Shown here: in pieces, positions 1 through 64,000 of the stretch | How positions within the stretch are numbered: position 1 is the first letter of the stretch | Layout: the number at the start of each line of letters is the position of its first letter | Sequence record: OL615011 | DNA: 64,000 nucleotides | Direction: 5' to 3' (one strand) | Origin: Shigella phage vB_SboS_Gloob | Program-made: the position numbers and the translations under genes | The notes under the pieces: generated by a model | The model's input: only the letters and a program-made list of their open reading frames with translations | Databases searched by the model: none | What the model was told of the DNA's origin: nothing

Positions 1-159
1 ACCCTCTTGGCAGATCATGCCGATGCCATATTCCTCCCAGATTTTACGATTGTCAAAGAACTCCAGAGTCTGCTCCGGACTCAGCTCAATCGCTTGTTTG
101 GTGTGGCACACCTGTTTGGTGGCCTGCACCAGGCCAGCCATAAAATCATTGTGTAACAT
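1..159 (-). CDS. hypothetical protein, 3' end truncated by window edge
   Basis: Minus-strand ATG at 157-159 opens frame MLHNDFMAGLVQATKQVCH... that runs off the window start; lies directly downstream of gp41 in the same orientation. Confidence 0.35.
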   Translation of the reverse strand, partial: MLHNDFMAGLVQATKQVCHTKQAIELSPEQTLEFFDNRKIWEEYGIGMICQEG

Positions 160-221
160 GATGTGCTCCTGGTTTAACATTCAGATCATAGAATTATACC
201 CTATGACCCACTATATTGAAT

Positions 222-1655
222 TTAACCGAAATTCCAATTATTGACTGTTTGGGCTTTCTGCTCATCGCTCGCCGCCGAACCTGACTTGTTGAGGTCATGT
301 TTGATGTGTACATTCTCAACATATTTGGCCTCAGCCTCAGTCAGGTCCTTCTTAACTTCATTCCAATCCAGGTCAAACAGGATCTGTTTGTCTTGGTCCA
401 TACCAAACAGGAATGACTTCAGCTTTTGCTTGTTGGCATAACGGTTCTTGAGTATTGAGGCTCGGGCTTTCTTGACCGCCGCCAGTTCGTCAGGAGCATA
501 GAATGCCATGATGAAGTCGGCCACCTTCGGGATACCGATAGCATCTGCCAGGTCACTGATTCCACCATCCGTGCTATTCTGATTCTCACGATTGAACTGC
601 ATGCCAGTCCATACAGGGACATCAAACTCAAATCCCAGCGCACGAAACTCACGAGCCACAGACGTGTAATAGACGTTTGTGTTCTGCATCAGGTGGGCAG
701 GCAGGCGCGAGGAAGCAGCTTCACCAAGGTAGTCAATGATGATGACGTCAGGGGCGCGGCCTGTTGCTTGGATGTACTCAAGGATGTCGCGGCGGAATAA
801 ACCTGTGTGCCCAGCGCCGGACGGATATTCCTTGATGACGATATCACCCTTGGGTGCACCATCTTGGCGACTGCGGAGCTTCTCTATCGTGGCGATGTAC
901 TCGTGCCTTGTGAGTTTCTCTAAAGACTCAAAGTCGCGACGCATGATACGGGCATCAAGACGGTGTCGCCAGACGTTCTCGGCCACTTCGAGGGTGAATA
1001 CAAAGACGTTCAGCCCCTGCTCCGAGTACCCTGCGGTCAGGTCAATCAGCGTTGTGGTCTTACCTGCGTTGATCGCGCCTGTTACGATGTTCAGTGTCTT
1101 CTTACCAACGCCGCCGCGCGTCGCCTTGTTGAAGATCTCAACCGCGAACGGGATCTTGGCCTCGTTGGAGTTCATATGGTCATACTGCTCTGCCGCCATC
1201 TCCCAATAGATGTGGCCGAGGTATGAATCAAACCGGATCGCCAGGGCTTCCTGCAACAGGGTCGGGATGTTGTTCATCTCGTCCTTGCGCTTCTCATCCC
1301 CATAGATGTTGACGGCGGTCTTGATTGCGTTATGTACAGCCTTTTGCCGCGCCCAGGTCTCTGTTTCCTTCGCCAGCCACTCTTCATTGAAGGTGTTGTC
1401 GTTGATGTTCTCCAGGGCAGATACCGCCTGGTCAAACACATATTCGTTCAGCTTTGTCCGTTCAAGAATGATAGACAGTGCTTCGATGGACGGACGGGCA
1501 TTGTACTCTGCGGCATAACTGTCAATCAGGCCAAAGATAACCTTTTCGCCTTCGTTGTCAAAATAATCGGCTTTCAGGTACGGCAGGATCTTTCTTTGAT
1601 AATCTTCATTGTAAATCAACTGTGAAAGCACGACAGATTCGAGTAACATTGGCAA
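222..1655 (-). CDS. 41: DnaB-like replicative DNA helicase (T4 gp41 family)
   Basis: 477 aa; Walker A GAINAGKTT and RecA-like core; size matches T4 gp41; sits next to uvsX as in T4. Confidence 0.9.
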   Translation of the reverse strand: MPMLLESVVLSQLIYNEDYQRKILPYLKADYFDNEGEKVIFGLIDSYAAEYNARPSIEALSIILERTKLNEYVFDQAVSALENINDNTFNEEWLAKETETWARQKAVHNAIKTAVNIYGDEKRKDEMNNIPTLLQEALAIRFDSYLGHIYWEMAAEQYDHMNSNEAKIPFAVEIFNKATRGGVGKKTLNIVTGAINAGKTTTLIDLTAGYSEQGLNVFVFTLEVAENVWRHRLDARIMRRDFESLEKLTRHEYIATIEKLRSRQDGAPKGDIVIKEYPSGAGHTGLFRRDILEYIQATGRAPDVIIIDYLGEAASSRLPAHLMQNTNVYYTSVAREFRALGFEFDVPVWTGMQFNRENQNSTDGGISDLADAIGIPKVADFIMAFYAPDELAAVKKARASILKNRYANKQKLKSFLFGMDQDKQILFDLDWNEVKKDLTEAEAKYVENVHIKHDLNKSGSAASDEQKAQTVNNWNFG

Positions 1656-1985
1656 CTACCCCACCAAAAATTTATTGTATTCCTGAGCATTACGCTGCAT
1701 GAGGGTTACAAGGATATCCCCTGTCACCTCAGTGAACAAGTCATTTTCTTTCAAATTCACAAACATCAGACGTAATGGTTTCTTCAATATATCGGTCACG
1801 AAAGACAGGCGGGGTTCGCCGTCCACTTCGTTGATGGCAACCTTGCCGAACCGGAATTGAACGCCACGGAATTTGCCAGAAGTGATCTTGATGATCGCCA
1901 GCTGATCAGCACCAGGGTCGATGATTGTGTAGTTATTGGGGGAGTTGCCTCCCCCTCCGTTGTCACTCGGATGTGTTGATAACAT
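1656..1985 (-). CDS. hypothetical small protein in the position of T4 gene 40
   Basis: ORF between uvsX and gp41; likely start at MLSTHP overlapping the uvsX 3' end; no recognisable motif. Confidence 0.35.
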   Translation of the reverse strand: MLSTHPSDNGGGGNSPNNYTIIDPGADQLAIIKITSGKFRGVQFRFGKVAINEVDGEPRLSFVTDILKKPLRLMFVNLKENDLFTEVTGDILVTLMQRNAQEYNKFLVG

Positions 1986-3048
1986 GGTCCATCTGCTCCA
2001 GCATGTTCGCAGGCATAACAGTACCGTTAGAAACACCGAACATCTTCTTCACGTCATCGGCGAAGTCGACATTCTCCAGAAGCGGATACCAGAAATCATC
2101 ATCCATCTGACGCTTCTGATATTTCTTTTCCTTCTCAGGATCGAAGCCGCCCTTGGCTGTACGCACATACCAGCCGGAAGACGGCATATCAACGTAACCC
2201 AGAGCACGAGCGATCTCAAGCAGGCCGCTCCAGCGGTCAATGCCACCGTCGTACAGCACCGTCACAGGGAGCTTGGCTTTCTCTTTGACATGGCGACCTT
2301 TCATGATGCCGATATTGAAGTTCCAGCCCAACAGATCTTTGTCTTCCTTCACCTGAGAACGGGTGATGAACCAGATCAGGTTGGACGACAGGAAGCCCTG
2401 CTTGCCGCCTTTGATGTTAGGCTCGGCATACTGGTTGCCGATCTCGTCATAGTAGGAGTTGATCCACACCAGAACGAGTTCTTTGCTGTTGATTTCGGGA
2501 GTAATGACACGCCAGAAGCTGTTGAGAGCACGGGCGCGGGTCATATCCTGTGTATCTTTACCAGCGATGGCGTCTTCAACTTCTTTGGTAGACGGCAACT
2601 GGCTGATTGAGTCGATGAACACGATGACCTTGTCACCCTTCTTGACTTCCTGAAGGATTTGCAACAGGCGGATCTTGGTCTGCTCAACGTTGTCAATCGG
2701 CACGTACAGGACGCGATCCATGTCAATACCCATAGACGTCCAGTAATCGGCGTTGGCACCCTTTTCCGAGTCCGCAAAGACGCAAATAGCATCAGGGAAC
2801 TTGTCCATGTACGCCTTGACATCTACCAGACCGAACATCGTTTTGAAGGTACGGGAATCACCCACCATCATCTTGATACCGGAGATCAAGCCGCCGTCAA
2901 TACGCCCAGACCAGGCGATGTCAATCAGGGGAATACCAGTAGAACAGATGATAGACGGTTCCAGCGCGTCGGATTGGGACAGCACTGAAGCCTGGTCGTC
3001 ATGTTTCTTGGCAACCTTCAGCATGCGGTCCATTAATGAACTGGCCAT
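1963..3048 (-). CDS. uvsX: UvsX RecA-like recombinase
   Basis: 361 aa; Walker A-like GDSRTFKT, RecA-fold core, conserved position upstream of gene 41. Confidence 0.9.
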   Translation of the reverse strand: MASSLMDRMLKVAKKHDDQASVLSQSDALEPSIICSTGIPLIDIAWSGRIDGGLISGIKMMVGDSRTFKTMFGLVDVKAYMDKFPDAICVFADSEKGANADYWTSMGIDMDRVLYVPIDNVEQTKIRLLQILQEVKKGDKVIVFIDSISQLPSTKEVEDAIAGKDTQDMTRARALNSFWRVITPEINSKELVLVWINSYYDEIGNQYAEPNIKGGKQGFLSSNLIWFITRSQVKEDKDLLGWNFNIGIMKGRHVKEKAKLPVTVLYDGGIDRWSGLLEIARALGYVDMPSSGWYVRTAKGGFDPEKEKKYQKRQMDDDFWYPLLENVDFADDVKKMFGVSNGTVMPANMLEQMDHVINTSE

Positions 3049-3575
3049 TTCACTTCCTCTTTATTGTTGATCGTCGTTAATAATTCTACACCCATAACCT
3101 TCTGGGACAAAATGTTAACCGCCTCTTGGATGCTCTTCAGAGACATCATCTCAACAGGCGACGGTGCGTCATTATGTCGGTCGGTTAGGTACATATTGCG
3201 CAGATTGTTGTAGTTCGTGCGGTTGATGCACGCAGCGTTCAGCGCAATATTCAGGATATACATCATCTGTTCAATGGTTACATCCTTTGGCATGGCGTGG
3301 ATGTAATAGATCGAACCTTCGAAGTAGACGTCCACCAGTTCCTCTGGTATCTCGACGCCACCGCTGGCATACTCTTCGATCATCCTGAACAGAGACTCTG
3401 GTTGCTCGCTGGCGATCTTATGCGTGACAGTCGCCGAAAGACCATCACCCAGTTTAACAGGCCTGGTGTATTCAGTGATGAATACATTATGACCGCCGCC
3501 GATGATGTGCTCGGCGAAATTAGCGGATGCGTTCGCCGCGTTGTCTGCATGATATGAAACGACGACTGTAAACAT
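3033..3575 (-). CDS. hypothetical protein
   Basis: 181 aa from MFTVVVSYHADNA; start overlaps stop of upstream gene (TAATG), so translationally coupled to the nucleotide-metabolism genes. Confidence 0.45.
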   Translation of the reverse strand: MFTVVVSYHADNAANASANFAEHIIGGGHNVFITEYTRPVKLGDGLSATVTHKIASEQPESLFRMIEEYASGGVEIPEELVDVYFEGSIYYIHAMPKDVTIEQMMYILNIALNAACINRTNYNNLRNMYLTDRHNDAPSPVEMMSLKSIQEAVNILSQKVMGVELLTTINNKEEVKWPVH

Positions 3576-4120
3576 TAGAACTCCAGGGTCAGAGGGGTTT
3601 CTGTGGACTTGTCGTAATCCGCGCCGCCAGCAGCACGCAGACGATTGCGATCGTTCTTGCGCTTGTGTGCCAGCATGTAGGTTTCGGCATCCAGTCCCAA
3701 ATAACCACAAGCATACGCAAGGAAAGCAGCCAGCACATTGCGCTCTGGATGAGACATAAAATGCGTGAACAGATTTGTCACATGGAGGAAATCTGGCTTT
3801 CTCTGAATAGGTTGGTCAGACACATAACCCGTCATGTCGTACATATCATGCGGCTCCGCTTCTTTTTGTATAACGGCACACAGCATGAAGTGGACGACAT
3901 CGACCAATTCGTAAACCGCATTGACTTGGTGCCATTGCTGGTCTTTACCATAGATCTTCCAGCTGGTCGAAACTTCGTCAAGGAACTCTGCCCACTCGCG
4001 GTAGATAGAGTTTACCACCGCGACTTCGGTCCAATGCTTCTGCCACTCTTCCCCAAAGTAGGCCACGTTGGTGGCCTTTTGGAGTTCGAGCAGGCTTTTG
4101 ATATGCCCTGCTGTGATCAT
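3575..4120 (-). CDS. MazG-like all-alpha NTP pyrophosphatase (candidate dCTPase/dUTPase/dTTPase, T4 gp56 analogue)
   Basis: 181 aa; acidic metal-binding motifs EFLDE and ELVDVVHF typical of MazG/HisE-type NTP-PPases; overlaps both neighbours. Confidence 0.5.
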   Translation of the reverse strand: MITAGHIKSLLELQKATNVAYFGEEWQKHWTEVAVVNSIYREWAEFLDEVSTSWKIYGKDQQWHQVNAVYELVDVVHFMLCAVIQKEAEPHDMYDMTGYVSDQPIQRKPDFLHVTNLFTHFMSHPERNVLAAFLAYACGYLGLDAETYMLAHKRKNDRNRLRAAGGADYDKSTETPLTLEF

Positions 4121-4686
4121 TTACGTTCTCCGTAGAATTTAACGAACGGTGCCCAACCATCAAATGGATTGAGGAATTCGTAGTCCACTTCCATCTTATC
4201 AATGAAAGCCTCTATATCGTCCTCTATGATACCAGCGCGGTCGGCCTTTGAAATGCGGGTGATAGGACATTTCGTACTCAGCGCCCACTCATATTCCTGA
4301 GGGGTGCGCAGATCGCTCACGATATAATGTACATGAGGGTTCTGCTCCACCAGAGGAAGCTGGAAGCGCTTGAAGAATGCCAGGAACAGATCAGGCTGTA
4401 CGTAACGCAAGCCCGTATCGCTGCCGAGATGAAGCCAGATCTGCCGTGGGGTTAAGCCCTTGGGGTTATCAGGGTGGATGTAAGGAACGTCCTTCACGGC
4501 ATCCTCTACCTCCGCTGGCAGCCACGGGTAAATGTAGTTGGCGACCCGGCGCAGTTCATCTGAGAACGAAAGGCGCTGGATATCCATATCACCCTGTAGA
4601 TGGTGATAGCTGATGAGGGACTCCAAACAGAAGTCCTTACCGGAGCGCTTGCGCCCCGTAAAGAATTCAAGGTTCGGGTACATCAT
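4117..4686 (-). CDS. deoxynucleoside monophosphate kinase (T4 gp1 family)
   Basis: 189 aa; P-loop GRKRSGKD characteristic of T4-type dNMP kinases; start/stop overlaps with neighbours. Confidence 0.7.
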   Translation of the reverse strand: MMYPNLEFFTGRKRSGKDFCLESLISYHHLQGDMDIQRLSFSDELRRVANYIYPWLPAEVEDAVKDVPYIHPDNPKGLTPRQIWLHLGSDTGLRYVQPDLFLAFFKRFQLPLVEQNPHVHYIVSDLRTPQEYEWALSTKCPITRISKADRAGIIEDDIEAFIDKMEVDYEFLNPFDGWAPFVKFYGERK

Positions 4687-5729
4687 ACCACACCTTCCAG
4701 GAACTTAGGATCAACAATCTTGCGGTCAACCGGAGAATGGGTGAGCGCAATGTTCAAACCATGATCCTGAATCCGGTTCATGTTGATGAGCTTATCGTTC
4801 AGTTTGCAGTACAGGCAGTATGCCATTTGCATGATCAAGCCACGATCAGCATCATATTCCTTCAGGTGAGCAACCAAAGTTTCCCACGGGCTACCGATAT
4901 CACAATGATGAAGTACACCAGTGAACAGATTGCGGATATGGTTCTGGTTGGTCACGTTCTTGAAGTGGATCATGGAGTTGATGAACCCAGCTTCTACTTT
5001 GGTGTCCTTCGTGATCTTACCCAGCTGCTTCTGGCTGACTTCATTGTTGTAGTAATGAAGATTGTTGGAGAAGAGCTTGTACTGACCGACATCAACATCC
5101 AGCACCTGAGCAATCACTTCTTGAAGAATAGAGAACTCAATGAAGTTGATTGAACTCATACCCCACAGAACATCTTGCGAGCGGTTGATGACCGTCAGGT
5201 TCAGGCGACCTTCAACGATGGCGAACAACAGAGCCAGGTTACACACCATGTCTTTAGTCTTCGCTTCGCCACTCTCGCTGAACTTCGCCAGGCCAGCATC
5301 TGAATCCAGAGCCGGGTCATAGATGGTGAGGTACGCCTGGCGAGTGTTTGGGTTCTTGCGCAGACGGTTGATGACGCTATCCAGCTGGCCATGGGCGTAC
5401 AGACGCGGACCATAAGCGGCTCGCCATGTTACCCCATCATCCGAAAAGTTAGCAGCGCGAGGCAATACGCGTGACAGGAACTTTATGTCGTTGCGGCCTG
5501 ACAACACCCAGAAGGTCTCCCCAATAGCTGCGATAGCCGATGAGTTGCGACCTTCAACGGAGAGCCAGCGGTCACGAATATCGGAAACAGTGATCGTCAC
5601 ACCATCAAGGAAGCGGGTGCCGTCCGTGTTGATCTCCGCGTTACCAGGGTCCGACTCAATCCCGTATTCGCGGATAGCCAAGACAGCCTGTTTCAGCATG
5701 TCATTGTTGTTAATTGCTTTGATTTCCAT
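4683..5729 (-). CDS. thymidylate synthase-family pyrimidine hydroxymethylase (dUMP or dCMP hydroxymethylase candidate)
   Basis: 348 aa; TS-fold motifs ETFWVLSGRN (cf. ELLWFLKG), nucleophile Cys in VCNLALLF, NRSQDVLWG (cf. YQRSxDxxLG); lacks canonical ThyA PCHxxxQF context. Confidence 0.7.
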   Translation of the reverse strand: MEIKAINNNDMLKQAVLAIREYGIESDPGNAEINTDGTRFLDGVTITVSDIRDRWLSVEGRNSSAIAAIGETFWVLSGRNDIKFLSRVLPRAANFSDDGVTWRAAYGPRLYAHGQLDSVINRLRKNPNTRQAYLTIYDPALDSDAGLAKFSESGEAKTKDMVCNLALLFAIVEGRLNLTVINRSQDVLWGMSSINFIEFSILQEVIAQVLDVDVGQYKLFSNNLHYYNNEVSQKQLGKITKDTKVEAGFINSMIHFKNVTNQNHIRNLFTGVLHHCDIGSPWETLVAHLKEYDADRGLIMQMAYCLYCKLNDKLINMNRIQDHGLNIALTHSPVDRKIVDPKFLEGVV

Positions 5730-6403
5730 TAATCGATACTCCCAAAATCACGACAGAGGAATGCCATTACAGCCTGGTCTACTGTTAGACCGTGAGACTT
5801 CATCATACCTGCGGCCACCGTAGGGAACAAGCCTTTATGGCGCTGGCGATGGTCTTGAACACGCTCCCACTTCTCTACCACGAGGCTTTCATTGAAGTCC
5901 GCGCCGCCGTTGCGTGATTTAACACGGGCGATGCACGTTTCAAGAGGGGTGTCCATGAAGAGAACAACCAGTTCGCGCGGTGGGCGCGTCAGGCGGGGGA
6001 TCCAGGAACTCAGTAGAGTTGAAGGGATGATGCCTTCGAAGATCACATCGTATACCTGATATTCAGGTAGATCAGCGATGCTCAGGGCGAAGAGCATTTG
6101 TTCAGTGTCCTTCAGGGAATCAACTCCCTTGGACTTTGACTTGTCATATTTGCCGATACACACCACGTTGAATGACGGGCAGACCGTCAACATAATCTTG
6201 CCGTCATGTGTCACAACATACGCCTGAGGATCCCTCTCCGCCAGCTGAGACGGTACGGTGGATTTGCCGCTACCATTGGAGCCTTTGACGTAATAGAGTT
6301 GCCCTCGTGCTGGGTAGATCCCCTTTACGACGGGTGGTTTAATGAATGTGTGGACGGGGCGCTTGAGCAACCCCTTGAGGGAGTAGGACATAGACTGCTC
6401 CAA
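5729..6403 (-). CDS. P-loop kinase (candidate 5-hydroxymethyl-pyrimidine DNA or nucleotide kinase)
   Basis: 224 aa; Walker A GSNGSGKST; first gene of the overlapping operon. Confidence 0.45.
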   Translation of the reverse strand: MEQSMSYSLKGLLKRPVHTFIKPPVVKGIYPARGQLYYVKGSNGSGKSTVPSQLAERDPQAYVVTHDGKIMLTVCPSFNVVCIGKYDKSKSKGVDSLKDTEQMLFALSIADLPEYQVYDVIFEGIIPSTLLSSWIPRLTRPPRELVVLFMDTPLETCIARVKSRNGGADFNESLVVEKWERVQDHRQRHKGLFPTVAAGMMKSHGLTVDQAVMAFLCRDFGSID

Positions 6404-6465
6404 TAAACAAAAGGAGCTGCTATTATAGCAGCCCCTTCATCTATTGAACAGCTTCTGAACTTAAA

Positions 6466-7331
6466 TTACGCGGCGGCTTTCGCTTCGGCCAGCGCCTGAG
6501 GCAACCATGCGTTGATTGCTTTGACCAGAGACTCAGCATCGGCCTCTTTGATCTTCTGGCGTTTGGTGAAGGACTTGCCGTTCACGTACAGACTGAAGCC
6601 CCAGCCGCCGGAAACGATAGGCGCGACGTCAACGTATGTGTTGGTGCGGGCGTGCAGGTTTTCAGGGTTGGCCAGTTCGGTGACCGGGAACTGGAACCAG
6701 CGCATGTCTGGGTTCACGTAGCTCAGGAACACACCTGGGACAACTCCTGCTTCAATCGCAGCCAAGACCGGACCGTGGGTAGATGCACGGGCGGCGTCAA
6801 CCATTTCTTCACGTTTGGTATGACGGCGTTTACGCTCTTCCAGCGCCGCCTGCGGGGTCAGGGTCTTACCCTTCGCCGCTTCTTTCAGCATAGAAGACGC
6901 CAGGGAACCTACTTTCGCGTCGGACGGCTGATTACCTTCTTCCAGCGCTGCGTTGACTGCGTCTTTAACCGCGTCTACCGGGGCGTCAGACACTGGGGCT
7001 TCACCTGCGTCGGCGTTACCAGCACCAGCGGTTGCGTCGGCAGAGATCGGCGCTTCAGCATCAACGGTTTCAGCGTCTTTCAGGGATACTTCAGCGTGGG
7101 CTTGCTCTTGGGCTTGCGCCAGAGCCTGCTGAGTTTCTTCCTTCTCTTCAGCGCTCAGACCTTCAATCAGTTCGAAGCCGTTGGCGGACTGAAGAACGCC
7201 TTCCACCATACGGCGCAGGGTAACGTTGCCGATCATCAGGCCTGCTTCTTTGATTTCAGCCTGGATAGCCGTAACGTCTTTGCCTTCAATTTCAATTTTG
7301 GTTCCAGAATCTACATGAAGAATATATGACA
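6466..7331 (-). CDS. hypothetical protein with acidic Ala-rich low-complexity linker
   Basis: Likely start MSYILHVDSG; central Ala/Glu/Asp-rich segment; sigma70-like promoter upstream. Confidence 0.5.
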
Positions 7332-7399
7332 TAATAAAAACCCTTTCGTTATTAAGACCGTCTTCGCGGCATATTGCTGTTCTGACCGTGTAGTGAGAA

Positions 7400-7432
7400 C
7401 ATAATATACTGCATTTTTCATAAATGTAAACC
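7400..7432 (-). promoter_or_regulatory. sigma70-like early promoter (TTTACA, 16 nt spacer, TATATT)
   Basis: Read on minus strand upstream of CDS 6466-7331. Confidence 0.35.
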
Positions 7433-7508
7433 ACTTTTTATTGAAAAGAAGTTTACACCTTAGTGTTAAACCGCGCCCAGCCAAGCGGAGCGCGAACTTG
7501 CGTGAATA

Positions 7509-7802
7509 TTAACTTTCAACGTCAATATTGAAAACCATTTCCGGTGGCCAACAAGTTGTTAGCTCGACTTTTGCGAACCGTGGTTGGCAGTACGCATCAA
7601 CTGACTCATCAAACAGACAGTGTTCTACATTTGCGACCATCAGATCATCATCCAGCACTTCAACAGAATGGACAATGATCTTGTGGTCATACGTCAGGCA
7701 ACCGTCTAAATGCATGTTGTCAGCGCGGAGGTGCTGCATGATGAAATACTCTATGATCGACTCAAGGACAGTCGTCAGCTTCAGATAACGTTTCATACAC
7801 AC
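7509..7802 (-). CDS. hypothetical protein
   Basis: 97 aa ORF in operon orientation. Confidence 0.4.
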   Translation of the reverse strand: MCMKRYLKLTTVLESIIEYFIMQHLRADNMHLDGCLTYDHKIIVHSVEVLDDDLMVANVEHCLFDESVDAYCQPRFAKVELTTCWPPEMVFNIDVES

Positions 7803-7816
7803 CTCACACAGTGGGG

Positions 7817-8566
7817 TTATTTGGACAGGTAGAAGTTTGGAACTTCAGGGAAATGCTCTGGTAGACATTCCCCCAGAATATCCTGCTTCACCTTCCCTTC
7901 GATATCTTCGCGGATCCGACGAATTACGTCTTCCTGTTGTTCTATCGCCATCACTTCTTCCATGGCGGAGTACAAGTTGTCTAGAATGACACCTACGTAG
8001 TTGTGGATGGCACGACAGGAGTTCTGGTCATACTCCATATCTGGATGAATCGCCAGGTCGACCTGATCACGCCCTACCAGCAGATGTCCAGACACCAGAT
8101 TTATCGGGTATTGGAATACTTCACCAGATTTGACAGCAACTCCGTCGGCTTGCTTCAGCAGGAATTCGGTTTCAGAGAAGCGTTCAAGTAGTTCCGGTGG
8201 GAATACCATATCGAGATTCTGACGCTTGCGACTAAAGAAGTACAGACAATGCGCCAGTTTCAGGCATGCATCGGTGGCCATCTTCATATGTGCTTTAGCG
8301 TGTTCATAACCAGCGATCACATCACGGACATAATCGTACAGGTCGGCATGACCAAAACGGATGTCCTCTTCGAAGCGGATTGCCGCCTCGCTGTCTGATT
8401 TCAAACCCAGCACGTCAAAGATGTTGTGTTCACGGACGGATCTGCCTTTGCGATCAAAGCCTAGAACACAACCGACTTCGAATCCACTCTTTTCAAAATT
8501 TGGGAGTTTCATATCAAGGCGAGCTGGGGTGAATTCCAACCCGAACATACGATAAATTTGTGACAT
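7817..8566 (-). CDS. hypothetical protein
   Basis: 249 aa ORF, no recognised motif. Confidence 0.45.
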   Translation of the reverse strand: MSQIYRMFGLEFTPARLDMKLPNFEKSGFEVGCVLGFDRKGRSVREHNIFDVLGLKSDSEAAIRFEEDIRFGHADLYDYVRDVIAGYEHAKAHMKMATDACLKLAHCLYFFSRKRQNLDMVFPPELLERFSETEFLLKQADGVAVKSGEVFQYPINLVSGHLLVGRDQVDLAIHPDMEYDQNSCRAIHNYVGVILDNLYSAMEEVMAIEQQEDVIRRIREDIEGKVKQDILGECLPEHFPEVPNFYLSK

Positions 8567-8629
8567 GTTATAGCCTCATTGTTGAAGGATTACCCGTTCA
8601 CGAATTATCCCTCGGAACGGGTTATAGAA

Positions 8630-9334
8630 CTATTTCTTCTTATGCATCCGACGCGCATCTTTCCAAACAGACATCTGACTCTGTTTCTGGAAGCGAGCGG
8701 TGCGCATGAAGAGGACGATCTCCCAGTACTGTGGCTCGATCTCATAGAGCTGAGTGCGGAAGCGGTCGGCGCGGTACAGCTTCACACAGTGATTGTACAG
8801 CGGGTGGTTGGCGAACCGCTTCAGAGCATCCCAAGTGAGCTTCAGACGCGTCTTTGAGCGGTACGCCCGTTCGTTGCGCAACTTGATGAGATCTTCGAAC
8901 ACTAACAGCCTGAGCTTCGGTGGGAGGTAATGCATGTTCAGTCCCCAGAGGTATGTCACGCCCTTCTCTCCAAAGGTGATTCCATCACCCTTGGCAAAGT
9001 TGAAGAAGAACACCAGAGGATACATATCCCAGTACGGCAGTTCGTCCTTCGTCAGAGCATCGTATTTGAAATAGAACATGCGCCCGACCATATACCGCAC
9101 ACCCTGTACGGGACGCTTGTGATCAGCGAACGCCTGTTTCATATGGTTGGGAGTCAGGTTGGCGTCCTTAGACACACGCTCCATGAACCACACATGCGAA
9201 CGGCGGATGTTGCGCTTCGCCTCTGGACCGAAGTGTTGGCGGTACTTTCGGATGTATCGCTTGACGAGTTCAGGGGCGTCCATCTCGGCCGGAAACAGCA
9301 ACGGATCTTCTTCGCCAGCTGCATTCTTTGCCAT
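8630..9334 (-). CDS. conserved hypothetical protein
   Basis: 234 aa; basic termini; divergent from gp54-like gene. Confidence 0.5.
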   Translation of the reverse strand: MAKNAAGEEDPLLFPAEMDAPELVKRYIRKYRQHFGPEAKRNIRRSHVWFMERVSKDANLTPNHMKQAFADHKRPVQGVRYMVGRMFYFKYDALTKDELPYWDMYPLVFFFNFAKGDGITFGEKGVTYLWGLNMHYLPPKLRLLVFEDLIKLRNERAYRSKTRLKLTWDALKRFANHPLYNHCVKLYRADRFRTQLYEIEPQYWEIVLFMRTARFQKQSQMSVWKDARRMHKKK

Positions 9335-9344
9335 TTGTCAACTC

Positions 9345-9352
9345 CTATAAAT
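9345..9352 (+). promoter_or_regulatory. T4-type late promoter TATAAATA
   Basis: Exact TATAAATA 36 nt upstream of GTG start at 9388, with GGAG RBS between. Confidence 0.6.
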
Positions 9353-9387
9353 AACAACAGTTATCTTATTTAAGTGGAGTCCTCACC

Positions 9388-10332
9388 GTGGAAGACTATC
9401 GCAATTTTATCACACAGATGTTACAGCGGGGCTTGTCACGCAAGAACCGCTTCAGAGTGACCATCCCTCTGCCACCAGGGATCTTTGACTCCAATGCCAC
9501 TCTGGCTAATGACGGAAAGGCGTACAGCACCAATTCATCTTTCGGTGACTTGTTTAAGCAGTCAGCCCGTATTGTAAACGCTTTCTTTGGAGGGACAAAC
9601 CAGACTTCCCGTTCCCTTCAGATGATGTGTATGGTTGCCTCATTGCCAGGGGTTGGTATTGACACCACCCCAATGACGAACAACGGCAACCACATCAAGA
9701 TGCCGAACAACAAGTCCAACGTCGACCTCGACCTGTCATTCCTGTTGGCCAATGACTATTACGAGAAATCCGTAATGGACAAGTGGAAGAGTCTGATCTT
9801 TGATCCATACACTACCAAGATGGGCTATTACGAAGACTTCGTCACCGACATCTGCATTGAACAGCTTGATACTGAAGACCAGGTGGTTCACCGCGTCTAC
9901 ATCGTCGAGGCTCATCCGATCAACTTCAGTTCCATCGAGCTGGACAAAGGTGCCACCGATCAGTTCAACCAATACAACATCTCTTTCTCTTACAACAAAG
10001 TGCTCTCGGAGACAGAATATGAAACACGCAGCCTTTCCAGCGATTTTCTTCCTCTCGGTATTGCTGACGCTCTTACCAGTGGTGACTGGGAAACTGCGGC
10101 CTCAAAAGCCGGACAGCTTTATCGGAAAGTCAAAGAAGGAAACTTCACAGGAGAGGCTCTCCTGGCTTACAAACAGCTTGACCAACTTGTAAACAACCTG
10201 GCTGGGATCAGCCTACAGGACTTCGAGCGCATCTCGGTGGGTATCTCTCGTGACATCATGGGCAACGATAACCTGACGGCGGCGGAGAAGACAAACCTGT
10301 TGGGGATATTGCAAGACGTGATGGGCAAATAA
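9388..10332 (+). CDS. baseplate tail-tube initiator/cap protein (gp54/gp48-like)
   Basis: 314 aa, GTG start with GGAG RBS; N-terminal NRFRVTIP resembles tail tube/initiator family; late promoter upstream. Confidence 0.55.
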   Translation: MEDYRNFITQMLQRGLSRKNRFRVTIPLPPGIFDSNATLANDGKAYSTNSSFGDLFKQSARIVNAFFGGTNQTSRSLQMMCMVASLPGVGIDTTPMTNNGNHIKMPNNKSNVDLDLSFLLANDYYEKSVMDKWKSLIFDPYTTKMGYYEDFVTDICIEQLDTEDQVVHRVYIVEAHPINFSSIELDKGATDQFNQYNISFSYNKVLSETEYETRSLSSDFLPLGIADALTSGDWETAASKAGQLYRKVKEGNFTGEALLAYKQLDQLVNNLAGISLQDFERISVGISRDIMGNDNLTAAEKTNLLGILQDVMGK

Positions 10333-10358
10333 AAAGCCCTCCGAAGAGGGCTTGTTCA

Positions 10359-11405
10359 TTAGTTAGACTTGAGGTACTGCTCGAAGTCGTCGATGGAAGC
10401 CGTGTTCTTGGCGTCCGGTGTAGACTGAGACTGAATTTGAGTCTGAGTCTGTGACGGCGCGGCCTGCTGTTGTTTCAGGCTGTCTTGAGCAGTTGGCTGC
10501 TGGTTGACGGGCTGCTGGTGAGCAGTCTGGGTATTAGGGGCATGTGCCATCGTGGCCGCACCACCTTCAACCAGAGGCTGGTCATCAGGGATTGCCAGAA
10601 CTTTACGCAGACGCTTTTCCAGAGAGTCGTAGTCTTTGAAGTTAGCCGGATTGAAGAATTCAAACAGGCTGTGTTCACGAGACCACACGTCTTCCATGTA
10701 GGCTTCGTCGTCGCTCAGTGGAGCCGGAGCAGCCCAACTGACGTTGGAGAAGTTAGCCACCAGACCTTCCCAGTTCCCAAACTTCTTCTGCTCACCAAAG
10801 AGCTTCAGGTTCAGGTTGGCACCTTCCCACAGATCGAACGGATCGAATTTAGGGTCGGTTGGGAACTTAGGATTCTGCGCCTGATCCAGGATTTTCTTGA
10901 TGGCGTTACCAAACTCCAGCAGGAAGACCTTGCCGTTGTTTTCCGGTACGTTGACATCGTTGATCACCAGGATGTTGGCGTAGTATTTGGTGTCAGGCAG
11001 ACGTTTCTTCAGGATGTCCTTCAGCTTTTCGTCGTTCGTTTCTTTCTGCTGCGCCCACAGCGGACGGTCATGGTCGCGCACCGGATCGTCGTTGCCGAAC
11101 GTCTGAGGTGAGTTCTCAATGTACCAACCACCAGGTCCCTGGAACTGATGCTTCATGATCATGGCGCAAGGGGTCAGGATCTGATCTTTATCGATCGTTC
11201 CTTCTTCCTGTGCCTTGATGTCTACCAGTGGGACTGGCAGGAAGCGGATGGTGTTCTCGGAGATGCCATCTTTGTTCCAAGTCCATTTCCAGATGCGAGG
11301 ATCCTTCTGGAAGCCGGACTTCTGGCCTTGCTGTGCAAGACGCGCCTGCATTGCGTCAGCTTGCTGGCCACGGGACGCTTTCAGACGATCGAATAAATTA
11401 CCCAT
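10359..11405 (-). CDS. 32: single-stranded DNA-binding protein gp32
   Basis: 348 aa; N-terminal region with IRFLP motif as in T4 gp32; acidic Gln/Pro-rich C-terminal tail. Confidence 0.85.
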   Translation of the reverse strand: MGNLFDRLKASRGQQADAMQARLAQQGQKSGFQKDPRIWKWTWNKDGISENTIRFLPVPLVDIKAQEEGTIDKDQILTPCAMIMKHQFQGPGGWYIENSPQTFGNDDPVRDHDRPLWAQQKETNDEKLKDILKKRLPDTKYYANILVINDVNVPENNGKVFLLEFGNAIKKILDQAQNPKFPTDPKFDPFDLWEGANLNLKLFGEQKKFGNWEGLVANFSNVSWAAPAPLSDDEAYMEDVWSREHSLFEFFNPANFKDYDSLEKRLRKVLAIPDDQPLVEGGAATMAHAPNTQTAHQQPVNQQPTAQDSLKQQQAAPSQTQTQIQSQSTPDAKNTASIDDFEQYLKSN

Positions 11406-11469
11406 TTCTTAATTCCTCTGTTTCCGCCCCTCAGGGCTATTCTGTTACATGTATTTTCAGTTTTGTTAC

Positions 11470-11487
11470 AAGCGGGGTAATTATACC
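11470..11487 (-). promoter_or_regulatory. hairpin in gp32 5' leader (possible translational operator or upstream terminator)
   Basis: Palindrome CGGGGTA-ATTA-TACCCCG about 65 nt upstream of gp32 start. Confidence 0.3.
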
Positions 11488-11503
11488 CCGATACTACATT
11501 GAT

Positions 11504-11743
11504 TTAACCTTTAAGCACTTGATTTGCTGGGTCAATTTCAATAATGTCGAACACGTCCGAAAACGTCTTCTTGCCTTCCTCGTGGGTATGGTACTCAACG
11601 ACATATGAGCGACCATCAGGGGTAACGTAACGAATACGATCTGTCTGGTCGGCATGCTCGTTCAGGCTACCCACTCGCCAGCGCATTGCGCCAGGAAGAA
11701 ACTCGGCAGCTTTCATTGCGCTGTAAATTGATTCTTTGCTCAT
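11504..11743 (-). CDS. hypothetical protein
   Basis: 79 aa ORF. Confidence 0.4.
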   Translation of the reverse strand: MSKESIYSAMKAAEFLPGAMRWRVGSLNEHADQTDRIRYVTPDGRSYVVEYHTHEEGKKTFSDVFDIIEIDPANQVLKG

Positions 11744-11750
11744 AATAAAC

Positions 11751-11996
11751 CTACACTAATTTCTTGGACTTCAGCGTGTCTTTGATCAGGCGCGCATCGG
11801 AGCACTCAGCTGTCAGTCGCGACAACAACGGTGCTGTAATCATCTTTCTGACTTTGGTTTCGTCTATGTCGTTCTCTTCACAGACAGCAGCCAGAGTCTC
11901 AAGGATACTATCCTTGGTTTGGGCGGCGCGCAGTAGGACAATTTCAGAAAATGATTCTGGTGTCATCACAAGCGCTGGTAGTTTTTCGTCAGACAT
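11751..11996 (-). CDS. hypothetical protein
   Basis: 81 aa ORF. Confidence 0.4.
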   Translation of the reverse strand: MSDEKLPALVMTPESFSEIVLLRAAQTKDSILETLAAVCEENDIDETKVRKMITAPLLSRLTAECSDARLIKDTLKSKKLV

Positions 11997-12234
11997 CGAT
12001 CGTGTTCCCCTTGCCCGAACCCTTCTTTATCGTGCGCAAGACGTCCTTGAAGCCGTCTGGAGCCGATTGTGGTCCCTTCACCCCAGAGACAATCTTGGGA
12101 GCACCCACCACCATTTTAATCTCCCCTCCGCACTCAGTGCAGGGGTTGGATTCAGGCTCATGGCGATCTGCAATAGATTTACGCAGTGACATCGCGCTAC
12201 CACAGCCCTTGCATTGATAATCATACAGCGGCAT
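11989..12234 (-). CDS. zinc-ribbon protein
   Basis: 81 aa; CxxC (CKGCG) and CxxC (CTECGG) pairs. Confidence 0.5.
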   Translation of the reverse strand: MPLYDYQCKGCGSAMSLRKSIADRHEPESNPCTECGGEIKMVVGAPKIVSGVKGPQSAPDGFKDVLRTIKKGSGKGNTIDV

Positions 12235-12532
12235 GGAACACCCCCACAGTTGTCAGTACAAAACGAGCCATAATGATAACCAGCAACGCCACTGTAGAAA
12301 ACACGATACGCTTGATCATTTTGTCACGGATCTGAATGAACTGATATGAGAGGATAGCCTCGGCCTGTTGATCGGCACGAACGTTCGTGTCACGATGTGG
12401 TGACAGTGTGTAGAAGTTGATCTGGTACACATACGCATGAACCAGAGTGAAGAACGACTTCACCCAGACCAAGACAACCACTAACAACAAAGCGAACGTC
12501 AGGAAGTTCGCCAACAACCAGTAATCGACCAT
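12221..12532 (-). CDS. small membrane protein
   Basis: 103 aa; two long hydrophobic segments. Confidence 0.45.
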   Translation of the reverse strand: MVDYWLLANFLTFALLLVVVLVWVKSFFTLVHAYVYQINFYTLSPHRDTNVRADQQAEAILSYQFIQIRDKMIKRIVFSTVALLVIIMARFVLTTVGVFHAAV

Positions 12533-13122
12533 TATACACCTCTGTTGAAGTCTGGATTATTCTCAATGAAGCAAGAGCCACAAGCCATTATCGCAAACGA
12601 ATCCACGAGGTCATCGATTGGCTTGGGATCCTTAACTTCCAACATGTCCATTATACCGCGCATATTAACATTGAACAGCGACTCGAAGTGAGCGATCATG
12701 GCGTGTTTATCCGCGTTGCCCTTGTCGGTGAACATCTTCTTCACATGGGATGGCGTCACGATCTGGAAGTCGAAATTGTTACGGCGCAGGGCTTGCTTCA
12801 ACAGAGAGGTATTCTCTGCGGTCTGGCAGATGTTGTTGGAGTTCTTAGAGTTCCCCATGGCATACCCTTCAAGAGTGATCGCATCCGGCTTCTCGGTCAA
12901 CAGGACAGCCTCAGCCCATTTACAGATGTTATAGAAGCGCTCTTCTGGGGTCTCCCACTTCGGCTGCTTGAGGATCAGGATGTTCTGGCGAATTTGGGAG
13001 CAGTACTTCTCCACGGTGTAATACGCGTAGAAGTTCAGGTGATCAAAATCAAGAGGGTCTTTGTCGTCCCAGATACAGATGGACGGGCAACCGTAGGAGT
13101 AGTCGATTCCGCAATATTTCAT
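12532..13122 (-). CDS. RuvC-like Holliday junction resolvase
   Basis: 196 aa; N-terminal CGIDYSYG (RuvC GIDxG-like), later acidic residues in ITLEGYAMG and DDLVDSFAI. Confidence 0.5.
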   Translation of the reverse strand: MKYCGIDYSYGCPSICIWDDKDPLDFDHLNFYAYYTVEKYCSQIRQNILILKQPKWETPEERFYNICKWAEAVLLTEKPDAITLEGYAMGNSKNSNNICQTAENTSLLKQALRRNNFDFQIVTPSHVKKMFTDKGNADKHAMIAHFESLFNVNMRGIMDMLEVKDPKPIDDLVDSFAIMACGSCFIENNPDFNRGV

Positions 13123-13173
13123 GTAAATAGCCCATAACGAAGTTTCATTGGTGTATGGGCTATTTACGCCGGG

Positions 13174-13665
13174 TTAACGGGTGATGATTTTGCTATCAGG
13201 CAGGATCAGACCAGGGTGGTCCAGGTTCTTCTGCATCTGCTGGATGCTCTGCAGGATCACGGTAGTGTCAATGTGGCGTTTCACTTTGCGTGCCTCATCA
13301 CCATAAGAGACCTGCCCCTGAGGATCGATGTAATGAGCTGACACAACCTGCAGGTCATACCCGCATTTCATCAGGTACTTGGCGATGTTGCTGACTTCCA
13401 GCGACAGGGATTCACCGTCAACACCGATGTTGGCTGAGTAGACGATAGCGCCGTTTTCTGCTGCTGTCGGGTCAAACAACACCATACCAGCGATCGTCTG
13501 GATCAAAGGAACTCCCTCTGTATCGAAAGCCACCTGATCGAACGCACCGATGAACTCATCCGGCACTTTACCTTCGGCATCAGAAACTGTATGTTTCATC
13601 AGGTCCAGGACGTGTTGTTGTACTTCCTCAATCGGAGCACGTTCAACGGGTTTTTCGTTTTGCAT
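13174..13665 (-). CDS. hypothetical protein
   Basis: Likely start MQNEKPV; no recognised motif. Confidence 0.4.
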   Translation of the reverse strand: MQNEKPVERAPIEEVQQHVLDLMKHTVSDAEGKVPDEFIGAFDQVAFDTEGVPLIQTIAGMVLFDPTAAENGAIVYSANIGVDGESLSLEVSNIAKYLMKCGYDLQVVSAHYIDPQGQVSYGDEARKVKRHIDTTVILQSIQQMQKNLDHPGLILPDSKIITR

Positions 13666-14173
13666 TACTTTTCTCCAGTTCATAATCGCGCTCCACAACA
13701 TATTGGTAGACACGCATCTTAATATAGTCGGCACCACCTGCTGAAGACAGCACCCTCCATCCACTACTAAGGACATTCATCTTATATTGACCAACACCCT
13801 CTTGAAAATAACTTTTAATCTGTTCCAGCTTTCGCCCACGATGATAATACGAGATGAGTTCACCGATAACAATACAATCGGGATAATGTTTGTCAAGGGT
13901 ATCAATATTTCGGTGGACGTAGACAGGCAACACGTCTTCATCGTCGATAGGGCTGTAGTACGGGTCTACGATGACCACCTGTAGATCATACGACAATAAA
14001 TCCTTGACGCCCATACGACAGAACTTATAATCTTCGTGCTTCATTGCCACCTGGAGGATATTCTCTTTCTTGGCATAATCGGTCAGGAAGATAAAGAAGT
14101 CTGTGTTGGGATCGGGATATTGTATAGACAGTTCTTTGCCTATTTCACTAAAACAAAATCCGCGCATTTTCAT
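13643..14173 (-). CDS. hypothetical protein
   Basis: 176 aa ORF. Confidence 0.4.
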   Translation of the reverse strand: MKMRGFCFSEIGKELSIQYPDPNTDFFIFLTDYAKKENILQVAMKHEDYKFCRMGVKDLLSYDLQVVIVDPYYSPIDDEDVLPVYVHRNIDTLDKHYPDCIVIGELISYYHRGRKLEQIKSYFQEGVGQYKMNVLSSGWRVLSSAGGADYIKMRVYQYVVERDYELEKSNAKRKTR

Positions 14174-14216
14174 TCCTCGTTATAATTACTCTTACAATAT
14201 ACCGTGGAGATACATT

Positions 14217-15023
14217 ATGAATTTGCCATCATTGCCCAGAACAGAAAAGACATATAAAAGCGACTTTTGGCCTACTGTGATCAAATATCGCGCCTTTACT
14301 GCGGGGCAACAAACTTTATTACTTCAGGTGTCAGATCCGCAAACGCCGATTGAAGAACGCGCGGCCATGATGGAGAGCCTCTTCAGCGAGTGTGTAAATG
14401 CAGGTGCGCCTTTCAGCAAACTGCCAATCGGTGTTGTTGAGGAAGTGTTCATCCGTATGCGCATGATCGCCATCGGCGAATTGATGAAGATTCGCTACAA
14501 GTGCAATAATCAGGTTGAAGAAACGATCGATCTAGGGGATGGTCAAGAAAAGCGCCAGATGGTTCCCTGTGAGCAGGAACTGACTCTACCTATCCCGCTG
14601 AACAATGTAAAATGCATTGCTCAGGACGGCTTCCAGGAGACGTTTGACCTGCCGGGTGGCTATCACCTCAAGATGCGCCAACCTTCCTTCTCGGACGCTA
14701 CGGCGCTGTCTGATGCTGCAAGTGTTGAGATGATGCTGGCCACCTTTATCGACTGCCTGTACGATGATGACGGTCAGGTGTGGAAGGTTGAGAATCCTGA
14801 AGAAATCGGGATCACTCCGGAAGAGGCTACCGAGCGCCGCCGTGTGAAAGAAGCATTTGTTGAGTGGGTGAAGGATAACATCGAATCAGATGTCATCGAC
14901 AGCATTACGAAGAACTTCTTCCACAAAATACCGCGCATCCACTACAAGAGTTCAATCAAGTGTCCGAAGTGTGGTAAGGAACACAAGATCGAATTCAATA
15001 GCATTAATGAAATTTTCATCTAA
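14217..15023 (+). CDS. putative baseplate/virion protein with C-terminal zinc ribbon
   Basis: Start MNLPSLPRT with GGAG RBS; C-terminal CPKCG; immediately upstream of gp5 and gp25. Confidence 0.45.
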   Translation: MNLPSLPRTEKTYKSDFWPTVIKYRAFTAGQQTLLLQVSDPQTPIEERAAMMESLFSECVNAGAPFSKLPIGVVEEVFIRMRMIAIGELMKIRYKCNNQVEETIDLGDGQEKRQMVPCEQELTLPIPLNNVKCIAQDGFQETFDLPGGYHLKMRQPSFSDATALSDAASVEMMLATFIDCLYDDDGQVWKVENPEEIGITPEEATERRRVKEAFVEWVKDNIESDVIDSITKNFFHKIPRIHYKSSIKCPKCGKEHKIEFNSINEIFI

Positions 15024-15172
15024 TGTTTGAAACTGATTTACTATCCTACTTCGTGATGTGTGATGAATTGAAGTTACACGGCTATAGCATATTTGAAATC
15101 AACGAGTCGATGCCGTGGCATCTTGACTTGTTAACCGAAGCCCTCAAGGTCAGGTTGTCTAAGAAACAGTAA
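15023..15172 (+). CDS. small hypothetical protein (49 aa)
   Basis: ATG overlaps upstream stop (TAATG); MFETDLLSYFVMCDEL...; followed directly by terminator. Confidence 0.35.
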   Translation: MFETDLLSYFVMCDELKLHGYSIFEINESMPWHLDLLTEALKVRLSKKQ

Positions 15173-15196
15173 TCCCGCTTCGGCGGGATTTTTATT
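15172..15196 (+). terminator. rho-independent terminator
   Basis: ATCCCGC-TTCG-GCGGGAT hairpin followed by TTTTATT. Confidence 0.6.
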
Positions 15197-15491
15197 GGCT
15201 TAACTGTAAAACAGGTTAACGCGTGCTCTCTTTACCTGAAATTGTTATAATGGGCCTGTTCCTGAGTCATTTGTTGGGGATCGTCTATTTTGAATCAGAT
15301 TGTCAGTAAAATACCATTTTTCAAGGAGTGTTCTGAGGTGTACAGTTATTGCCTCGCTCTTATGCCTCCATGGCATTGGAATGGTGCTGCCTGCATAAGG
15401 CGGTGTGATGAGCGAAGCGAATAGGATCGAATAACAAATAAAATGAACGGAAGCAGAGCTTCCTATAGTATATAAGGCAAAATCCGCTGCG

Positions 15492-15499
15492 CATAAATA
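15492..15499 (+). promoter_or_regulatory. near-consensus late promoter CATAAATA upstream of gp5
   Basis: One mismatch to TATAAATA, 35 nt upstream of gp5 ATG. Confidence 0.3.
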
Positions 15500-15533
15500 C
15501 CTTCAAATCCTTGTTTGACAACCGGAATTCACT

Positions 15534-17141
15534 ATGTTAGACAATATGAGATGGTTTTATGGCACCGTTGAAGATGTCAACGATCCAGACCAAAACGGGC
15601 GCGTCGCCGTCCGCATCTATGGCGTCCACACTGATGACACCGTCCTCCTGCCTACGGATAAACTCCCATGGGCGAAGGTACTGATGCCTGCTTCAAACGC
15701 CTCCTCTGCTGGTTTAGGTTGGTCTCCAACGGGTATCATTCCCGGCACTGAGGTTATGGGGTTCGCCCTTGACGAAGCATACCAGAACCTGCGTATCACT
15801 TGGACTTGGCCTGGGGCAAATCCCACTGATGGGGCAGACACGAATCCACTGGCTCTCGGACAGGTCGTTCAATCGGTAGAACGTCAGGCGTACAACGCCG
15901 TCACTGACGTTCCTGTGAAACAAGAAGACGAACCACAACCAGATCCACAACCACCTGTTGGTGGGTATGATCCTGAAAAATGGATGACCATCGCTCGTGG
16001 TGAGCTGGGTGTCAAGGAGTACGCCGGAAAGTTCAACAACAACCCGCGCATTATAGAATATCACAAGACAACCTCCCTTGGTGCTTCTGAAGATGAAGTG
16101 TCGTGGTGTGCGGCGTTCGTGGGCTGGGTTATGTTGCAGGCTGGATACACGTCTACGCGCTCCGCTCTTGCCCGATCTTACCTTACATGGGGTAGTGCAC
16201 TGTCAGCACCACAATATGGTGCTATCGTAGTCTTCCGGCGCGGTAACAACCCTACATTTGGACACGTGGCGTTTGTACAGAAGTTCGATGCAAACTATGT
16301 CTGGTGTATCGGTGGCAACCAATCCGATTCAGTGAAGGTCAGCCGCTTCAGCCGTTCGTCAGTCCTGGGCTACCGCTGGCCTGGTCCTGCTAACACAGCC
16401 ACAGCCGCGCCTGCGCAGCAGAATGGTAAATGGTCAGAACCTATCCCAGATCGTACTCCAAAGGAACAACCGACTCCGGCTCCTACAGGGCGCGTCCAGG
16501 ATATTGATAACACGGGCGAAACTATGGTTCCGGCAGCGGGTGGCTCCAAGTACCCGTACAACAACGTCATGGCGTCCCGAGCAGGTCACATAATGGAGGT
16601 GGACGACACTCCTGGTGGTGAGCGTCTTCATTGGATGCACATGTCCGGCTCCTACAAACAGATGCTCCCGAACGGCGACGTCGTCAACAAGTCAGTGAAG
16701 GATCATTATGACCTGACCATGTTTGACAAGCGCTATTATGTCGGCGGGGACCACAACCTGACGGTCAAAGGAACTGAAGTTCAGCGCAAGACTGGTGAGG
16801 TCTATCACCTTCACTCCAACAACTACTCAAATGTGGTTGCTGGTACAGCGCTTATGAAGTTCAGCAACCTAGCAGAGATCCAAGCCCAGAATATCCTGCG
16901 CATCATCTGTGAGACTCTGGAAGTTGGTGGAACTCTCAAGGTGCCGAAGATCCTGGCCACTGAGATCATCGCCGACAAACTGTCGGTCGCTCAGACGATT
17001 GATGGCAACATCAAATATGCCGAGGGTGCAGGTCGTGCTTCTTCTCTGTCTGGTGCTACCCCTGCAACCCCATCGGGTCCAGGCGAGATAGATATTAAGG
17101 CAGAATTAAAAGACAATGGTGGTAATTTCGGCACCGAGTAA
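15534..17141 (+). CDS. 5: baseplate hub/cell-puncturing protein gp5 with CHAP/NlpC-P60-type peptidoglycan hydrolase domain
   Basis: 535 aa; N-terminal OB-fold WFYGTVEDVNDPDQNGRVAVRIYGVH as in T4 gp5; central domain with conserved Cys (WCAAFVGW) and His (FGHVAF) instead of a lysozyme domain. Confidence 0.75.
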   Translation: MLDNMRWFYGTVEDVNDPDQNGRVAVRIYGVHTDDTVLLPTDKLPWAKVLMPASNASSAGLGWSPTGIIPGTEVMGFALDEAYQNLRITWTWPGANPTDGADTNPLALGQVVQSVERQAYNAVTDVPVKQEDEPQPDPQPPVGGYDPEKWMTIARGELGVKEYAGKFNNNPRIIEYHKTTSLGASEDEVSWCAAFVGWVMLQAGYTSTRSALARSYLTWGSALSAPQYGAIVVFRRGNNPTFGHVAFVQKFDANYVWCIGGNQSDSVKVSRFSRSSVLGYRWPGPANTATAAPAQQNGKWSEPIPDRTPKEQPTPAPTGRVQDIDNTGETMVPAAGGSKYPYNNVMASRAGHIMEVDDTPGGERLHWMHMSGSYKQMLPNGDVVNKSVKDHYDLTMFDKRYYVGGDHNLTVKGTEVQRKTGEVYHLHSNNYSNVVAGTALMKFSNLAEIQAQNILRIICETLEVGGTLKVPKILATEIIADKLSVAQTIDGNIKYAEGAGRASSLSGATPATPSGPGEIDIKAELKDNGGNFGTE

Positions 17142-17160
17142 AGTCTTGGTATAGTTTAGT

Positions 17161-17190
17161 GGCAGAGGGGCAGCACTTCCCTCTGCCCCT
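17161..17190 (+). other. GC-rich hairpin between gp5 and gp25 (no U-tract)
   Basis: GCAGAGGGG-CAGCACTTC-CCCTCTGC. Confidence 0.3.
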
Positions 17191-17219
17191 TCTAGTCATC
17201 CTGAGAGGGGGTCACGCAA

Positions 17220-17600
17220 ATGAAAGAGTACAAAGATGTCGATCTGAAGTTCGGCATGCACCCGGTGACCAAAGATGTCACCATGAAATCAGGCGTATAC
17301 GCTGTCTTGCAATCTGTGCGGAATATCGTCATGTCTTCAGTCGGGGACTGGCCCACTTATCCTGGGATCGGTGCAGGGTTGTATAATCTCCTTGGAGAGA
17401 ACACCACCCCAACGATTCAGGTAGATGTGAAGAACAAAGTTGAAGATGCTATTGCTCTGTATGAACCGCGAGCCGAGGTAGAAGAAGTCACGGTGAGTCT
17501 GTCAGAGGATTACCATTCTCTGGGCGTGACCATCACATTCTATGTGGTCAACAATCCAGATCCAATAACAGACACCGTGTGGTTGAAAAGGACGAATTAG
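17220..17600 (+). CDS. 25: baseplate wedge protein gp25 (GpW/gp25 family)
   Basis: 126 aa; size and adjacency to gp5. Confidence 0.65.
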   Translation: MKEYKDVDLKFGMHPVTKDVTMKSGVYAVLQSVRNIVMSSVGDWPTYPGIGAGLYNLLGENTTPTIQVDVKNKVEDAIALYEPRAEVEEVTVSLSEDYHSLGVTITFYVVNNPDPITDTVWLKRTN

Positions 17601-17947
17601 AATTTCGTCCTGAATGCCGGAGCCACGACTAACATGAAGTGGCTCAATAACCTGAACATCTCTTTACCGTTGAAGTGGTAGAGGATAATCATCGGTCTGA
17701 CATCAACTACCGAACCATCCAGCTTCTTGTTCAACACAAATCTGGAACCGACACTAACCTTCCCACGCTCTTCGTCTCCTGGTTTGTCGTAGACCACGCA
17801 ACTGGTGGCATAACCGATCTGAGATCCATCCTCAGACCGCAATGGTAGCATGTGCCCTTCAGACATCAGATGATGCAGGTTCTGGTATAAACCTTTGTCT
17901 GGTATGGGCACTGCCAGCTGCATGCTCAGCTCTTTGTAATCTTGCAT
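17597..17947 (-). CDS. hypothetical protein
   Basis: 116 aa ORF convergent with gp25. Confidence 0.4.
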   Translation of the reverse strand: MQDYKELSMQLAVPIPDKGLYQNLHHLMSEGHMLPLRSEDGSQIGYATSCVVYDKPGDEERGKVSVGSRFVLNKKLDGSVVDVRPMIILYHFNGKEMFRLLSHFMLVVAPAFRTKF

Positions 17948-17952
17948 GGCGT

Positions 17953-18486
17953 CTACTCCGTCAGGGTGATCACAACCATATTTAAGACTGTGTCGATAGC
18001 TCGGGCTGTTTCCTCTTCATGGAGGGTTTCGGCGCGGAGGTGAACGTCTGTGATGAAATTGTCGATGTGCATTGACGTCAGGTACGGGCGGTGCTGGCTG
18101 ACCGGACGGTTGATCAGTACATAGTTACGCAGTGTGTTGAAGTCCTGCTGAGAGCACCCTGTGGTATCAATACGCAGGAAGCGTTCATTGTGGCTTGTCT
18201 TCAGTTCAGTTACTTTGCCGAGGTAGACCAGAGGTCCATTGCGACCGATACGGAACATAACATCAACAACAGACTTGAAGATTTCGCGTTCAATCAGTGC
18301 GGTGGGTGACCAGCAGATCTCTTCTTTGTCATCGGCGTACAGGGTGTCGATCACCAGAGGGAGTTGAATGTAACCGAAGTTGTGCAGTGGGTTGGTGAGT
18401 ACTTTGTTTGTCATGATATAGTTCCCGCTTTCAATTTGTGGCGAATGCCAATGAATTACTGGGAAGTATAGGGGAGGGCGTTTCAA
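17953..18486 (-). CDS. hypothetical protein
   Basis: ORF; true start possibly MTNKVLT near 18414. Confidence 0.4.
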   Translation of the reverse strand: MKRPPLYFPVIHWHSPQIESGNYIMTNKVLTNPLHNFGYIQLPLVIDTLYADDKEEICWSPTALIEREIFKSVVDVMFRIGRNGPLVYLGKVTELKTSHNERFLRIDTTGCSQQDFNTLRNYVLINRPVSQHRPYLTSMHIDNFITDVHLRAETLHEEETARAIDTVLNMVVITLTE

Positions 18487-18490
18487 AAGT

Positions 18491-18513
18491 AAAGCCCCTC
18501 ATTGAGGGGCTTT
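18491..18513 (-). terminator. terminator hairpin after glutaredoxin gene
   Basis: AAAGCCCCTC-ATT-GAGGGGCTTT. Confidence 0.45.
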
Positions 18514-18519
18514 GGCTTG

Positions 18520-18744
18520 TCAGCGTTTGAGGCTGGCGGCGAGTCCACTAACGTCGGTCACGGTCTGGTCAGCGAGGACGATTACAGGCATCGACATGCG
18601 CTGTTTACCCGTCAACTTCTGAAGTTCTTCCAGCTGGTAGTCTTTGTCCAGCTTGAGGATCTTGTGTTCCAGCCCTTTCATCTTGCACAGATTTTCGGCT
18701 GTTACACACTGAGCGCAACCTTGTTTGGAATAGATCGTAATCAT
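18520..18744 (-). CDS. glutaredoxin/NrdH-like redoxin
   Basis: 74 aa; CxxC active site CAQC; next to nrdB. Confidence 0.7.
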   Translation of the reverse strand: MITIYSKQGCAQCVTAENLCKMKGLEHKILKLDKDYQLEELQKLTGKQRMSMPVIVLADQTVTDVSGLAASLKR

Positions 18745-18753
18745 TTCTCACCT

Positions 18754-19857
18754 TTAAGCGAATTTGAGGCCGTCGGATACTGAACCAGTCAGTACACCCA
18801 TAAGATAATCAGGAGCTTCAGCTTCCTGCAACGCGTACTGCATTGTCTTATTATTTAGCCACTCGTTGATCCATGGCACTGGGCATTCCTTACGTGGTTC
18901 CCCAGGATACGGGTGTCCGATAGCGCCCATGCGGTGGGTGAGCAACCAGTCTACCATATGGTGTAGGATCTTCGCGTTCAGGCCAAGCATGGAGCCGTCC
19001 TGGAACAGATAGTCAGCCCATTGCTTCTCCTGATTGCCCACGTCCAAGAACATCTGGGTCATCTCACCGCGCAGTTCCTCACGGATGATTTCGAAGTCAG
19101 GGTCCATACCAGGCAGGCGGTTCAGCAGAGTCTGGGTCAGGATCAGGTGATCTTGCTCATCACGGGCGATCTGGCGAATGATTTTAGCATTGCCTTCCAT
19201 CTTCTTCTGGAACTGTGTGAACGCCCAAGAGCACGCAAAGGACACGTAGAAGCGGATGCCTTCCAGTGTGTTGGCAGCAAACAGAGCACGCCAGAATGCA
19301 CGTTTGGCATTCATCATGTCTTCACGGGTAAAGGCGCGACCAGCCATACGCATGCCACTGTAACGAACCATATCGTCATAGTGAGTACTAATCTGATGCG
19401 CGCAATCCACGATCTCTGCAACGTCCAACACGTGGTCAAATACGATACCAGGATCGTTCACAGTATTACGCAGGATGTGGGTGTAAGACAGAGAGTGGAT
19501 GGCCTCCTGGCGCGTCCATTCAAGGACAGCGAACTGCATTTCAGGGGTAGATGCCCATGGACCAAACGCTTCAAACGGAGCCGCACCCTGGATAGAATCC
19601 AGCATGGTCTGGCGCTTCAGGTTGCTCTCATAGATGCGCTTTTCAGCAGGTGTGAGGGTTGCATAGTCGGCCTTGTCCTTGGTGATGTCTACTTCTTCCG
19701 GACGCCAGAACTGACTGAGGCCTTTCTCATACCACTTCTGTACGAAAGGCCACGCCACAATATCATAGCGCTGGATGCTCACTGGGTCACCGAAGAACGG
19801 CAGACCAGTGTTGTTCGAGCTTGGGTCGAATACGGAGAATTGTTTCTGTTCGCTCAT
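18754..19857 (-). CDS. nrdB: ribonucleotide reductase small subunit NrdB
   Basis: Class Ia R2 fold; likely start MSEQKQF; no intron. Confidence 0.9.
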   Translation of the reverse strand: MSEQKQFSVFDPSSNNTGLPFFGDPVSIQRYDIVAWPFVQKWYEKGLSQFWRPEEVDITKDKADYATLTPAEKRIYESNLKRQTMLDSIQGAAPFEAFGPWASTPEMQFAVLEWTRQEAIHSLSYTHILRNTVNDPGIVFDHVLDVAEIVDCAHQISTHYDDMVRYSGMRMAGRAFTREDMMNAKRAFWRALFAANTLEGIRFYVSFACSWAFTQFQKKMEGNAKIIRQIARDEQDHLILTQTLLNRLPGMDPDFEIIREELRGEMTQMFLDVGNQEKQWADYLFQDGSMLGLNAKILHHMVDWLLTHRMGAIGHPYPGEPRKECPVPWINEWLNNKTMQYALQEAEAPDYLMGVLTGSVSDGLKFA

Positions 19858-19858
19858 G

Positions 19859-20152
19859 TTATGCCTTGCCTTCGTGGAGTTTGATCTGTTCGGTGGTAAT
19901 GTAATTCTTGATGTTAGCAACAAAATCCCGGCGTTTGTCTTCAGGTAATTTGCTGAGGTCTAGAAGGAAGTGGGTACGGTTCACAGTGTCCATTGGATCC
20001 GTGTAGTTCAACGGGATAGCCGTGACTTCGCCGCCGTTGTGCCAAGCAGTGGCCACTTTCACGTTGCGCAGAACATTCTCCGCTTCCATTTTGCTGTTGT
20101 GTTCGAGCAAGATACCTGGTTGGCCAGGGACCAACAATAACGTCTGGAACAT
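19859..20152 (-). CDS. hypothetical protein
   Basis: Small ORF between nrdA and nrdB. Confidence 0.35.
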   Translation of the reverse strand: MFQTLLLVPGQPGILLEHNSKMEAENVLRNVKVATAWHNGGEVTAIPLNYTDPMDTVNRTHFLLDLSKLPEDKRRDFVANIKNYITTEQIKLHEGKA

Positions 20153-20171
20153 ATAGAACTCCTGATGAATA

Positions 20172-20191
20172 AGGGGTGATATCTCACCCCT
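20172..20191 (-). terminator. hairpin downstream of nrdA
   Basis: AGGGGTGA-TATC-TCACCCCT. Confidence 0.35.
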
Positions 20192-20222
20192 GATGATATA
20201 ACGGTAGCAGGTTTAGACCAAC

Positions 20223-22502
20223 TCACACCACACAGGTGTCACAAACTTCTTCAGCCTGTTTCAGCTCTTCGTCTTCCTTGGCGTCCTTGTTCGTGTTGTA
20301 ATACAGAGTCTTGCCACCCCACATATAGAACGACAGGATATCCTGCATCATCTTAGCACGAGGGATCTTGCCGTCTGGGTACTTCTCTGGGTCATACCAC
20401 GTGTTGGTACTGATGGACTGGTCAACCCAGCGCTGGATGACAGCGGCGGTCTTCAGGTACTCGATGCAGTCCAGGTCCCACTTGAGGTCATACAGCGGTC
20501 CAAGGGTCTCTACATCCGGAACAACCTGCTTGTACGTGCCGTCCTTGCTGCCCTTAATGCTTACCAAGCCCTTCGGTGGCTCAATGCCGTTCGTTGCGTT
20601 GAGGACTTGTGAGGAGCTTTCGGTAGGGGCTACTGCCAGCAGGGTGGCATTGCGGATACCATAGGTCTTCAGGTCATCCTTCAGGTCATCCCAGTCCAGC
20701 CCATATGCCATGCCTTCCGGCTTCTTACCATTTGGCAGGATGTCAAGCGGAAGCGGCTGAAGATCGGCGGTGACCTGTCCCATACCATGGATAGTTCCGC
20801 GTTTACACGCCCCGAACTTCATAGCCAGACGGTTGGATGCCTTGACCAGATAGAAGTGAAGGTGTGCCATCCACGCATCCAGCATCTCGAGGCCAGCTGG
20901 TGAACCGTAGCCCGTGAAGTTCTTGGCCAGGAAGTGAGCCACGTTCACGATACCAACACCCAGAGGACGATAGTCTTCAACAGCCTTGCGAGCCTGAATC
21001 GCTGGATAGTCCTGATATTCAAGCAGCATGTCCAGCGCAGACACCAACACGAACGCCACGTCTTCCATTTCGGTCGGGTCTTCGAATGCTGTCAGGTTGA
21101 AGGAAGCCAAGGTGCACAGAGCCACGCGCCCGTTTTCATCGTTGTACTGCTCGAACTCACGGGTCGGCAGGGCGATTTCAAGACACAGGTTGGAGCTGTA
21201 GATGGTGTCGAGGTTGAATGGGCTGTATTCATTCATGTGATCGACAAATGCGATGTAGATGCGGCCTGTGTCTGAACGCTGGTCTAACAGCATCTGGAAC
21301 ACTTCTTCGGCCTGCAGCTTCTTAGAACGTACCAGGCCTGCATCGGCGGCCTTGATCATGTTCTCATACAGAGTACGGAACTTGTCAACGTCGGCGAAGT
21401 ATGCTTCGTACATTTCACGGTTGTCTTTCGGGTCGAACAGATACAGAGGCTGCTTGGCAACCAGGCGCTCAAACATCACGCGGTTGATCTGAATACCGTA
21501 GTCGATACGGCGTTCGCGGTTTTCTTCAGTGCCACGGTTATTCTTCAGTACAACGACGTCATCGAACTGGTAATGCCACAGAGGGATGTACGCTGTCGCC
21601 GCACCACCACGAATGCCGCCCTGGGAGCAAGACTTGAGCGCCCCAGTGAGATACTTGATGAATGGGATCAGGCCTGTGTGAACCATCTCTCCGCCGCGAA
21701 TAGGACTGCCAATCCCACGGATAGCCCCGACGTCAAAGCCGATACCCGCACGTTTGGACACATAGTCAACGATGGTCTTGGCCGTTGCGTTGATAGAGTC
21801 CAGGGTGTCACCAGTTTTGATCAGGACACAGGAACTGAACTGACGGGTAGGAGTACGAACACCTGCCATAATCGGGGTGGGAAGACTGAACTTGCCTGTG
21901 CTGGCATATTCATAGAACTTCTTCACCATCTCCAGGCGGCTGTCTTTGTCCCAGTTAGAGAACAACGCCATGGCGATTCCCATGTACATGACCTGTGGGG
22001 TTTCGTAGAAGATCTTGCTGTCTTTCTTGGAACGGTCGCGCAGCAGATACTTCTCTGTCAGCTGGCCCATGGCCGCCCACGTGAAGTTCTTATCGCGTTT
22101 GTGGTTAATGACATCGTTCAGCTCGTTGAACTCTTCTGTCGTGTAGAGATCAAGGAACTCACGATCATACACGCGCTGTTTGATGTTCTTGACGAAGATA
22201 TCCAGCAGGTGAGGCGGCTTGTACTGGCCATAGACAGCCTTGCGCAGATCATATGACTTCAGACGAGCAGCCACATACTGGTAATTGGGTTTGTCTACAG
22301 AGATCAGTGAAGCAGCAGCCTGGATGAGGATATCCTGAATGCGATCTGTTCTCATGTTGTCGGTGAACTGAATCTTCGATGCAGCGATCACCTCTGACAT
22401 TGATACACCAGTCAGGCCGTCACATGCGCGGTCTACGACTGCGTGTAGTTTCTCAATATCAAAGGGGACAGAAGATCCGTCCCGCTTAATGACGTTAATC
22501 AT
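20223..22502 (-). CDS. nrdA: ribonucleotide reductase large subunit NrdA
   Basis: 759 aa; N-terminal ATP-cone, class I RNR catalytic core. Confidence 0.95.
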   Translation of the reverse strand: MINVIKRDGSSVPFDIEKLHAVVDRACDGLTGVSMSEVIAASKIQFTDNMRTDRIQDILIQAAASLISVDKPNYQYVAARLKSYDLRKAVYGQYKPPHLLDIFVKNIKQRVYDREFLDLYTTEEFNELNDVINHKRDKNFTWAAMGQLTEKYLLRDRSKKDSKIFYETPQVMYMGIAMALFSNWDKDSRLEMVKKFYEYASTGKFSLPTPIMAGVRTPTRQFSSCVLIKTGDTLDSINATAKTIVDYVSKRAGIGFDVGAIRGIGSPIRGGEMVHTGLIPFIKYLTGALKSCSQGGIRGGAATAYIPLWHYQFDDVVVLKNNRGTEENRERRIDYGIQINRVMFERLVAKQPLYLFDPKDNREMYEAYFADVDKFRTLYENMIKAADAGLVRSKKLQAEEVFQMLLDQRSDTGRIYIAFVDHMNEYSPFNLDTIYSSNLCLEIALPTREFEQYNDENGRVALCTLASFNLTAFEDPTEMEDVAFVLVSALDMLLEYQDYPAIQARKAVEDYRPLGVGIVNVAHFLAKNFTGYGSPAGLEMLDAWMAHLHFYLVKASNRLAMKFGACKRGTIHGMGQVTADLQPLPLDILPNGKKPEGMAYGLDWDDLKDDLKTYGIRNATLLAVAPTESSSQVLNATNGIEPPKGLVSIKGSKDGTYKQVVPDVETLGPLYDLKWDLDCIEYLKTAAVIQRWVDQSISTNTWYDPEKYPDGKIPRAKMMQDILSFYMWGGKTLYYNTNKDAKEDEELKQAEEVCDTCVV

Positions 22503-22587
22503 AGCGATCCTCGGTTTGTGTTATAAGCAGGTTTTATTATACGCCGCCCTCGTAGATTGAAGGCGGCGGGGAGTGTTGGTGAGTTAC

Positions 22588-23463
22588 TTAAATGTCGTAC
22601 AGATCGTTGACTTCCAGCATCAGGCGGGTGAAGTCGCCACGCCCGTTGCGGTCGGATTTATCGAACTCAATGATGCTGAACGGTTGAACCCAATCAGGGT
22701 ATTCATCACCGACGCCAACACCATCGATCTTCAGGGTTCCGGCCTCCAGCTTGGCGTTGAAATCGCGGAAGGATTGAACGTACTTTTCCAGGGCGCTATC
22801 ACGCAGGCGCTTGTTGGACTGTTTGATGTCACCGTTGACAAAGATGTAGGTTGAATCAGATGCGCGGGTCAGCAGGTTCTTCAGCTGCTCCATATCGCAT
22901 TCCTGCGCTTCTTCGATGATCAGGAAGGTGTCGTCAAAGGTCATACCCTTGATGGTCTCCAGATCCTGTATCTCGATGATCCGCTTCTCCCACAGATAGT
23001 TGAAGAAACCGTCGCTCCCTGTGTCGGTCTTCAGCACCTTCTTCAACGTCTGAATCAGGGGCATCAGGTATGGCATGAGCTTTTCGTACGTGTCGCCAGG
23101 ACGGAAGCCTGCTGTCTGGCCTGTTGGCAGCGGAGAGCGCGTGATGACAATCTTGCTGACAACTTTATCGATCAGGAGCTTGGCGGCGGCTGAGGCACCG
23201 CAGTACGATTTACCTGTACCAGCAGGACCGATTGCGATGGTGAGGTTTTCTTCAAGAGCAGATTGATATGCGAGGTTCTGATTCTCTGAGAGGCCATTGA
23301 ACGGAGCGATTCTGAAGTCACCTTTGGAGAACTTCATCCAGTCATCTTCTTTCTGAACAGTCTCCTTCTTACGTGCTGACTTGGTCTTGCCCGCTGGCTT
23401 CATACTTACAACTTTGGTGGCAGATTGCATGGGAACCTTCCTATATCTCAGGGGTGTCATCAC
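22588..23463 (-). CDS. phoH: PhoH-like ATPase
   Basis: Walker A GPAGTGKS, Walker B FLIIEEAQ. Confidence 0.85.
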   Translation of the reverse strand: MMTPLRYRKVPMQSATKVVSMKPAGKTKSARKKETVQKEDDWMKFSKGDFRIAPFNGLSENQNLAYQSALEENLTIAIGPAGTGKSYCGASAAAKLLIDKVVSKIVITRSPLPTGQTAGFRPGDTYEKLMPYLMPLIQTLKKVLKTDTGSDGFFNYLWEKRIIEIQDLETIKGMTFDDTFLIIEEAQECDMEQLKNLLTRASDSTYIFVNGDIKQSNKRLRDSALEKYVQSFRDFNAKLEAGTLKIDGVGVGDEYPDWVQPFSIIEFDKSDRNGRGDFTRLMLEVNDLYDI

Positions 23464-23500
23464 CTTTAATTAAGGCGACACACCCAGCATACCCGAGGGG

Positions 23501-23531
23501 TGGATAAAGAAAAAGGCCGTTTCCGGCCTTT
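23501..23531 (-). terminator. rho-independent terminator after endolysin gene
   Basis: AAAGGCCG-GAAA-CGGCCTTT followed by TTTCTTTAT on minus strand. Confidence 0.65.
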
Positions 23532-23534
23532 GAG

Positions 23535-24347
23535 TTAACTGAAACTCTTGTATGCAGCAGCGAGCTTCGTGTCGTACTGGTTCTTGGCATACGCCGGACC
23601 ATTATAGCGCCGCGCAAACTCAGCCCAGTTCTTGTCCTTCAGAGCCTGCCAGAGCTTGGCGTCGGCCTTGATGAACTTCACGAATGCCATCAGATGGGCG
23701 CGTTCGCCTGTCAAGAAGTCATTGAACATCTCCTTGGCGTTGGCGTACCCACAGACCTGGCAGTTGAAGCCCATGATCTGGAAGAGGCCGTATGAAGCGC
23801 TCTCGTACGCACAATCCTCATCGATGTTGATGGCCGCATGAAGTCTATCCAACTCTGCATCGCCGCCCGTGTACCCGCCTGCCACTGGACTGACAAGGGT
23901 TGGATACATCTGACCAGCAGCATTCGCCCGAGCCTGCCCGAACTTCGCCATCATCTTCTTGTACATGATGTGACGCTCAAACAACGTCTTGATCTTACCA
24001 GACTTGGTGAAGCCAGTGCCACGGGATTCAACCTGATTGACTGCCTTCACAGAGGCGAGGTCAACCCCCAGCTGGTTGGCTGCATCGATAAGGTCAGCCT
24101 CAGTCAGGTGATCCTGATGGGCGTCTCCGGCGTTGCGAATAGCATAGGAGGTCTTTGGACCCACAATACCATCAATGACAAGCCCCGCACCCGCCTGAAC
24201 GGATTTGACAGCGTTCTCTGTTGCCTTACCAAAGATGCCGTCAGCGACGAGGGTGAAGCCGATTTTGTTGAGGCTCTGCTGAAGTGCCTTCACTTCAGTG
24301 CCACGGTTGCCAAGTTTTAGAATGGCCATAAGAAAATACCTCCGCAA
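23535..24347 (-). CDS. endolysin: N-terminal peptidoglycan-binding domain plus N-acetylmuramidase-like catalytic domain
   Basis: PG-binding-like N-terminus; C-terminal LFQIMGFN motif of muramidase family; start possibly MAILKLGN. Confidence 0.7.
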   Translation of the reverse strand: MRRYFLMAILKLGNRGTEVKALQQSLNKIGFTLVADGIFGKATENAVKSVQAGAGLVIDGIVGPKTSYAIRNAGDAHQDHLTEADLIDAANQLGVDLASVKAVNQVESRGTGFTKSGKIKTLFERHIMYKKMMAKFGQARANAAGQMYPTLVSPVAGGYTGGDAELDRLHAAINIDEDCAYESASYGLFQIMGFNCQVCGYANAKEMFNDFLTGERAHLMAFVKFIKADAKLWQALKDKNWAEFARRYNGPAYAKNQYDTKLAAAYKSFS

Positions 24348-24397
24348 TGAATGCGAAGGTATTTAAAGTGAAAGTGAACTACTTGAGGGAGTGTGTA

Positions 24398-24733
24398 CTA
24401 CATTTCTTTGAGCAGCGTTGCCATAAATTCCACCTTCTTGCGCAAACTGATGTACGCTTCCGGAGCCGATTTGCCACGCCCTTCTAATGAATCCCACCCG
24501 ATGATTTTCGCCGACCAAAGTTTCTCATACTGATGGTAGGTCATCAAAAACGACTTACGACACATTTTGATGTCTGCGCCTTCTATGTTTCTGAGTATTT
24601 CCCAGTCCACCTGGCCCAAAGAAATTTTGAGTTCATACAGAGCCAATCTTGACAATTCCAAGTTATTCTTTGGAGTGCCTTCTGGTTTACCTGGCTCTGT
24701 TATGGCCAAAGCCTCTTGTTTTGTTAGTTTCAT
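24398..24733 (-). CDS. hypothetical protein
   Basis: 111 aa ORF. Confidence 0.4.
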   Translation of the reverse strand: MKLTKQEALAITEPGKPEGTPKNNLELSRLALYELKISLGQVDWEILRNIEGADIKMCRKSFLMTYHQYEKLWSAKIIGWDSLEGRGKSAPEAYISLRKKVEFMATLLKEM

Positions 24734-24918
24734 CTTGCTACCACCACTGGCATAACTTCTCTGAAGGACGTACGAACTTCGACGTCGTACCCGTATTTTT
24801 CAAGGACTGCCAGCATCGCCTGCTCGAGTTCCTCTTGGAACTGAGGGAAGACTTTGTTCGGAATGCGGTCGGCAACCCAGAGAGCGCCTGAAGAGGCTTG
24901 GATGACAGCGCGGGACAT
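24730..24918 (-). CDS. hypothetical protein
   Basis: 62 aa ORF overlapping downstream gene start. Confidence 0.35.
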   Translation of the reverse strand: MSRAVIQASSGALWVADRIPNKVFPQFQEELEQAMLAVLEKYGYDVEVRTSFREVMPVVVAR

Positions 24919-24930
24919 AATGGTCTCCTA

Positions 24931-24965
24931 CCAAAAATCTGAATAAGGAGGGGAGTTTCCTCCCC
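24931..24965 (-). terminator. rho-independent terminator
   Basis: GGGGAG-GAAA-CTCCCC followed by TCCTTATTCAGATTTTTGG on minus strand. Confidence 0.55.
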
Positions 24966-24972
24966 CTTTCGA

Positions 24973-25462
24973 TTAAGCCAGTTTACCCACCAGGGTCTGA
25001 ACGTCTTTGGCGGTCAGTTTACCCATTTTGACGTACTGAGCTTTTGCTTCACCACCAGCCGCTTTCACGATGTCTTCGTTTGCGTAGCCTTTCTTAGGGA
25101 AGACCATCACAGAGAAGGAACCGTTGTTCAGCGGGTTCAGCTGGATGCGACCTTTACCAACTACGATGGTGCCGTAAGTTTCGGTATTCGCTTCGACGAC
25201 GTGGATGTCGTGACCCAGGTCTTTCAGCATGCCAACTTTGTCGGCAGTCTTAGCAACCACAGCTTTGTCAACCACAACCTGCTCTACCAGGGTGAAGCCG
25301 TTGGTCGCTTTTACTTTGCCGTTCAGCAGGTTCATGAAGGAAGTTTTACCACCAGTGAAGCCAGCTGCCTGAGCGATGCGGAACATTTCAACTTTAGCAA
25401 CTTCGGTGTTCAGTTCGAAAGAGATGGTGCCGTTGGTGATCAGAGTTTTGGTAGTAGCCATG
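24973..25462 (-). CDS. hypothetical Lys/Gly/Val-rich protein, monocistronic between terminators
   Basis: Start MATTKTLITNG; flanked by terminators on both sides. Confidence 0.5.
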
Positions 25463-25596
25463 ATGTAATTCCTCATAATGTAGTTGGTTCGTTTCACTTT
25501 TCATTCGGCGGTGTGTTGCCGCCCTATGTGAACTATAATAGTGCATCATTATTGAAGAGTAAAGTCTTTTTCAATAAATTTTTAAAATAATTTTGA

Positions 25597-25628
25597 AGTA
25601 TTTTAAAAGGCCTCATTCGACGAGGCCT
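25597..25628 (-). terminator. rho-independent terminator
   Basis: AGGCCTC-GTCGAAT-GAGGCCT followed by TTTAAAAT on minus strand. Confidence 0.55.
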
Positions 25629-25656
25629 GGAGGGAGGTGATGTGAAGTAAAAAGTT

Positions 25657-25863
25657 TTAGCTCGGGCGAACTCTTACAAACTCGCGAGCCAATTCGGCCT
25701 GCTCAGCACTGATGGGAACCCCATGGAAGTCCACCTGGCCATTCTTCCAGCCGTGGATGAAACTCGGGGACTCTTCCCCAGATAGGACATACCCCTCACG
25801 AGATTTCAAGTATCCCCGCACGATCTCCCCGTCGTCCAGTTTGTTCAGTTCTTCTAACGTCAT
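25657..25863 (-). CDS. hypothetical small protein
   Basis: 68 aa ORF downstream of primase. Confidence 0.4.
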   Translation of the reverse strand: MTLEELNKLDDGEIVRGYLKSREGYVLSGEESPSFIHGWKNGQVDFHGVPISAEQAELAREFVRVRPS

Positions 25864-26918
25864 TTCACTTTCCTCAGTTCAGCGAATTGCAATGAAGCAG
25901 CCATACCCTGGTAGACGTTCTTGGCGATCAGCTTCAGGAGGTCTTGTATCGGCATGTTGCCCTTTGACGGCATGACCATGTCGTTGATATCCTTCCACGG
26001 AACGTCCGGTGGGAACAGCACGACCTTGACACCTTTATCTATCATCTTCTGAATACCGTCACACACCTGCGGGTTCCGGTACTGATTATCAGGGATATAG
26101 ATGTCGCCCTTCACGCTCAACAAGTCGGCATCTGCTGACGCCATACAATTCGGCAGGAAGAGGCTATCAATCGGACCTTCCACCACCAGCTTGGTCTTGT
26201 GAATGTTCACCCGGTCTTCCCCATAGACTTTGGTGTCCTCGTCCTTGGGCTTGACTGTCGCGTATCGCAGGGTCGCGTTCTTGTCGAATGCACGCCCCTG
26301 AACGACCTTCATCCGCCCGTCTTGCGTCCAGAATGGAATCACCAGCCGTTCGTCATCAGGGATCTTCAGTTGCTTTTCGGGGTCTGTTTCAAACAGCTTC
26401 AGGTCTTCACGAAAGCGCTGTGTGTAGTACAGTAAGGACCAAGTGCTCTCCGGCAGCCCTCGCCACTGTACGTACTGTCGAGCCTTATGGTCAGGCGGTA
26501 GTAGATCAAGCCGGAGCATATTGCCGAGGAGGCTCTCGTCGCGTTTTGCCGCCACTGAGCCAATACGGGCGGTCTGTGTCAGCTTTGGCAACGGCTTCAG
26601 GGAAGGAAGTGGTCTGCCCGACGTATCACCCAGCAGGCGGAACTTCTCCATGTTGTACTCTGTTGAGAGGCGCTCATCGAACTTCTTCAGCCAGAACTCA
26701 AATGACCAGCCATTCATCTGGTTGCAGTTGTGGCACTTGAACCGGAAGCAGTCATGATCCCGATCATAGAAGAAGTATCCACGGCGCTTGTTAGCAGACT
26801 TCGTGGAGTCACCACACAGGGGACAACGGAAGTTTGCGACAGTACCAACGCGCTCCCACTTGAACTTGTCAAGGCGGGGCGACACGTTGTTGATAAATTG
26901 CTCGTCAAGAAATTTCAT
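25860..26918 (-). CDS. 61: DNA primase gp61 (zinc-binding domain plus TOPRIM)
   Basis: 352 aa; CPLCGD...CHNC zinc ribbon; TOPRIM VVEGPIDSLFLPN. Confidence 0.85.
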   Translation of the reverse strand: MKFLDEQFINNVSPRLDKFKWERVGTVANFRCPLCGDSTKSANKRRGYFFYDRDHDCFRFKCHNCNQMNGWSFEFWLKKFDERLSTEYNMEKFRLLGDTSGRPLPSLKPLPKLTQTARIGSVAAKRDESLLGNMLRLDLLPPDHKARQYVQWRGLPESTWSLLYYTQRFREDLKLFETDPEKQLKIPDDERLVIPFWTQDGRMKVVQGRAFDKNATLRYATVKPKDEDTKVYGEDRVNIHKTKLVVEGPIDSLFLPNCMASADADLLSVKGDIYIPDNQYRNPQVCDGIQKMIDKGVKVVLFPPDVPWKDINDMVMPSKGNMPIQDLLKLIAKNVYQGMAASLQFAELRKVK

Positions 26919-27189
26919 TTATCCACCCGGTACGGAAAAGGATAGATTTATACTCTTCCACCATGTCCTGGTCGTAATCAGTTTGACGGGAATACGATTG
27001 GGCTTCAGCACAATCAGCGCCAAGTTCCACAGAAGCCATAGCGGCTTTCATGTTCAATTTATTTTTGTACTCAGAAACCATCCCATGTCTTTCCAAATAT
27101 TCACTTGCCTGGATAAATCGTTTTTCTCTGGCGAACATTAGACCATAGTTGATTTCTGAAAACTCTCTGTTGTATGCTTCTAATGACAT
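26905..27189 (-). CDS. hypothetical protein
   Basis: 94 aa ORF. Confidence 0.4.
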   Translation of the reverse strand: MSLEAYNREFSEINYGLMFAREKRFIQASEYLERHGMVSEYKNKLNMKAAMASVELGADCAEAQSYSRQTDYDQDMVEEYKSILFRTGWINEIS

Positions 27190-27198
27190 AATGACCTC

Positions 27199-27810
27199 TT
27201 AAATCGCTGGCCTCTGGAACACTTCGGTCACAGTATAGTCTACACCACGACTTTGAGCTATACACAGTTGGCGCCAAGCCCCATACAGGATATTCTGTTC
27301 CCCAGCCGTGTTGCGCTCAAAGTGGGCGAAGCCGTCCAGGAGATCCATGTAGCTGCGCATATGCCGGGTAACGGTTCTTCCTCTCTTGATCTGTTCATCA
27401 AGATACTTCTGATAATGCTCTGGTGATGACAATGAAGAGTACTGCATGTCTGGCACATGAACTGGCATCAGGGACTTGCGGGGTGTGAAGTAGAACAACC
27501 CCCACTTTGGTGGCAGGTCTTCAACCCTGATCACATCCTGAGGGCAGACATAAAAGCGGTATGCACCCATCCCTGTTGTGGGGTCCATCCGATGGGGCTT
27601 CTTCTTGTCGGTGAGGAAGTCGGCGCGGGACACCTTCACTTCCATCAGGACAGAGCACCCACCTGAACGAAACCCGATGGCATCAGGTGATTCTTTGTTG
27701 TCAAACGAATTTGGCTCGATGAAGACAGCGCCGCAGTTCATGCGACCGCGCAGGTAGTTGGCCGCGATCTCACATCCTTCACGATGTGTCGGGGTAAAGA
27801 TTTTGCTCAT
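27199..27810 (-). CDS. PD-(D/E)xK nuclease-fold protein (MmcB-like)
   Basis: Start MSKIFTP; motif PDAIGF...VLMEVKVSRADF consistent with D...E.K catalytic triad. Confidence 0.45.
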   Translation of the reverse strand: MSKIFTPTHREGCEIAANYLRGRMNCGAVFIEPNSFDNKESPDAIGFRSGGCSVLMEVKVSRADFLTDKKKPHRMDPTTGMGAYRFYVCPQDVIRVEDLPPKWGLFYFTPRKSLMPVHVPDMQYSSLSSPEHYQKYLDEQIKRGRTVTRHMRSYMDLLDGFAHFERNTAGEQNILYGAWRQLCIAQSRGVDYTVTEVFQRPAI

Positions 27811-27867
27811 TGTCCTTTCCTTTCGGTGAATAATGAGCAAAATTATATGCCTTTATTTCGTATTGAC

Positions 27868-28221
27868 TTACGACAGCTGCTTCAGTTTGTAGATCGTCTG
27901 ATAGCACAGCGTCTTGATTTCATCAAGCGTGTTCTGAAGGTGGGAGTCGCACTGCCTGTAGATGCCATCGACGTCTATCACCACGCTGTTGACATAGGAG
28001 ATAGGGTCTGGGTTATAGAGCTTGATGTTCTCAAACGACGGAACGTACTGGCCACCCGCACCGATGTATGCTTCGGTAAACGTGTCCAGCAAGTCCTCCA
28101 GTTCCCCGTAGAACTCCCCGAGAGCTTTGTGCTTGGCGTAGGACGTTGTAACGAAGTGCAGGGCATGAGAGTGGGCTATAGCAAGCAGTCCACGGTTGAT
28201 GAAAATACTCGCGTTAACCAT
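27868..28221 (-). CDS. hypothetical protein
   Basis: 117 aa ORF. Confidence 0.4.
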   Translation of the reverse strand: MVNASIFINRGLLAIAHSHALHFVTTSYAKHKALGEFYGELEDLLDTFTEAYIGAGGQYVPSFENIKLYNPDPISYVNSVVIDVDGIYRQCDSHLQNTLDEIKTLCYQTIYKLKQLS

Positions 28222-28310
28222 GATTTGTTTCCTGTATTGTGAACCATCTAGTATTTAGTGTTAATGGGTCCATGAGGTACTATATAGAATAATATAACTG
28301 GAGAACGAAA

Positions 28311-28916
28311 ATGAAAACTTTTCAAGACTTTTTGACCGAAGCCGCGCCGCCGATGTCTGTTCATATCAAGGCAGACAAGATCGGCAAGTCCACCGAAGAC
28401 AATATCGGTACTTTCTTGCGAGTTAGTGTTAGTGGCGACAAAGCTACTTTTGAAACCCCAGACGGGCGCAAGATAATCCTGACCAATGCCAAAGACATCA
28501 TTTCCGCATCTGGCCTGAAAGATGGCCAGTTTGCCAGTGCCCAGATGATTGACAAGGTTGATACTGACACCGCTGTCAAGTACAACAAATCAGGCAAATA
28601 TATTGACTTGTTGGATGTCAAATCAGGTATGGGCAATTCCTTTATCTCCATTGACGGTAACAAGCAATGGAAAGAAATGACCGAAGGTGGTTGGTATGCG
28701 TATAAAGGCGGTCGCCCCGGCTTGGCTCGTTATAAGATCGCCATGGTTATGGGACCTCATGCGGGTATGCCATCTCCTGGGGAAGATATTGAATACGAGT
28801 TACCGAATGGCGGCAAAGAACGCGGAACCGTCATGAAACTGAATGGTGCATCCAAGCTGATGGACGTCAAAAACGAAAAAGGTAAGAAAGTACAAGTCAG
28901 TATGTATGTGAAATAA
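28311..28916 (+). CDS. internal head protein with capsid targeting sequence (IP-like)
   Basis: N-terminus MKTFQDFLTEA closely matches T4 IP capsid targeting sequence MKTYQEFIAE (prohead-protease site after Glu). Confidence 0.65.
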   Translation: MKTFQDFLTEAAPPMSVHIKADKIGKSTEDNIGTFLRVSVSGDKATFETPDGRKIILTNAKDIISASGLKDGQFASAQMIDKVDTDTAVKYNKSGKYIDLLDVKSGMGNSFISIDGNKQWKEMTEGGWYAYKGGRPGLARYKIAMVMGPHAGMPSPGEDIEYELPNGGKERGTVMKLNGASKLMDVKNEKGKKVQVSMYVK

Positions 28917-28920
28917 CAAA

Positions 28921-28940
28921 AACCCCGCCGAAGCGGGGTT
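28921..28940. terminator. bidirectional terminator between convergent IP genes
   Basis: AACCCCGC-CGAA-GCGGGGTT flanked by A-run and T-run. Confidence 0.65.
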
Positions 28941-28944
28941 TCTT

Positions 28945-29427
28945 TTATGGCTTGACCAGAGTCATCTTGACGGTTTCACCCGTGTCGGTGTCTGTCAGGG
29001 TCATGACGTCTTGTGCGTTCACAGACTTCACTTTCCCTTGTCGCTTGTCGCCGTTGCGGTTGTAGTAGTCGATCAGTTCGCCTTTGGTTGGGCGGCCAAC
29101 ATCGGTGATGTCATACTGGCCGCGCTTCCCCAGCGCCCGGTGATCCACGCCTTCGGTCTTTAGATTCTTAACCCCCTCCAGGAATGCTTTGAGTAGATCG
29201 CCTGGGATAGGGGGCAGCTTCAGCTTCTCGGCCAATTCCTGTGGCTCACCTTTGATGGTCGAACCACTAGGGGACTTGTGCCCGTAGAACGTACCAGGAG
29301 TCTTGCCTTGATAGATTGAATAGCTCGGACCTTTGCTGTCGTACACAAGGGAACAAGTCCATTCAGTCTTGACTAAACGCCAACCAACTTGCTTGACCTC
29401 CGTTAGGAAGTCCTGGAACCCTTTCAT
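28945..29427 (-). CDS. internal head protein with capsid targeting sequence (IP-like paralogue)
   Basis: N-terminus MKGFQDFLTEV. Confidence 0.6.
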   Translation of the reverse strand: MKGFQDFLTEVKQVGWRLVKTEWTCSLVYDSKGPSYSIYQGKTPGTFYGHKSPSGSTIKGEPQELAEKLKLPPIPGDLLKAFLEGVKNLKTEGVDHRALGKRGQYDITDVGRPTKGELIDYYNRNGDKRQGKVKSVNAQDVMTLTDTDTGETVKMTLVKP

Positions 29428-29435
29428 ACATCCCC

Positions 29436-30005
29436 CTAGACAGGCTTAACGCCGAGGAACTTGGCAATGTCAGCAGCCAGGTTTTTACCCTTGCTGATAT
29501 CCTGCTCCTTGCCGTTGCAGGTGACGATCACATACGGGTCATCTTCACCACCGAAGTTCACGGTGATCGCCTTGCCGATGCCAGGGATGCCAGAGTATTC
29601 GAACTCAGTGCGACCACTCTTGCGGGACTTGCCAACACCCAGTGCTTTACCGATCATCTTGTCCATGTTCGCCAGTTCCTGAGCATAGGCTTCGGTCACC
29701 TGGCCTTTGTCGGCAGACTTGCCAAAGAAGAATTCGAAGCCGTCATGGACAGCAACGACTTCCTGACCTTGGGAGATACCGTGAGTCTGGTCTGGGGTCA
29801 GCTTCACCTTGATGTTGTTGCCGTTGGTTAACTCCAGGTTGTAGACATCCGCCTGATTGTCAGGAGTGATCTGGGTCACGGTAGCACCGGAGCACCACTG
29901 AGTGCCGTCAGCTTGCTTGGTGATGGATACGCTTTTGCCCTGGACACCAGCATGGGTCTGAGGCTGAGCAGCTTGTTCTTTAAAGTATTGAAGGAACGGT
30001 TTCAT
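29436..30005 (-). CDS. internal head protein with capsid targeting sequence (IP-like paralogue)
   Basis: N-terminus MKPFLQYFKEQA; late promoter immediately upstream. Confidence 0.55.
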   Translation of the reverse strand: MKPFLQYFKEQAAQPQTHAGVQGKSVSITKQADGTQWCSGATVTQITPDNQADVYNLELTNGNNIKVKLTPDQTHGISQGQEVVAVHDGFEFFFGKSADKGQVTEAYAQELANMDKMIGKALGVGKSRKSGRTEFEYSGIPGIGKAITVNFGGEDDPYVIVTCNGKEQDISKGKNLAADIAKFLGVKPV

Positions 30006-30030
30006 CTTGAATCTCCTCGGGGATTTCAGT

Positions 30031-30038
30031 TATTTATA
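30031..30038 (-). promoter_or_regulatory. T4-type late promoter TATAAATA (minus strand)
   Basis: Plus-strand TATTTATA is TATAAATA on minus strand, about 25 nt upstream of IP gene start at 30005. Confidence 0.55.
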
Positions 30039-30056
30039 AGCCCCCGAAGGGGCTTT
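30039..30056 (-). terminator. terminator hairpin after large virion protein gene
   Basis: AAGCCCC-TTCG-GGGGCTT on minus strand. Confidence 0.45.
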
Positions 30057-30062
30057 AGATGA

Positions 30063-32441
30063 TCAGATCTTAATCTGCATGTTGCCGCCCAGGGACTGCT
30101 CATACTCACTGTATGCGCTCTCCCCGTCGTCTTTCGCCCACTGGTCAGACTGCTGGGCGCGAGCCAGAGTCATCAGGTTTGGTTCAGTCGGGTTGTAACC
30201 CTTGGACTTCGCATCCTGGTACAGAGTCTGCAGGTACTGGTTGGCGCGGTCAATCTGAGCTTTGAACTCGCGATATGCACCTTCAGTTGTATTGCGGCGG
30301 AAGGTGATATCCCAGTCCACGTTCAGAGTCTGACCATCACGGCTTGCATAGATCTGCCAATCCAGGTCGCGACCTTTTGGAGCGTTGTCGCGGATGGAAC
30401 CAGCGTATGTTGCAAGGTCAACACCAGTCTTCTTAGCAGTATCCGGTTCTTTATCCAGGCGTTCTGTTTCTTTGGACAGGATACCCAACATAAATTCATT
30501 GGTGCGGCGATCCGCCATGTCGTGCCCGCGCCAAAGGACTGAACCGTTGTTGTCAACAAAAATGTCGTCCAAAAATACTTGTTTCGGATTATGTGACGTG
30601 CTGTTCAGAGTTTGCATATTCCGAGATATCATTTCCATTTTAGAAGAAATTTCATCGATCACGGCCTGAACAATATCTTTCTTCAAAGGAAGTTCATATG
30701 TCTTCGGATTGTTCAACAGTCGCCCTTTCTGAGAGATCATCGGCGTGAACGCGACTTTTCCTTTGTCGTAGTAATAGGTCACATTCGTGGTCAATACAGC
30801 ACCATCATACTTCCCAGTTTTCGGGAAATTGACACCAGACCAAGTGATGGACATACCGTTGACAGTCTCACCAAACACCATGGCGTTGCGCGGCATCTTC
30901 AGGGTTCCAGAGTTGACCAGATCAGCGCCCTGGGCATTCAGGTCGATAGAACCATAGATGGTCCCGCTACGATCTTTCAGCATCAGGGTCTTGTCGCCCT
31001 TCTCTGGGATGATTTCCAGCAGGTGCTTGCCGCGCAGAGGCTCTTTGTTGAGTTCCAACAGAGCAGTGTTCCCTGGCTTCACACGATTCAGGACAGCGTC
31101 GGACACTTTCAGAGTCCAGTTTGCGGTTTCCACATAACCCCAGCCCTGAGAATGACGGATGGCCTTGATAGGGTATGGGGCACTCATTGGCACTGCGCTG
31201 ATTTCCCATTCGCCGCGATACTGATGTTCAGCGACGTATGTGATCGTTTCCATGATTTCGTTTGCCACCCGACGAGCATCGCCAGAGATGACACCAGGCT
31301 GAGTTTCGATTTCAGAGAACACGTTGTAGGTCAGATTCTTGCCATCGACTGAATCGAAGCTGACGATGATCACCAGACCACCTTTAGTTTGATAACGCGC
31401 CTGTCCGATCTTCTTAATGCTTTCCCCTGGGAGATAGCTTGCTTTCTGGTCAATGTTGGTATCAATGATACCCAGAACACGAGCGATGAAACCGCTGTCA
31501 CGCAATTGATCGATACTGGTTGCCCCGATTGTGGTGTTGGAGTCAGCTGGCGCGGTCTTCTGCTGAGAACCTTTCCAAAATTTTGTGGACGCCGTGGTGA
31601 AATCATTCAAGATACTGATAGGGACTTGCGGTAATTTCAACTGACGAGCAATGAAATCAGCACTTTGCCCACGCACAGATTTCTCATTCATGTATGCGCC
31701 AACATACACGCCTGGCTCATTGTAGTGGGGAGCGATATTTGCCGTGTTCATGCGGCCTCTCTCCTTACCAACCCATATCAACATGGGTTGATCCCCGTTT
31801 GAAGTTAATTTCCATCCGTTGGAATCATCAACAGAAGATGAAGCCCCCACATCTGGGGTATTGTCTTGAACCGGAACGTCACCGACCTTGTCTGGGTCAT
31901 CCCAGGTGATACCCTGCATCTTCGGACCGTCGAATACCTGAGCAGGATCTTTGCCCTTACGGACCAACCACACATAACCACGGTCGGGGACGGGCGCATA
32001 GGTCAGGTCCATGACGTTGAGTTTCTGCTTCAGACCGGACTGGCGGATGATCTTAGGAATCAGGGTCATCCCGCGTTCCAGCGCTTTCTTAGAGAAGTTG
32101 ACAGCATAGCCATCGATAGTCTTGCCAAGAGGGGTCGCCAGGAACTGCTTGGTAGCTTCGATCATGGAAGCAATAACGCGCATTGGGTTCTTGAAGCGAG
32201 CGATGGCATCAGGATAGACAGAGCCGCGCTTCTGGCCGATGAAGACCTGACGAACGTTCTTGCCCAGCCCCTGAGGGGTATAGAACTGAATGCGGTATTC
32301 CTTTTCATCTTCGTCGATGAAGGTGAAGAACACATCGCCTGCGTTCTTCTTGCCCATGGTCAGCTCATACGGAGCAGAGTTGAACGCTTCGTCCAACTGA
32401 TCCTTTTCCTGCATGAACTGAAGGAAATTTGGCTTTGACAT
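30063..32441 (-). CDS. large putative packaged/internal virion protein
   Basis: About 793 aa from MSKPNFLQFMQE, a loose capsid-targeting-like N-terminus; adjacent to IP paralogues; no catalytic motif recognised. Confidence 0.5.
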   Translation of the reverse strand: MSKPNFLQFMQEKDQLDEAFNSAPYELTMGKKNAGDVFFTFIDEDEKEYRIQFYTPQGLGKNVRQVFIGQKRGSVYPDAIARFKNPMRVIASMIEATKQFLATPLGKTIDGYAVNFSKKALERGMTLIPKIIRQSGLKQKLNVMDLTYAPVPDRGYVWLVRKGKDPAQVFDGPKMQGITWDDPDKVGDVPVQDNTPDVGASSSVDDSNGWKLTSNGDQPMLIWVGKERGRMNTANIAPHYNEPGVYVGAYMNEKSVRGQSADFIARQLKLPQVPISILNDFTTASTKFWKGSQQKTAPADSNTTIGATSIDQLRDSGFIARVLGIIDTNIDQKASYLPGESIKKIGQARYQTKGGLVIIVSFDSVDGKNLTYNVFSEIETQPGVISGDARRVANEIMETITYVAEHQYRGEWEISAVPMSAPYPIKAIRHSQGWGYVETANWTLKVSDAVLNRVKPGNTALLELNKEPLRGKHLLEIIPEKGDKTLMLKDRSGTIYGSIDLNAQGADLVNSGTLKMPRNAMVFGETVNGMSITWSGVNFPKTGKYDGAVLTTNVTYYYDKGKVAFTPMISQKGRLLNNPKTYELPLKKDIVQAVIDEISSKMEMISRNMQTLNSTSHNPKQVFLDDIFVDNNGSVLWRGHDMADRRTNEFMLGILSKETERLDKEPDTAKKTGVDLATYAGSIRDNAPKGRDLDWQIYASRDGQTLNVDWDITFRRNTTEGAYREFKAQIDRANQYLQTLYQDAKSKGYNPTEPNLMTLARAQQSDQWAKDDGESAYSEYEQSLGGNMQIKI

Positions 32442-32518
32442 TTTGTATCTCCTGATGGAATTATGGCGGTTTCTTCTAATTAGCGAAACCAAAAGAGAGC
32501 CGAAGCTCTCTTGTCAGA

Positions 32519-32890
32519 TCATGCCCAGGTGGATTTACTTACGGAAAGGTAGTGATCTTTAGACTCGATCAGTTCTTTACCGGATTTGACGATGGCGTCC
32601 ATGGAGTAGAATCCAATCTGGAACCCATCTTTCAGGAAGATCGTGTGGTGCATGTGGTCAACTGGCAAACCATTCACTGGGGAATTTTTGAAATTCCAAC
32701 CTTCAGCCAGGAATTTTGCGTGGACCGCTTTCATCGTAGCGTCGCGATCACCGTTTGTCATGATACCCATTTCAACGTTGTCTACCAAACCACGGTCAAC
32801 AATCTGACCTTCGAGGGTTACAACGCCGAAGCCAAGGGATTCAAGGATAGACATTTCTGGTTTGGTGAAATCTGTTTTGATCGCGTTCAT
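32519..32890 (-). CDS. hypothetical protein
   Basis: Likely start MNAIKTDF. Confidence 0.4.
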   Translation of the reverse strand: MNAIKTDFTKPEMSILESLGFGVVTLEGQIVDRGLVDNVEMGIMTNGDRDATMKAVHAKFLAEGWNFKNSPVNGLPVDHMHHTIFLKDGFQIGFYSMDAIVKSGKELIESKDHYLSVSKSTWA

Positions 32891-32997
32891 GATATAGTTC
32901 CTTCGTTTCAAGTTGGTGTCGTACTGCTTATGGAATGAAGTATAGGGAAGGATATTGAAGAAGTAAAGGGGCGAAAGCCCCTTTTATTGAATTATTT

Positions 32998-33636
32998 TTA
33001 CGGCGTTGGGTTCACCACAGGAATATGGAATCTGATCCCGGCGATGATATCCTTCAGCTGAGGCTTCCATCCATCCACCAAACGGGGGAGAGCGATAGCA
33101 CCAGGCTGAACTAAAATGATGTCGCTGCCTGTGATATTGTGCTGAGGGAACTGGGCAAGGTACTGCTCCATGGTGACACCCTCATCAATCAGAACCGCAC
33201 CGACGTCAGACGATGCGTAGGTTGCACCCAGACCGTCAACGCCCCACGCCAAGATGCCCCAGTCAGGGATGTTGGCTTCAGATGTGATGGTGAATCCAAA
33301 CACGGTGTTCAGCGAGGTGAAGGAATAGACATCGTGAGTTATGTCATACACCAGATACCCCTTGGCCAGCATATCGGCAAAGATCGCGTCCGTATCTCCC
33401 GCCGCCAGAGTCGGTACAGTAAACAACAGCTCGCCCTCAGGAGGGGCAGGATACGTGCCGAGGGCATAGAGGCACCATGCATCAATGCACTTCTTAATGA
33501 ACGCCTCGGGTGCGACGTAATCGGCAAGGCGCACAGTCCCCGAGTACTCGGATACGATGATTCCTTCCTTCGCGCCCTGTAGAGCGATGAAGACCAAGAT
33601 ATGTTCATATCCGGTCTGAGATGGAGTGATGTTCAT
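32998..33636 (-). CDS. hypothetical protein
   Basis: Likely start MNITPSQ overlapping upstream stop. Confidence 0.4.
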   Translation of the reverse strand: MNITPSQTGYEHILVFIALQGAKEGIIVSEYSGTVRLADYVAPEAFIKKCIDAWCLYALGTYPAPPEGELLFTVPTLAAGDTDAIFADMLAKGYLVYDITHDVYSFTSLNTVFGFTITSEANIPDWGILAWGVDGLGATYASSDVGAVLIDEGVTMEQYLAQFPQHNITGSDIILVQPGAIALPRLVDGWKPQLKDIIAGIRFHIPVVNPTP

Positions 33637-34250
33637 TATCTTGTCCTCTTCAGTTTCTCTATCGTGCGCTTGTTCATGGCGATCACCCGAGGATCTACCT
33701 CGGAGATGGTCCGGCCTTTGAAGGACACACATTTCTGAAGATATTTAGCTTTCTTCACGACGTCAGCGGCATAAGCGTTCGATGCGGGATTACGGGCGAA
33801 GCCAGCATTGTAAGAGGAGAGGGATTTGCGTACATTCTGCTTGTGATAGGTCAGCCAGAACTGCATCTCATCGAGGGCGGCTTGCGCGGCATATTCTTGG
33901 TCGGTCAGCAACTTTATGGCGACATTGGCATAGCACTTGCGATTCTTACAACCTTCGCGATCACCAACTGTCTTCACCTTGTTCTGAAAGGCTCCCATGT
34001 TGGCCGCCTTGAGACCGTAGCGCATTGACACTACATCTTCACCAGCACGGCTCTCTCGCCAAGATATGGCAGCCAGGGTGTAACCAAGATCTTGTGTCTT
34101 GCCTATGTGATAGGCAGTTGCCAGCGTATTAAGTTGTTGCTCAGAGAAATCATAAACACATTGACTTGTATTTTGGGAAGCGTGCACATTCCCGCTGGCA
34201 ATGGTAAAGGTCACGGACAAGGCCATGGCCTTCAACGTTGTCATCGTCAT
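33636..34250 (-). CDS. secreted/periplasmic protein with signal peptide
   Basis: N-terminal signal peptide MTMTTLKAMALSVTFTIASGNVHAS; several Cys. Confidence 0.5.
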   Translation of the reverse strand: MTMTTLKAMALSVTFTIASGNVHASQNTSQCVYDFSEQQLNTLATAYHIGKTQDLGYTLAAISWRESRAGEDVVSMRYGLKAANMGAFQNKVKTVGDREGCKNRKCYANVAIKLLTDQEYAAQAALDEMQFWLTYHKQNVRKSLSSYNAGFARNPASNAYAADVVKKAKYLQKCVSFKGRTISEVDPRVIAMNKRTIEKLKRTR

Positions 34251-34349
34251 GATGGCGTTCCTTATGTGGATTGTCGACTTGCAGCTCGCTTGAGCCTCCT
34301 GACAGGGGTTAAAAGATAAAGGGCACGTGGTATTTAGTGCCCTTTGGCC

Positions 34350-34628
34350 TCATTCATAGATGAGGTGGTAGGATTCTTCGATGCACTCCAGCCAGCCGTA
34401 GACGAACTGTAGAGGGTCATCCCAGTCACACGCCTTGCCGATCGTGAACTGACCGTCTAGACAATCCCCGCGCTCGTAGAAGTTCACGGTGCCATCAATC
34501 GTGATAACGTTTCCAGTCTGCATCACTGCTTTGACACCAACCGCAACCTTGTGGTGTTTATGTTTCGCATTCCAGGTATCAGCAGCAATCTGGCCTGCCG
34601 AAAACAGTTCAACGTTGTCTTCTTTCAT
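34350..34628 (-). CDS. hypothetical protein
   Basis: 92 aa ORF. Confidence 0.4.
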   Translation of the reverse strand: MKEDNVELFSAGQIAADTWNAKHKHHKVAVGVKAVMQTGNVITIDGTVNFYERGDCLDGQFTIGKACDWDDPLQFVYGWLECIEESYHLIYE

Positions 34629-34939
34629 ACGTTTGTCTCAGGTGTTCAGTAAAGGATTTACCCAGCTTGCGGAATAGTTTAATACGACCAATGACTTTGA
34701 CGTAAACATCTCCGTGGCAGGGGCGTGGCTTACACCAGCACCCCAAGATCTTCCCGTCAAGCTCAAGGAGTTCATCCTCGGTGATATCCCCTTCAATCAG
34801 GCGCACATACAGGTCTTCTTCAAACAGTTCGATGCAGACGCCTCGTCCATGGTCTTTGACCTCGAACGGGTTCCCCCATTTACCAGGCCGACCAATGTAG
34901 ACATCGTATGGATCCTTCTTGAAGTGTACGACTTTCACA
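34609..34939 (-). CDS. DUF4326-like protein
   Basis: Motifs GRPGKWGNPF and GCWCKPRPCHGDV; probable GTG start overlapping upstream stop (ATGTGA). Confidence 0.45.
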
Positions 34940-35249
34940 TATCCTCCAGGTCGTCCCCTACCACAACCATGAATTCTAAGCCCCTGTCCATGATCAAGTC
35001 TATCGCTCTGGTGCTGCCGCTCCCCTGAACACACCAGTATTTGAATGGTCCAAAACGGTGTAGAATCTTGATGATCATCAACTGCATGCTTTTGTGGGCG
35101 TCATTGTAGCGCGACTTGTACTTCTTGGAGAACCATCCGTGGTTCAGGCTTTTGTAACGGTAAAGGAACCACAGGCGAACAGCCTTGTACAAACGCTTTT
35201 TCGCGCCTGTGGAATCCTTTGAAACCCTGATTACTTTGTTCATGATCAA
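34935..35249 (-). CDS. hypothetical basic protein
   Basis: 104 aa, Lys/Arg-rich; overlaps gp46 stop. Confidence 0.4.
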   Translation of the reverse strand: MIMNKVIRVSKDSTGAKKRLYKAVRLWFLYRYKSLNHGWFSKKYKSRYNDAHKSMQLMIIKILHRFGPFKYWCVQGSGSTRAIDLIMDRGLEFMVVVGDDLEDM

Positions 35250-37582
35250 TCCTTCTTGATAACTTCGGTCAGGCCGTTGCGCAGGCCATAGCGGATGTTG
35301 TGAGGGAAGTACTCTTGGAACTCCTGCTCACGCTGACTGATGACAAACAGGTTGTTCCCGCCGAACTTATGCTTCAGCATCTCAACCGATTCCTGCACCC
35401 CGCGCTCGCTCATGTTCTCAAGGATTTCGTCCAGGACAAACAGGTTACATTGCACCGATGCCTTGAGGTTAGCCACGTCGCGCAGAGCCAGTGTCACAGC
35501 CAGGTTCAGGCGGCTCCGCTGGCCAGTAGACAGGGAGAAGATGCTCTGCCCCTTGCGACCTGCTGCACTCATGGTGATCTCAAAGGTATCGTCAACAACG
35601 ATGTCCAGGAACATGTTGAGGGCTTCAAGATACTCGTTGATCTTGCTATTGAGGAATGGCAAGTACAGGGCGATGATGCGCGCCTTGGTCTGGTCATCCT
35701 TCAAGAAGAACAGCAGGTGCTGTAAGTCCTGGAGTTCCTCATCTGCATCTTCACGGAGTTCATACAGAGCCTCCAGTTCACCTTCCAATGCAGCGATAGA
35801 GTTCTCCAGGTCGGCGGTAGGCGTCGGCTGTACAGCCAGTTTACGCTCCAGATCGGCAATGGACGCCACGAGAGGAGCACGACGGGCTTTCAGCTCGGCG
35901 ATCTTATCATCGACGGCTTTAATCCCGCTGACGGCATTCTCTCGCGTCTGTTGCAGCGACGCAGTGATGTCTTCAAAACGAACGTTCAGCGCCTTGCGGA
36001 TGTCAAGGATCTTCTGTTGGCATTCACGGTTCAGCGAATTACACTCAATCGTGGCCGCTTCATGGAACCCCTGAATGTCACGGTGCAGCTGCTTGATGTT
36101 GTCAACGATTTCGTCGGCCTGCTTGCGCATTGCATCCAGTTCGGCATCTAACACAGCAATGTCAGCAACCAGCTTGTCGTCCTGAGCCTTGTGACCATCA
36201 ATCAGGGCGGTGACATCGGCAGTGACCTTATCCAGCTGATCCAACTTCGCCTGCAGTTCCTGTATCTGAGGGTTGTACTTGCTCTCAATGCGCGCCTTGG
36301 TATCATCAGACACCAGCTGGGTGCATGTTGGGCAAGTCCCCATATCGTGGAAGCGCTTGATGGCCGCTTGATGACCATCCATTTCTGTTTGGAAACGGAT
36401 ACGGAAGTTCTCACCCTGTTGGCGGCGCTGGATAGCAGCGTTCAGAGTGTCCAGGTTGGCGTTGCGTTCGGTGAGCAGGGTGTTCTTGCTCTCGGCTACT
36501 GTAAAGGCGCGGTCGCGCAATACCTGGAGATCATGCTCCGCAGTAGACACTTCGATGCGCTCATAATCGTCAGCCTTGTCCTGAGCGGCATCCTTCACCG
36601 CCTGGATCTTGGTATCAAAGTCTTTCTTGACAGCCTCGATCTCCACCATGGATTCGTCATGAAGGCGGCTTTCCACCGTCTTCATTTCCTGAGTGGCTTC
36701 GAATTCCACGGCAGTGAGACGGGTGCGCTCCTCATTCTGCGCGGCAATGTCAGCGTCCAGCGATACCAGGGCTTCCTGTTGCTGTACAAGGATATCGGCC
36801 GACTGCTGTTGGATAAGGGCATTGGATTGCTCTATCTGCTGCAGCTGCGTCTTCTTGTTGGTGTGGTCAACAACCTTCAACGCACATTCATTCGCGATCG
36901 TGTCCAGCTTTTCGTTCGCTTTCTTGATGGATGCCTTGACATCTTCGTTCATCAGGCTGAAGAAGCCCAAGTCCCAGATAGTCTCCACCATCGCGCGACG
37001 GTCGGCGGTGTACATCTCCGTGAACGGAATGAACTTCTCTTTGCCCAGCACCAGAGAGTTCTCAAACATCTTCTGGTCCACGCCGATGAGGTTCACGATG
37101 TACTTGTTCATGTCGGCTTTGGCTGCTTCATTATCGATCTGCAACCACTTGCCGTCCACCATCTGGTAGACTTCAACAAAGTCAGGTTTAATGCCACGGC
37201 GAACCTTCCATTCGCTACCACGGCAGGCAAACTCCACCTCACCCACACATTCCTTGCGGCTCTGTGAGTTTACCAGGCCTGCCTTCTTCTCCTTCTTACT
37301 GTACGTGTCGTTGTACAGTACGAAGAACAGCAGCCACACCAGCATCGTGGATTTACCCGCGCCGTTATCGTCAGACGTGACGAGGGTAGCCGGGTTGCGC
37401 TGGTAATCAATCTCCATGAACTGATTACCGATGGAGCGGAAGTTCTTGGCGCGGCCTTTGCGGAAGGTCAGTTTGTGCGTAATGTTGTCACGCACTTCAA
37501 ATGGGACTTCGACCTCAACCGGAGTGTCGGCTTCCTTCAAAAGATTGCCAAATTTGGCCAGGATATCTGTGCTCTGAGTCAT
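35246..37582 (-). CDS. 46: recombination ATPase gp46 (Rad50/SbcC-like)
   Basis: 778 aa; Walker A NGAGKST, long coiled-coil, C-terminal signature SLSTGQRSRL and Walker B FVLDE. Confidence 0.9.
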   Translation of the reverse strand: MTQSTDILAKFGNLLKEADTPVEVEVPFEVRDNITHKLTFRKGRAKNFRSIGNQFMEIDYQRNPATLVTSDDNGAGKSTMLVWLLFFVLYNDTYSKKEKKAGLVNSQSRKECVGEVEFACRGSEWKVRRGIKPDFVEVYQMVDGKWLQIDNEAAKADMNKYIVNLIGVDQKMFENSLVLGKEKFIPFTEMYTADRRAMVETIWDLGFFSLMNEDVKASIKKANEKLDTIANECALKVVDHTNKKTQLQQIEQSNALIQQQSADILVQQQEALVSLDADIAAQNEERTRLTAVEFEATQEMKTVESRLHDESMVEIEAVKKDFDTKIQAVKDAAQDKADDYERIEVSTAEHDLQVLRDRAFTVAESKNTLLTERNANLDTLNAAIQRRQQGENFRIRFQTEMDGHQAAIKRFHDMGTCPTCTQLVSDDTKARIESKYNPQIQELQAKLDQLDKVTADVTALIDGHKAQDDKLVADIAVLDAELDAMRKQADEIVDNIKQLHRDIQGFHEAATIECNSLNRECQQKILDIRKALNVRFEDITASLQQTRENAVSGIKAVDDKIAELKARRAPLVASIADLERKLAVQPTPTADLENSIAALEGELEALYELREDADEELQDLQHLLFFLKDDQTKARIIALYLPFLNSKINEYLEALNMFLDIVVDDTFEITMSAAGRKGQSIFSLSTGQRSRLNLAVTLALRDVANLKASVQCNLFVLDEILENMSERGVQESVEMLKHKFGGNNLFVISQREQEFQEYFPHNIRYGLRNGLTEVIKKD

Positions 37583-37583
37583 G

Positions 37584-38699
37584 TTATGCGTCCAGTTTGT
37601 TCAGGCGTTGTTGGGCAGCATTGTAGAAGTGCTCTGCAAGTTTACAGACGTTTTCAGGGCGCTGGATGTTGTTCCCGGCGCGGATATCCTTCTTCAGGAC
37701 TTCCACTGCATCGGTTGCCACCATCTCTTCGGTGACCTCAACCTTCTCAGCCGCCACGGTGATAGTCCGGTCGATGAAGTTGTAGTCAATGCACTTGCAG
37801 CGCTTCATGGCATCACAGAACTTTTCATAATGCTTAGCATTGTCGCGGTTCTGTACGATAACCTTAACGATTTGCCCTTCAATACCCAAGCCTGTGTTCA
37901 GCCATTCTGGGTCGATCCAGTTACCCTCATCGTCTGAGGACAACTTGGTGTAGTCATACTCCACATAGCGGAACAACGTCTGGTGCTCGCTGTTGGGGAT
38001 GAATACCTCTCCGCCGCGCATGTCGTCCACATAGAAGCCACGGTTGGTGCCGTCTTTGTAGTCTTCCCAATTCAGGTGATACGGAGTCCCAAGATACTGA
38101 ATGTTACCTTCCATCGAACGGGTATGGAAATGCCCCGTGTCGACCCTGTCAAACTTGGAAAGGAGCGCAACGTCGATCTGACCGTGATCACAAGTAGAGG
38201 ACTGGTACATTTTGAACCCCGCCAACTCCAGATGCGCAAAACAGTACTTGGCGTCCGTAGCGTGTATCGCCGCAATAGATGCATCGTAGTTTTCCTTATT
38301 GATCCACGGTAGGAGCAGAGTCTTGACACCCTCGATCATCACTTCGGTCGGTTCGCTGTAGTAGCAGTACACATCTGGGTCGAGTTCGTTCAGGTAGGAT
38401 GGCCAGTTGATGCGGTTGGACTCTTCCAGGGTGATGTCGTGGTTGCCAACAATGCCATTCCACTTGATACCAGCCTCTTTCAGCGCCGGAGTCAGCTCAT
38501 CTTTCAACCAGTCCTTGTCACGACCGTACATGAATTTGCGGACATCAAATGTGTCACCAAACTGCCACACCTCATGGATGTCGGAGGCGACAAGTTCAGG
38601 GATGAAATAATTGATGAGGTAGTTCTTGATGAAGTCGCGAACGTAACGGGAACCATTACGGCTCCCGATATGCAGATCGCCGATTTTAGCAATCGCCAT
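37584..38699 (-). CDS. 47: recombination nuclease gp47 (Mre11/SbcD-like)
   Basis: 371 aa; phosphoesterase motifs DLHIG and GNHD. Confidence 0.9.
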   Translation of the reverse strand: MAIAKIGDLHIGSRNGSRYVRDFIKNYLINYFIPELVASDIHEVWQFGDTFDVRKFMYGRDKDWLKDELTPALKEAGIKWNGIVGNHDITLEESNRINWPSYLNELDPDVYCYYSEPTEVMIEGVKTLLLPWINKENYDASIAAIHATDAKYCFAHLELAGFKMYQSSTCDHGQIDVALLSKFDRVDTGHFHTRSMEGNIQYLGTPYHLNWEDYKDGTNRGFYVDDMRGGEVFIPNSEHQTLFRYVEYDYTKLSSDDEGNWIDPEWLNTGLGIEGQIVKVIVQNRDNAKHYEKFCDAMKRCKCIDYNFIDRTITVAAEKVEVTEEMVATDAVEVLKKDIRAGNNIQRPENVCKLAEHFYNAAQQRLNKLDA

Positions 38700-39427
38700 T
38701 ATTCTGTTTCTCCTTCGGTTTCGTCCAAATCGAATTGGGTTTTGCCGAAGTCCTGATCTGAATTGTCTTCGGCCTGCGCTGTTACCGTATTCTTAGCCTG
38801 CGCCATGTATTGAAGTATGCCTTTCGCAATCTTTTTATTCGATTCTGCGAGACGAGCTGCCTCCACCTTCTCTCGCTCCTTCTGCCTTTGAGCGTCCTTT
38901 TTGTTCTCAAAGTTGCCGATACGTTCACGGAAGTCCATGCCAATCCCTGTCGCATCAACAAAGATCTCTTGTTGGAAATCGGGATCGTCTGCCAGCCCTG
39001 CGAACCCACCCGCCTCTTCAAATGAGCGCAATTTGATGTACGTATGTTCTTCTTCGATATTCAGTTTACGAGCAAATGAGCGATCCGCACACATGGTCAC
39101 CCAAGAGAAGAAGTTGATCTTCCCTTTCTTTCCAATGTGGTCGACGTCAAAGGTGTGGAGGTAACGCAGGATGTTGACGATTGCTTCAGAGACCATGTCT
39201 TCACGGAAGGGATAGTCGCGATAGTTGTAGCGGGTGCTCATCTTGGTGATGATGCGCTGGACCTGTAGAGCAACATAGTTGGGGATCTTTGGAAGCCTGG
39301 TGCCTTCAGCCAGAGCCTTCTTACGAGCAGGGATCCAATCACGAAGGATACTGATGACACGCTCGTTATCTTCGTCCGTGAAATATTTGACGACATTCTC
39401 GCCACGATCAACATAATTCATACCCAT
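38699..39427 (-). CDS. 55: late transcription sigma factor gp55
   Basis: Region ISILRDW...YVALQVQRIITKMSTRYNYRDY aligns by eye with T4 gp55; T4 order 55-47-46 preserved. Confidence 0.65.
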   Translation of the reverse strand: MGMNYVDRGENVVKYFTDEDNERVISILRDWIPARKKALAEGTRLPKIPNYVALQVQRIITKMSTRYNYRDYPFREDMVSEAIVNILRYLHTFDVDHIGKKGKINFFSWVTMCADRSFARKLNIEEEHTYIKLRSFEEAGGFAGLADDPDFQQEIFVDATGIGMDFRERIGNFENKKDAQRQKEREKVEAARLAESNKKIAKGILQYMAQAKNTVTAQAEDNSDQDFGKTQFDLDETEGETE

Positions 39428-39438
39428 TGTGGGAACCC

Positions 39439-39966
39439 TCAGATACCGATAAATTCATCAAAAGATCCAACAACCTTCTTCACTGAGATCTTGTCATTCT
39501 CAATCAGGAAGTTGCTGTCGTTTTTGGCTGCTGTGGCCCAGTCATCGGCAAGTTCGTTACCTTCGTGCCCCGCATGACCCTTAACCCATTTTAGTTCAAC
39601 TTCACAAATTGAACAAACGAGATCATAGATTCTGAACAGATCTTTGATGAGTTCAACGTTCTTGTCTGGGAAGCCCTGATACTCCCACTTCGCTCGCCAT
39701 TCGGTGACGCTCTTGATGGTGTATTGGCTGTCAGACCAAATTGTTGCCTTTGGTATTCTGCGCTCACCCTTTCCTGAGAATGCCCACAGCAGCTTCAATG
39801 CGTTGGTCACACCCAACAACTCGGCGATGTTGTTGGTGGACGGGGGAGGCAGGTGACCGAAGAACACCTTCCATTGCATACCCGATATTGGCCTGATGAC
39901 AAATGCCCATCCTGCGGCCTGGTTGGTCTTCGGGTTAGAACCCCCGTCAGAATAAATTTCTATCAT
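39439..39966 (-). CDS. rnhA: RNase HI
   Basis: Start MIEIYSDGG; motifs SDGG, TNNIAEL, WSDSQY, WVKGHAGHEGNELAD. Confidence 0.8.
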   Translation of the reverse strand: MIEIYSDGGSNPKTNQAAGWAFVIRPISGMQWKVFFGHLPPPSTNNIAELLGVTNALKLLWAFSGKGERRIPKATIWSDSQYTIKSVTEWRAKWEYQGFPDKNVELIKDLFRIYDLVCSICEVELKWVKGHAGHEGNELADDWATAAKNDSNFLIENDKISVKKVVGSFDEFIGI

Positions 39967-39968
39967 GA

Positions 39969-39976
39969 TATAAATA
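39969..39976 (+). promoter_or_regulatory. T4-type late promoter TATAAATA
   Basis: Exact TATAAATA 27 nt upstream of ATG at 40003, with AGAGGA RBS. Confidence 0.6.
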
Positions 39977-40002
39977 TCCCAAACTGGTTTTATAGAAAGA
40001 GG

Positions 40003-40779
40003 AATGAAACTATGGCACCCCGCGCATATCGTTTCAGTCTCACCGCCCCGCAGATTGAGCAATTGCTCCTTTCTATCAATGATGCTATCAAGTCAGAAGA
40101 TATCATCTATGATTATGCTGCAGGTGGGACTGTTGGGCAAGTCGCAGCAGCGTCTGCCGTCAAGAACATGTGGTTGAAGCTCAACGAGATGGTAACAGGC
40201 CAAGGCCTCAAAGATGCCATCAACGCTGCAGAAGACAGCAACGTGTTCACCGACTATTATAAGTCTTTACTGGATCGCGAAGGCTGGAAATTTATTGGGT
40301 CTCCGGCAGATGAACTTGAGCGAGGCGACATCGACACCGCGAACTTCACGGGTGGTGAGGTCATTCTACTTCAGAAGAACGCTTCAGGCAACCCCGAATT
40401 CCAATACTGGAAGCGTACCCCGGTTGCTGGGGGTGATCCTACCTTTGCATGGGCTTCGGTCTATGAAGGGAACTCCAATGACTCTTCCATTGAGATCCCT
40501 GTGGTTGGCACCAGCGTACTCAAGGACATCCCCAAGGCGCTCTTCCATATGATCGAGTTCAGAGTGCATGTCTACGATGAGACACTGGGTCATTGGCAGG
40601 ACACCGACGGAAAAGTAGGGTATCGTGGCGAGGATCTGTTCTACAGCGTCTACAACCATGTTCAGACCAAACCTCTCGCCACCATTGACTTCAGTCAAGA
40701 CACAGATAGCATGACAGTCTCTGTTACTTCCCTGGAGCCGAATGTCAAATGCCATCTGTCGTTTATCGCTGGTTACTAA
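40003..40779 (+). CDS. late-expressed putative virion protein
   Basis: Start MAPRAYRF; late promoter upstream; function unknown. Confidence 0.5.
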   Translation, partial: NETMAPRAYRFSLTAPQIEQLLLSINDAIKSEDIIYDYAAGGTVGQVAAASAVKNMWLKLNEMVTGQGLKDAINAAEDSNVFTDYYKSLLDREGWKFIGSPADELERGDIDTANFTGGEVILLQKNASGNPEFQYWKRTPVAGGDPTFAWASVYEGNSNDSSIEIPVVGTSVLKDIPKALFHMIEFRVHVYDETLGHWQDTDGKVGYRGEDLFYSVYNHVQTKPLATIDFSQDTDSMTVSVTSLEPNVKCHLSFIAGY

Positions 40780-42494
40780 ACCTCGAACACGGCATCAGTA
40801 AACCAAGCGGGGAAGAACTCTGGGTTGCGCATCATCAGTGATTCAAAAGAAGAATCAAGGATGTATGTCGCAGCCCAGTCATTCACGCCCCTGACCGAAC
40901 GCCCGCACATCTGAACGATACGCAGTACCGCCATCCTGAAGTACGCCGATGGGTCTACACTGTTGACGTGAGCCACCAGAGGATCACCAAGGTAATCGTA
41001 TGGAACCTTGATCAAGATCTGAAATCGGCTGTAATCGCCTTTGAAGTCATACCCCTCTTCCATAGCCGGACTGGCGATGACACAAGGCGTCTTGGTCCGG
41101 AACGCGTGTTCCATGATGTCCATCAGAGCCTTACGAGTACGAGGAACGTGAATCATATTCCGGTACTTACTGAACTTCTGTAGAGCCAGGGCGCGGTCAT
41201 AACTTACTGTGTGAATGATGCCAGACTGCCCAGGGTGGAATGCGATGATTTCATCCACGTATTCGGCCAGCTTCTTCATCTCATAGTCACCCATGTTCGC
41301 CGTCATCTTCATGATGGGCATGTAGTTGACTTTCCGGTTCTCAATCGGGATAGGGTTTCCGATCTGAATCTTGTGGTACTCGCCCTCACGGATACCCAGT
41401 GACCGAGCGTACGAGTCAATCCCACAAATGGTCGCCGACATGTGAACGTGGTAGTCACCCTTGCGGAACAGGCCGAACTGGGATACATCAGATGCGATGA
41501 CAGGCTTGAACTGAATCATGCCCTTGTCCTTCTCCTGTACGATGAAGGTGCTGGCGTTGGTCTGCCCCATGATCCCACAGTAGTCGCTGAGGTTGTGAAG
41601 GGTGTCAATGATGTCCGACAACTTCATCACCTGGGCTTCAGTCAGGCGCTCGTCCTCTACCAGTTCCTCAAGGGTTTCCAGCAGGGCTTCAACCTTGTCA
41701 TGCAGGTCGTCAAATATCGAATGCATCTCACCAGACAGGGAATACAGCTTGCCCAATTCATAGTTCTCTGTGCGGATGATGATATCCTTGATGAGTTCCA
41801 CGATAGGCACTCCCTCGGGGATCGTAAGCAACCCTTCCACAGCCTTTATGCTGTATTCCATGATCGTGTGCTCTAGGAGCGTAGAGGGCATTTTATGGCA
41901 CTCGTCAAGGATCAGCATATCGGCGCGGTTTTCGGGCTTCATGCAGATCGTCGTGCACATCTCCACCATCATGGCGGCGTTGGTGCAGCGCAGGGAGGAG
42001 ACGTCTGTCCACTGACGACGCGCCTGAACATATGGACAACGATTCTTGTTACAGTGGCCATCTCGGCATGCCATACGGCACTGGATAGCGTTGTAATACA
42101 GGTCAGGGCTGATATGACAACGATAGTTCTTCTTGCCCTTCAGGATGTCTATCGCCACTGCCCTTTCAGCCGCATACTGATCTTGTAACCCTTTGGTCGG
42201 TGTTGTGATAGACGTGCGGAACTGACCATATGGGTTGCGCTCAAGAACCAGATGGCGAAGCACGTTATGGATGGTAGTGCCGATGAGGGATTTACCCACG
42301 CCCGTCGGCGCCTCGATGATCACGTGTTTGAATTTCTTATTCACAAGGGCATCAACGGCTTCAACGATGCACTCCATCTGGCCGGGGTTGGCGGTGTCGT
42401 ATGGGAAGGACTCAGTGGCAAGAGACTTGATGCGGTCTATGCTAACTGGTCCGACGCCATCAAGCGCCTTGGTATATTGGTTGAATGCTGTCAC
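40776..42494 (-). CDS. DinG/XPD-like SF2 helicase with Fe-S cluster
   Basis: 572 aa; Walker A APTGVGKS, Walker B DECH, cysteine cluster CHISPDLYYNAIQCRMACRDGHCNKNRCPY between them. Confidence 0.7.
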   Translation of the reverse strand: MTAFNQYTKALDGVGPVSIDRIKSLATESFPYDTANPGQMECIVEAVDALVNKKFKHVIIEAPTGVGKSLIGTTIHNVLRHLVLERNPYGQFRTSITTPTKGLQDQYAAERAVAIDILKGKKNYRCHISPDLYYNAIQCRMACRDGHCNKNRCPYVQARRQWTDVSSLRCTNAAMMVEMCTTICMKPENRADMLILDECHKMPSTLLEHTIMEYSIKAVEGLLTIPEGVPIVELIKDIIIRTENYELGKLYSLSGEMHSIFDDLHDKVEALLETLEELVEDERLTEAQVMKLSDIIDTLHNLSDYCGIMGQTNASTFIVQEKDKGMIQFKPVIASDVSQFGLFRKGDYHVHMSATICGIDSYARSLGIREGEYHKIQIGNPIPIENRKVNYMPIMKMTANMGDYEMKKLAEYVDEIIAFHPGQSGIIHTVSYDRALALQKFSKYRNMIHVPRTRKALMDIMEHAFRTKTPCVIASPAMEEGYDFKGDYSRFQILIKVPYDYLGDPLVAHVNSVDPSAYFRMAVLRIVQMCGRSVRGVNDWAATYILDSSFESLMMRNPEFFPAWFTDAVFEV

Positions 42495-42537
42495 TTTCTT
42501 CCTCCTATGGGATTCACCTTTAGTTTAACCGATTCCC

Positions 42538-42572
42538 AGGAACGAAAAAGCCGGAGTACAATGCTCCGGCTT
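42538..42572 (-). terminator. rho-independent terminator after HU gene
   Basis: AAGCCGGAG-CATTGTA-CTCCGGCTT followed by TTTTCGTTCC on minus strand. Confidence 0.6.
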
Positions 42573-42623
42573 TCTCTTTTGTCACGCCCCCGAGTTGCAG
42601 AGGCCGGACCGAACCAGGTTGAA

Positions 42624-42902
42624 TTACTTGCCGTTGGCAGCGTTCTTCAGACCTTCGCCCACTTTAAATTTCACAACGTTTTTCGCTTCGATCTGAATGG
42701 TCTGGCCGTTCAGAGGGTTACGACCTTCACGAGCTTCCTGGTGCTTCACTTCGAACGCGCCGAAGCCGACCAGCTGTACAGATGCGCCTGCAGCAACTGC
42801 AGTTTTAACGCCGTCGATAAAGGATGCCACTACTTTCTCCGCTTCGCCTTTGGTGATGTTCTGGGTCGAAGCAATGTGGGCAACAAATTCAGTACGATTC
42901 AT
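42624..42902 (-). CDS. HU/IHF-family histone-like DNA-binding protein
   Basis: 92 aa; HU signature LVGFGAFEV...EGRNPLNGQTIQIEA. Confidence 0.8.
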   Translation of the reverse strand: MNRTEFVAHIASTQNITKGEAEKVVASFIDGVKTAVAAGASVQLVGFGAFEVKHQEAREGRNPLNGQTIQIEAKNVVKFKVGEGLKNAANGK

Positions 42903-42992
42903 CTGGATTTCTCCGTTGGGTTAATGTTTACTTTCATGTTCACTACAAGAGGACTACAGTTTAACTAACAAATTTTATTGAATAAAGCGGAA

Positions 42993-43277
42993 TTATTGGG
43001 TGTTTCCTTTGGAGATGAATGATTCCATGTCTTCCCGAGAAATAATCGTTTCTACACGATCTTCATCGATCAACATTTCGTTCAGAAGGTCATAGCCCAG
43101 GACTTTCACACCACGCACACCCCAAGACTTTTCCCTCAGCTCTGACTCAATACTGAGAACTCTCTGAACCGTCAGGCCACCAGAAGAGAATGGGACCGGA
43201 AAGAAAGCAGAACACACTTGGGCACACCCATTCACGCTGTATCGAACCAGCAGGACATCACACCATACGCCAGCCAT
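42993..43277 (-). CDS. hypothetical protein
   Basis: 94 aa ORF. Confidence 0.4.
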   Translation of the reverse strand: MAGVWCDVLLVRYSVNGCAQVCSAFFPVPFSSGGLTVQRVLSIESELREKSWGVRGVKVLGYDLLNEMLIDEDRVETIISREDMESFISKGNTQ

Positions 43278-43278
43278 G

Positions 43279-43962
43279 TTACACCTCCACCGCGTGAGAC
43301 TTCAGGAGTTCATCAATCGCTTTCTGTCCCATATAAGAGAATGGGGTGCGCTGGTAGAACGCCCACAGAACCAACTGAACGACAGCGCGGGAACGGGTTT
43401 CGGCCGTCATCACCAGGTCGCTGAAATGAGGAGACTGTGCCGTCCACTGAATCACTTCGCCCAGGTCTTGATTACAGGTCACGGAGATGCGGAACTTGTT
43501 GCACAGATTGTCGACTTCTTTGTACGCATCGGTAGACACCCGAAGTTGGTCTGCATGCGCCCATGGTGTCGTGACGATTCTTTCACCCATCACTTTATCA
43601 GAGATAAACCAATCAATGGATTCAACAAACTTGCCGAAATGGTCGATGCGATAAATGCAGTCTCCCCCTTCCATAGAACGCATGGCATGATAGCGAGCGT
43701 CGATTTCGTTGTTGTGCATCGCGTTGAAGTCGATGAACACGCGACGCGCCAACACAACATCTTCCGGCTCCAGAGGGATGTATTCCCCTTCGTTGCTAGA
43801 CCTCCGGATGTTCGGATAATGTAGAATGCCGCTTAAATGCCCAGTGCAATATACATAACGAGGTCCAACACCCCCGACACGAGCATGAGCGACATAGGAT
43901 GGTTCTGTGAATCGCAAGTGGCCTTGATCGGCACCGACGATAATAGAATAAAGTTTTTCCAT
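43279..43962 (-). CDS. hypothetical protein
   Basis: Likely start MEKLYSIIVGADQGH. Confidence 0.4.
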   Translation of the reverse strand: MEKLYSIIVGADQGHLRFTEPSYVAHARVGGVGPRYVYCTGHLSGILHYPNIRRSSNEGEYIPLEPEDVVLARRVFIDFNAMHNNEIDARYHAMRSMEGGDCIYRIDHFGKFVESIDWFISDKVMGERIVTTPWAHADQLRVSTDAYKEVDNLCNKFRISVTCNQDLGEVIQWTAQSPHFSDLVMTAETRSRAVVQLVLWAFYQRTPFSYMGQKAIDELLKSHAVEV

Positions 43963-44019
43963 GATATAGTCTCTCAAATGAAAAGGGCGACCTTATGATA
44001 AGTCGCCCGAGGTTATTGA

Positions 44020-44928
44020 TTATTGGAAATCACCAACATACATGTTCAGCTTGTCGTCCCAGTTCAGAACAACACGGATCGTTGCGGTATCTTCTGGGAA
44101 GGTCAGTTTGTCACACATGGCGCGATTAACATAAGTCCCACTCTGGTTCACGTTGTAGTCCTTGCCTTGCATGATACCAAAACGCTTGAAGTCGCGTGTC
44201 ACCATCATGTTCAGGGTCGCCCATGGGAGTGATTCACGCAATGCTTTACACAGGATAATCTTTCCATTCGGCCTGAATGATACAAACAACTCATTAGCAA
44301 CCCGGCGGCGGGTGGGTGCCTCGAGTTCACGCAGGGAGATAAATTCAGAGGGATCGTCCAATGCACCCAGGGTGATCATGTCTTCGCGAACTTTATTGAC
44401 AATTTCAGTTACTGCTGACACGACTTCAACTGCCGGATTCGTCTTAAATGGCTCAACAGTCGTGGACATCTTGGATACAGACATCCCGCTGCCGTTGCGC
44501 TTCTCCGCATATTGCTCGACGGACTTGTCACTCACTGGAGGCAGTTTGGTGGCAGGAGTTATGACCGGGCTTGCATCTGGTTTCGCCTTTGGGGTACTCC
44601 GAGCCGCACGCAGCTTTTCCTGGGCTTCCAGAATGCGCTCTTGACGAGAAAGTGGAGCCTTTGGGGTGATCTTCGTACTGAAGTCAGAAACGCCGACCCA
44701 GTCACCCTGGTCATTACGCTTGGCGACCAGAGTCAGTTTGTGGATGATGCCCTGAAGTTTGCTCTCACGCAAGTTGTCGGCATACCAGAACTTCGCACCC
44801 ATCTCGAACTTCTCGGCGAAGATCACGCGAGCGTCTTCGTGTACCAACATAACTTTGGCTGTGTTGGGGGCAAAAGCCTTATTCTTTTCGATAATCGCCG
44901 CAGCGATTGATTTGGTCAGGAGCATCAC
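44020..44928 (-). CDS. hypothetical protein
   Basis: 302 aa ORF. Confidence 0.45.
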   Translation of the reverse strand: MMLLTKSIAAAIIEKNKAFAPNTAKVMLVHEDARVIFAEKFEMGAKFWYADNLRESKLQGIIHKLTLVAKRNDQGDWVGVSDFSTKITPKAPLSRQERILEAQEKLRAARSTPKAKPDASPVITPATKLPPVSDKSVEQYAEKRNGSGMSVSKMSTTVEPFKTNPAVEVVSAVTEIVNKVREDMITLGALDDPSEFISLRELEAPTRRRVANELFVSFRPNGKIILCKALRESLPWATLNMMVTRDFKRFGIMQGKDYNVNQSGTYVNRAMCDKLTFPEDTATIRVVLNWDDKLNMYVGDFQ

Positions 44929-44976
44929 AGTGTATTCCTTCAGTTCACAATGTAGGGCTAAATTTTAACCCGAAAC

Positions 44977-45294
44977 TTATTTTTGAAATCCGACAAAGTC
45001 CTGGGCAATCCCCCGACAATACATCAGGTCTTTCTTCGTTTGTGGGCTGTTTTCGGCCGCAGACATCATCATTGGTAGGTCCAGCGCATTCTCTATCTGA
45101 TCAACACTGAACAGATCAAGGCGCTTCAGCTCTCCCTCGAAGTCAGACAGGAGGATAGATGTATCTTTGTCGTCCGGATGGAATTGCTGATACGTCTCCA
45201 TCCAGGCGGCGCAGGTATTCAGTTTAGACGGTGGTGTGGCGTTTACACACCCGGCCATCAGTAACAGCAGGAGTAGGATTTTACCTTTCATCAC
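44977..45294 (-). CDS. outer-membrane lipoprotein (o-spanin-like candidate)
   Basis: Lipobox LLLLLMAGC; 105 aa; start overlaps upstream gene. Confidence 0.45.
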   Translation of the reverse strand: MMKGKILLLLLLMAGCVNATPPSKLNTCAAWMETYQQFHPDDKDTSILLSDFEGELKRLDLFSVDQIENALDLPMMMSAAENSPQTKKDLMYCRGIAQDFVGFQK

Positions 45295-45977
45295 TCGTTC
45301 TCCTTCATCATATTGTCGCAGTCAACACGAGTCTGCTGGAGTTCGCGCGACATGCGAGGATCATCAAGGTTCACGCTCAGATTCGTGGCCAGGTCTTTCA
45401 GGCCGTTCTGAACCCTGTCTTCAAAGTAATAATCGTTCTCCACCAACCATGCCCTGAGGCCAAGAGCGCGAGTGCGCCATTCCTTCTTCAGGGCGCGATC
45501 AGAGGTCTGCGTAGCGCTGTATTCGAATACTTTGATGCACTGATTGCCATCGTTGATGAGGTTCAGGTGACGGCGGCCTATCTGCACACCCTTCTGTAAT
45601 GCCGGAGAAGGGAGAGAACGGCACTGTCTGACTGTCATTCGGCCTTGGGTGCCCATACGCCCAGTCATGATAAGATCGCCAGCCTCCATGCCGCCTCGAT
45701 TAAATTCGTCGTCATTGAGGTAGCCCTTGAGGTTATAGGCTCCCTGTTTGTATCGGTTGAACTCAATCCCAGCATTGACCACAGCAGTGGAGACGTTGCC
45801 CGTGTTCCAGAGTTCAGCAAAGTTCTCTATGGAACCAGACTTGTCGATGGCGACTGCCTGGGAGAACCCAGCACAGTAGGAAAGATCAGACCACAGTTTG
45901 TCACCTGTGGAGTTCAGCTTGGCGGCGGCGGGTAATGCCAGACCAGCCAGCACAACCCCGAGGATTAAACGTTTCAT
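45291..45977 (-). CDS. periplasmic or signal-anchored protein (i-spanin-like candidate)
   Basis: N-terminal hydrophobic segment MKRLILGVVLAGLALPAAA; overlaps lipoprotein gene. Confidence 0.4.
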   Translation of the reverse strand: MKRLILGVVLAGLALPAAAKLNSTGDKLWSDLSYCAGFSQAVAIDKSGSIENFAELWNTGNVSTAVVNAGIEFNRYKQGAYNLKGYLNDDEFNRGGMEAGDLIMTGRMGTQGRMTVRQCRSLPSPALQKGVQIGRRHLNLINDGNQCIKVFEYSATQTSDRALKKEWRTRALGLRAWLVENDYYFEDRVQNGLKDLATNLSVNLDDPRMSRELQQTRVDCDNMMKENE

Positions 45978-46056
45978 GGTGATTCTCCTTATTTCATTGG
46001 ATGAAATGATAGGCGGCTCACCATGTTGAGTAAAGGGTTTCAATAAACTATCGTAT

Positions 46057-46515
46057 TCAGAAGCGAGCGTCAGACACGGTTCTGAACTTCACACCCTTGA
46101 ACTGCTTGGCGACCTTGACGAACTCCATCGCTGGCATGTCCACTTTGTAGACCTTGATGCGCTGTCGGTCATCCATGTTCAGGGCGGCGACATAGCGGTG
46201 TGAGCCGTCGACCACGTAGTTATCAGAAGACACCCAAACCCGACCCATGGGCTTCTTGTTTCTGATGTTCTTCATGATCTTCCAGACCTTCATCTTGTTG
46301 ATTTCGTTCTGGGTGAGACGGAGCGATTTGATAGGAACCTGGCCAGCGTCGATGGTGATGCCGAGTTCCTCCAGGTAGTCATGGAACGCCTGCTGCTTGT
46401 CATCGTCGATCTGTGGCATAGAAGAACGAGAAAGCCCGAGGTTTCCAACAGGAATCCTCAGGCCGTTGATAATGTTCAACCAGTCTATGAAGGAAGACAT
46501 GAACATGAGATTCAC
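46057..46515 (-). CDS. ParB/Srx-fold nuclease-like domain protein
   Basis: Motif VDGSHRYVAA (ParB-like DGxHR). Confidence 0.45.
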   Translation of the reverse strand: MNLMFMSSFIDWLNIINGLRIPVGNLGLSRSSMPQIDDDKQQAFHDYLEELGITIDAGQVPIKSLRLTQNEINKMKVWKIMKNIRNKKPMGRVWVSSDNYVVDGSHRYVAALNMDDRQRIKVYKVDMPAMEFVKVAKQFKGVKFRTVSDARF

Positions 46516-46538
46516 CTCGGGATATGGATTATCCCTTA

Positions 46539-46650
46539 GTTAGGCGTGAAATGTCTTACACAGTACGGCTCCGAGATATTCACACAACAAAACGAGCAAG
46601 ACACCCAATGAACATCCAATAAGCCAACCCCAAAATTCAATGTCCACCAT
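46539..46650 (-). CDS. small hydrophobic membrane peptide (36 aa)
   Basis: MVDIEFWGWLIGCSLGVLLVLLCEYLGAVLCKTFHA; ATG overlaps upstream stop (ATGA); not in supplied ORF track. Confidence 0.3.
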
Positions 46651-46937
46651 CACACCTCGTCTTCTTCAGGTCCACCGTCAATCAGGATGCGAGCGGTGTC
46701 GAAAGTTTCCCCGCCCGTGTTCAGCAGCTTGGTTAGATCGTCAAGATATCGGACCGTGCCAAGATCAGATGACCGCGATATAAACTCCAGCATACCATAC
46801 AACGCTGATTGGAATCGGCCATTGTCGATATGATTCTTGACCTCCATCAGGCGCAAGATGTTCTCTGACTGAGTATGGCCAACACACGCCTTGTCTCTGA
46901 TCATCTCCTTGATAGAACTTCTCTCTGATGGTGTCAT
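46650..46937 (-). CDS. hypothetical protein
   Basis: 95 aa ORF. Confidence 0.4.
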   Translation of the reverse strand: MTPSERSSIKEMIRDKACVGHTQSENILRLMEVKNHIDNGRFQSALYGMLEFISRSSDLGTVRYLDDLTKLLNTGGETFDTARILIDGGPEEDEV

Positions 46938-47308
46938 AACGTACCCCCGACAGAGATCAAGAACTCTTCTTCAATGGTCGTGACCGGGCGGCGGTTGCGG
47001 GTTTCGATCATGAAGCCCCAGCCGCCGTCGGCGACGTTGCCAAAGGTCTTGACGCCAAAGGTCTTCTTCCCGTTGGAGCAGGCATAGAAGTCCAGGATGA
47101 ACGGGCTACCCTGATTGTCGATCCCACGGTTTACGCCGTCCGCTACACAGCGCTCAATCATCTTCCCGTTCTTATACAGAACGAGGTCTTGGCCATACGC
47201 CTTGAAAGCATAAACGCCGCTGGTAGACACTCCGGTGATGACAGGAGGAGCGGAAACAGCAGAGAAGGAAGCGCCCAGCAGGGCAACAGCGAGGATTAAC
47301 TTTTTCAT
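46934..47308 (-). CDS. secreted protein with signal peptide
   Basis: MKKLILAVALLGASFSAVSA signal peptide. Confidence 0.45.
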   Translation of the reverse strand: MKKLILAVALLGASFSAVSAPPVITGVSTSGVYAFKAYGQDLVLYKNGKMIERCVADGVNRGIDNQGSPFILDFYACSNGKKTFGVKTFGNVADGGWGFMIETRNRRPVTTIEEEFLISVGGTL

Positions 47309-47367
47309 GATATAGTCTCTTGGTTTCAAATGGGCGGGGTAATCATACCCCGCCGGAGTTTATAGAA

Positions 47368-47613
47368 TTAGCTGATGTGCTTCAGAAGAGCGAAGAGGAT
47401 CGCGGCCTTGGCTTTCACCTTGCCGACGACGCCTGTCTCAACATCGACTTCTTCAGCAACCCACTCTTTGCCCTTCTTGCTGATGATAACGTCACGGCGC
47501 TGGGCATATACCTCTTTGGTCGCGTACACGCGGCGGAACCCTTTGGCGCGGAGTAGTCCCCAATTGCGGTCAATTTCTACGGAGGTTTCGACCATTTTGT
47601 TCTTATTTGACAT
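47368..47613 (-). CDS. hypothetical protein
   Basis: 81 aa ORF. Confidence 0.4.
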   Translation of the reverse strand: MSNKNKMVETSVEIDRNWGLLRAKGFRRVYATKEVYAQRRDVIISKKGKEWVAEEVDVETGVVGKVKAKAAILFALLKHIS

Positions 47614-47791
47614 CTGTGACCTCGATCACGTTAGCAACGTTGCGCCAGAATTCACGTCCTTCGGAATCAACGACCAAAATTTGTTTGTTGCTGCGAGCCT
47701 TAACTGTCAGGACAGGAGCAGTTCCGAACTCACCTACCCATTTGGTTTCTTTTACTTTCGATCCAGACATGATCATAATGTAATCCTTCAT
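47603..47791 (-). CDS. hypothetical protein
   Basis: 62 aa ORF. Confidence 0.35.
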   Translation of the reverse strand: MKDYIMIMSGSKVKETKWVGEFGTAPVLTVKARSNKQILVVDSEGREFWRNVANVIEVTDVK

Positions 47792-47859
47792 CTCAATCTG
47801 GTGAACCCCATCGTTCGCCAGTTATTGAATAATAGGATATTCCTTAGAGGAAGTAAACC

Positions 47860-47892
47860 CCTAAAAGTAAAAATCCCCAACAAACGTTGGGG
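47860..47892 (-). terminator. rho-independent terminator after ACP-like gene
   Basis: TCCCCAAC-GTTT-GTTGGGGA followed by TTTTTACTTTT on minus strand. Confidence 0.65.
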
Positions 47893-47899
47893 ACTTCTG

Positions 47900-48226
47900 T
47901 TATTTGCGCAGGGCAACCACGAGTTCAGCGAGTTCACCCATGGTCGGGTCATCGCCTTTACTACCCAGCCAACCGTCGTCGATTTCGACCTGAAACTCTT
48001 CTTCGAGGTCCATTACAATTTCGATAGCGTCCAGTTCATCACCGCCGAGATCCTTCTTGGCGCGGAGGCCTGCAAACTTGTCCAACGCATCGTCTGTGGC
48101 AACTTCACCGTCAATCATTTTCTTGACGTTTGGGTATTTCACCTCGTCTGCATCTAAGTTCAGATTGTCAGTGGCGTACTGAGCCAGATGACGCATGACT
48201 TCAACATATGTTGGTTTACTGCTCAT
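47900..48226 (-). CDS. acyl-carrier-protein-like small acidic protein lacking the phosphopantetheine Ser
   Basis: LGGDELDAIEIVMDLEEEF resembles ACP helix II (DLGADSLDxVELVMALEEEF) but has Glu where the Ser should be. Confidence 0.45.
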   Translation of the reverse strand: MSSKPTYVEVMRHLAQYATDNLNLDADEVKYPNVKKMIDGEVATDDALDKFAGLRAKKDLGGDELDAIEIVMDLEEEFQVEIDDGWLGSKGDDPTMGELAELVVALRK

Positions 48227-48231
48227 GCTAC

Positions 48232-48262
48232 TTCTCCCAAAGAAAGGCGGGTTGCCCCGCCC
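48232..48262 (-). terminator. terminator hairpin between vWA gene and ACP-like gene
   Basis: GGGCGGGG-CAAC-CCGCC followed by TTTCTTTGG on minus strand. Confidence 0.45.
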
Positions 48263-48268
48263 GTTGGA

Positions 48269-50512
48269 TTAGATTTTGATCTCTTTCTCTGCCAGTTCGG
48301 CAGTGACCTTGTACTTCACACCATCCACTTCAACTTCCATGGTGGACTCTTCCAGGTCGAGGTCGGTGAACCAGCCGTGGCCAGCAACGATACCATAAAC
48401 CACTTTAGACAGCGTCTTGTTCAGGGCGCGGACTTCGGTGATGGCCGCCTTGGCAGCAGCGTCGATCCAGTTTTCGATCAGCTGTTTCTGTACGGCTTCA
48501 GGCACGGCAGTGATCGCAGGAGACTTCACGAATGCTTCGTATTCCTTCAGAGCATTGGCGATGAACAAGTCACCCGCATTGAGTTTCTTGTTCTCGGCAA
48601 TCTTCTTCTGTACTGCCGCGATGCTCGGCAGAGAAGACGCTCCAGCGATCTTAACGTTCAGCTCACGGCTCATGTAGACATCCGTGGAGTCCTTCAGTTC
48701 GGTCTTCGGTGAGAAGCCGTAATCACGGATGCCGTAGGAGGACAGGAACTCAGCCGCCTCAGCGCCGTACTGTACTGCCAGGCCTTTGGCGTTGCCTTTG
48801 CCAACCAGTTCATCACGGAAGAACTTCAGCACCTTCTGCTTGCCTTTCAGGGCTTCCAGACGGACATTATCCGCAAAGAACTGAGCAGCACTGATGTTCT
48901 TGACCATGGCGCGGTTGACCAGCGGTACGCTTTCCAGGTTCAGGACAAACACTTCCGGACCACCGAACACATGGACGCCCATCTGGCACAGATTGGTTAC
49001 AACTTCAACATCAGCCCTGAACGGCAGAGTCTTCACGTTGATGATGCCGTCTTTGACGATGGTGTAGTTGCGCCATTGGAAAGTATCCAGTTCTTCAGGC
49101 AGACCGAACTTCTTCTGCACGAACTCCGGAATCGCCACAGTGCCGTGCTGGACAGTGCGTACACTGATATTAGGGCGTTCGGAGTTATAGACCAAATCGC
49201 TGATTGGCACAACACCCAGATCGTTGGTAGGTTCGAACGTCGGGTTCCACTCTTCGTGCTCGGCCAGCTTGAGAGCCAGGGCTTTGCGCTCTTCTTTGGA
49301 CTCGGCGTTCGCGATCTGTTCTGCCAGCTTGTCTTCGGTATCGTCCAGTTTCTGAGCCGTACCGCGACCGATGCTCTTGTAGGAGAACATAGGATGTTTG
49401 GTGGCAACACACACGCCAGCTTCAGCCAGATACGTCAGCACGTCAACGACGGTCGTCGCATCTTCAGCCGGGACCAGGTCATAGTCAATACCGTCAACGC
49501 CGCGCAGCTGGTCATCAACGATGGCCTGGGTCAGATCAACTTTGATGTTGGAGTAGTCCTGCTTGGTGAAGCAGTTGCTGTACTGTTTGATGAAGCGGAC
49601 GTCGCCCGTTTTCTTCAGTGCAGCCCACACCAGGTCTGCGTCCATGATGTGTACGCCGTAGAACGCCAGCACGTATGCCGCCTGGATGTCCGCCAGCGCA
49701 TCAAGTTGGTCGATCATGTTAGGATTGACGACCCACAGCTTCGTGACGCTCTCAGGGATGCTCACGTGGCCAACGGGATGCTCTGCGTCTGCCTGTACCG
49801 CCAGAACAGTTGCTACGCCGTTTTCAACGTAGATGGCATGATCATACAGCAACGGAACATCAACAACCACCTTCGGAACTGAGGACTTCAGCACGGTTTC
49901 CAGCTCGGCCTGATACTCAACCTGACCTTCGGCAAACACGTGAGTCGCACCGGAGCGCTCAGACATCAGAGCCAGCAGTTCGCGGTTACAGTACCAGCCG
50001 TATTCGATGAAAGTGACGTTGTCGAACGCGGAAGGAAGTTTTTCGGCGGTGTCCAGGATCTCATTGGAGCGCCAGCAGTTGTCATAACCATCGGTCATGA
50101 ACGCCAGGTTGTTGACGTAGCCGGGTTTCTTCAGGTCACGCGCAGTATCCATCGCCAGTTTCAATGGCTCAACAAAACCAGTACAGCCGGACGGTTGTAG
50201 GAAGCGGTCGATCAGTTTGTTCAGCTCGCTCAGGTCAGATGCTGCACTAACCTGACGGCCAGCGAACACAGTACCAAAGTCGCCACGGGATGAGAAATAC
50301 AGAACACTCACAGTGTCTTCCGGTTTCACCAGAGAAGGCAGGTTCTCCTTCAGATGCTTACGGACTTCAGGGAGCGCCCGGTACATTGAACCGGAAATGT
50401 CTACAACGATTACATGGTTGGACGGAGCAGCAGTCGCAACCACATTCTTAAATTCTAATGATTCAATCATTGTTCTCTTCGCCTTTTGCGTAAGGGTTAA
50501 GTTCAGACTCAT
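48269..50512 (-). CDS. von Willebrand factor A (vWA) domain protein with MIDAS motif
   Basis: 747 aa; N-terminal VVVDISGSM (DxSxS MIDAS); large C-terminal region of unknown function. Confidence 0.6.
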   Translation of the reverse strand: MSLNLTLTQKAKRTMIESLEFKNVVATAAPSNHVIVVDISGSMYRALPEVRKHLKENLPSLVKPEDTVSVLYFSSRGDFGTVFAGRQVSAASDLSELNKLIDRFLQPSGCTGFVEPLKLAMDTARDLKKPGYVNNLAFMTDGYDNCWRSNEILDTAEKLPSAFDNVTFIEYGWYCNRELLALMSERSGATHVFAEGQVEYQAELETVLKSSVPKVVVDVPLLYDHAIYVENGVATVLAVQADAEHPVGHVSIPESVTKLWVVNPNMIDQLDALADIQAAYVLAFYGVHIMDADLVWAALKKTGDVRFIKQYSNCFTKQDYSNIKVDLTQAIVDDQLRGVDGIDYDLVPAEDATTVVDVLTYLAEAGVCVATKHPMFSYKSIGRGTAQKLDDTEDKLAEQIANAESKEERKALALKLAEHEEWNPTFEPTNDLGVVPISDLVYNSERPNISVRTVQHGTVAIPEFVQKKFGLPEELDTFQWRNYTIVKDGIINVKTLPFRADVEVVTNLCQMGVHVFGGPEVFVLNLESVPLVNRAMVKNISAAQFFADNVRLEALKGKQKVLKFFRDELVGKGNAKGLAVQYGAEAAEFLSSYGIRDYGFSPKTELKDSTDVYMSRELNVKIAGASSLPSIAAVQKKIAENKKLNAGDLFIANALKEYEAFVKSPAITAVPEAVQKQLIENWIDAAAKAAITEVRALNKTLSKVVYGIVAGHGWFTDLDLEESTMEVEVDGVKYKVTAELAEKEIKI

Positions 50513-50678
50513 CAGCGGCTTCGATGCGCGCCTTTACAGAGTCCAGCATATTGTTGATAAACTCACGAGACTGCTCCAGCTGAGCCAAGAGCACATCCTT
50601 TGGAGCATAGTTCTGAATGCAAGCCGGAATACTTTCAGACGTCGCCTTCAGGTCGGTAAAACATTCTTTCAGTACCAT
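50463..50678 (-). CDS. hypothetical protein
   Basis: 71 aa ORF. Confidence 0.35.
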   Translation of the reverse strand: MVLKECFTDLKATSESIPACIQNYAPKDVLLAQLEQSREFINNMLDSVKARIEAADESELNPYAKGEENND

Positions 50679-50744
50679 TTGATCTCACTTAACAGAGACG
50701 ACGCCCTGTTGGATTTAATAGCGGTCTTCACAGACATCAGGTTT

Positions 50745-50772
50745 ACCTCAAAACAGGGGAGTCTCCTCCCCT
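50745..50772 (-). terminator. terminator after NAMPT-like gene
   Basis: AGGGGAG-GAGA-CTCCCCT followed by GTTTTGAGG on minus strand. Confidence 0.5.
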
Positions 50773-50779
50773 TCGGTTA

Positions 50780-52444
50780 TCAGATTTGTGATGCCAATTC
50801 TGCCACCAGAGGAGCAGCACGAACACGCGCATCTTCCAGAGTCTGGGTGTTGAAGAACTTGCCGTCACGATACACCAGCTGGTGCTGGTTGTCGGCGTCT
50901 TGCACCTGATCAAAGGTGATACCGTCAACCAACACTAGTTTACCCTGAGAGTCTTTAATGACTTTAAGGAAACCACGCGCAGACTTTTTAGTCCCGCCTT
51001 TGTCGGTCTTCGGCTCTTTGAAGATCTCACGGAATTCGCCGTTCACTTTACCAGCCGTTGCTTTCACTGCCGTGCCAGTACTGTCACGGGTGTTCATCTG
51101 GTAGGTGTAGGAACCGATACCGAACACCACGTTGATGGAAGCAAAGTTCCGGCCAGCCAGACGACCAAAGATCTGGTCTTCACGTGCCAGGGTGATGGAG
51201 TCGCCGTAAATCAGACCGATGTGTTCGTCCAACAGGAAGTGACCAGTTTCGGTCTGGGTCCCGCCAAAGATCTCCCACAGGCGCTGGATAGAGCCGACCG
51301 CTTCTGAACGACTGATGATATTGCGGTCATCTGCCATCAGAGAGTTGATCGTGCCTTCGCCTGTAATCAGGTGATAGGTGTTCGTCTCTTCGATGTGAAT
51401 GACTTCGGTGCTGCTAGACACGCCGCTGATGTTCAGCATAGCGCGGTCTTTGAACCCCTCAATGCGGTAGCCGCCGACGATATGAACTGGGTCGCCCGAG
51501 TCAGGGCGGATCACGACTTTGCCGTTGCGTGCCATGATAATATCTTTCAGGCGCGGCAGATAGTCGTCGATGACCTGCCAGTAATCCCACGCATCAGACA
51601 CGATGCTGACGATGCCATCAGGATACACGTCCTGCACCAGGCGGCGGAAGGTTTCGAATTCACCATCCTTCGTACCCATACACATCACGGCGTGTTCGGT
51701 AGCCGCAACAGAACCAGCAACGACATAGTCTTCGTCGATGTCTGCGCCATAATACTCTTCTACGAAGTCCAGGGCAGGGTTGGTATCGGTGCCTTTGAAG
51801 AACACCAGATGACCGGAACCGGAAGACGCCGCGTCATGCCACCCACTCATACCACGGAAGGAGAAGTCGTGGCCTTGGTAGTCGATGAACCAATGGTCCG
51901 GCGACACGCCTGTAGCGAGGGCAGCTTTCACCATCAGTGCCTTGTAATGCAGAGCGATGGTGGCGTTCGTCATCGGCTTCCAGATCTCAGAGCTGAACAC
52001 AGTCTCCAGATAGTTGGTCAGCCAGTAGAACTCCGGCAGGGTGTTGAACATCACATACACCGGAACGCCATATGGGCACATGGTGCCTTCAGGCAGAGCA
52101 CGGACTTCGATAGGCAGGTAGCCGAGGTCATGCAGGGCTTCAATATGCTCTGTGCCGACGCGGCCTGGACCCAGGACTTTGTTCATGCGACGGGCATACT
52201 TCTTCAACACCTTGGCCTTTGGGCGCTGGAAGAATGCTTCGTCAAACAGTTCGTGGAACCAGGTCATGAAGCCCTGGATGCCCCAGACCACCACGCCGTT
52301 CTTCGGCAGGTGAGAGTTGAACAGTTTGTTGGAGCGCGGAGTTCCGTTGGAGAACACCAGCTCGCTGCCTTCAGGGAACTGATAGATGTGCCCTGATTTG
52401 TAGAAGTCGATTGCATGGATTGGATCTAAGTGGCGCATGCTCAT
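50780..52444 (-). CDS. nadV: nicotinamide phosphoribosyltransferase family protein (NAMPT/NadV or Namat)
   Basis: 554 aa; motifs FKGTDT, VAGSVAATEHA, RPDSGDP. Confidence 0.8.
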   Translation of the reverse strand: MSMRHLDPIHAIDFYKSGHIYQFPEGSELVFSNGTPRSNKLFNSHLPKNGVVVWGIQGFMTWFHELFDEAFFQRPKAKVLKKYARRMNKVLGPGRVGTEHIEALHDLGYLPIEVRALPEGTMCPYGVPVYVMFNTLPEFYWLTNYLETVFSSEIWKPMTNATIALHYKALMVKAALATGVSPDHWFIDYQGHDFSFRGMSGWHDAASSGSGHLVFFKGTDTNPALDFVEEYYGADIDEDYVVAGSVAATEHAVMCMGTKDGEFETFRRLVQDVYPDGIVSIVSDAWDYWQVIDDYLPRLKDIIMARNGKVVIRPDSGDPVHIVGGYRIEGFKDRAMLNISGVSSSTEVIHIEETNTYHLITGEGTINSLMADDRNIISRSEAVGSIQRLWEIFGGTQTETGHFLLDEHIGLIYGDSITLAREDQIFGRLAGRNFASINVVFGIGSYTYQMNTRDSTGTAVKATAGKVNGEFREIFKEPKTDKGGTKKSARGFLKVIKDSQGKLVLVDGITFDQVQDADNQHQLVYRDGKFFNTQTLEDARVRAAPLVAELASQI

Positions 52445-53295
52445 TTTACACGTCCTGTATTTTCAGTTTTGAAAGGAAGGCCGTCGGTGGTGATATTCTC
52501 CCACCAGACAGTGTCGGCATACACAGCATCATAGATCCCGTCGAAAACAGAGAGACCTTTGCTGAAGATGCCATGGGTGACGAAGAGCGTCATGTGCTTA
52601 GGCTCGTGCTTCTGAAGCTCTTTACCCAGCTCAACAAACGTGCGCCCGCCATCGCAGATATCATCAACCACCACCAGATAGCGGTCTTTGATCAGTTCAG
52701 GGTTTGTAATGCTCACCCCAATGATCTCACCAGTCTTGGTGTCACGGTTCTTGTGGCCGTAGACAACAGGAACACCATCCAACGACAGGCTGAGGGCTTC
52801 GGTCTTCTTCGCCGCGCCGCCGTCAGGGGCTACTAGCACAGCGTTGTTCCCACGGATGAACCAGCCCAGATACTGCCGCACGATGTAATCTTGCGGGACA
52901 ACATGGACGTTGTTGATCAGAGAAGACACGACATGGCTGTGAGGGTCTTTGATCGCCACGCGGTCAAAGTTCATGCTATTGATGAACTCAGCCGCCCACT
53001 TCACGGACAGAGGCTCGCCGAAGTCGCAATGGCGGTCCTGGCGAGCATACGGGAAGTAAGGGATATACGCATGGAAGGTCGTCAGACGGTCCACGTTACC
53101 CAGGCCGCGCACGGCGTTTACCAGAAGCGCCAGCTCAATGAAGTCGGCTGATGATTTGATGTGGGCATCAATCACAACCGTCTGAATCTTACCGACAGGA
53201 ATACCAGCCTTTTGGATCTTGATATGTTCCTCACCACCTGGGAAGGTGAAGTGTTTGTAGAACACATCTTGGTCGTTCAATTTCAAACGAAACAT
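52441..53295 (-). CDS. ribose-phosphate pyrophosphokinase (Prs) family protein, candidate ADPR-PP synthetase
   Basis: 284 aa; Prs hallmark IPYFPYARQDR and PRPP-binding loop VVVDDICDGGRT; overlaps NAMPT-like gene. Confidence 0.75.
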   Translation of the reverse strand: MFRLKLNDQDVFYKHFTFPGGEEHIKIQKAGIPVGKIQTVVIDAHIKSSADFIELALLVNAVRGLGNVDRLTTFHAYIPYFPYARQDRHCDFGEPLSVKWAAEFINSMNFDRVAIKDPHSHVVSSLINNVHVVPQDYIVRQYLGWFIRGNNAVLVAPDGGAAKKTEALSLSLDGVPVVYGHKNRDTKTGEIIGVSITNPELIKDRYLVVVDDICDGGRTFVELGKELQKHEPKHMTLFVTHGIFSKGLSVFDGIYDAVYADTVWWENITTDGLPFKTENTGRVK

Positions 53296-53401
53296 AATGT
53301 AGCCTCATGGTGTATTGTACAGCCGTATTATACTGTGATGCACAAATTGAAACACCCAGCAAATATACTGGGCGTCATTGATATTGAAGGAGTTTACTGA
53401 T

Positions 53402-53770
53402 TCAGGTTTTGGATTGTTCACATACCTCGGCCACCTTGCGACACATGTCGATATCGAACAAGCCAATATGACACTCACGCTTCTTTATCCCCAGCTTATG
53501 CGCCAGCCAACTGTAAGCGTCGCTCCTGCTCCTCTCTCCGCTTTTCCACAATGGGTCAAACGATCTGCTTCTCGGCACGGAGAGCGGCATTCGCCATCCT
53601 TCCCAGAGGTTGTCTGCCGTCGCCATGGGCATGGCAACCGACACGAGCGTCACATGGAGTGCATACCCAGAACTTCAGATTGCGGAGGTCAGGGCGATGA
53701 GGGTGGAGGACGTCACCACCGATGAATTCGGCTGGGAGGCCGCAGTAATCACAGATGACAGGTTTCATAT
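53402..53770 (-). pseudogene. DUF3268-like zinc-ribbon protein split by a +1 frameshift
   Basis: N-terminal ORF (CDYCG...CTPCDARVGCH...PLGRMANAALRAEKQIV stop) and C-terminal ORF (RSRSFDPLWKSGERSRSDAYSWLAHKLGIKKRECHIGLFDIDMC) together form one domain of about 120 aa; frame change near 53570-53590. Confidence 0.4.
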
Positions 53771-53774
53771 TCTT

Positions 53775-53806
53775 TGTCCAAAAGAAACCCCGCACATGGC
53801 GGGGTT
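53775..53806 (-). terminator. rho-independent terminator
   Basis: AACCCCGC-CATGT-GCGGGGTT followed by TCTTTTGG on minus strand. Confidence 0.6.
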
Positions 53807-53828
53807 GCTCAGGCCGAGGCCAACAGGG

Positions 53829-54200
53829 TTATTTCAGCAGCGCTTCCAGTTCTTCAACAGATTTGCCTTCCAGCTCCTGCTGTTTCTTACGCTGGATCAG
53901 CTCCAGGATAACCTGGTTGTTCGCCTTACGCTCTGCCGCGTCTTTGCTGTCGTCACGCTCTTTCAGCTTAACGCCGATGATGTGCTTGACAACGTCGAAG
54001 CGCAGCTGCAGTTCGGAGTCAACGTTGCTTTTGGTGCCGATGAAATCTTCTTCATCGGTTTCCGCTGCCTTCACCTGACGGCTCAGACCTTTCGCCATTT
54101 CGTTCAGGGCAGTCAGGCTCAGGTCCCAGACCTGCTCAACAGACAGCAGACCTTTGTTAGACTCGAAGCGCAGTTTCAGACGGGTTGCTTTATCAAACAT
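53829..54200 (-). CDS. hypothetical charged protein
   Basis: 123 aa ORF. Confidence 0.45.
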   Translation of the reverse strand: MFDKATRLKLRFESNKGLLSVEQVWDLSLTALNEMAKGLSRQVKAAETDEEDFIGTKSNVDSELQLRFDVVKHIIGVKLKERDDSKDAAERKANNQVILELIQRKKQQELEGKSVEELEALLK

Positions 54201-54244
54201 TTTACTATCCTCAATGATGAATGGGTTACAGTTTCAAATCAGGT

Positions 54245-56263
54245 TTAGAAAACAACTTTCACAGTGCGGTTGAAAGAGCCGCTCACCTTCACGAACACGT
54301 GGTTGCGTTGGGTGGTAGAGAAGCCCAGACCGGACAGCTGCTCAGTGCTTGGCTGTACTTTAATCTTACCGCCCAACATTTCAAAAACCTTGCGGTGTTT
54401 ATCAAGTTCCGGCTTCAGATACTCGTTATAGAAGCCACGAGTGCCGACAGGGTTAGCACAACCTTCCAGAATGAAGAACACGTGCTTGTTGCCTGTCTGT
54501 TCGCCATCCCAATGGTTTGGTGAGTTCAGAACCAGCTGTACCTTCTGGAAGACAGCGGTCTTGATACCCCAGATTTCCTGGGAGCGAGCATCGTCCTTCA
54601 GGGTAGAACGGATGTCTACCACTTGTCCAGCGCGGACATCAATCACAACAGCCAGAGTGCGATCTTTGTGCTTCAGGCCAGGATGCGAAAAACGCTTGGT
54701 CTGGCCTTTGTATTCAACTTCGATTTCGAAGCCCATATCACAGGTTTCACGCTGGCTGAAGTTAGTGACATAGAACTCGTACAGACCATCACGCAGCTTG
54801 CGTTCATCGCTGAAGAAGATGTTCTCCACCGGGCGGCGGTTGGGGTCAATACCGTCCATACCGTTCATGTCGATATCCAGGGTTGCGCCAGTTGCCGAAC
54901 GACGGTTGTGATAATACACGTGGTTGTGAAGAGGATCGTTCAGGCTCAGATCCAGGTCATCGTTGTTATGCCACGCCAGGGACACACGGAGGAAACCGTC
55001 AACGTTGCCGCCTGCCGTCTTCACGCGCTCTTTGATGGAGTCGGCCACTTCACCGTTGTATGACCAGCTGAAGCCGTTGTTCCACTTGAACAGGTTAGGA
55101 GCACCTGCCGTAGCCGGAGCGATCAGGGACATCAGGTTGCCAGTGTGAGAGTTTTCAACCAGCACTTCCAGGGAATGCGCCTTTGGCAACACGTTGGTCA
55201 GGAAGTCGTCGATGGTGATCTCTTCAACCTTGTCCAGGGACTTGGTCGGAGTCTTCACTTCAGACGCCAGCTGAGCAAACGGGTCCATCTTCTTCTGTGC
55301 TGCCAGGTCGGCAAACAGAACGTTGTTGATGGTCAGATCGTCATACACGGCATAACGGCGACCCAGTGAATCAGTCAGACCCAGCGCTTCGACTTCTTTC
55401 TGCGCGTTTTCAATCATGGACTTCGTGACCAGCGCGGTTGGGCGCTTGTAGTTCGTCGGAGCGACTTTGGCTTCAAAGGACTTCACGGCGGTTTCCAGAT
55501 CCCGACCTTCATTGAGGTCTACCAACAGAGAGCCAATCACGGTATTGCGGATGCCGTGAGGGGTGTGTCCGTTTGCACGGTAGCCAGTACGCCAAGCCCA
55601 CAGAGCGCGTTTCTCTTCTGCAGTTTGTTCGTACAGGGTCTTGCTCGTCACGAACGCCTGCACAGCAGCTTTGTGCTCTTCACCACGATACAGAGAATTC
55701 TGATCAATCAGTTCCAGAACGATTTCGGCCGATTCCAGAGACAGTTCACGCAGGCCGCGCTCAAACACTTCAATCGCCTGGCGGATTTCACCCTTCTTAG
55801 AAGCGATGGCATCAGCCCGCAGAACATAGCTGGGCAGCAGGTCGGTGTGGAAGTGGTTGTAGGTGCGGACATTACCGTCTTTCATTTCGTGATTCGACTC
55901 AACGCCGACTTTCTTGGTATCGTTGAAGTACACGTCGACGATTGCGTGTTGCTTGACATACGCAGACAGCGCCGCAGCGACAACGTCGTATTCGTTACCC
56001 AGCTGAATGTTATCCCAGATAGAGATCACGTTCAGGTCGGCGTCGATGGTCACCACACCGCCGATGTTACGGATGAATTGTTTACAGCAGGTGCAGTCGT
56101 GCTCGGTGCGCTCACGGTAGAGCGGGTTGGTGCCAGCAGGGAAAGAGTTCAGATACAGATCCCACAGAGCATCTTTATCGATGTTGGTCATGAACAGACC
56201 AGTTGCTGACATGGCCAGCACATTATTGTTTACGGCTACTGCGAAGGGCTTAAATTCTGACAT
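54245..56263 (-). CDS. large hypothetical protein (672 aa)
   Basis: Long uninterrupted ORF; Cys cluster HDCTCCKQF; no recognised catalytic motif. Confidence 0.55.
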   Translation of the reverse strand: MSEFKPFAVAVNNNVLAMSATGLFMTNIDKDALWDLYLNSFPAGTNPLYRERTEHDCTCCKQFIRNIGGVVTIDADLNVISIWDNIQLGNEYDVVAAALSAYVKQHAIVDVYFNDTKKVGVESNHEMKDGNVRTYNHFHTDLLPSYVLRADAIASKKGEIRQAIEVFERGLRELSLESAEIVLELIDQNSLYRGEEHKAAVQAFVTSKTLYEQTAEEKRALWAWRTGYRANGHTPHGIRNTVIGSLLVDLNEGRDLETAVKSFEAKVAPTNYKRPTALVTKSMIENAQKEVEALGLTDSLGRRYAVYDDLTINNVLFADLAAQKKMDPFAQLASEVKTPTKSLDKVEEITIDDFLTNVLPKAHSLEVLVENSHTGNLMSLIAPATAGAPNLFKWNNGFSWSYNGEVADSIKERVKTAGGNVDGFLRVSLAWHNNDDLDLSLNDPLHNHVYYHNRRSATGATLDIDMNGMDGIDPNRRPVENIFFSDERKLRDGLYEFYVTNFSQRETCDMGFEIEVEYKGQTKRFSHPGLKHKDRTLAVVIDVRAGQVVDIRSTLKDDARSQEIWGIKTAVFQKVQLVLNSPNHWDGEQTGNKHVFFILEGCANPVGTRGFYNEYLKPELDKHRKVFEMLGGKIKVQPSTEQLSGLGFSTTQRNHVFVKVSGSFNRTVKVVF

Positions 56264-56378
56264 GATGTAGTCTTCCTGTTTCAGTTCAAATGTGCGCCCC
56301 GTTTGCCAGAGCGCTTCGTTTAAGTGAGGTCAATAATACGTTGAAAAAGGTTATTGAAGAATGAAGTAAAGGGAATCT

Positions 56379-57599
56379 TTATTCAGGTTTCTTCAAACGG
56401 TCCAGCAAATTGACGGAACCACGTTTGAGCACGACTTCATCACAGCGCTTTTTGTATTCCCCGCCGCCGTCATAGCTGACCTTGCCCCGAGGTTTTTCAC
56501 CGCGCCCAACCGCCTCAACACAGCGAGTGTACTTGCTCAGTTCACAGAACATGTTCTCCAGCTGCATGACGTTCATGCACTGATCTACAGGCTCTTCGGC
56601 TGACCAGAATTGCTCGCGAACATACCCATATTGGGAGTATACTGCGTCCTGATTATCCCGTAGCCAGAATATGCATTCTTCGTGAGTCATGCCGTCTTTG
56701 TTCAGGAACAGCAGATCAATACCTGCGCGACAGCCCGGTCCGGCTATCGTGAAGTGGTTCTCACTGAACGGATAACCAGGCATGTACGTGAAGTCAACCC
56801 AGATCTGGTATGCCAGGAATGGACCAAGACCTTCGATGTCGTCGTACATGCGCTGGTATACTTCCAGAGGAGTACCAAGGCGCAGCAGGTCATGGAAGTA
56901 ATTTGGATACTTGTTGACGAATGCCTTCAGGGAACGGATGACACGCATTGGCATGTACGGCTCCCAGCCTTCGATGGTGTAGAAGTCCGGCTCCGCTTCA
57001 GCGATGGCCTTGGCTTCCTTATAATCCATGTTCTGGGTCGAACCATCTTTGCAGATCAGGTTCACCATCATCCCACCGAAGCGCTGCTCTTTGTGGTTGA
57101 CAACCAGCTCAGGGAAAGCCAGGCATTGCTTCAGACCGCCCGTGTTGAAGGCATTGGTGAATACTTTACCGCCGTCGGCCTCGAACTTCTGAAGTCGTTC
57201 GCGGGTTGCGTCAAGGTTGATCTTGGCGAATTCTTTGATCGTCATCGCGCCGCCGATAGCCTGGATCGGATCCCAGAGGTTGAACATGCGGAACAGCACG
57301 CAGTTAAACATCTTGTCTGCCATACCCAGAGCATCGTTGTTGACGATGTTGTTGATCAGGTTAAGAGACTGCCTGTCGTGCTCTCTCCGGACGTTACAGA
57401 ACTTGACCTGCCGTAGTATAGGATTATTCGTCCAAGGGGCAGGAAGACGCTGGACGTCCTTCTTGACGTGGATCTTATAGCGCTCGCTCATCCATTCGTA
57501 AGACAGGCGGGTATGGGTCGGACTGAGAACCGGTTTGGCCGACTTTATCTTTTCTTCACGGACACCGCAGTACGGGACGTCCAGGGCTTTATCTTTCAT
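56379..57599 (-). CDS. hypothetical protein (406 aa), candidate nucleic-acid modifying enzyme
   Basis: Long ORF; no motif assigned by eye. Confidence 0.5.
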   Translation of the reverse strand: MKDKALDVPYCGVREEKIKSAKPVLSPTHTRLSYEWMSERYKIHVKKDVQRLPAPWTNNPILRQVKFCNVRREHDRQSLNLINNIVNNDALGMADKMFNCVLFRMFNLWDPIQAIGGAMTIKEFAKINLDATRERLQKFEADGGKVFTNAFNTGGLKQCLAFPELVVNHKEQRFGGMMVNLICKDGSTQNMDYKEAKAIAEAEPDFYTIEGWEPYMPMRVIRSLKAFVNKYPNYFHDLLRLGTPLEVYQRMYDDIEGLGPFLAYQIWVDFTYMPGYPFSENHFTIAGPGCRAGIDLLFLNKDGMTHEECIFWLRDNQDAVYSQYGYVREQFWSAEEPVDQCMNVMQLENMFCELSKYTRCVEAVGRGEKPRGKVSYDGGGEYKKRCDEVVLKRGSVNLLDRLKKPE

Positions 57600-57610
57600 G
57601 GTATCCTCTT

Positions 57611-57645
57611 AGAATACGAAAAACAGAGGCCATTATAGCCTCTGT
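57611..57645 (-). terminator. rho-independent terminator
   Basis: ACAGAGGC-TATAATG-GCCTCTGT followed by TTTTCGTATT on minus strand. Confidence 0.6.
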
Positions 57646-57668
57646 TGTTTAGTGAATAACTGTATATC

Positions 57669-58538
57669 TTAATCGATACGGGACAGCTGAGTGATAGATG
57701 ATTGCACTGGGCTGGCCACATAGATACGGACGTTGGCTTTCCACGTACCCCACAGGAGAGGCAGAGTCGGGAAGTTTACTTCGTTCAGCTCAAATACAGG
57801 GATGTAACTCTCCAGCGCTTCCCCAGAATACGCCTGGAAGCCCATCTCGGCGTACTGAAGGATCTCTTCTGGGAAATCGAAAGGTGCGTATGCAACGCCC
57901 ATGGATTCGTTCATGCCCATTCGACCCGCAGTGGCAGTGCCCGTCAGAATGATTTCGGTGATCTGGCGCTTAGGCTCGGTGGTCAACATATCAGAGAAGT
58001 CCGGCTCTTTGAATGCTGCCATGTTCTTCAGGAACTTGCCAGCCGGGTACTCTTTGCCGTCGACGGTGATGGTGTCTACCACTTTGATGCACGCCTGAGG
58101 GAATTCCCCTTCGATGCGTAGACTTTCGCGTGGGAAGCCTTTGTTGTAGTAGTAATCCAGTGCAGGCACAACTTCACCTTCATTACGGATGAACTTGCTC
58201 ATGTTGGAAGCATAAACGCGCTGTAGGCACTCATCGCCGTCGAAACCAGCAATGTGAGCCACGCCGTCATTGACGGTGGTGATATCACCCTGAGCGTCCA
58301 TGATGTCCTTCAGGATTTCCTGAATGGTTCTGGTCTGGTAAGGTTCTTGTTTAGGTGTGAGCACCAGATCCAGTTTCACATCGCAATCGTAGTACGCCGC
58401 CTCCAACAGTTCGCGGGTCTCTTCCAGCACCAGTTTCGCCTGATTGCGAATCTTACCAAAGTCGGGCGATGTGACATCGCCCTTTGCATTACCGAAAGCC
58501 AGATTCAGATTCACGTTCTTAGAAAATGTAGTTGTCAT
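57669..58538 (-). CDS. hypothetical protein (289 aa)
   Basis: ORF immediately downstream of regA. Confidence 0.5.
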   Translation of the reverse strand: MTTTFSKNVNLNLAFGNAKGDVTSPDFGKIRNQAKLVLEETRELLEAAYYDCDVKLDLVLTPKQEPYQTRTIQEILKDIMDAQGDITTVNDGVAHIAGFDGDECLQRVYASNMSKFIRNEGEVVPALDYYYNKGFPRESLRIEGEFPQACIKVVDTITVDGKEYPAGKFLKNMAAFKEPDFSDMLTTEPKRQITEIILTGTATAGRMGMNESMGVAYAPFDFPEEILQYAEMGFQAYSGEALESYIPVFELNEVNFPTLPLLWGTWKANVRIYVASPVQSSITQLSRID

Positions 58539-58554
58539 GATTTAGCGACTCCAG

Positions 58555-59019
58555 TTATTCGCTTTTGGCCTTTGTAGGCCGGATAATGTATTTTGGGACC
58601 AGCTTCCATTCAGGAACCTGATCGTGTTTAACCACTTTAATGCGTGACATATCGGCGGCTTCGGTGACCTGCTCGGGGTGAATGACCTTCACCATGTTCC
58701 ACTGCTCAAGCAGCTTGATGATGCGGTTCATCCTCAGGACATCTTCGCGGTTAAACCCGTTGTAATGCCCGTCCAGCATAAACAGATGCTTGAAGTGGAC
58801 GATATAATACTTGCCATACTTATGAAGAATATGACAAGTCTGATACAGAGTATTCGGCTCTTGGCGCGTGTTTACCCCAATTCGGCTCAGTGTTTCCTTG
58901 ATCCCCAGGAATATTCCTGGCCGATCTTGGTTCAATTGAACTTCAACCATACAATCAACGATGCTGGCCTCATCGTTGACGGCTGAAATGTTCAATATGT
59001 CTAGCGTATTGCGCGCCAT
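58555..59019 (-). CDS. regA: translational repressor RegA
   Basis: LYQTCHILHKYGKYYIVHFKHLFMLDG and EWKLVPKYIIRP match T4 RegA. Confidence 0.85.
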   Translation of the reverse strand: MARNTLDILNISAVNDEASIVDCMVEVQLNQDRPGIFLGIKETLSRIGVNTRQEPNTLYQTCHILHKYGKYYIVHFKHLFMLDGHYNGFNREDVLRMNRIIKLLEQWNMVKVIHPEQVTEAADMSRIKVVKHDQVPEWKLVPKYIIRPTKAKSE

Positions 59020-59048
59020 GACTCATTCCCCTTTTACAATAGTTTGAA

Positions 59049-59471
59049 CTACTTAGCCTTGCGCGGTTTCGCTTTGGCGTTCAGCTCAGTACGTCCCATC
59101 TTCTCGCGTATCTCGGCCAGGACTTCCTTCGGCAAGAAACGGACGTACTCGGATGCCTTCTCCATGCTGATGTAGAAGTACTCGGAGAGTAACTTCACGT
59201 CAGGATCAATCGGACCTTTCTTAGACCATTTGTCGTAGCGTTTCCGCGCCGGAATGGTGTGAAAGGCATATGACCATTGCATCCATGGAGTGACAGCATG
59301 CAGCTTGTTCATCTGCTGTGCAGTCACCAGAGTGTCTTTGCTCTGAGCTAAACCACGCCGCGTCATAAACGGGTCGAATCCTTTCAACACTTCTGGGTCA
59401 TCAGACTGCAGAAGGTTTTCTTTGCTGCTGTTCAGAGCAGCCAGGTAATCGAACAATCCAGGGGCGGCCAT
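59049..59471 (-). CDS. 62: clamp loader small subunit gp62
   Basis: 140 aa; PARKRYDKWSKK resembles T4 gp62 RGKRYGKWAK; position between gp44 and regA. Confidence 0.7.
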   Translation of the reverse strand: MAAPGLFDYLAALNSSKENLLQSDDPEVLKGFDPFMTRRGLAQSKDTLVTAQQMNKLHAVTPWMQWSYAFHTIPARKRYDKWSKKGPIDPDVKLLSEYFYISMEKASEYVRFLPKEVLAEIREKMGRTELNAKAKPRKAK

Positions 59472-59475
59472 AGTA

Positions 59476-60519
59476 TCACTTCCACTTGATGTTGAGCATG
59501 ACGTTTGTCAGGAAAAACACAGCATGCAGCCAGACATCGCCGACCTGACGGTGTTCAATCTGAGACTGACCACATACGCATACCAGATCAGGGATAGACT
59601 CATTCTGAACCAGCATCGGCTTCTCTTTATCCTGTGGTACACAGAACTGGAAGAAGCGGGAATAGAAGTCTTCGGTGATGTAGTTCTGGTTGTCAGTCAC
59701 CCACTGCTTCATGCCAGCCCAGTCATTGCCTTTCAGCATATCAACCAACACACCCATGTCGGCAGATTTCAATACGGCGAGGGCGCGTTCATCGATCTTG
59801 CCGTAGGTGGTGACGTTATCCTGTAGGGCACCCATGATGCGGCGGTTATCGGGGAAATGACGTTTGACAATAGCAGCCAACACAGGAGGGTCATACTCAA
59901 CACCTTCGCTGCGAAGGATTTCAGCACAGCGGCGCATGAACTGAAGTTTTACCTCATCAGCCTCGGTCTCATTCCAGATAAAGTCGATTTCACGACAACG
60001 AGAACGCAAAGGTTCGTTCACGCGCTGCTTGGCGTTGGTGGTCAGGATGAACGAGCAGTTCTTGGAGACCTTCTCCACAATACCCTTCAGCGACTCCTGT
60101 GCCGCCATAGACAGACGCTCTACTTCGTCGAGGATAACGACTTTGCGACCACCGAATACACTCACACCAGTAGAGTACTGAATCACGCGGTCACGGATAA
60201 CGTCGATGCTGTTGTCCAGGGATGCGTTGATCATCAGTGGTTGCTTACAGCCGATTTCATTACACACGGCCAGGGCAGAGGTAGTCTTGCCAGTACCAGG
60301 CTGAGGGGAGTAGAACAGCATAGACGGGATGTTGCCGTTGCCGCTGGTAATGTAGCCATGGATTTTAGCGCGGACGTCTTGAGGGATGATGATCTCGTCC
60401 AGGTTGTCAGGGCGGTACTTGTTTTCCCATGCGTACTGGTCGGAAACGATAGTGATATTAGACATTTCAGCCTCGTGTAGAAGAATCATTTCAAATGGGC
60501 GGGAAACCCCCGCCCACAC
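59476..60519 (-). CDS. 44: clamp loader large subunit gp44 (AAA+ RFC-like)
   Basis: Walker A PQPGTGKTT, Walker B ILDEVE, sensor motifs; likely start MSNITIV. Confidence 0.9.
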   Translation of the reverse strand: MWAGVSRPFEMILLHEAEMSNITIVSDQYAWENKYRPDNLDEIIIPQDVRAKIHGYITSGNGNIPSMLFYSPQPGTGKTTSALAVCNEIGCKQPLMINASLDNSIDVIRDRVIQYSTGVSVFGGRKVVILDEVERLSMAAQESLKGIVEKVSKNCSFILTTNAKQRVNEPLRSRCREIDFIWNETEADEVKLQFMRRCAEILRSEGVEYDPPVLAAIVKRHFPDNRRIMGALQDNVTTYGKIDERALAVLKSADMGVLVDMLKGNDWAGMKQWVTDNQNYITEDFYSRFFQFCVPQDKEKPMLVQNESIPDLVCVCGQSQIEHRQVGDVWLHAVFFLTNVMLNIKWK

Positions 60520-60544
60520 ATTATAACATCAGGCTGGAGATTGA

Positions 60545-61213
60545 TTACTCAATCTGTGCGCCGACGAAGTAATTGATCGTCGCGTCGGATGATTGGAAGT
60601 TCACCATCTGCAGCTCAGCGCAGGCACGCAGAGTGTAGTTGCCTTCGATCATCTTCAGGTTAGCAACGTCCAGTGGCATGACGAAGTCCGGCAGCGCGGT
60701 TTCACCCAGCTCAACGGTGTAGTTGTTGGAGTTGTCCAGGGTAGTGGTGGTTGCAACCAGGCGAGTTTTGCCACCCTGAGCAACCAGGCGCACAGTCTTG
60801 TGACCGAGGGTAGAACAGGCGCGGGTCAGTTCTTTCATCTTCTCTGGAGTGATGATCGCTTCAAAGTCGACAGACGGCAGTTCAATGGTGTCAGCCGGAA
60901 CAACAGTGAGTTCTTTAGCAGAACGCCAGAATTGCAGCTGAGAGCTTTCGCCTTTCAACAGGATGTAGTCCTGATGGAATTCGGCTTTACCGCCTTTGAA
61001 GGAAGGCAGGCGCTGGATGGCCAGAAGTTTGGTCAGGTCCAGGATAGGGAACTCAAACGGGAAGTCTTCTTCGATCTGAGCCACGGCGATAACAGTAGAC
61101 GAATCGTTAATGCTGCGCAGCATCTTACCCGGTGTCAGAACGATAGATGGGTTGATGGTCTCAAAGTTGGCCAGCAACTGGAGTGTACGTTCGGAGAGAG
61201 TGATCTCTTGCAT
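60545..61213 (-). CDS. 45: sliding clamp gp45
   Basis: 222 aa; size and N-terminal similarity to T4 gp45; adjacency to gp44/62. Confidence 0.8.
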   Translation of the reverse strand: MQEITLSERTLQLLANFETINPSIVLTPGKMLRSINDSSTVIAVAQIEEDFPFEFPILDLTKLLAIQRLPSFKGGKAEFHQDYILLKGESSQLQFWRSAKELTVVPADTIELPSVDFEAIITPEKMKELTRACSTLGHKTVRLVAQGGKTRLVATTTTLDNSNNYTVELGETALPDFVMPLDVANLKMIEGNYTLRACAELQMVNFQSSDATINYFVGAQIE

Positions 61214-61319
61214 TTATGTATCCTCAAAATATAGTGGGGTTCAAGTCATGTTTGACGCAATCTAGTATCGCTGTGTTGTGCTTATAGAACAAGTGGCAAA
61301 TTGCGCTACGCGTTATTAA

Positions 61320-61337
61320 TAAATGCCTTCGGCATTT
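61320..61337. other. perfect hairpin in AT-rich divergent intergenic region
   Basis: AAATGCC-TTC-GGCATTT within 340-bp non-coding region. Confidence 0.35.
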
Positions 61338-61394
61338 ATGGACTTTATTAAAGATAATAACCTTTATTAATCCTATTCGCTTCGCTCATAAAAC

Positions 61395-61428
61395 AAATAC
61401 TCGTTGTTCGTTAACACTCACAACTCGT
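61395..61428 (+). promoter_or_regulatory. sigma70-like promoter (TTGTTC, 18 nt spacer, TATAAT)
   Basis: Upstream of plus-strand ORF at 61554. Confidence 0.3.
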
Positions 61429-61553
61429 ATAATACCACGCCATTTGTTCAACAGGAAAGCAATTTTTATTCAACAGCAAAATTAATTTATTTGGTCTAAA
61501 CATGCACGCGAAATAATATGTATGTCATGTTAACCAACACACGAGAGTAATAT

Positions 61554-61931
61554 ATGAAACAGTTCGTAGGATTATATGCGGTCGGATGCAGTAAGCCAGA
61601 CGCCATCCTCACCGCAGGGCAATTTGTCACAGGCACCCCAGTTTATCTGGCGCAGCTGGCGTCAGACAAGAACTTACCATCGGAGCCGCGATTTGTCCCT
61701 CTGGGTTTGATGGCAGGCCTGAAAGTTGGTCTGTATGTCGGTGTGGTGACGTTTGAAAACGGCGTCGAAGCGAAGGTTCTGCCATTTAAATTGGGCAGCG
61801 AACAAATGCTGAAGGACACTATCAGTGAACACCTGAACGCACAATGTCTGGTTTCTCTGGACAAATTGTTCGGCACAGTATCTGATGAAGGCGAGGCCAC
61901 CCCCGCCTATGTGAATCAAGATCAGTCGTGA
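61554..61931 (+). CDS. hypothetical protein
   Basis: 125 aa plus-strand ORF between gp45 and uvsW. Confidence 0.45.
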   Translation: MKQFVGLYAVGCSKPDAILTAGQFVTGTPVYLAQLASDKNLPSEPRFVPLGLMAGLKVGLYVGVVTFENGVEAKVLPFKLGSEQMLKDTISEHLNAQCLVSLDKLFGTVSDEGEATPAYVNQDQS

Positions 61932-63430
61932 TTACCCAGCGCCACCTTCATGAACTCCACAGGGTGGCGCTCTGTCAGGTAGAACTTGTAACGCTCATGA
62001 GAGTGCCTGATAGCGTGGTTCGTGCTGGCGTTGTACGACACATCATCCACTAAGTCCCATATCCACGCGACGTCCTTGGAGGAGTGCTGACGCATCAGAC
62101 GACCCAATGTCTGTATGACGCGGATATATGACTTGCTCGGGTGCGCCAGTACAAGGTGGTGTAGCTTCTTGATTGACACACCCTGTTGCATTGTCCCGTA
62201 TGAAGCCAACAACGTGATATCCTCTCCATCCTCCATCGCTTTCTGTATGCGGCGGCGGTCTTCGATCTTCACTTCCCCGTTGATGACAAACACGTTGGGC
62301 TTGACTGCGCTCAGCATATCGTACACAACCATCATGTGGGCGTCAATACGCTCGAACATGATGGCCACGTTCCCTTTCAGATTCAGTGCCATCTTGGCGA
62401 TCAGTTCGTTGCGGGACTGGTGTGTAATAAGGTATTCTATTTCCTTGGCATAATCCCCGTCCAGACCAACAGCATCCGCCGGAGTGTGCTTCAGCTGAAT
62501 CATCTTCACTTTGATGTCAGTGGCGTACCCGAGATTGATAAGGTCGCGAGCTGTGATGATCTTATGGTACGCCCCGAAGTGAGCCACCACCTGAAGCCCG
62601 GCAACTTTGGTGTTCGACAGCGTACCTGTAACCCCCAGGCGCTGGTCGGCGTAGATGCAGTTGTTGAGGATGTAGGACAGTTTCTCAGACTTGGAGGTAT
62701 GCACTTCATCCACCACGATGTCACCGAACTGGTGGAACCATTCTTTCGGCTGGTCTTGAATGCCCTGCCATGTACTGATGACGATTGGTTTGCTGATTTC
62801 CTTTGTCGCGCCCTCAAAGATCAACTGAGTGTTGACAACGGGCTTCCAATCACTGCCGTGTGCGTACTCTTCAAAGTTGTCGTACAGCTGAGTGACCAGG
62901 TGAATCGACGGCACCACGATAAGCGTCTTCAGAGGACTTTCGAGAGCTTCTCTGCGCTGCCTGTAGTACCGCGCCATGACATACAGAATAAAGGACTTAC
63001 CAGCACTTGTAGCCAGTTCACAGACGCATCTGGTTTGACGCATAGCCTTGGCGATGGTGTCGTACTGATAGTCACGGGTCTCAGCATCGATGTATTCGTG
63101 ATTTTCGGTGCGGATCTTTGGATGGAGACTGTCGATGAAGTCATGGATTTCTTGATCTGGGATGTCCTGAATGTACTTCAGAGCCGGATCCAGTTCAATG
63201 GTGTATTTGTTGTTCTTGCAGAACTTGAACACCTCAAACAGTAGGCCGATATCAATCAGGCCGGATGACTTGGTGAATAAGCGAACAACCCCGTCCCATT
63301 TAGAGAAGGGGTTGGGAACGAAGTTCGGGTCTTCGAATTTGAAGTAGTCATTCAGCTCTTCCCTGATAGAAAGATCTGCGATGCAACGCATGCGGACTTC
63401 GTTAACCTTAACAATCTGAATGTCTGCCAT
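61922..63430 (-). CDS. uvsW: UvsW-like SF2 DNA helicase
   Basis: Start MADIQIV; Walker A ATSAGKS, DEVH box, TGT motif. Confidence 0.75.
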   Translation of the reverse strand: MADIQIVKVNEVRMRCIADLSIREELNDYFKFEDPNFVPNPFSKWDGVVRLFTKSSGLIDIGLLFEVFKFCKNNKYTIELDPALKYIQDIPDQEIHDFIDSLHPKIRTENHEYIDAETRDYQYDTIAKAMRQTRCVCELATSAGKSFILYVMARYYRQRREALESPLKTLIVVPSIHLVTQLYDNFEEYAHGSDWKPVVNTQLIFEGATKEISKPIVISTWQGIQDQPKEWFHQFGDIVVDEVHTSKSEKLSYILNNCIYADQRLGVTGTLSNTKVAGLQVVAHFGAYHKIITARDLINLGYATDIKVKMIQLKHTPADAVGLDGDYAKEIEYLITHQSRNELIAKMALNLKGNVAIMFERIDAHMMVVYDMLSAVKPNVFVINGEVKIEDRRRIQKAMEDGEDITLLASYGTMQQGVSIKKLHHLVLAHPSKSYIRVIQTLGRLMRQHSSKDVAWIWDLVDDVSYNASTNHAIRHSHERYKFYLTERHPVEFMKVALGNHD

Positions 63431-63458
63431 ACAAAATCTCCCAAGATATATGGGGTAT

Positions 63459-63962
63459 TTAGCGATCCGGCCAGACTCCGTTCTGTTCTTTATCCATGCG
63501 ATGGTACAGACGAACACGCTCAAACATCTTTGTCAGGATGTCATCGCGGTTGAACTCTATGATGGTTGGCGTCAACGATGACTCGTTGGCAATCACATTG
63601 ATGAGGCGGGTGATCTTGACACCGAACATCTGCTGGAACATAACAGAGTACAAGCACAGCTGGATACTGTAGTCCTCGATCATTCCCCGCGTCTTCATGG
63701 TGTTCGATGTCTTGAAGTCGATGATAGCAGGCTTACCCTCATAAACCCCGATAAGGTCCACTCGACCTGCGAGACCAAGCACCTCGCTATATAACGGGAT
63801 CTCCTGAGCATAGATCTTTGTCATCTTGTTCAGATAGGGGAACAGCTGCTTGAACATGAACATGTATTCGCCAGCCGCTTCCAACACTTCTTTCATTGGG
63901 CGGTTCTTCAAATACAGTTCACATGCAAGGTGCAGCTTCTCCCCTCGGTCAGCGCAACGCAT
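63459..63962 (-). CDS. PD-(D/E)xK nuclease-fold protein
   Basis: Motif RVDLIGVYEGKPAIIDFKTS (D...E.K); true start may lie further upstream. Confidence 0.45.
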   Translation of the reverse strand: MRCADRGEKLHLACELYLKNRPMKEVLEAAGEYMFMFKQLFPYLNKMTKIYAQEIPLYSEVLGLAGRVDLIGVYEGKPAIIDFKTSNTMKTRGMIEDYSIQLCLYSVMFQQMFGVKITRLINVIANESSLTPTIIEFNRDDILTKMFERVRLYHRMDKEQNGVWPDR

Positions 63963-64000
63963 GGTCTCAAGGTCGGCGGCCTCTGCACCCAGCTTCTCCC

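Follow-up and report, generated by a model that had tools for sequence, protein, structure and literature searches.

A probable ViI-type thymidine hypermodification locus in the Ag3-like Agtrevirus vB_SboS_Gloob

The DNA analysed here, referred to below as the window, is a stretch of 64,000 nucleotides from Shigella phage vB_SboS_Gloob (OL615011). It belongs to an Agtrevirus (Ackermannviridae), with 97-98% nucleotide identity over 25 kb to the phages Ag3 (Shigella) and P46FS4 (Salmonella). We examined a block of five consecutive minus-strand ORFs, together with its boundaries and one related gene located elsewhere in the window:

1963..3048, minus strand: UvsX/RecA-like recombinase (PF00154 and PF21134; 69% identity to ViI uvsX)
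3033..3575, minus strand: phage ACT-like protein, 180 aa (PF24021 ACT_phage, 269 bits)
3575..4120, minus strand: all-alpha NTP pyrophosphohydrolase of the dimeric-dUTPase / T4 gp56 family, 181 aa (PF08761)
4117..4686, minus strand: dNMP kinase, T4 gp1-type by remote homology, 189 aa (PHROG 139)
4683..5729, minus strand: putative dUMP hydroxymethylase of the thymidylate synthase (TS) superfamily, 348 aa, extended at the C-terminus by MilA-like helices (PF00303, PHROG, fold)
[quoted passage not shown]
6410..6438, minus strand: GC-rich hairpin resembling a terminator, with a T run after it, immediately upstream of the kinase start
56382..57599, minus strand: ortholog of ViI gp160 (aGPT-Pplase paralog 1), 407 aa (83.8% identity to orf00160)

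An earlier note, made from the sequence, had described five overlapping minus-strand genes, and reading of the junctions confirmed all five ORFs, with neighbours overlapping by 1 or 4 bases. The kinase and TS-fold genes share one base at 5729 (TAATG), the TS-fold and dNMP kinase genes four (ATGA, 4683-4686), the dNMP kinase and NTPase genes again four (ATGA, 4117-4120), and the NTPase and ACT-like genes one at 3575 (TAATG). A GGAG-type Shine-Dalgarno sequence lies ahead of every start, within the upstream gene, and the five genes are probably translationally coupled. At the 5' end, the hairpin at 6410-6438 (13-pair stem, loop within TATAAT, tail TGTTTATT) marks the boundary of the block, parting the kinase from the upstream gene. 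At the other end the block extends past 3033 without a spacer into uvsX, a small ORF and a gp41-type helicase gene (222-1655); the 16-nt overlap of uvsX with the ACT-like gene shows that it runs on into replication and recombination genes. The locus is syntenic, gene for gene, with orf00061-67 of Salmonella phage ViI, in which block order and overlaps are also found, and metagenomic relatives keep both, even at just 40-43% identity in the ACT-like protein. Because order and overlaps recur in ViI and in these distant relatives, the arrangement is not due to chance. Protein identity to ViI is 88% for the 5-hmdU DNA kinase, 78% for the TS-like protein, 92% for the dNMP kinase, 84% for the NTPase and 56% for the ACT-like protein; identity to Agtrevirus ChubbyThor is 98-100%, with the exception of the NTPase.

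The ACT-like protein, previously listed as a 181-aa unknown, is 180 aa long and corresponds to Pfam ACT_phage. It belongs to PHROG 3839, a PHROG with no assigned function, and only 15 clusters at 90% identity were found among 5.8 billion proteins; on this sequence census it appears restricted to the clade. In the AF2 model, residues 1-95 adopt a beta-alpha-beta-beta-alpha-beta arrangement (pLDDT ~90), followed by C-terminal helices of low confidence, and Foldseek returned a weak match to the ACT protein 1zpv (E 4e-3). The gene keeps its place between the NTPase gene and uvsX, in distant relatives too.

The first gene of the block carries the Walker A motif GSNGSGKST and matches Pfam PF18748 HMUDK with 357 bits (3e-107; cut-off 27). 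It is 87.7% identical over 220 aa to ViI orf00067 (gp67; YP_004327432, Vi01_061c), whose phosphorylation of 5-hmdU in DNA was shown experimentally (PMC8989533). These matches bear out the earlier proposal of a 5-hmdU DNA kinase for the additional P-loop protein. Its start is most likely the ATG at 6391 rather than the TTG at 6403, giving 220 aa, since GGAG-N6-ATG is found there and the alignment with ViI gp67 begins at that codon.

The TS-fold protein is longer (348 aa) than E. coli ThyA (264) or T4 gp42 (246). It scores 59 bits against PF00303 and, against the NCBIfam ThyA equivalogs, falls far short of every cut-off (59 bits as against 108-427, with 327 for one of them). By BLASTP it is closer to the enzymes of M6 (2e-34) and SPO1L1 (2e-31) than to E. 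coli ThyA (7e-13), and its PHROG ranking places 3676 above 5131 (SPO1/M6 hydroxymethylases) and 160 (T4 gp42). Its AF2 model (pLDDT 94.3) has the hydroxymethylase MilA as best PDB fold match, over 349 columns as against ~240-265 for ThyA, and MilA is also the top PDB sequence match. The catalytic Cys (C163, ThyA C146) and N195 (ThyA N177) are invariant in 70 of 70 family members, and most dUMP-binding residues are retained (E71, R183, S184, D186, N195, H225, Y227). In contrast, ThyA W80 and H147 are replaced by A92 and N164 and the ThyA C-terminal closure segment is gone. The equivalence of N195 and ThyA N177 holds only with a one-residue loop insertion; an ungapped BLAST alignment to T4 gp42 sets I194 opposite Asp179. 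Asn at this position indicates uracil, not cytosine, as the substrate. Thus, sequence comparison and the structural model support a hydroxymethylase-type enzyme specific for uracil rather than ThyA, the product of which would be 5-hmdUMP, in keeping with the hydroxymethylase reading of the earlier note and with the published grouping of the CBA120, ViI and AG3 'TS' with dUMP hydroxymethylases (PMC3184105). The motifs which that note called non-canonical are present (ETFWVLSGRN, VCNLALLF and NRSQDVLWG all occur as quoted), but they form an ordinary dUMP hydroxymethylase signature and occur in SPO1 and M6 as well; the Cys, the Asn and the changes at W80 and H147 are likewise shared by the SPO1-type and M6 enzymes.

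The dNMP kinase falls in PHROG 139 (8e-47), as does T4 gp1 (2e-65), which upholds its description as T4 gp1-type; it scores below the threshold of Pfam PF21448 DNMK, the T4 gp1 model. Its P-loop reads GRKRSGKD, compared with GVKRSGKD in T4, and it is 91.5% identical to ViI orf00065 'dnk'. The next protein, previously called a MazG-like NTP pyrophosphatase, is indeed an NTPase, but of the gp56/dimeric-dUTPase family and not MazG proper: it matches PF08761 dUTPase_2 (45 bits, cut-off 22.9) and no MazG Pfam model, T4 gp56 matches the same Pfam and the same PHROG 173, and its E42xxE45 and E71xxD74 align to C. jejuni dUTPase 1w2y. The NTPase is 61% identical to that of ChubbyThor and 84% to that of ViI, and nucleotides 3660-3990 are 97.6% identical to CBA120. 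The central part of this gene thus appears to be a CBA120-like recombination patch of ~300 bp in an Ag3-like background. The substrate ranges of the kinase and the NTPase are presumed; we found no paper in which the hydroxymethylase, dNMP kinase or NTPase of a ViI-type system had been assayed in vitro.

We consider it very probable that the locus encodes, in this Ag3-like Agtrevirus, the pre-replicative half and the first post-replicative enzyme of a thymidine hypermodification pathway of the ViI type. The gp56-type NTPase would convert dUTP to dUMP, and might also hydrolyse dTTP. At C5 of dUMP, the TS-family enzyme would attach the CH2-THF methylene via Cys163, with the intermediate released by hydration, not hydride transfer, to give 5-hmdUMP. 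The gp1-type kinase would then produce 5-hmdUDP and host NDP kinase 5-hmdUTP, from which the phage polymerase would put in 5-hmdU instead of T. On the DNA polymer, 5-HMUDK would phosphorylate the hydroxymethyl group to give 5-PmdU, and enzymes from outside the cluster, the orthologs of gp247 (serine:DNA transferase) and gp226 (PLP decarboxylase), would complete 5-(2-aminoethoxy)methyl-dU (5-NeOmdU) at ~40% of thymine positions. DNA so modified would be shielded against many restriction enzymes.

Gene identities, orthology, active-site residues, fold and synteny come from the present analysis; kinase, transferase and decarboxylase activities and the chemical identity of the base were shown for ViI/CBA120 (PMC8989533, PMC5889632). 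In ViI, CBA6, CBA120 and 1.255.O, 5-NeOmdU stands in place of ~40% of T (PMC5889632); in ViI DNA the other ~60% is ordinary thymine. Ag3 has orthologs of ViI gp226 (92%), gp243 (85%) and gp247 (88%), and the window encodes an ortholog (275 bits to PF18723 HMUDK_hel) of ViI gp160, which is on the hypermodification gene list (PMC5889632). From these pathway orthologs in Ag3 and the gp160 ortholog in the window, 5-NeOmdU at ~40% of thymines is predicted for this phage; the earlier view that base and decoration could not be read from sequence was overcautious, given orthology to the chemically analysed ViI and CBA120. AG3 and SKML-39 have been listed as ViI-like 5-HMUDK phages and predicted 5-NeOmdU carriers (PMC5889632), and conservation of the pathway genes has been stated for the Ackermannviridae at large (PMC6336734; PMC11721090).

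Nearly all records annotate the TS-fold protein as 'thymidylate synthase', its dUMP-binding residues are mostly those of ThyA, and T is still abundant in ViI-type DNA (PMC5889632). It might therefore be a functional thymidylate synthase, or an enzyme acting both as TS and as hydroxymethylase, supplying dTMP for the ~60% remaining thymine while 5-hmdU is made otherwise. We regard this as improbable: the protein falls short of every ThyA equivalog, lacks W80, H147 and the closure segment, and is nearer to the SPO1, M6 and MilA hydroxymethylases. Moreover, 5-HMUDK requires 5-hmdU DNA, yet these genomes have no second known candidate for a hydroxymethylase; incorporation of 3H-thymidine is absent in CBA120 (PMC3184105), and phiW-14 and SP10 derive T from 5-hmdU after replication (PMC5889632). 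A T4-like replacement of cytosine by a dCMP or CMP hydroxymethylase, suggested by the top PDB matches, MilA and T4 gp42, is hardly credible. Position 195 is an invariant Asn, as in ThyA and the SPO1/M6 dUMP enzymes, and Asp in T4 gp42 and MilA; the neighbouring kinase family works on 5-hmdU DNA (PMC8989533); and CBA120 has no hmC substitution (PMC3184105).

Somewhat easier to entertain, but still unlikely, is that the pathway operates as proposed but ends, in Agtrevirus, in something other than 5-NeOmdU, with a different appended group, modified fraction or sequence context. We found no paper measuring the nucleoside content of any Agtrevirus, and the literature examined gives no direct chemistry on Ag3-group phages; the substrate of aGPT-Pplase2 varies by phage (glycine, serine or putrescine; PMC8989533), and the NTPase gene is a mosaic. 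Against this, the serine transferase and decarboxylase of Ag3 are those closely matching ViI, and even the distant Vibrio phage 1.255.O has the same 301-Da base (PMC5889632).

The closest known system is the Ackermannviridae 5-NeOmdU hypermodification of ViI (Vi01; orf00061-orf00067) and CBA120/Ag3 (Kutter 2011; Iyer 2013; Lee 2018, 2021). Gene order, overlaps, orientation and Pfam families are alike, protein identity to ViI is 56-92%, and nothing differs in kind, the sole difference being the apparent CBA120-like patch in the NTPase gene. The system is not new, having been described in 2011-2021 with Ag3 and SKML-39 named (PMC3184105, PMC5889632, PMC8989533). The hmU pathway of SPO1/SP8 (dUMP hydroxymethylase gp29, dNMP kinase, dTTPase-dUTPase) follows the same logic of a hydroxymethylase, a dNMP kinase and an NTPase that works on the canonical pool. 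The SPO1 hydroxymethylase, 32-34% identical, shares the C-N, FSDDG and NRSxDxxWG(x)4N motifs and the long C-terminal extension. However, SPO1 replaces all T and ends at 5-hmdU, whereas here a DNA-level kinase and downstream enzymes would follow and T would be modified in part. The T4 hmC system (gp42 dCMP hydroxymethylase, gp1 dNMP kinase, gp56 dCTPase/dUTPase) has the three enzyme families in common (PHROGs 139 and 173; TS superfamily), and its gene 42 lies upstream of uvsX-40-41, matching the hydroxymethylase here. It differs in having Asp179 (cytosine) in place of Asn195 (uracil), in scattering three genes that are contiguous here, and in decorating by glucosylation instead of the phosphorylation and then amino-acid transfer proposed here. 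Finally, MilA, the CMP 5-hydroxymethylase of Streptomyces rimofaciens (PDB 5jnh, 5b6d), is the best PDB match by phmmer (E 6e-17), and by Foldseek (E 2e-19, TM 0.71/0.78) its 349 aligned columns include the C-terminal helical extension absent from ThyA. Yet it is only 20% identical, acts on a ribonucleotide cytosine substrate with Asp at the specificity position and, unlike the phage enzyme, belongs to a bacterial nucleoside-antibiotic pathway.

Reading of the ORFs and their junctions bore out the claim, made earlier from the raw sequence, of five close-packed minus-strand genes at 3033-6403, and all of the motifs cited at that time were found in the sequence. The genes encode a P-loop kinase (5729-6391), an enzyme of the thymidylate synthase (TS) fold (4683-5729), a dNMP kinase (4117-4686), an NTPase (3575-4120) and an ACT-like protein (3033-3575) of 180 rather than 181 aa. 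Beyond 3033 the block is continued, without spacers, by uvsX, a small ORF and a gp41-type helicase gene.

Junctions and flanks of the block
6410-6438, minus strand: terminator-like hairpin that closes the gene upstream of the block
5729, minus strand: junction of the kinase and TS-fold genes, TAATG, 1-base overlap
4683-4686, minus strand: junction of the TS-fold and dNMP kinase genes, ATGA
4117-4120, minus strand: junction of the dNMP kinase and NTPase genes, ATGA
3575, minus strand: junction of the NTPase and ACT-like genes, TAATG, 1-base overlap
1963-3048, minus strand: uvsX, 16-nt overlap with the ACT-like gene
222-1655: gp41-type helicase gene, after uvsX and the small ORF, without spacers

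A Shine-Dalgarno sequence of the GGAG type precedes each start and is located within the preceding gene, and the overlaps suggest that the genes are translationally coupled. The kinase most likely starts at the ATG at 6391 (GGAG-N6-ATG), the codon at which the alignment with gp67 of Salmonella phage ViI begins, rather than at the TTG at 6403 that bounded the earlier block and is used in some annotations. In the hairpin at 6410-6438, TATAAT forms the loop and apex (GGGGCTGCTATAATAGCAGCTCC) and could double as a -10-like sequence; no -35 matching this TATAAT was found. A sigma-70 scan gave no convincing promoter upstream of the block (10 sites versus 5.5 expected, 0 at the 5' end).

[quoted passage not shown] It carries GSNGSGKST, a P-loop (Walker A) NTP-binding motif, and it matched the Pfam family of 5-hmdU DNA kinases (PF18748; 357 bits, cut-off 27) over positions 1-195 of the 196 in the profile. 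ViI gp67 (YP_004327432, Vi01_061c, orf00067) shares its genomic position and is 87.7% identical to it over 220/220 aa. Since ViI gp67 was shown to move the ATP gamma-phosphate onto 5-hmdU in DNA (Lee et al. 2021, PMC8989533), ATP-dependent phosphorylation of 5-hmdU in DNA is the predicted activity of the block kinase. RefSeq and PHROG 800 label the protein "terminase small subunit"; elsewhere it is recorded as a "thymidylate kinase" or a "guanylate kinase". On the PF18748 score and the ViI gp67 orthology, a small terminase and a housekeeping thymidylate or guanylate kinase were all rejected; "terminase small subunit" and "thymidylate kinase" are annotation errors.

We then asked which member of the TS superfamily the second gene encodes. 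The 348-aa protein belongs to PF00303 (59 bits, cut-off 24.3), and its AF2 model (pLDDT 94.3) matched both the hydroxymethylase MilA and ThyA with a Foldseek probability of 1.00. The match to MilA extended over 349 columns (TM 0.71/0.78), that to ThyA structures over only about 240-265; the extra 84-102 residues are therefore a MilA-like helical extension. The SPO1-type enzyme, at 383 aa, and the M6 enzyme, at 351 aa, are likewise long. BLASTP ranked the M6 enzyme (2e-34) and the SPO1L1 enzyme (2e-31) ahead of E. coli ThyA (7e-13), and among PHROGs the protein's own clade (3676) was followed by 5131, to which the SPO1 and M6 enzymes belong (7e-59), and by 160, that of T4 gp42 (4e-26). These sequence and model comparisons place the enzyme with the hydroxymethylases. 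Bacterial chromosomal homologs were also found, in Klebsiella pneumoniae, Paenarthrobacter, Rhizobium rhizogenes and Herbiconiux; they are 330-375 aa long, share 37-46% identity in the catalytic core and are labelled "thymidylate synthase", yet both the C-N motif of the hydroxymethylase type and the Asn are present in them. Among metagenomic homologs, fusions of 470-590 aa are numerous.

The active site was examined in an alignment that set 69 homologs beside E. coli ThyA, T4 gp42, the SPO1-type enzyme and the M6 enzyme.

Residues of E. coli ThyA and their equivalents in the TS-fold enzyme
C146: C163, catalytic Cys nucleophile, invariant (70/70)
E58: E71, retained
R166: R183, retained
S167: S184, retained
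D169: D186, retained
H207: H225, retained
Y209: Y227, retained
N177: N195, invariant (70/70), equivalent to SPO1L1 N194 and M6 N185
W80: A92, lost
H147: N164, lost
R127: Q131, lost

Two other enzymes of this fold had to be weighed against a dUMP hydroxymethylase. A canonical ThyA would share the nucleophile and the other retained residues. Its C-terminal segment is missing, with a MilA-like helical domain in its place, and the protein fell short of every ThyA equivalog score in NCBIfam (best score 58.8 bits, cut-off 327), a collection that has no hydroxymethylase-specific model and is informative solely on the ThyA equivalog cut-offs; for TIGR03284 the score was 40 against 108. These scores, the loss of W80, H147 and the C-terminus, and the kinship with hydroxymethylases led us to reject a canonical ThyA, so that the earlier description of a hydroxymethylase type distinct from ThyA held when it was compared with the canonical enzyme. 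A dCMP hydroxymethylase of the T4 gp42 type is in turn set aside by the specificity position, which is Asp in T4 gp42 (D179) and in MilA and is occupied here by I194/N195; the alignment has no Asp in the specificity loop of the TS-fold enzyme. Pairing N195 with ThyA N177 requires a one-residue loop insertion that is common to the SPO1 and M6 enzymes, and the assignment of Asn, which is read from alignments, points to uracil at the position that the earlier note had singled out for inspection. The replacement of W80 by A92, of H147 by N164 and of the C-terminus by the MilA-like domain indirectly suggests that the predicted dUMP hydroxymethylase would form 5-hmdUMP by hydration, not by hydride transfer.

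For the next two genes, membership of T4 families was decided by PHROG and Pfam profiles, not by BLASTP. The claim of a T4 gp1-type dNMP kinase stands at the level of remote homology: the 189-aa protein and T4 gp1 share PHROG 139 (8e-47 and 2e-65) and a GxKRSGKD P-loop (GRKRSGKD and GVKRSGKD, respectively). It does not extend to Pfam, where PF21448 (DNMK) gave no match at E <= 0.01 and 358 bits for the T4 gp1 control. BLASTP against T4 gp1 aligned the P-loop alone, and a phmmer search of the PDB gave no match at E <= 1, T4 gp1 (1DEK) being too distant. The 181-aa NTPase is a MazG-like pyrophosphatase only in the superfamily sense; no MazG model of Pfam or NCBIfam matched, and the protein belongs instead to dUTPase_2 (PF08761, 45 bits, cut-off 22.9). 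It shares this family and PHROG 173 with the T4 gp56 dCTPase/dUTPase, with which BLASTP aligned only 16 residues. Its acidic metal-binding motifs, ExxE and ExxD, are intact and align with those of the C. jejuni dUTPase 1w2y. Kutter et al. (2011, PMC3184105) speculated that the CBA120-type dUTPase is also a dTTPase.

The ACT-like protein matched PF24021 over its full length (269 bits, cut-off 27) and is rare, with only 15 clusters among 5.8 billion proteins. Its model shows a beta-alpha-beta-beta-alpha-beta unit at residues 1-95 (pLDDT about 90) and a helical, poorly predicted C-terminal half. The sole fold matches were weak ones to ACT domains (Foldseek, 1zpv, E 4e-3, TM 0.35/0.63), and a sequence search of the PDB gave only noise. 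The best-conserved part of the family is the last roughly 30 residues (AVNILSxKVxGxELLxxINxxEEVKWPVH, 3033-3125). This conservation persists at 40% overall identity and exceeds what the 16-nt overlap with uvsX (3033-3048) and the uvsX ribosome-binding site explain; the stretch is predicted with low confidence, which could point to a partner-binding helix.

In Megablast, the block, like the initial 25 kb of the window, was 96-98% identical to phages of the genus Agtrevirus in the Ackermannviridae, namely Shigella phage Ag3 and the Salmonella phages P46FS4, SKML-39, SP-9-14 and SW16-7. Synteny with orf00061-orf00067 of ViI is gene for gene, with protein identities of 87.7% (kinase), 78% (TS-fold enzyme), 91.5% (dNMP kinase), 84% (NTPase), 56% (ACT-like protein) and 69% (UvsX). 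Metagenomic relatives keep the identical gene order and overlaps, though their ACT-like protein is only 40-43% identical. The hydroxymethylase allele (4683-5729) is 93-95% identical in amino acid sequence to those of the Kutterviruses SenASZ3, kage and FEC14 and of some Limestoneviruses, and only 77-78% to the ViI/ECML-4 type, which suggests exchange of the operon between Ackermannviridae genera. The NTPase is only 61% identical to that of the Agtrevirus ChubbyThor, the neighbouring gene products being 98-100% identical. A central stretch of roughly 300 bp in its gene (3660-3990) is 97.6% identical in nucleotide sequence to the Kutterviruses CBA120, pertopsoe and Se_EM1, and the two alleles differ in an indel-rich manner at about residues 82-135 while retaining the catalytic ExxE and ExxD. 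By its sequence, this gene is an inter-genus mosaic with a recombination patch derived from CBA120.

Hypermodification in ViI also takes in gp160, gp226, gp243 and gp247 (PMC5889632), of which the following has its ortholog in the window.

Further pathway gene in the window
56382-57599, minus strand: gp160 ortholog (aGPT-Pplase paralog 1), 84% identity to ViI, Pfam HMUDK_hel

It adjoins a gene for a 289-aa MazG-like pyrophosphatase (PHROG 2144; ViI orf00161, 62% identity), the pair covering 56382-58538 on the minus strand. The gp226, gp243 and gp247 orthologs are located outside the span of the window; those of Ag3 are 92%, 85% and 88% identical to ViI, respectively. The "TS" of CBA120, ViI and Ag3 was argued to be a dUMP hydroxymethylase adjoining a dNMP kinase, and CBA120 does not incorporate 3H-thymidine (Kutter et al. 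2011, PMC3184105). In ViI, CBA6, CBA120 and 1.255.O, 5-(2-aminoethoxy)methyl-dU (5-NeOmdU) stands in place of about 40% of T (Lee et al. 2018, PMC5889632), and the same paper predicts this base for ViI-like phages with a 5-HMUDK, Ag3 and SKML-39 among them (PMC5889632). Lee et al. (2021, PMC8989533) reconstituted the steps of the kinase, the serine transferase and the PLP decarboxylase, and the gene set is stated to be conserved across the Ackermannviridae (PMC6336734, PMC11721090).

Given the gene identities established here, with the residues, fold and synteny, and the published work, which demonstrates the enzyme activities and chemistry for ViI and CBA120, a ViI-type pathway is therefore the best explanation of the block. 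The NTPase would convert dUTP, and possibly dTTP, to the monophosphate; the hydroxymethylase would convert dUMP to 5-hmdUMP, which the dNMP kinase would carry to the diphosphate and the host to the triphosphate. Once the hydroxymethylated nucleotide had entered DNA, the 5-HMUDK would phosphorylate the incorporated 5-hmdU on the polymer, and serine transfer and decarboxylation, encoded elsewhere in the genome, would finish the base, presumably 5-NeOmdU in the present phage as well. These results confirm the observation of the earlier note and support its interpretation.

A wider reading, which taken as a whole we consider rather improbable, makes the NTPase and the ACT-like protein working parts of the pathway and not bystanders. 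The gp56-type NTPase would then act as a dTTPase/dUTPase that keeps dTTP out of the pool, and the ACT-like protein, found only in Ackermannviridae, would be a ligand-sensing regulatory subunit whose conserved C-terminal helix would link the nucleotide-pool switch to UvsX and the helicase downstream. With dTTP shut out in this way, every thymine of the virion DNA would arise from 5-hmdU already in the polymer, through a putative reductive enzyme, for which the gp160-type aGPT-Pplase paralog (56382-57599) is a candidate.

A real base-modification pathway was thus recovered from raw sequence without tools. The cluster still carries wrong labels in public annotation: "terminase small subunit" or "thymidylate kinase" for the DNA kinase, and "thymidylate synthase" for the hydroxymethylase. 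The point is of practical concern in phage therapy and sequencing, as DNA of this kind is refractory to many restriction enzymes. In T4 the order is gene 42 (hydroxymethylase), b-gt, segA, uvsX, 40 and 41, in a single orientation; at 222-5729 of the window it is hydroxymethylase, kinase, NTPase, ACT-like protein, uvsX, small ORF and gp41-type helicase. The two lineages thus place a pyrimidine hydroxymethylase alike relative to uvsX and the helicase. As a discovery the finding carries little weight, since gene cluster, pathway logic and final product have all been published for ViI, for CBA120 and, by name, for Ag3 and SKML-39: the system has been described before, even in close relatives of the present phage.

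Follow-up and report, generated by a model that had tools for sequence, protein, structure and literature searches.

Gene 32 of phage T4 lies about 25 kb from gp54, beside frd/td. In Shigella phage vB_SboS_Gloob (OL615011), of which a 64-kb stretch (the window) was analysed, gene 32 is found between baseplate genes and gp25 directly follows gp5. This raises the question of whether the locus belongs to a rearranged or misassembled T4-type genome, carries a baseplate module taken from a P2-like phage, or has the ordinary layout of another lineage. The last reading is very probably correct: the whole is best explained as a piece of an Agtrevirus genome with the standard family-wide layout, vertically inherited, with no local rearrangement or artefact and with alternating transcription units.

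Gene content and order

Region 9388–17600 opens on the plus strand with a gp54-like baseplate tail-tube initiator of 314 aa with a GTG start (9388–10332; phrog_3629, E 3e-177), the best PDB sequence match of which is T4 gp54 (5iv5_W, E 0.007; phmmer against T4 gp54, E 3.5e-6). A gp2-like gene for a DNA end protector (8630–9334, minus strand; phrog_429, E 8e-68; tblastn with T4 gp2, E 1e-22) adjoins the region and points away from gp54. The minus-strand block which follows begins with the single-stranded DNA-binding protein gp32 (10359–11405; PF08804, E 1.5e-56; tblastn with T4 gp32, E 1e-21), a 79-aa ORF of unknown function (11504–11743; phrog_4100) and the late-transcription co-activator gp33 (11751–11996; PF16805, E 1.2e-18; phrog_254; T4 gp33, E 6.8e-6). 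The 79-aa ORF sits where T4 has gene 59, with no phmmer match to T4 gp59; the gp59 homologue of Ag3 is located elsewhere in the Ag3 genome. Since gp33 lies inside the block, the T4 33-(59)-32 neighborhood is retained. Upstream in the same block are a Zn-ribbon, FmdB-like small regulator (11989–12234; PF09723, E 1.3e-8; phrog_385; weak match to T4 39.2), a 103-aa protein annotated in relatives as a “membrane protein” and in Ag3 as having two transmembrane segments (12221–12532; phrog_4696), and a RuvC-like Holliday-junction resolvase (12532–13122; PF02075, 23.3 bits against a cutoff of 22.2; phrog_159, E 1.9e-53). Two proteins of unknown function and without a Pfam match complete it, one of 163 aa (13174–13665; phrog_3801, E 1.5e-74) and one of 176 aa (13643–14173; phrog_3957, E 5e-90), the latter being the first gene of the minus-strand unit.

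The plus strand then resumes with the 268-aa baseplate hub protein gp26 (14217–15023; PF12322, E 9.6e-46). Its ATG at 14217 is preceded by a GGAG ribosome-binding site, and the phrog_150 match starts exactly at that Met. The protein is annotated with 268 aa in SW16-7 and 267 aa in PhiSH19 and is truncated to 218 aa in Ag3 and SKML-39, where the annotated start is 50 codons too short. The adjoining 49-aa ORF (15023–15172; phrog_9633, E 3e-39) is 78–85% identical to its Kuttervirus counterpart and is weakly matched to phrog_634, “baseplate hub assembly catalyst” (E 4.4e-4); a comparison with T4 gp51 gave no direct match. It may represent the hub-assembly protein gp51 in a shortened form or as a remnant.

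The central spike gp5 (15534–17141) consists of an N-terminal OB domain (PF06714, Gp5_OB, E 3.5e-13), a CHAP peptidase domain at residues 187–262 (PF05257, E 8.6e-11) and a C-terminal β-helix. T4 gp5 structures match it at E 4e-32 over the N- and C-terminal stretches only (OB and β-helix), the CHAP domain replacing the T4 lysozyme domain; a non-T4 hydrolase domain in gp5 of ViI-like phages has already been published (PMC3121705, PMC3184105). The baseplate wedge/sheath-initiator protein gp25 (17220–17600; PF04965, E 6.6e-9; T4 gp25, E 1.9e-14) starts 78 nt past the gp5 stop codon, and the gene after it, of unknown function, lies on the minus strand and converges with gp25 (17597–17947).

All genes named in the first-pass annotation of this DNA were located, and its placing of gene 32 between baseplate genes holds, with gp54 on the upstream side and gp26, gp5 and gp25 beyond. 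The RuvC-like gene and the “small accessory genes” which it put between gp54 and gp5/gp25 were also found, the latter including gp33 and gp26, as was gp25 directly after gp5. Two of the T4 syntenies that it listed, 55-47-46 and 45-44-62-regA, are present in the window. From the third, 41-40-uvsX, the position stands (41-x-uvsX), but the middle ORF (1656–2036) has no similarity to T4 gp40 detectable by tblastn/phmmer-type sequence comparison. The T4-like micro-synteny within the block itself, 33-x-32 and the order 26 then 25, had been missed.

Classification and DNA modification genes

Over its entire length, region 9388–17600 shares 98.0% nucleotide identity with Salmonella phages SW16-7 and SP-9-14; the values are 97.9% for SKML-39 (ICTV Agtrevirus SKML39; 100% cover) and 96.8% for Shigella phage Ag3 (Agtrevirus AG3; 100% cover, 8.2 kb). 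Collinearity with SW16-7 and Ag3 extends across all of the window (94–98% identity), and the taxonomy lines of the closest records read Ackermannviridae; Aglimvirinae; Agtrevirus. ICTV practice sets the genus at roughly 70% or more genome-wide identity and the species at 95% or more; the values for SKML39 and AG3 fall within the genus Agtrevirus, as tested on 64 kb. The earlier suggestion of a distant T4 relative, for example Ackermannviridae-like, can thus be made specific, the window being Agtrevirus, and the genome comparison proposed as its check, run on the 64 kb, gave collinearity with Agtrevirus SW16-7 and Ag3 and not with T4. The Agtrevirus genomes SKML-39, SW16-7 and Ag3 match the window in gene content, order and orientation, and differ from it at strain level only, with a few indels and replaced segments elsewhere (e.g., 28234–29392).

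The gene order is the ViI-like one typical of the family, shared with these three phages and with Kuttervirus PhiSH19 of another subfamily. In a far relative, Vibrio phage D509, in which gp25 is 43% identical to that of the window, the blocks gp2|gp54|32..33..RuvC and 26-5-..-25 are each intact, with their relative order and orientation changed. A “remarkable degree of synteny” has been described among ViI, CBA120 and AG3 (PMC3184105), and scattered baseplate genes and a non-T4 gene order were published in 2011 for Ag3 and CBA120 (PMC3121705, PMC3184105). Gene 32 among baseplate genes is the published normal ViI-like layout, so the finding is an ordinary one; what is new is limited to a structured, conserved non-coding element that lies a short way upstream of gene 5. 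The hallmark of Ackermannviridae is a cluster of several tail-spike genes beside gp6 baseplate genes and vriC (PMC11721090); in Ag3 the tail-spike/gp6 cluster is at about 116–135 kb, beyond the part of the genome covered by the window. Terminase and major capsid genes likewise are absent from the 64 kb.

The modification genes had been anticipated to differ from those of T4, and they do. The window contains genes of the 5-hmdU hypermodification pathway, as befits Agtrevirus, in the form of a 5-hmdU DNA kinase (5729–6403; PF18748, E 3e-107) and a divergent thymidylate-synthase-like gene (4683–5729), and tblastn detected no homologue of T4 gp42, a-gt or b-gt in these 64 kb of a genome of about 158 kb. 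As judged from sequence, this gene set matches the thymidine hypermodification via 5-hmdU described for ViI (PMC5889632, PMC8989533); CBA120 was reported to be without hmC use (PMC3184105).

Relationship to P2 and T4 baseplate genes

The first-pass annotation also compared the gp5-gp25 pair with P2-type baseplate modules, and the adjacency itself bears this out. In P2, as here, a central spike gene is followed on the same strand by a member of the gp25/gpW family (PF04965), with V ending at 10943 and W starting at 10940. Horizontal acquisition of the pair from a P2-like phage as a V-W-J-I module would account for both the order and the shared Pfam family, yet it is very unlikely. P2 carries V-W-J-I-H-G in one operon, gpW being followed by gpJ (gp6-like), gpI and fiber genes, whereas in the window gp25 has no J- or I-like genes after it and is followed by a gene of the opposite orientation. 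The resemblance ends at V-W because about 85 kb separate gp6 from gp25 in Ag3 (gp6 at 132.9–134.7 kb, gp25 at 49.4–49.8 kb). Both proteins are T4-type rather than P2-type: gp5 is closest to T4-type proteins through its OB domain and β-helix, and gp25 is most similar to the gp25 proteins of T4, cyanophages and Vibrio phages. Moreover, T4 has 26 then 25 and the window 26-(x)-5-25, which places the gp5-gp25 pair inside a T4-like hub cluster. The T4-like cyanophages (Kyanoviridae, e.g., S-WAM1) are distant T4 relatives in which the core-gene order is also rearranged, and their gp25 is about 30–35% identical to that of the window. They retain another fragment of order, 25-6-7, with gp6 and gp7 directly after gp25, whereas in the window gp25 comes after gp5 and apart from gp6. 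This pattern would fit an old spike-25-6-7 order of which different lineages have kept different parts, and not an import from P2.

The vertically inherited Agtrevirus layout must also be weighed against a true Tevenvirinae phage with recent local rearrangements or insertions in this isolate. T4 homologues in the window comprise 2, 5, 25, 26, 54, 32, 33, 41, uvsX, 46, 47, 55, 44, 62, 45, regA, 61, nrdA/B and uvsW, and such a reading could draw on the retained micro-syntenies (41-x-uvsX, 33-x-32, 46-47-55 and regA-62-44-45, besides 26 before 25). The core genes are nevertheless not collinear with T4: for 20 shared genes, 8 of the 19 adjacencies are kept and 11 are broken (Spearman rho −0.22), and protein identity to T4 is only 24–45%. 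In T4, gp5 comes after gp53 and ahead of 5.1–5.4 and gp6–12, and 25-26 adjoin 51-27-28-29-48-54, whereas in the window the gene-32 block follows gp54 directly and leads straight into 26-5-25. Unlike T4, the window lacks gp59 between 33 and 32 and has the RuvC-like resolvase with no gp49 homologue (tblastn). The CHAP domain of gp5, the lack of tblastn matches to hmC-pathway genes in the window, the classification of the 97–98% identical records as Ackermannviridae, and a gene order common to other genera and another subfamily all stand against it; the divergence from T4 and the order shared across Ackermannviridae refute this reading, which we consider to have practically no chance of being right. 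The joining of T4-like genome pieces in the wrong order, as an assembly artefact or chimeric contig, was prompted only by the unusual order relative to T4, found no support, and is refuted, its probability being negligible, because 104 independently sequenced phage records carry at least 80% of region 9388–17600 in one aligned piece, all 64 kb are collinear with two complete genomes, and GC content is even along the window (0.47–0.54).

Transcription signals and a structured element upstream of gp5

As in T4, the presumed late genes share one strand and the presumed early genes lie opposite, and the late-promoter motif is TATAAATA-like. The T4-type motif TATAAATA lies on the plus strand at 9346–9353, 35 nt upstream of the gp54 start, and is found at the corresponding position in Ag3, SW16-7 and Kuttervirus PhiSH19. 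A late-promoter-like motif, TATAATTA (14181–14188, plus strand), is located 29 nt upstream of gp26 and is one base off TATAAATA; the aligned PhiSH19 position is a perfect TATAAATA. The third, CATAAATA (15492–15499, plus strand), is 35 nt upstream of gp5 and is invariant across four genera while its flanks vary; a late-promoter candidate ahead of the gp5 homologue of Ag3, orf084, was proposed previously (PMC3121705). An extended −10 promoter-like sequence, TGTTATAAT, is kept across genera at 15243–15251 (plus strand). The heptamer ATAAATA has only four copies in the 64 kb, each correctly oriented and 25–36 nt ahead of a start codon, and three in the 19-kb PhiSH19 locus, ahead of gp54, gp26 and gp5. 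A count of four is not by itself above chance (2.8 expected in the window), so the argument for late promoters rests on placement and cross-genus conservation.

Three terminator or terminator-like hairpins were located. A bidirectional intrinsic terminator (10334–10353), annotated on both strands in Ag3, separates the convergent gp54 and gp32; a second terminator hairpin (15171–15190) follows the gp26 unit, its stem varying by compensatory changes across genera; and the terminator-like GGAAGC-AGA-GCTTCC (15449–15463, plus strand) is found downstream of the structured element, with a compensatory GGATGC/GCATCC counterpart in Taipeivirus.

From motif position and T4 biology we surmise that the region comprises three transcription units of alternating polarity. 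On the plus strand, late unit 1 would consist of gp54 alone, late unit 2 of gp26 and the 49-aa ORF, and late unit 3 of gp5 and gp25, with TATAAATA, TATAATTA and CATAAATA preceding the start codons by 29–35 nt. Recognition of the late motifs presumably falls to gp55 and gp33 of the phage itself, acting with the gp45 clamp; the window encodes all three proteins. A minus-strand unit, probably early or middle, would start with the 176-aa ORF, include RuvC and gp33, end with gp32, and serve replication, recombination and late transcription. Two of the hairpins would serve as operon boundaries, one at the junction of gp54 with gp32 and one where the gp26 unit ends. No transcription study of any Ackermannviridae member was found in the literature, and a 2024 review (PMC11721090) makes no mention of transcription.

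The structured element (15362–15423, plus strand) lies in the 360-bp gap before gp5 and has four helices. Stems S1 (15362–66 with 15372–76) and S2 (15368–71 with 15381–84) form an H-type pseudoknot, followed by hairpin P3 (15386–92 with 15398–404) and a small helix, P4 (15409–13 with 15417–21). In the alignment 98.9% of cells are paired and five pairs show compensatory changes; none of 500 shuffles was as good, and slid controls were 25–49% paired. No gathering-score match to Rfam 15 was obtained anywhere in the window, and at E up to 10 only look-alikes of terminator hairpins were returned for 15170–15540. The element was found in no bacterial genome, and matches to it are confined to Ackermannviridae-sized contigs. 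The element is specific to Ackermannviridae and absent from Rfam, and a paralogue of it lies upstream of gp6.

Placement of the window and gene content

A megablast search with 9388–17600 against 50,697 phage records returned 273 matches, 104 of which align at least 80% of the query in one place. The best of these are the Salmonella phages SW16-7 and SP-9-14, each aligned in a single piece over 100% of the query at 98.0% identity, with further top matches to SKML-39 (97.9%), P46FS4 (97.3%), and the Shigella phages ChubbyThor (97.0%) and Ag3 (96.8%). The records of the close relatives, the Agtrevirus references, give the lineage as Ackermannviridae; Aglimvirinae; Agtrevirus. The 64-kb window aligns in order throughout with SW16-7 and Ag3 at 94–98%, with the exception of a few short replaced segments, and its GC content is even (0.47–0.54). 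On the basis of the identities, taxonomy, collinearity, and even GC the window is, by sequence, part of an Agtrevirus genome. The first-pass annotation, which had suggested a distant T4 relative, “for example Ackermannviridae-like,” was exactly right, the region being 96.8–98.0% identical to Agtrevirus phages. Neither tRNA genes nor Rfam families at gathering score were found in the 64-kb window. This placement is useful for reading every other finding from the window, and leads one to expect genes for thymidine hypermodification, tail spikes rather than fibers, and misleading RefSeq names.

The region is preceded by a gene for a gp2-like DNA end protector (8630–9334, minus strand; phrog_429, E = 8e-68; T4 gp2, E = 1e-22) and opens with a plus-strand gp54-like gene (9388–10332; phrog_3629, E = 3e-177; T4 gp54 by phmmer, E = 3.5e-6; best PDB match T4 gp54, 5iv5_W, E = 0.007). 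On the minus strand follow gp32 (10359–11405; PF08804, E = 1.5e-56), a 79-residue ORF with no assigned role (11504–11743; phrog_4100), gp33 (11751–11996; PF16805, E = 1.2e-18), an FmdB-like Zn-ribbon protein (11989–12234; PF09723, E = 1.3e-8), a membrane protein (12221–12532; phrog_4696 and the Ag3 annotation), a RuvC-like resolvase (12532–13122; PF02075 above cutoff; phrog_159, E = 1.9e-53), and two ORFs without assigned role (13174–13665, phrog_3801; 13643–14173, phrog_3957). The plus strand then carries the gp26 hub gene (14217–15023; PF12322, E = 9.6e-46), a 49-residue ORF (15023–15172), a 360-bp gap with no annotated gene (15173–15533), gp5 (15534–17141), and gp25 (17220–17600; PF04965; T4 gp25, E = 1.9e-14). 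This map bears out in every particular the original observation that gene 32, a RuvC-like gene, and small genes lie between the gp54-like gene and gp5/gp25, with gp25 directly after gp5.

The most likely start of gp26 is the ATG at 14217, which has a GGAG ribosome-binding site, yields 268 residues, and is where the Pfam and PHROG matches begin; the annotated lengths are 268 residues in SW16-7 and 267 in the Kuttervirus PhiSH19, whereas Ag3 and SKML-39 are 50 codons shorter, starting from 14367. A PDB sequence search with gp26 gave no match. The 49-residue ORF is 78–85% identical in Kuttervirus, although PhiSH19 has no annotation for it. It weakly matches (E = 4.4e-4) the C-terminal portion of a gp51-type PHROG named “baseplate hub assembly catalyst” and has no direct match to T4 gp51; its assignment as gp51-type is tentative and, if true, would mean that the T4 26/51 neighborhood is retained in reduced form. 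Gp5 possesses Gp5_OB and CHAP domains and matches T4 gp5 structures (E = 4e-32) in the OB and β-helix parts only; the CHAP peptidase domain, at approximately 16092–16319, takes the place of the lysozyme domain of T4 gp5. A central hydrolase unlike T4 lysozyme has already been described for gp5 of CBA120 (Kutter et al. 2011, PMC3184105), and the CHAP domain was annotated by the authors of PhiSH19; database names nevertheless still read “tail lysozyme.” A further misnomer concerns 5729–6403 (minus strand), a 5-hmdU DNA kinase gene (PF18748, E = 3e-107, full-length match) labelled “terminase small subunit” in RefSeq Ag3 and SKML-39 and in PHROG 800; the true gp16-like small terminase of Ag3 adjoins gp17, outside the range of the window.

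Comparison with T4, P2, and other relatives

The annotated T4 record was compared with the window, and T4 proteins were searched against it. In T4, genes 3-2-4 (minus) face 53-5-5.1...6-7-8 (plus), uvsY-25-26 (minus) face 51-27-28-29-48-54 (plus), and 32-segG-59-33-dsbA-rnh is located some 25 kb beyond. T4 and the window have 20 genes in common; of 19 adjacencies, 8 survive (41-uvsX, 32-33, nrdB-nrdA, 46-47-55, and regA-62-44-45) and gene positions have a rank correlation of −0.22, in agreement with the departure from T4 order claimed at first. There is no global T4 collinearity, and the local blocks originally listed are real: 55-47-46 and 45-44-62-regA are both present. The block given as 41-40-uvsX stands positionally, as 41-x-uvsX, but the intervening ORF (1656–2036) shows no similarity to T4 gp40 by tblastn, phmmer, Pfam, or PHROGs. 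The “small accessory genes” are present and in fact include gp33, identified by PF16805, and therefore the T4 33-(59)-32 neighborhood is preserved. The 79-residue ORF occupies the spot between gp33 and gp32 where gene 59 would be; similarity to T4 gp59 was sought and none was found, and in Ag3 gp59 lies beside the gp48-gp53 cluster. In T4, gene 25 is transcribed after 26; the order found here, 26-49aa-5-25, allows the block to be read as the T4 26-25 unit enclosing gene 5. The gene 32 leader (11406–11503) was inspected for a T4-like operator pseudoknot and for likeness to the structured element before gp5, neither being evident.

The same gene order is found in PhiSH19, which belongs to another subfamily (Cvivirinae). 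A distant relative, Vibrio phage D509 (OZ195733.1, 37352–55687; no family assignment in the record), whose gp25 is 43% identical, retains both blocks (26-x-5-...-25 and RuvC...33-x-(HNH)-32 | 54 | 2), although their relative order and orientation differ. Its gp5 is much shorter (296 residues), and a hypothetical gene and a PAAR gene separate gp5 from gp25; the window has no PAAR gene there. The likeness of gp5-gp25 to P2-type baseplate modules, also proposed in the first-pass annotation, holds for the spike-then-gp25 adjacency. The analogy is restricted to that one adjacency because gp6 of Ag3 lies approximately 85 kb from gp25 (gp48-gp53 form a third cluster), against V-W-J-I-H-G in P2. Cyanophage S-WAM1 has 25-6-7. 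Import of gp5-gp25 from P2 is less likely, as both genes are T4-type by sequence; rather, T4-related lineages may keep different fragments of an older spike-25-6-7 order.

The gene order is thus not new. It is the known Ackermannviridae architecture, published for Ag3 (PMC3121705) and for CBA120 (PMC3184105), the latter paper reporting a “remarkable degree of synteny” among ViI, AG3, and CBA120 (Kutter et al. 2011), and our result re-derives from raw sequence what the papers of 2010–2011 gave for Ag3, ViI, and CBA120. The sole item worth carrying forward is the conserved structured element before gp5.

Probable late promoters and transcription units

The motif ATAAATA occurs four times in the 64 kb, where 2.8 copies are expected by chance; since the count is not above chance, the argument rests upon placement and conservation. 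All four precede a start codon by 25–36 nt and are correctly oriented: at 9346–9353 (plus; ATAAATA at 9347) before gp54, at 15492–15499 (plus; ATAAATA at 15493) before gp5, at 30031–30038 (minus; ATAAATA at 30031–30037) before the ORF at 29436–30005, and at 39969–39976 (plus; ATAAATA at 39970) before a plus-strand ORF starting near 40012. Their form is (T/C)ATAAATA, with one variant, TATAATTA, at 14181–14188 (plus) before gp26. The 19-kb PhiSH19 locus has ATAAATA three times, before gp54, gp26, and gp5, and in four genera gp5 is preceded by an unchanged CATAAATA between diverging flanks. This is clean comparative evidence, each plus-strand baseplate unit having a T4-type motif conserved across genera. 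Anany et al. proposed TATAAATA-like late promoters for Ag3, one of them before the gp5 gene (PMC3121705); in the CBA120 paper of 2011 the late-promoter sequence of the family was given as not yet identified (PMC3184105).

Gp55 is encoded at 38699–39427 (phrog_234, E = 3.6e-52), and gp33 and gp45 are likewise encoded in the window. Terminator hairpins are found at the gp54/gp32 junction (10334–10353) and at the end of the gp26 unit (15171–15190), and the strand switches in the region coincide with such hairpins and motifs. The plus-strand baseplate genes would therefore, we surmise, constitute late units expressed from T4-type late promoters, probably alternating with an early or middle unit on the minus strand that comprises gp32, gp33, and the resolvase. 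A literature search for transcriptome or sRNA studies of Ackermannviridae found nothing relevant.

A terminator-like hairpin resembling that at 15165–15196 also follows a 201-residue ORF (28311–28916, plus strand), which lies on the opposite strand within a segment (28234–29392) missing from SW16-7 and Ag3. The ORF has no Pfam or PHROG match, and its tblastn hits are confined to 14 phage records (FEC14 and MK-13 at 99%; S117, 3HA11, and some Klebsiella Ackermannviridae at 74–81%). It is a sporadic accessory gene.

A proposed structured element upstream of gp5

The 360-bp gap before gp5 is left unannotated by most records, yet conserved: 15346–15405 has 83% identity to Kuttervirus, on a par with the best-conserved coding segments, whereas other intergenic stretches show 43–62%. 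Modules from this gap recur elsewhere, always oriented like their downstream gene. Module B (15363–15405) has a second copy upstream of gp6 in Ag3; module C, ATGAGCGAAGCGAATAGGAT (15408–15427), is repeated at 61370–61389 (minus) upstream of gp45; and module A, AGTTGTGAGTGTTAACGAACAACGA, is common to the upstream regions of gp45 and gp6. Element-related copies span 61370–61425 (minus) in the window and 29787–29909 (minus) in an Ag3 locus (L007). The copy upstream of gp6 is a paralogue; the relative upstream of gp45 lacks the pseudoknot.

An alignment of ten distinct sequences (Agtrevirus/Limestonevirus-like, Kuttervirus, and Taipeivirus, with both paralogues) supports a predicted core of approximately 60 nt (15362–15423). 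It would consist of an H-type pseudoknot, formed by S1 (15362–15366 with 15372–15376; AUGCC/GGCAU) and S2 (15368–15371 with 15381–15384; CCAU/AUGG), a 7-bp hairpin P3 (15386–15392 with 15398–15404), and a small helix P4 (15409–15413 with 15417–15421). Of the alignment cells 98.9% are paired and five pairs are changed on both sides, these changes stemming from no more than about three lineages and a single split between paralogues, with the structure derived from the same sequences. None of 500 shuffles matched the observed pairing or covariation score, and sliding the partners by 1–3 columns left 25–49% pairing only. Invariant G-U pairs assign the structure to the sense strand of gp5. The fold of the single sequence is not significant (z = −1.29), and the case rests on covariation. 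Neither at gathering score nor at a permissive E-value did the element match Rfam. A small peptide would be an alternative source of conservation, each genus having an ORF of 20–21 codons, but coding is an improbable explanation since the reading frame is not maintained: orthologues differ by 1–2-nt indels, the frames diverge after codon 11, and the gp6 paralogue lacks that ATG.

The copies upstream of gp5 agree in layout. A site resembling an extended −10 promoter, TGTTATAAT (15243–15251), and a second conserved stretch lie upstream of the core. A variable spacer separates the −10 site from the element, downstream of which come an A-rich tail, a hairpin (15449–15463) with compensatory changes in Taipeivirus, and finally the late promoter and then gp5 itself. 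Such an arrangement points to a short early transcript, or a leader, that would end before the late promoter. The element, which appears not to have been described earlier, is possibly a real phage-encoded structured RNA, either a small RNA or a cis-acting element of leader or antitermination type, although we hold this reading with somewhat less than even confidence; if true, this would give Ackermannviridae their first described regulatory RNA.

The same tentative reading has the element restricted to enterobacterial Ackermannviridae (Agtrevirus/Limestonevirus, Kuttervirus, and Taipeivirus). A 23-base pattern for module B, used because a 15-base pattern was too loose and gave mostly chance matches, found no match in 185,579 bacterial and archaeal genomes. 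In IMG/VR it matched 25 loci, with at most two copies per genome: 24 in contigs of 152–162 kb and one in a 9.8-kb fragment having the same gp5-upstream sequence as one of the 24 contigs.

Follow-up and report, generated by a model that had tools for sequence, protein, structure and literature searches.

A predicted NlpC/P60-CHAP cysteine peptidase in place of lysozyme in the gp5-type central spike of Shigella phage vB_SboS_Gloob

Introduction

Does the gp5-type central spike of Shigella phage vB_SboS_Gloob carry a cysteine peptidase instead of a lysozyme, and would a different peptidoglycan bond then be cut during tail penetration? The question arises from an original prediction made from the DNA sequence, which had read a gp5-type OB domain at the N-terminus of a gp5 cell-puncturing protein and, in its central region, a conserved Cys and His pattern typical of CHAP or NlpC/P60-type amidases or peptidases.

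Here we analyze this gene in a 64,000-nt stretch of Gloob DNA (sequence record OL615011; the whole stretch is referred to as the window, and all Gloob coordinates are given in it). We describe the domains of the spike protein, the catalytic residues of its central domain and the distribution of the architecture, and we weigh the possible roles of the enzyme. We also describe conserved non-coding elements, one of which lies directly upstream of the spike gene.

The spike gene and its relatives

The spike protein is encoded by an ATG-initiated ORF of 535 aa, the end coordinate of which takes in the stop codon, and the gene sits among genes for the baseplate hub and wedge:

14214-15023, + strand: gp26-like baseplate hub gene, upstream neighbour (Pfam T4_baseplate, E=6.4e-46; PHROG 150)
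15534-17141, + strand: gene for the gp5-type baseplate central spike, a putative tail-associated peptidoglycan hydrolase, 535 aa
17220-17600, + strand: gp25-like baseplate wedge gene, downstream neighbour (Pfam GPW_gp25, E=6.6e-9; PHROG 261, E=2.6e-33)

In megablast searches of GenBank phages, the spike gene matches Salmonella phages SW16-7 and SP-9-14 along its entire length at 97.6% DNA identity, and is 97.2% identical to SKML-39, 95% identical to Shigella phage Ag3 and ~90% identical to relatives in Escherichia and Enterobacter phages. SKML-39 is classified in Ackermannviridae, Aglimvirinae, Agtrevirus. The window is part of an Ag3/SKML-39-like phage of the ViI-like family (Ackermannviridae), and the ORF encodes the Agtrevirus orthologue of the gp5 central spike.

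Downstream of gp25, gene content varies among these near-identical phages. SKML-39 has a homing endonuclease gene (L001 10963-11763) with two hypothetical genes, which adjoin gp25, on one side and the small nrdB-adjoining gene on the other. Gloob has no space for it at ~17600-18750, where the small nrdB-adjoining gene, a 225-nt ORF at 18520-18744, comes directly after ORFs 17597-17947 and 17953-18486. The homing endonuclease near nrdB is a presence/absence polymorphism between Gloob and SKML-39.

Domain organization of the spike protein

The protein can be divided into three folded blocks, two linkers and a C-terminal tail:

15534-15818, + strand: N-terminal OB-fold domain, aa 1-95 (Gp5_OB; phmmer match to T4 gp5 residues 6-102, E ~6e-15; folded block in the AF2 model)
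15819-15980, + strand: linker 1, aa 96-149, Pro/Glu-rich (aa 96-136 predicted to be disordered, pLDDT <50; columns poorly conserved in the spike alignment)
15981-16379, + strand: predicted TIGR02594/CHAP (NlpC/P60 superfamily) cysteine-peptidase domain, aa 150-282
16107-16109, + strand: codon of the predicted nucleophile Cys192 (invariant in 57 sequences)
16263-16265, + strand: codon of the predicted general base His244 (invariant)
16311-16322, + strand: G-G-N-Q motif, aa 260-263 (invariant columns in two alignments)
16395-16541, + strand: linker 2, aa 288-336, Pro/Thr/Ala-rich (pLDDT ~33; the low-confidence stretch reaches aa 341)
16542-16943, + strand: gp5C-like region, aa 337-470 (aa 337-432 match T4 gp5 residues 385-477, phmmer E=1.4e-14; folded block of pLDDT 66-87 in the monomer model)
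16944-17138, + strand: C-terminal tail, aa 471-535 (a segment that Ackermannviridae conserve, …IKYAEGAGRA…DNGGNF, and to which the monomer model gives low pLDDT)

The N-terminus had been assigned to a gp5-type OB domain on the basis of the segment WFYGTVEDVNDPDQNGRVAVRIYGVH at aa 7-32 (nt 15552-15629), and this assignment is borne out by a Pfam Gp5_OB match (PF06714, aa 35-97, E=3.5e-13) that scores 50.4 bits against a cut-off of 25. The predicted Cys and His motifs, WCAAFVGW (aa 191-198, containing Cys192) and FGHVAF (aa 242-247, containing His244), fall in the central region. This region is matched by Pfam CHAP (PF05257, aa 187-262, E=8.6e-11) over profile positions 4-81 of 81, with 42.6 bits against a gathering score of 26, and by NCBIfam TIGR02594 over its full length (aa 150-282, profile 2-132 of 132, E=5.2e-38), with 130.3 bits against a trusted cut-off of 70.55. 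Judged by these profile scores, the motif matches are not due to chance.

Among PDB sequences, T4 gp5 and the related spike 9F4A align to aa 1-94 and 337-432 only, and the central region has no counterpart to the T4 lysozyme segment. The gp5C-like region is predicted to be the start of a trimeric beta-helix. The tail that follows it is ~70-80 aa longer in Serratia and Erwinia phages, according to the spike alignment.

The full-length AlphaFold (AF2) monomer has a pLDDT of 63.6, with folded blocks at aa 1-95, ~140-287 and ~342-470, and low-confidence parts in the linkers (aa 96-136 and 288-341) and the tail (~aa 472-535). Low overall confidence is expected, since the protein works as a trimer, and the model serves to define domain boundaries only, being silent on how the enzyme packs in the trimer.

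Sequence and predicted fold place the central domain among papain-like cysteine peptidases

The original prediction placed the central region with CHAP/NlpC-P60-type enzymes and apart from the T4 lysozyme fold. This is upheld by the TIGR02594 and CHAP matches, both above their cut-offs, and by the structural matches described below; GH24 and all other lysozyme families are absent from the spike protein in Pfam searches at E<=1.

A model of the domain (aa 140-300) built from a 57-sequence alignment has a mean pLDDT of 89.7 and a pTM of 0.85, and shows a predicted papain-like alpha+beta fold. Its structural matches are NlpC/P60 and CHAP cysteine peptidases, with no lysozyme-type fold among them, and Foldseek returns the same families. 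Below the top matches are Tae3 (10.5), CHAP lysins (LysGH15, 10.4), Tse1 (9.1) and the C51 domain of the phi812 hub (8.2).

Across the 57 homologues, which are 37-96% identical to the domain, residues W191, C192, A193, F195, H244 and G260-G261-N262-Q263 are invariant. In clan CA, the canonical geometry places the Cys at the start of a helix and the His at a beta-strand. The model shows this papain-like arrangement for the predicted pair: Cys192 (model residue 53) opens helix 53-63, while His244 (residue 105) lies at the start of strand 104-112. N262 and Q263 come after the next strand, and the GGNQ motif is a candidate source of the third polar residue or of an oxyanion-hole residue.

In an alignment made with the domain profile, Cys192 and His244 fall on the Cys and His residues of solved enzymes, namely Tae3, CwlO and two Clostridioides difficile hydrolases. 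The aligned Tae3 residues would be Cys23 and His81, reportedly the catalytic pair in Dong et al. (2013). Of the two outcomes that would have spoken against the original prediction, alignment of the domain to a GH24 lysozyme and lack of a Cys-His pair on a structure model, neither was observed. Sequence and model together support placing the domain, as a papain-like cysteine peptidase, in the TIGR02594 subfamily of the NlpC/P60-CHAP superfamily. From the family, it is also reasonable to expect that the peptidoglycan bond cut would differ from that cut by a lysozyme.

Prior reports in the family

The replacement of lysozyme by a cysteine peptidase is correct and has been known for the family since 2011. 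In the CBA120 gp5, Kutter et al. (2011; Virol J 8:430, PMC3184105) described a putative CHAP/TIGR02594 domain at aa 150-282, lying between two regions that resemble T4 gp5 (aa 3-109 and 334-437). In the same year, Hooton et al. (2011) listed the PhiSH19 protein as 'Gp5 OB family & CHAP domain'. One member of the homologue cluster carries the NCBI name 'TIGR02594 family protein'. A 2024 review of Ackermannviridae does not discuss the spike protein.

The spike proteins of CBA120 (a Kuttervirus), Vi01 and PhiSH19 are orthologues of the Gloob protein with the same architecture and matching domain boundaries. The Vi01 cluster is 86% identical to the Gloob spike and differs only in genus (Kuttervirus, compared with Agtrevirus for Gloob) and by this 14% divergence.

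Comparison with T4 gp5 and other peptidase-bearing systems

T4 gp5 (PDB 1K28, 1PDL, 5IV5) and the Gloob spike are homologous in the OB domain and in the start of the beta-helix (E ~1e-14 to 1e-15 each). In both, an enzyme is inserted between these two parts on linkers, and the gene adjoins baseplate genes. The enzyme of T4 gp5 is a lysozyme of family GH24 and cleaves the glycan strand, whereas that of the Gloob spike is of the NlpC/P60-CHAP cysteine peptidase type. The C-terminal 65 aa of the Gloob spike do not align to T4 gp5. Maturation cleavage of T4 gp5, at Ser351/Ala352, is established, and linker 2 matches the cleaved linker of T4 gp5 in position, though the linkers of the two proteins do not align; a similar proteolytic maturation may occur in the Gloob spike.

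The two phages also differ in how the entry enzyme relates to the exit enzyme. In T4, gp5 and the endolysin gpe are both GH24 enzymes, whereas the spike enzyme of Gloob is unrelated to its own endolysin, a muramidase of family PF11860:

23535-24347, - strand: endolysin, PG_binding_1 and N-acetylmuramidase PF11860 (Pfam E=6.4e-59; named 'endolysin' in SKML-39)

The relation between T4 gp5 and gpe is also stated by Kutter et al. (2011; PMC3184105).

Structural precedents for peptidase-bearing tail hubs are available in diffocin CD1368 (PDB 8V3W) and the phi812 hub C51 domain (PDB 9EUF, 9EUM). In these, the enzyme is fused to a gp27-like hub, while that of Gloob is fused to a gp5-like spike. Their targets are Gram-positive, and diffocin additionally has a lytic transglycosylase lobe.

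The superfamily and the Cys-His core of the Gloob domain are shared with the type VI secretion (T6SS) effectors Tae3 and Tse1/Tae1 and with TIGR02594 effectors; TIGR02594 domains have been reported as VgrG-associated. Tae-type effectors are delivered into the Gram-negative periplasm by a contractile machine. They are free cargo with immunity partners and kill the target cell, while the Gloob domain is built into the spike and, by analogy with gp5, would presumably make only a local hole.

Distribution of the fusion and variation of the enzyme slot

The combination of Gp5_OB and CHAP is present in all of the full-length homologues found (23/23), including those of Vi01, Serratia phage 3M and Erwinia phage phiEa2809, and by sequence the spike architecture is conserved across Ackermannviridae. 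The fusion also occurs outside the family, in a 319-aa protein lacking the beta-helix (P0024, L029 8001-8960). It is encoded on a T4-like metagenome contig of 170,684 bp, with genes for gp32, an HMUDK_hel-type protein, PhoH and a B-family polymerase. Next downstream comes gp25, and beyond it a protein of 806 aa that has a weak GH19 match.

Other gp5-like spikes vary in the position and presence of an enzyme. In P0026, a TIGR02594-like domain is located at the C-terminus, after the beta-helix region. P0029 and P0056 carry other hydrolases at the C-terminus, that of P0056 being a Pfam GH46 match. An SxHxxGxAxD-like motif at the C-terminus of P0029 suggests an M15-type peptidase. Several spikes (P0028, P0030-34) contain no enzyme domain, so an enzyme is not obligatory for gp5-like spikes. 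Since the enzyme is central, C-terminal or missing in different gp5-like spikes, the slot is modular.

The nearest free-standing relatives of the domain are 40-57% identical to it and are fused to PG_binding_1, to LysM, or to a GH108 muramidase and PG_binding_3. One close free-standing relative is encoded in a prophage, immediately behind a P2-like tail module, where endolysin genes typically lie.

Predicted role in entry and alternative roles

The best explanation of these findings, which we consider very probable, is that the Gloob spike is the counterpart of T4 gp5, with an OB dock, a beta-helix and a linker-held predicted Cys192/His244 peptidase that opens murein on entry. By analogy with T4 gp5, the N-terminal OB domain would dock the trimer in the baseplate hub, and the C-terminal gp5C-like region would form a trimeric membrane-piercing beta-helix. 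The peptidase would be held between the two by the two flexible linkers, with Cys192 acting as the nucleophile and His244 as the base. Upon tail contraction, the spike would be driven through the outer membrane, carrying the peptidase into the periplasm, where it would open the murein locally by cutting stem-peptide or cross-link bonds and not the glycan strand, allowing the tube to reach the inner membrane. Virion proteomes in the literature contain orthologues of this spike (including Kutter et al. 2011, PMC3184105). For Ackermannviridae phages, our literature search brought up neither a biochemical nor a genetic test of this domain, and no enzymology, mutagenesis or baseplate structure for the spike.

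Characterized relatives of the domain cut the γ-D-Glu-mDAP bond, mDAP-D-Ala cross-links or, in the case of some CHAP domains, the MurNAc-L-Ala amide. From these specificities, a non-glycosidic bond is expected, while the fold does not specify which one. The spike domain could be a peptidoglycan hydrolase with N-acetylmuramoyl-L-alanine amidase activity, which some CHAP domains have, instead of an endopeptidase acting on stem peptides or the links between them; we regard this as unlikely, though it is the best placed of the alternatives.

It is much less probable that the domain is an inert structural or binding module (e.g. a murein anchor of the spike) kept for assembly only. Such a role would fit with the gp5-like spikes that manage without any enzyme, but Cys192, His244 and GGNQ show no variation at all among phage spikes and free-standing enzymes that are just 37-57% identical to the domain, and inactive homologues normally lose their catalytic residues. 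The least credible alternative is that the peptidase acts in the periplasm on something other than murein, perhaps on a different amide bond, as the glutathionylspermidine (Gsp) amidase CHAP members do: the NlpC/P60-CHAP superfamily is catalytically versatile, and Gsp amidase and trypanothione synthetase-amidase are among the weaker structural matches, but the peptidoglycan-binding and GH108 fusions of the closest sequence relatives, together with the prophage lysis-type position of one of them, point to murein as the target.

Conserved non-coding elements

Upstream of gp5, the following features are present:

15023-15172, + strand: 49-aa ORF overlapping the gp26-like stop codon (TAATG)
15171-15190: terminator hairpin after the 49-aa ORF (one compensatory stem pair, T-A to C-G, in the upstream-element alignment)
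15173-15533, + strand: stretch of ~300-340 nt between the terminator and the gp5 ATG, unannotated in almost all records; core at ~15286-15480
15243-15251, + strand: extended -10-like TGTTATAAT, with TATAAT at 15246-15251
15449-15463, + strand: hairpin
15492-15499, + strand: CATAAATA, ~35 nt 5' of the gp5 ATG

The 49-aa ORF is conserved in Kuttervirus and Taipeivirus, is annotated as 'hypothetical protein' in some records and missing in others, and has no Pfam match. Compared with Dickeya phage XF4, which belongs to a different genus, its nucleotide identity is 98.7%. The non-coding stretch is 93.9% identical to that of XF4, compared with 80.5% for the gp26-like gene, 85.2% for gp5 and 79.3% for gp25; against Ag3, it is 99.4% identical, compared with 95.1% for the gp5 CDS. 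By these nucleotide identities, the gp5-upstream stretch is more conserved than the gp26-like, gp5 and gp25 genes.

A comparison of 18 distinct copies of the upstream element from four genera revealed a near-invariant core common to all copies, as are the extended -10-like sequence and the hairpin at 15449-15463. CATAAATA is invariant in the 18 sequences. The late promoter of T4 is TATAAATA, which CATAAATA resembles, making it a candidate late-promoter-like site. According to Kutter et al. (2011; PMC3184105), the late promoter of ViI-like phages was not identified.

A five-helix structure, derived from the same 18 sequences that were used to score it, is 95.5% paired in the 18 copies, compared with 31-50% in controls with slid pairing partners. 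Changes on both sides are seen in five pairs of the structure, reflecting few independent events, and three upstream hairpins have compensatory changes. RNAalifold gives -24.0 kcal/mol for the + strand and -16.0 kcal/mol for the - strand, the + strand folding better. The outer stem proposed by RNAalifold (columns 47-51 with 168-172) is likely an alignment artefact, with hairpin 5 misaligned there.

Several other readings of the element were rejected. Protein coding is unlikely because of 1-2-nt indels in the core, and the ATG of a mini-ORF (MSEANRI…) is ACG in Kuttervirus and Taipeivirus. The CUGAUGA of a hammerhead-like sequence (CUGAUGAG…CGAA) is not conserved between genera, no tRNA or tmRNA was detected in the element, and it has no Rfam match. 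A literature search for Ackermannviridae transcriptomes or sRNAs found nothing relevant. Tentatively, the stretch at ~15243-15466 might give rise to an RNA not yet described for Ackermannviridae, such as an sRNA or a structured leader controlling when the spike and its peptidase are made; we propose this with low confidence.

Conservation throughout the family is also seen in another intergenic region that lacks annotation:

61214-61553, - strand (orientation as for the downstream gene 60545-61213): conserved region of ~340 nt

Its identity is 100% in Ag3, 97.6% in Dickeya phage Ds23CZ, ~80% in Kuttervirus and 73% in Taipeivirus. It has in common with the gp5-upstream element only a 26-nt block, ATGAGCGAAGCGAATAGGAT..AATAA, containing a GCGAAGC mini-hairpin. 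A 17-mer of this block occurs exactly twice in the window, compared with 0.10 occurrences expected. An apparent second full copy of the element, seen as a second place in BLAST, is just this shared block of 20-26 nt.

Implications

Since the enzyme swap was published in 2011, current understanding is unchanged by its presence in Gloob, and it will be no surprise to specialists in T4-like or ViI-like phages. The conserved structured non-coding elements are a more novel lead than the peptidase swap. Many database records for Ackermannviridae use the name 'tail lysozyme' wrongly. The peptidase domain is an uncharacterized, predicted murein hydrolase directed at Gram-negative bacteria, and could be tried as an enzybiotic module. 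The enzyme slot of gp5-type spikes may be filled by a lysozyme, as in T4, by a predicted NlpC/P60-CHAP peptidase, as in Ackermannviridae, or by no enzyme, with the hydrolase placed C-terminally in some relatives, and the enzymes for entry and exit may be unrelated within one phage.
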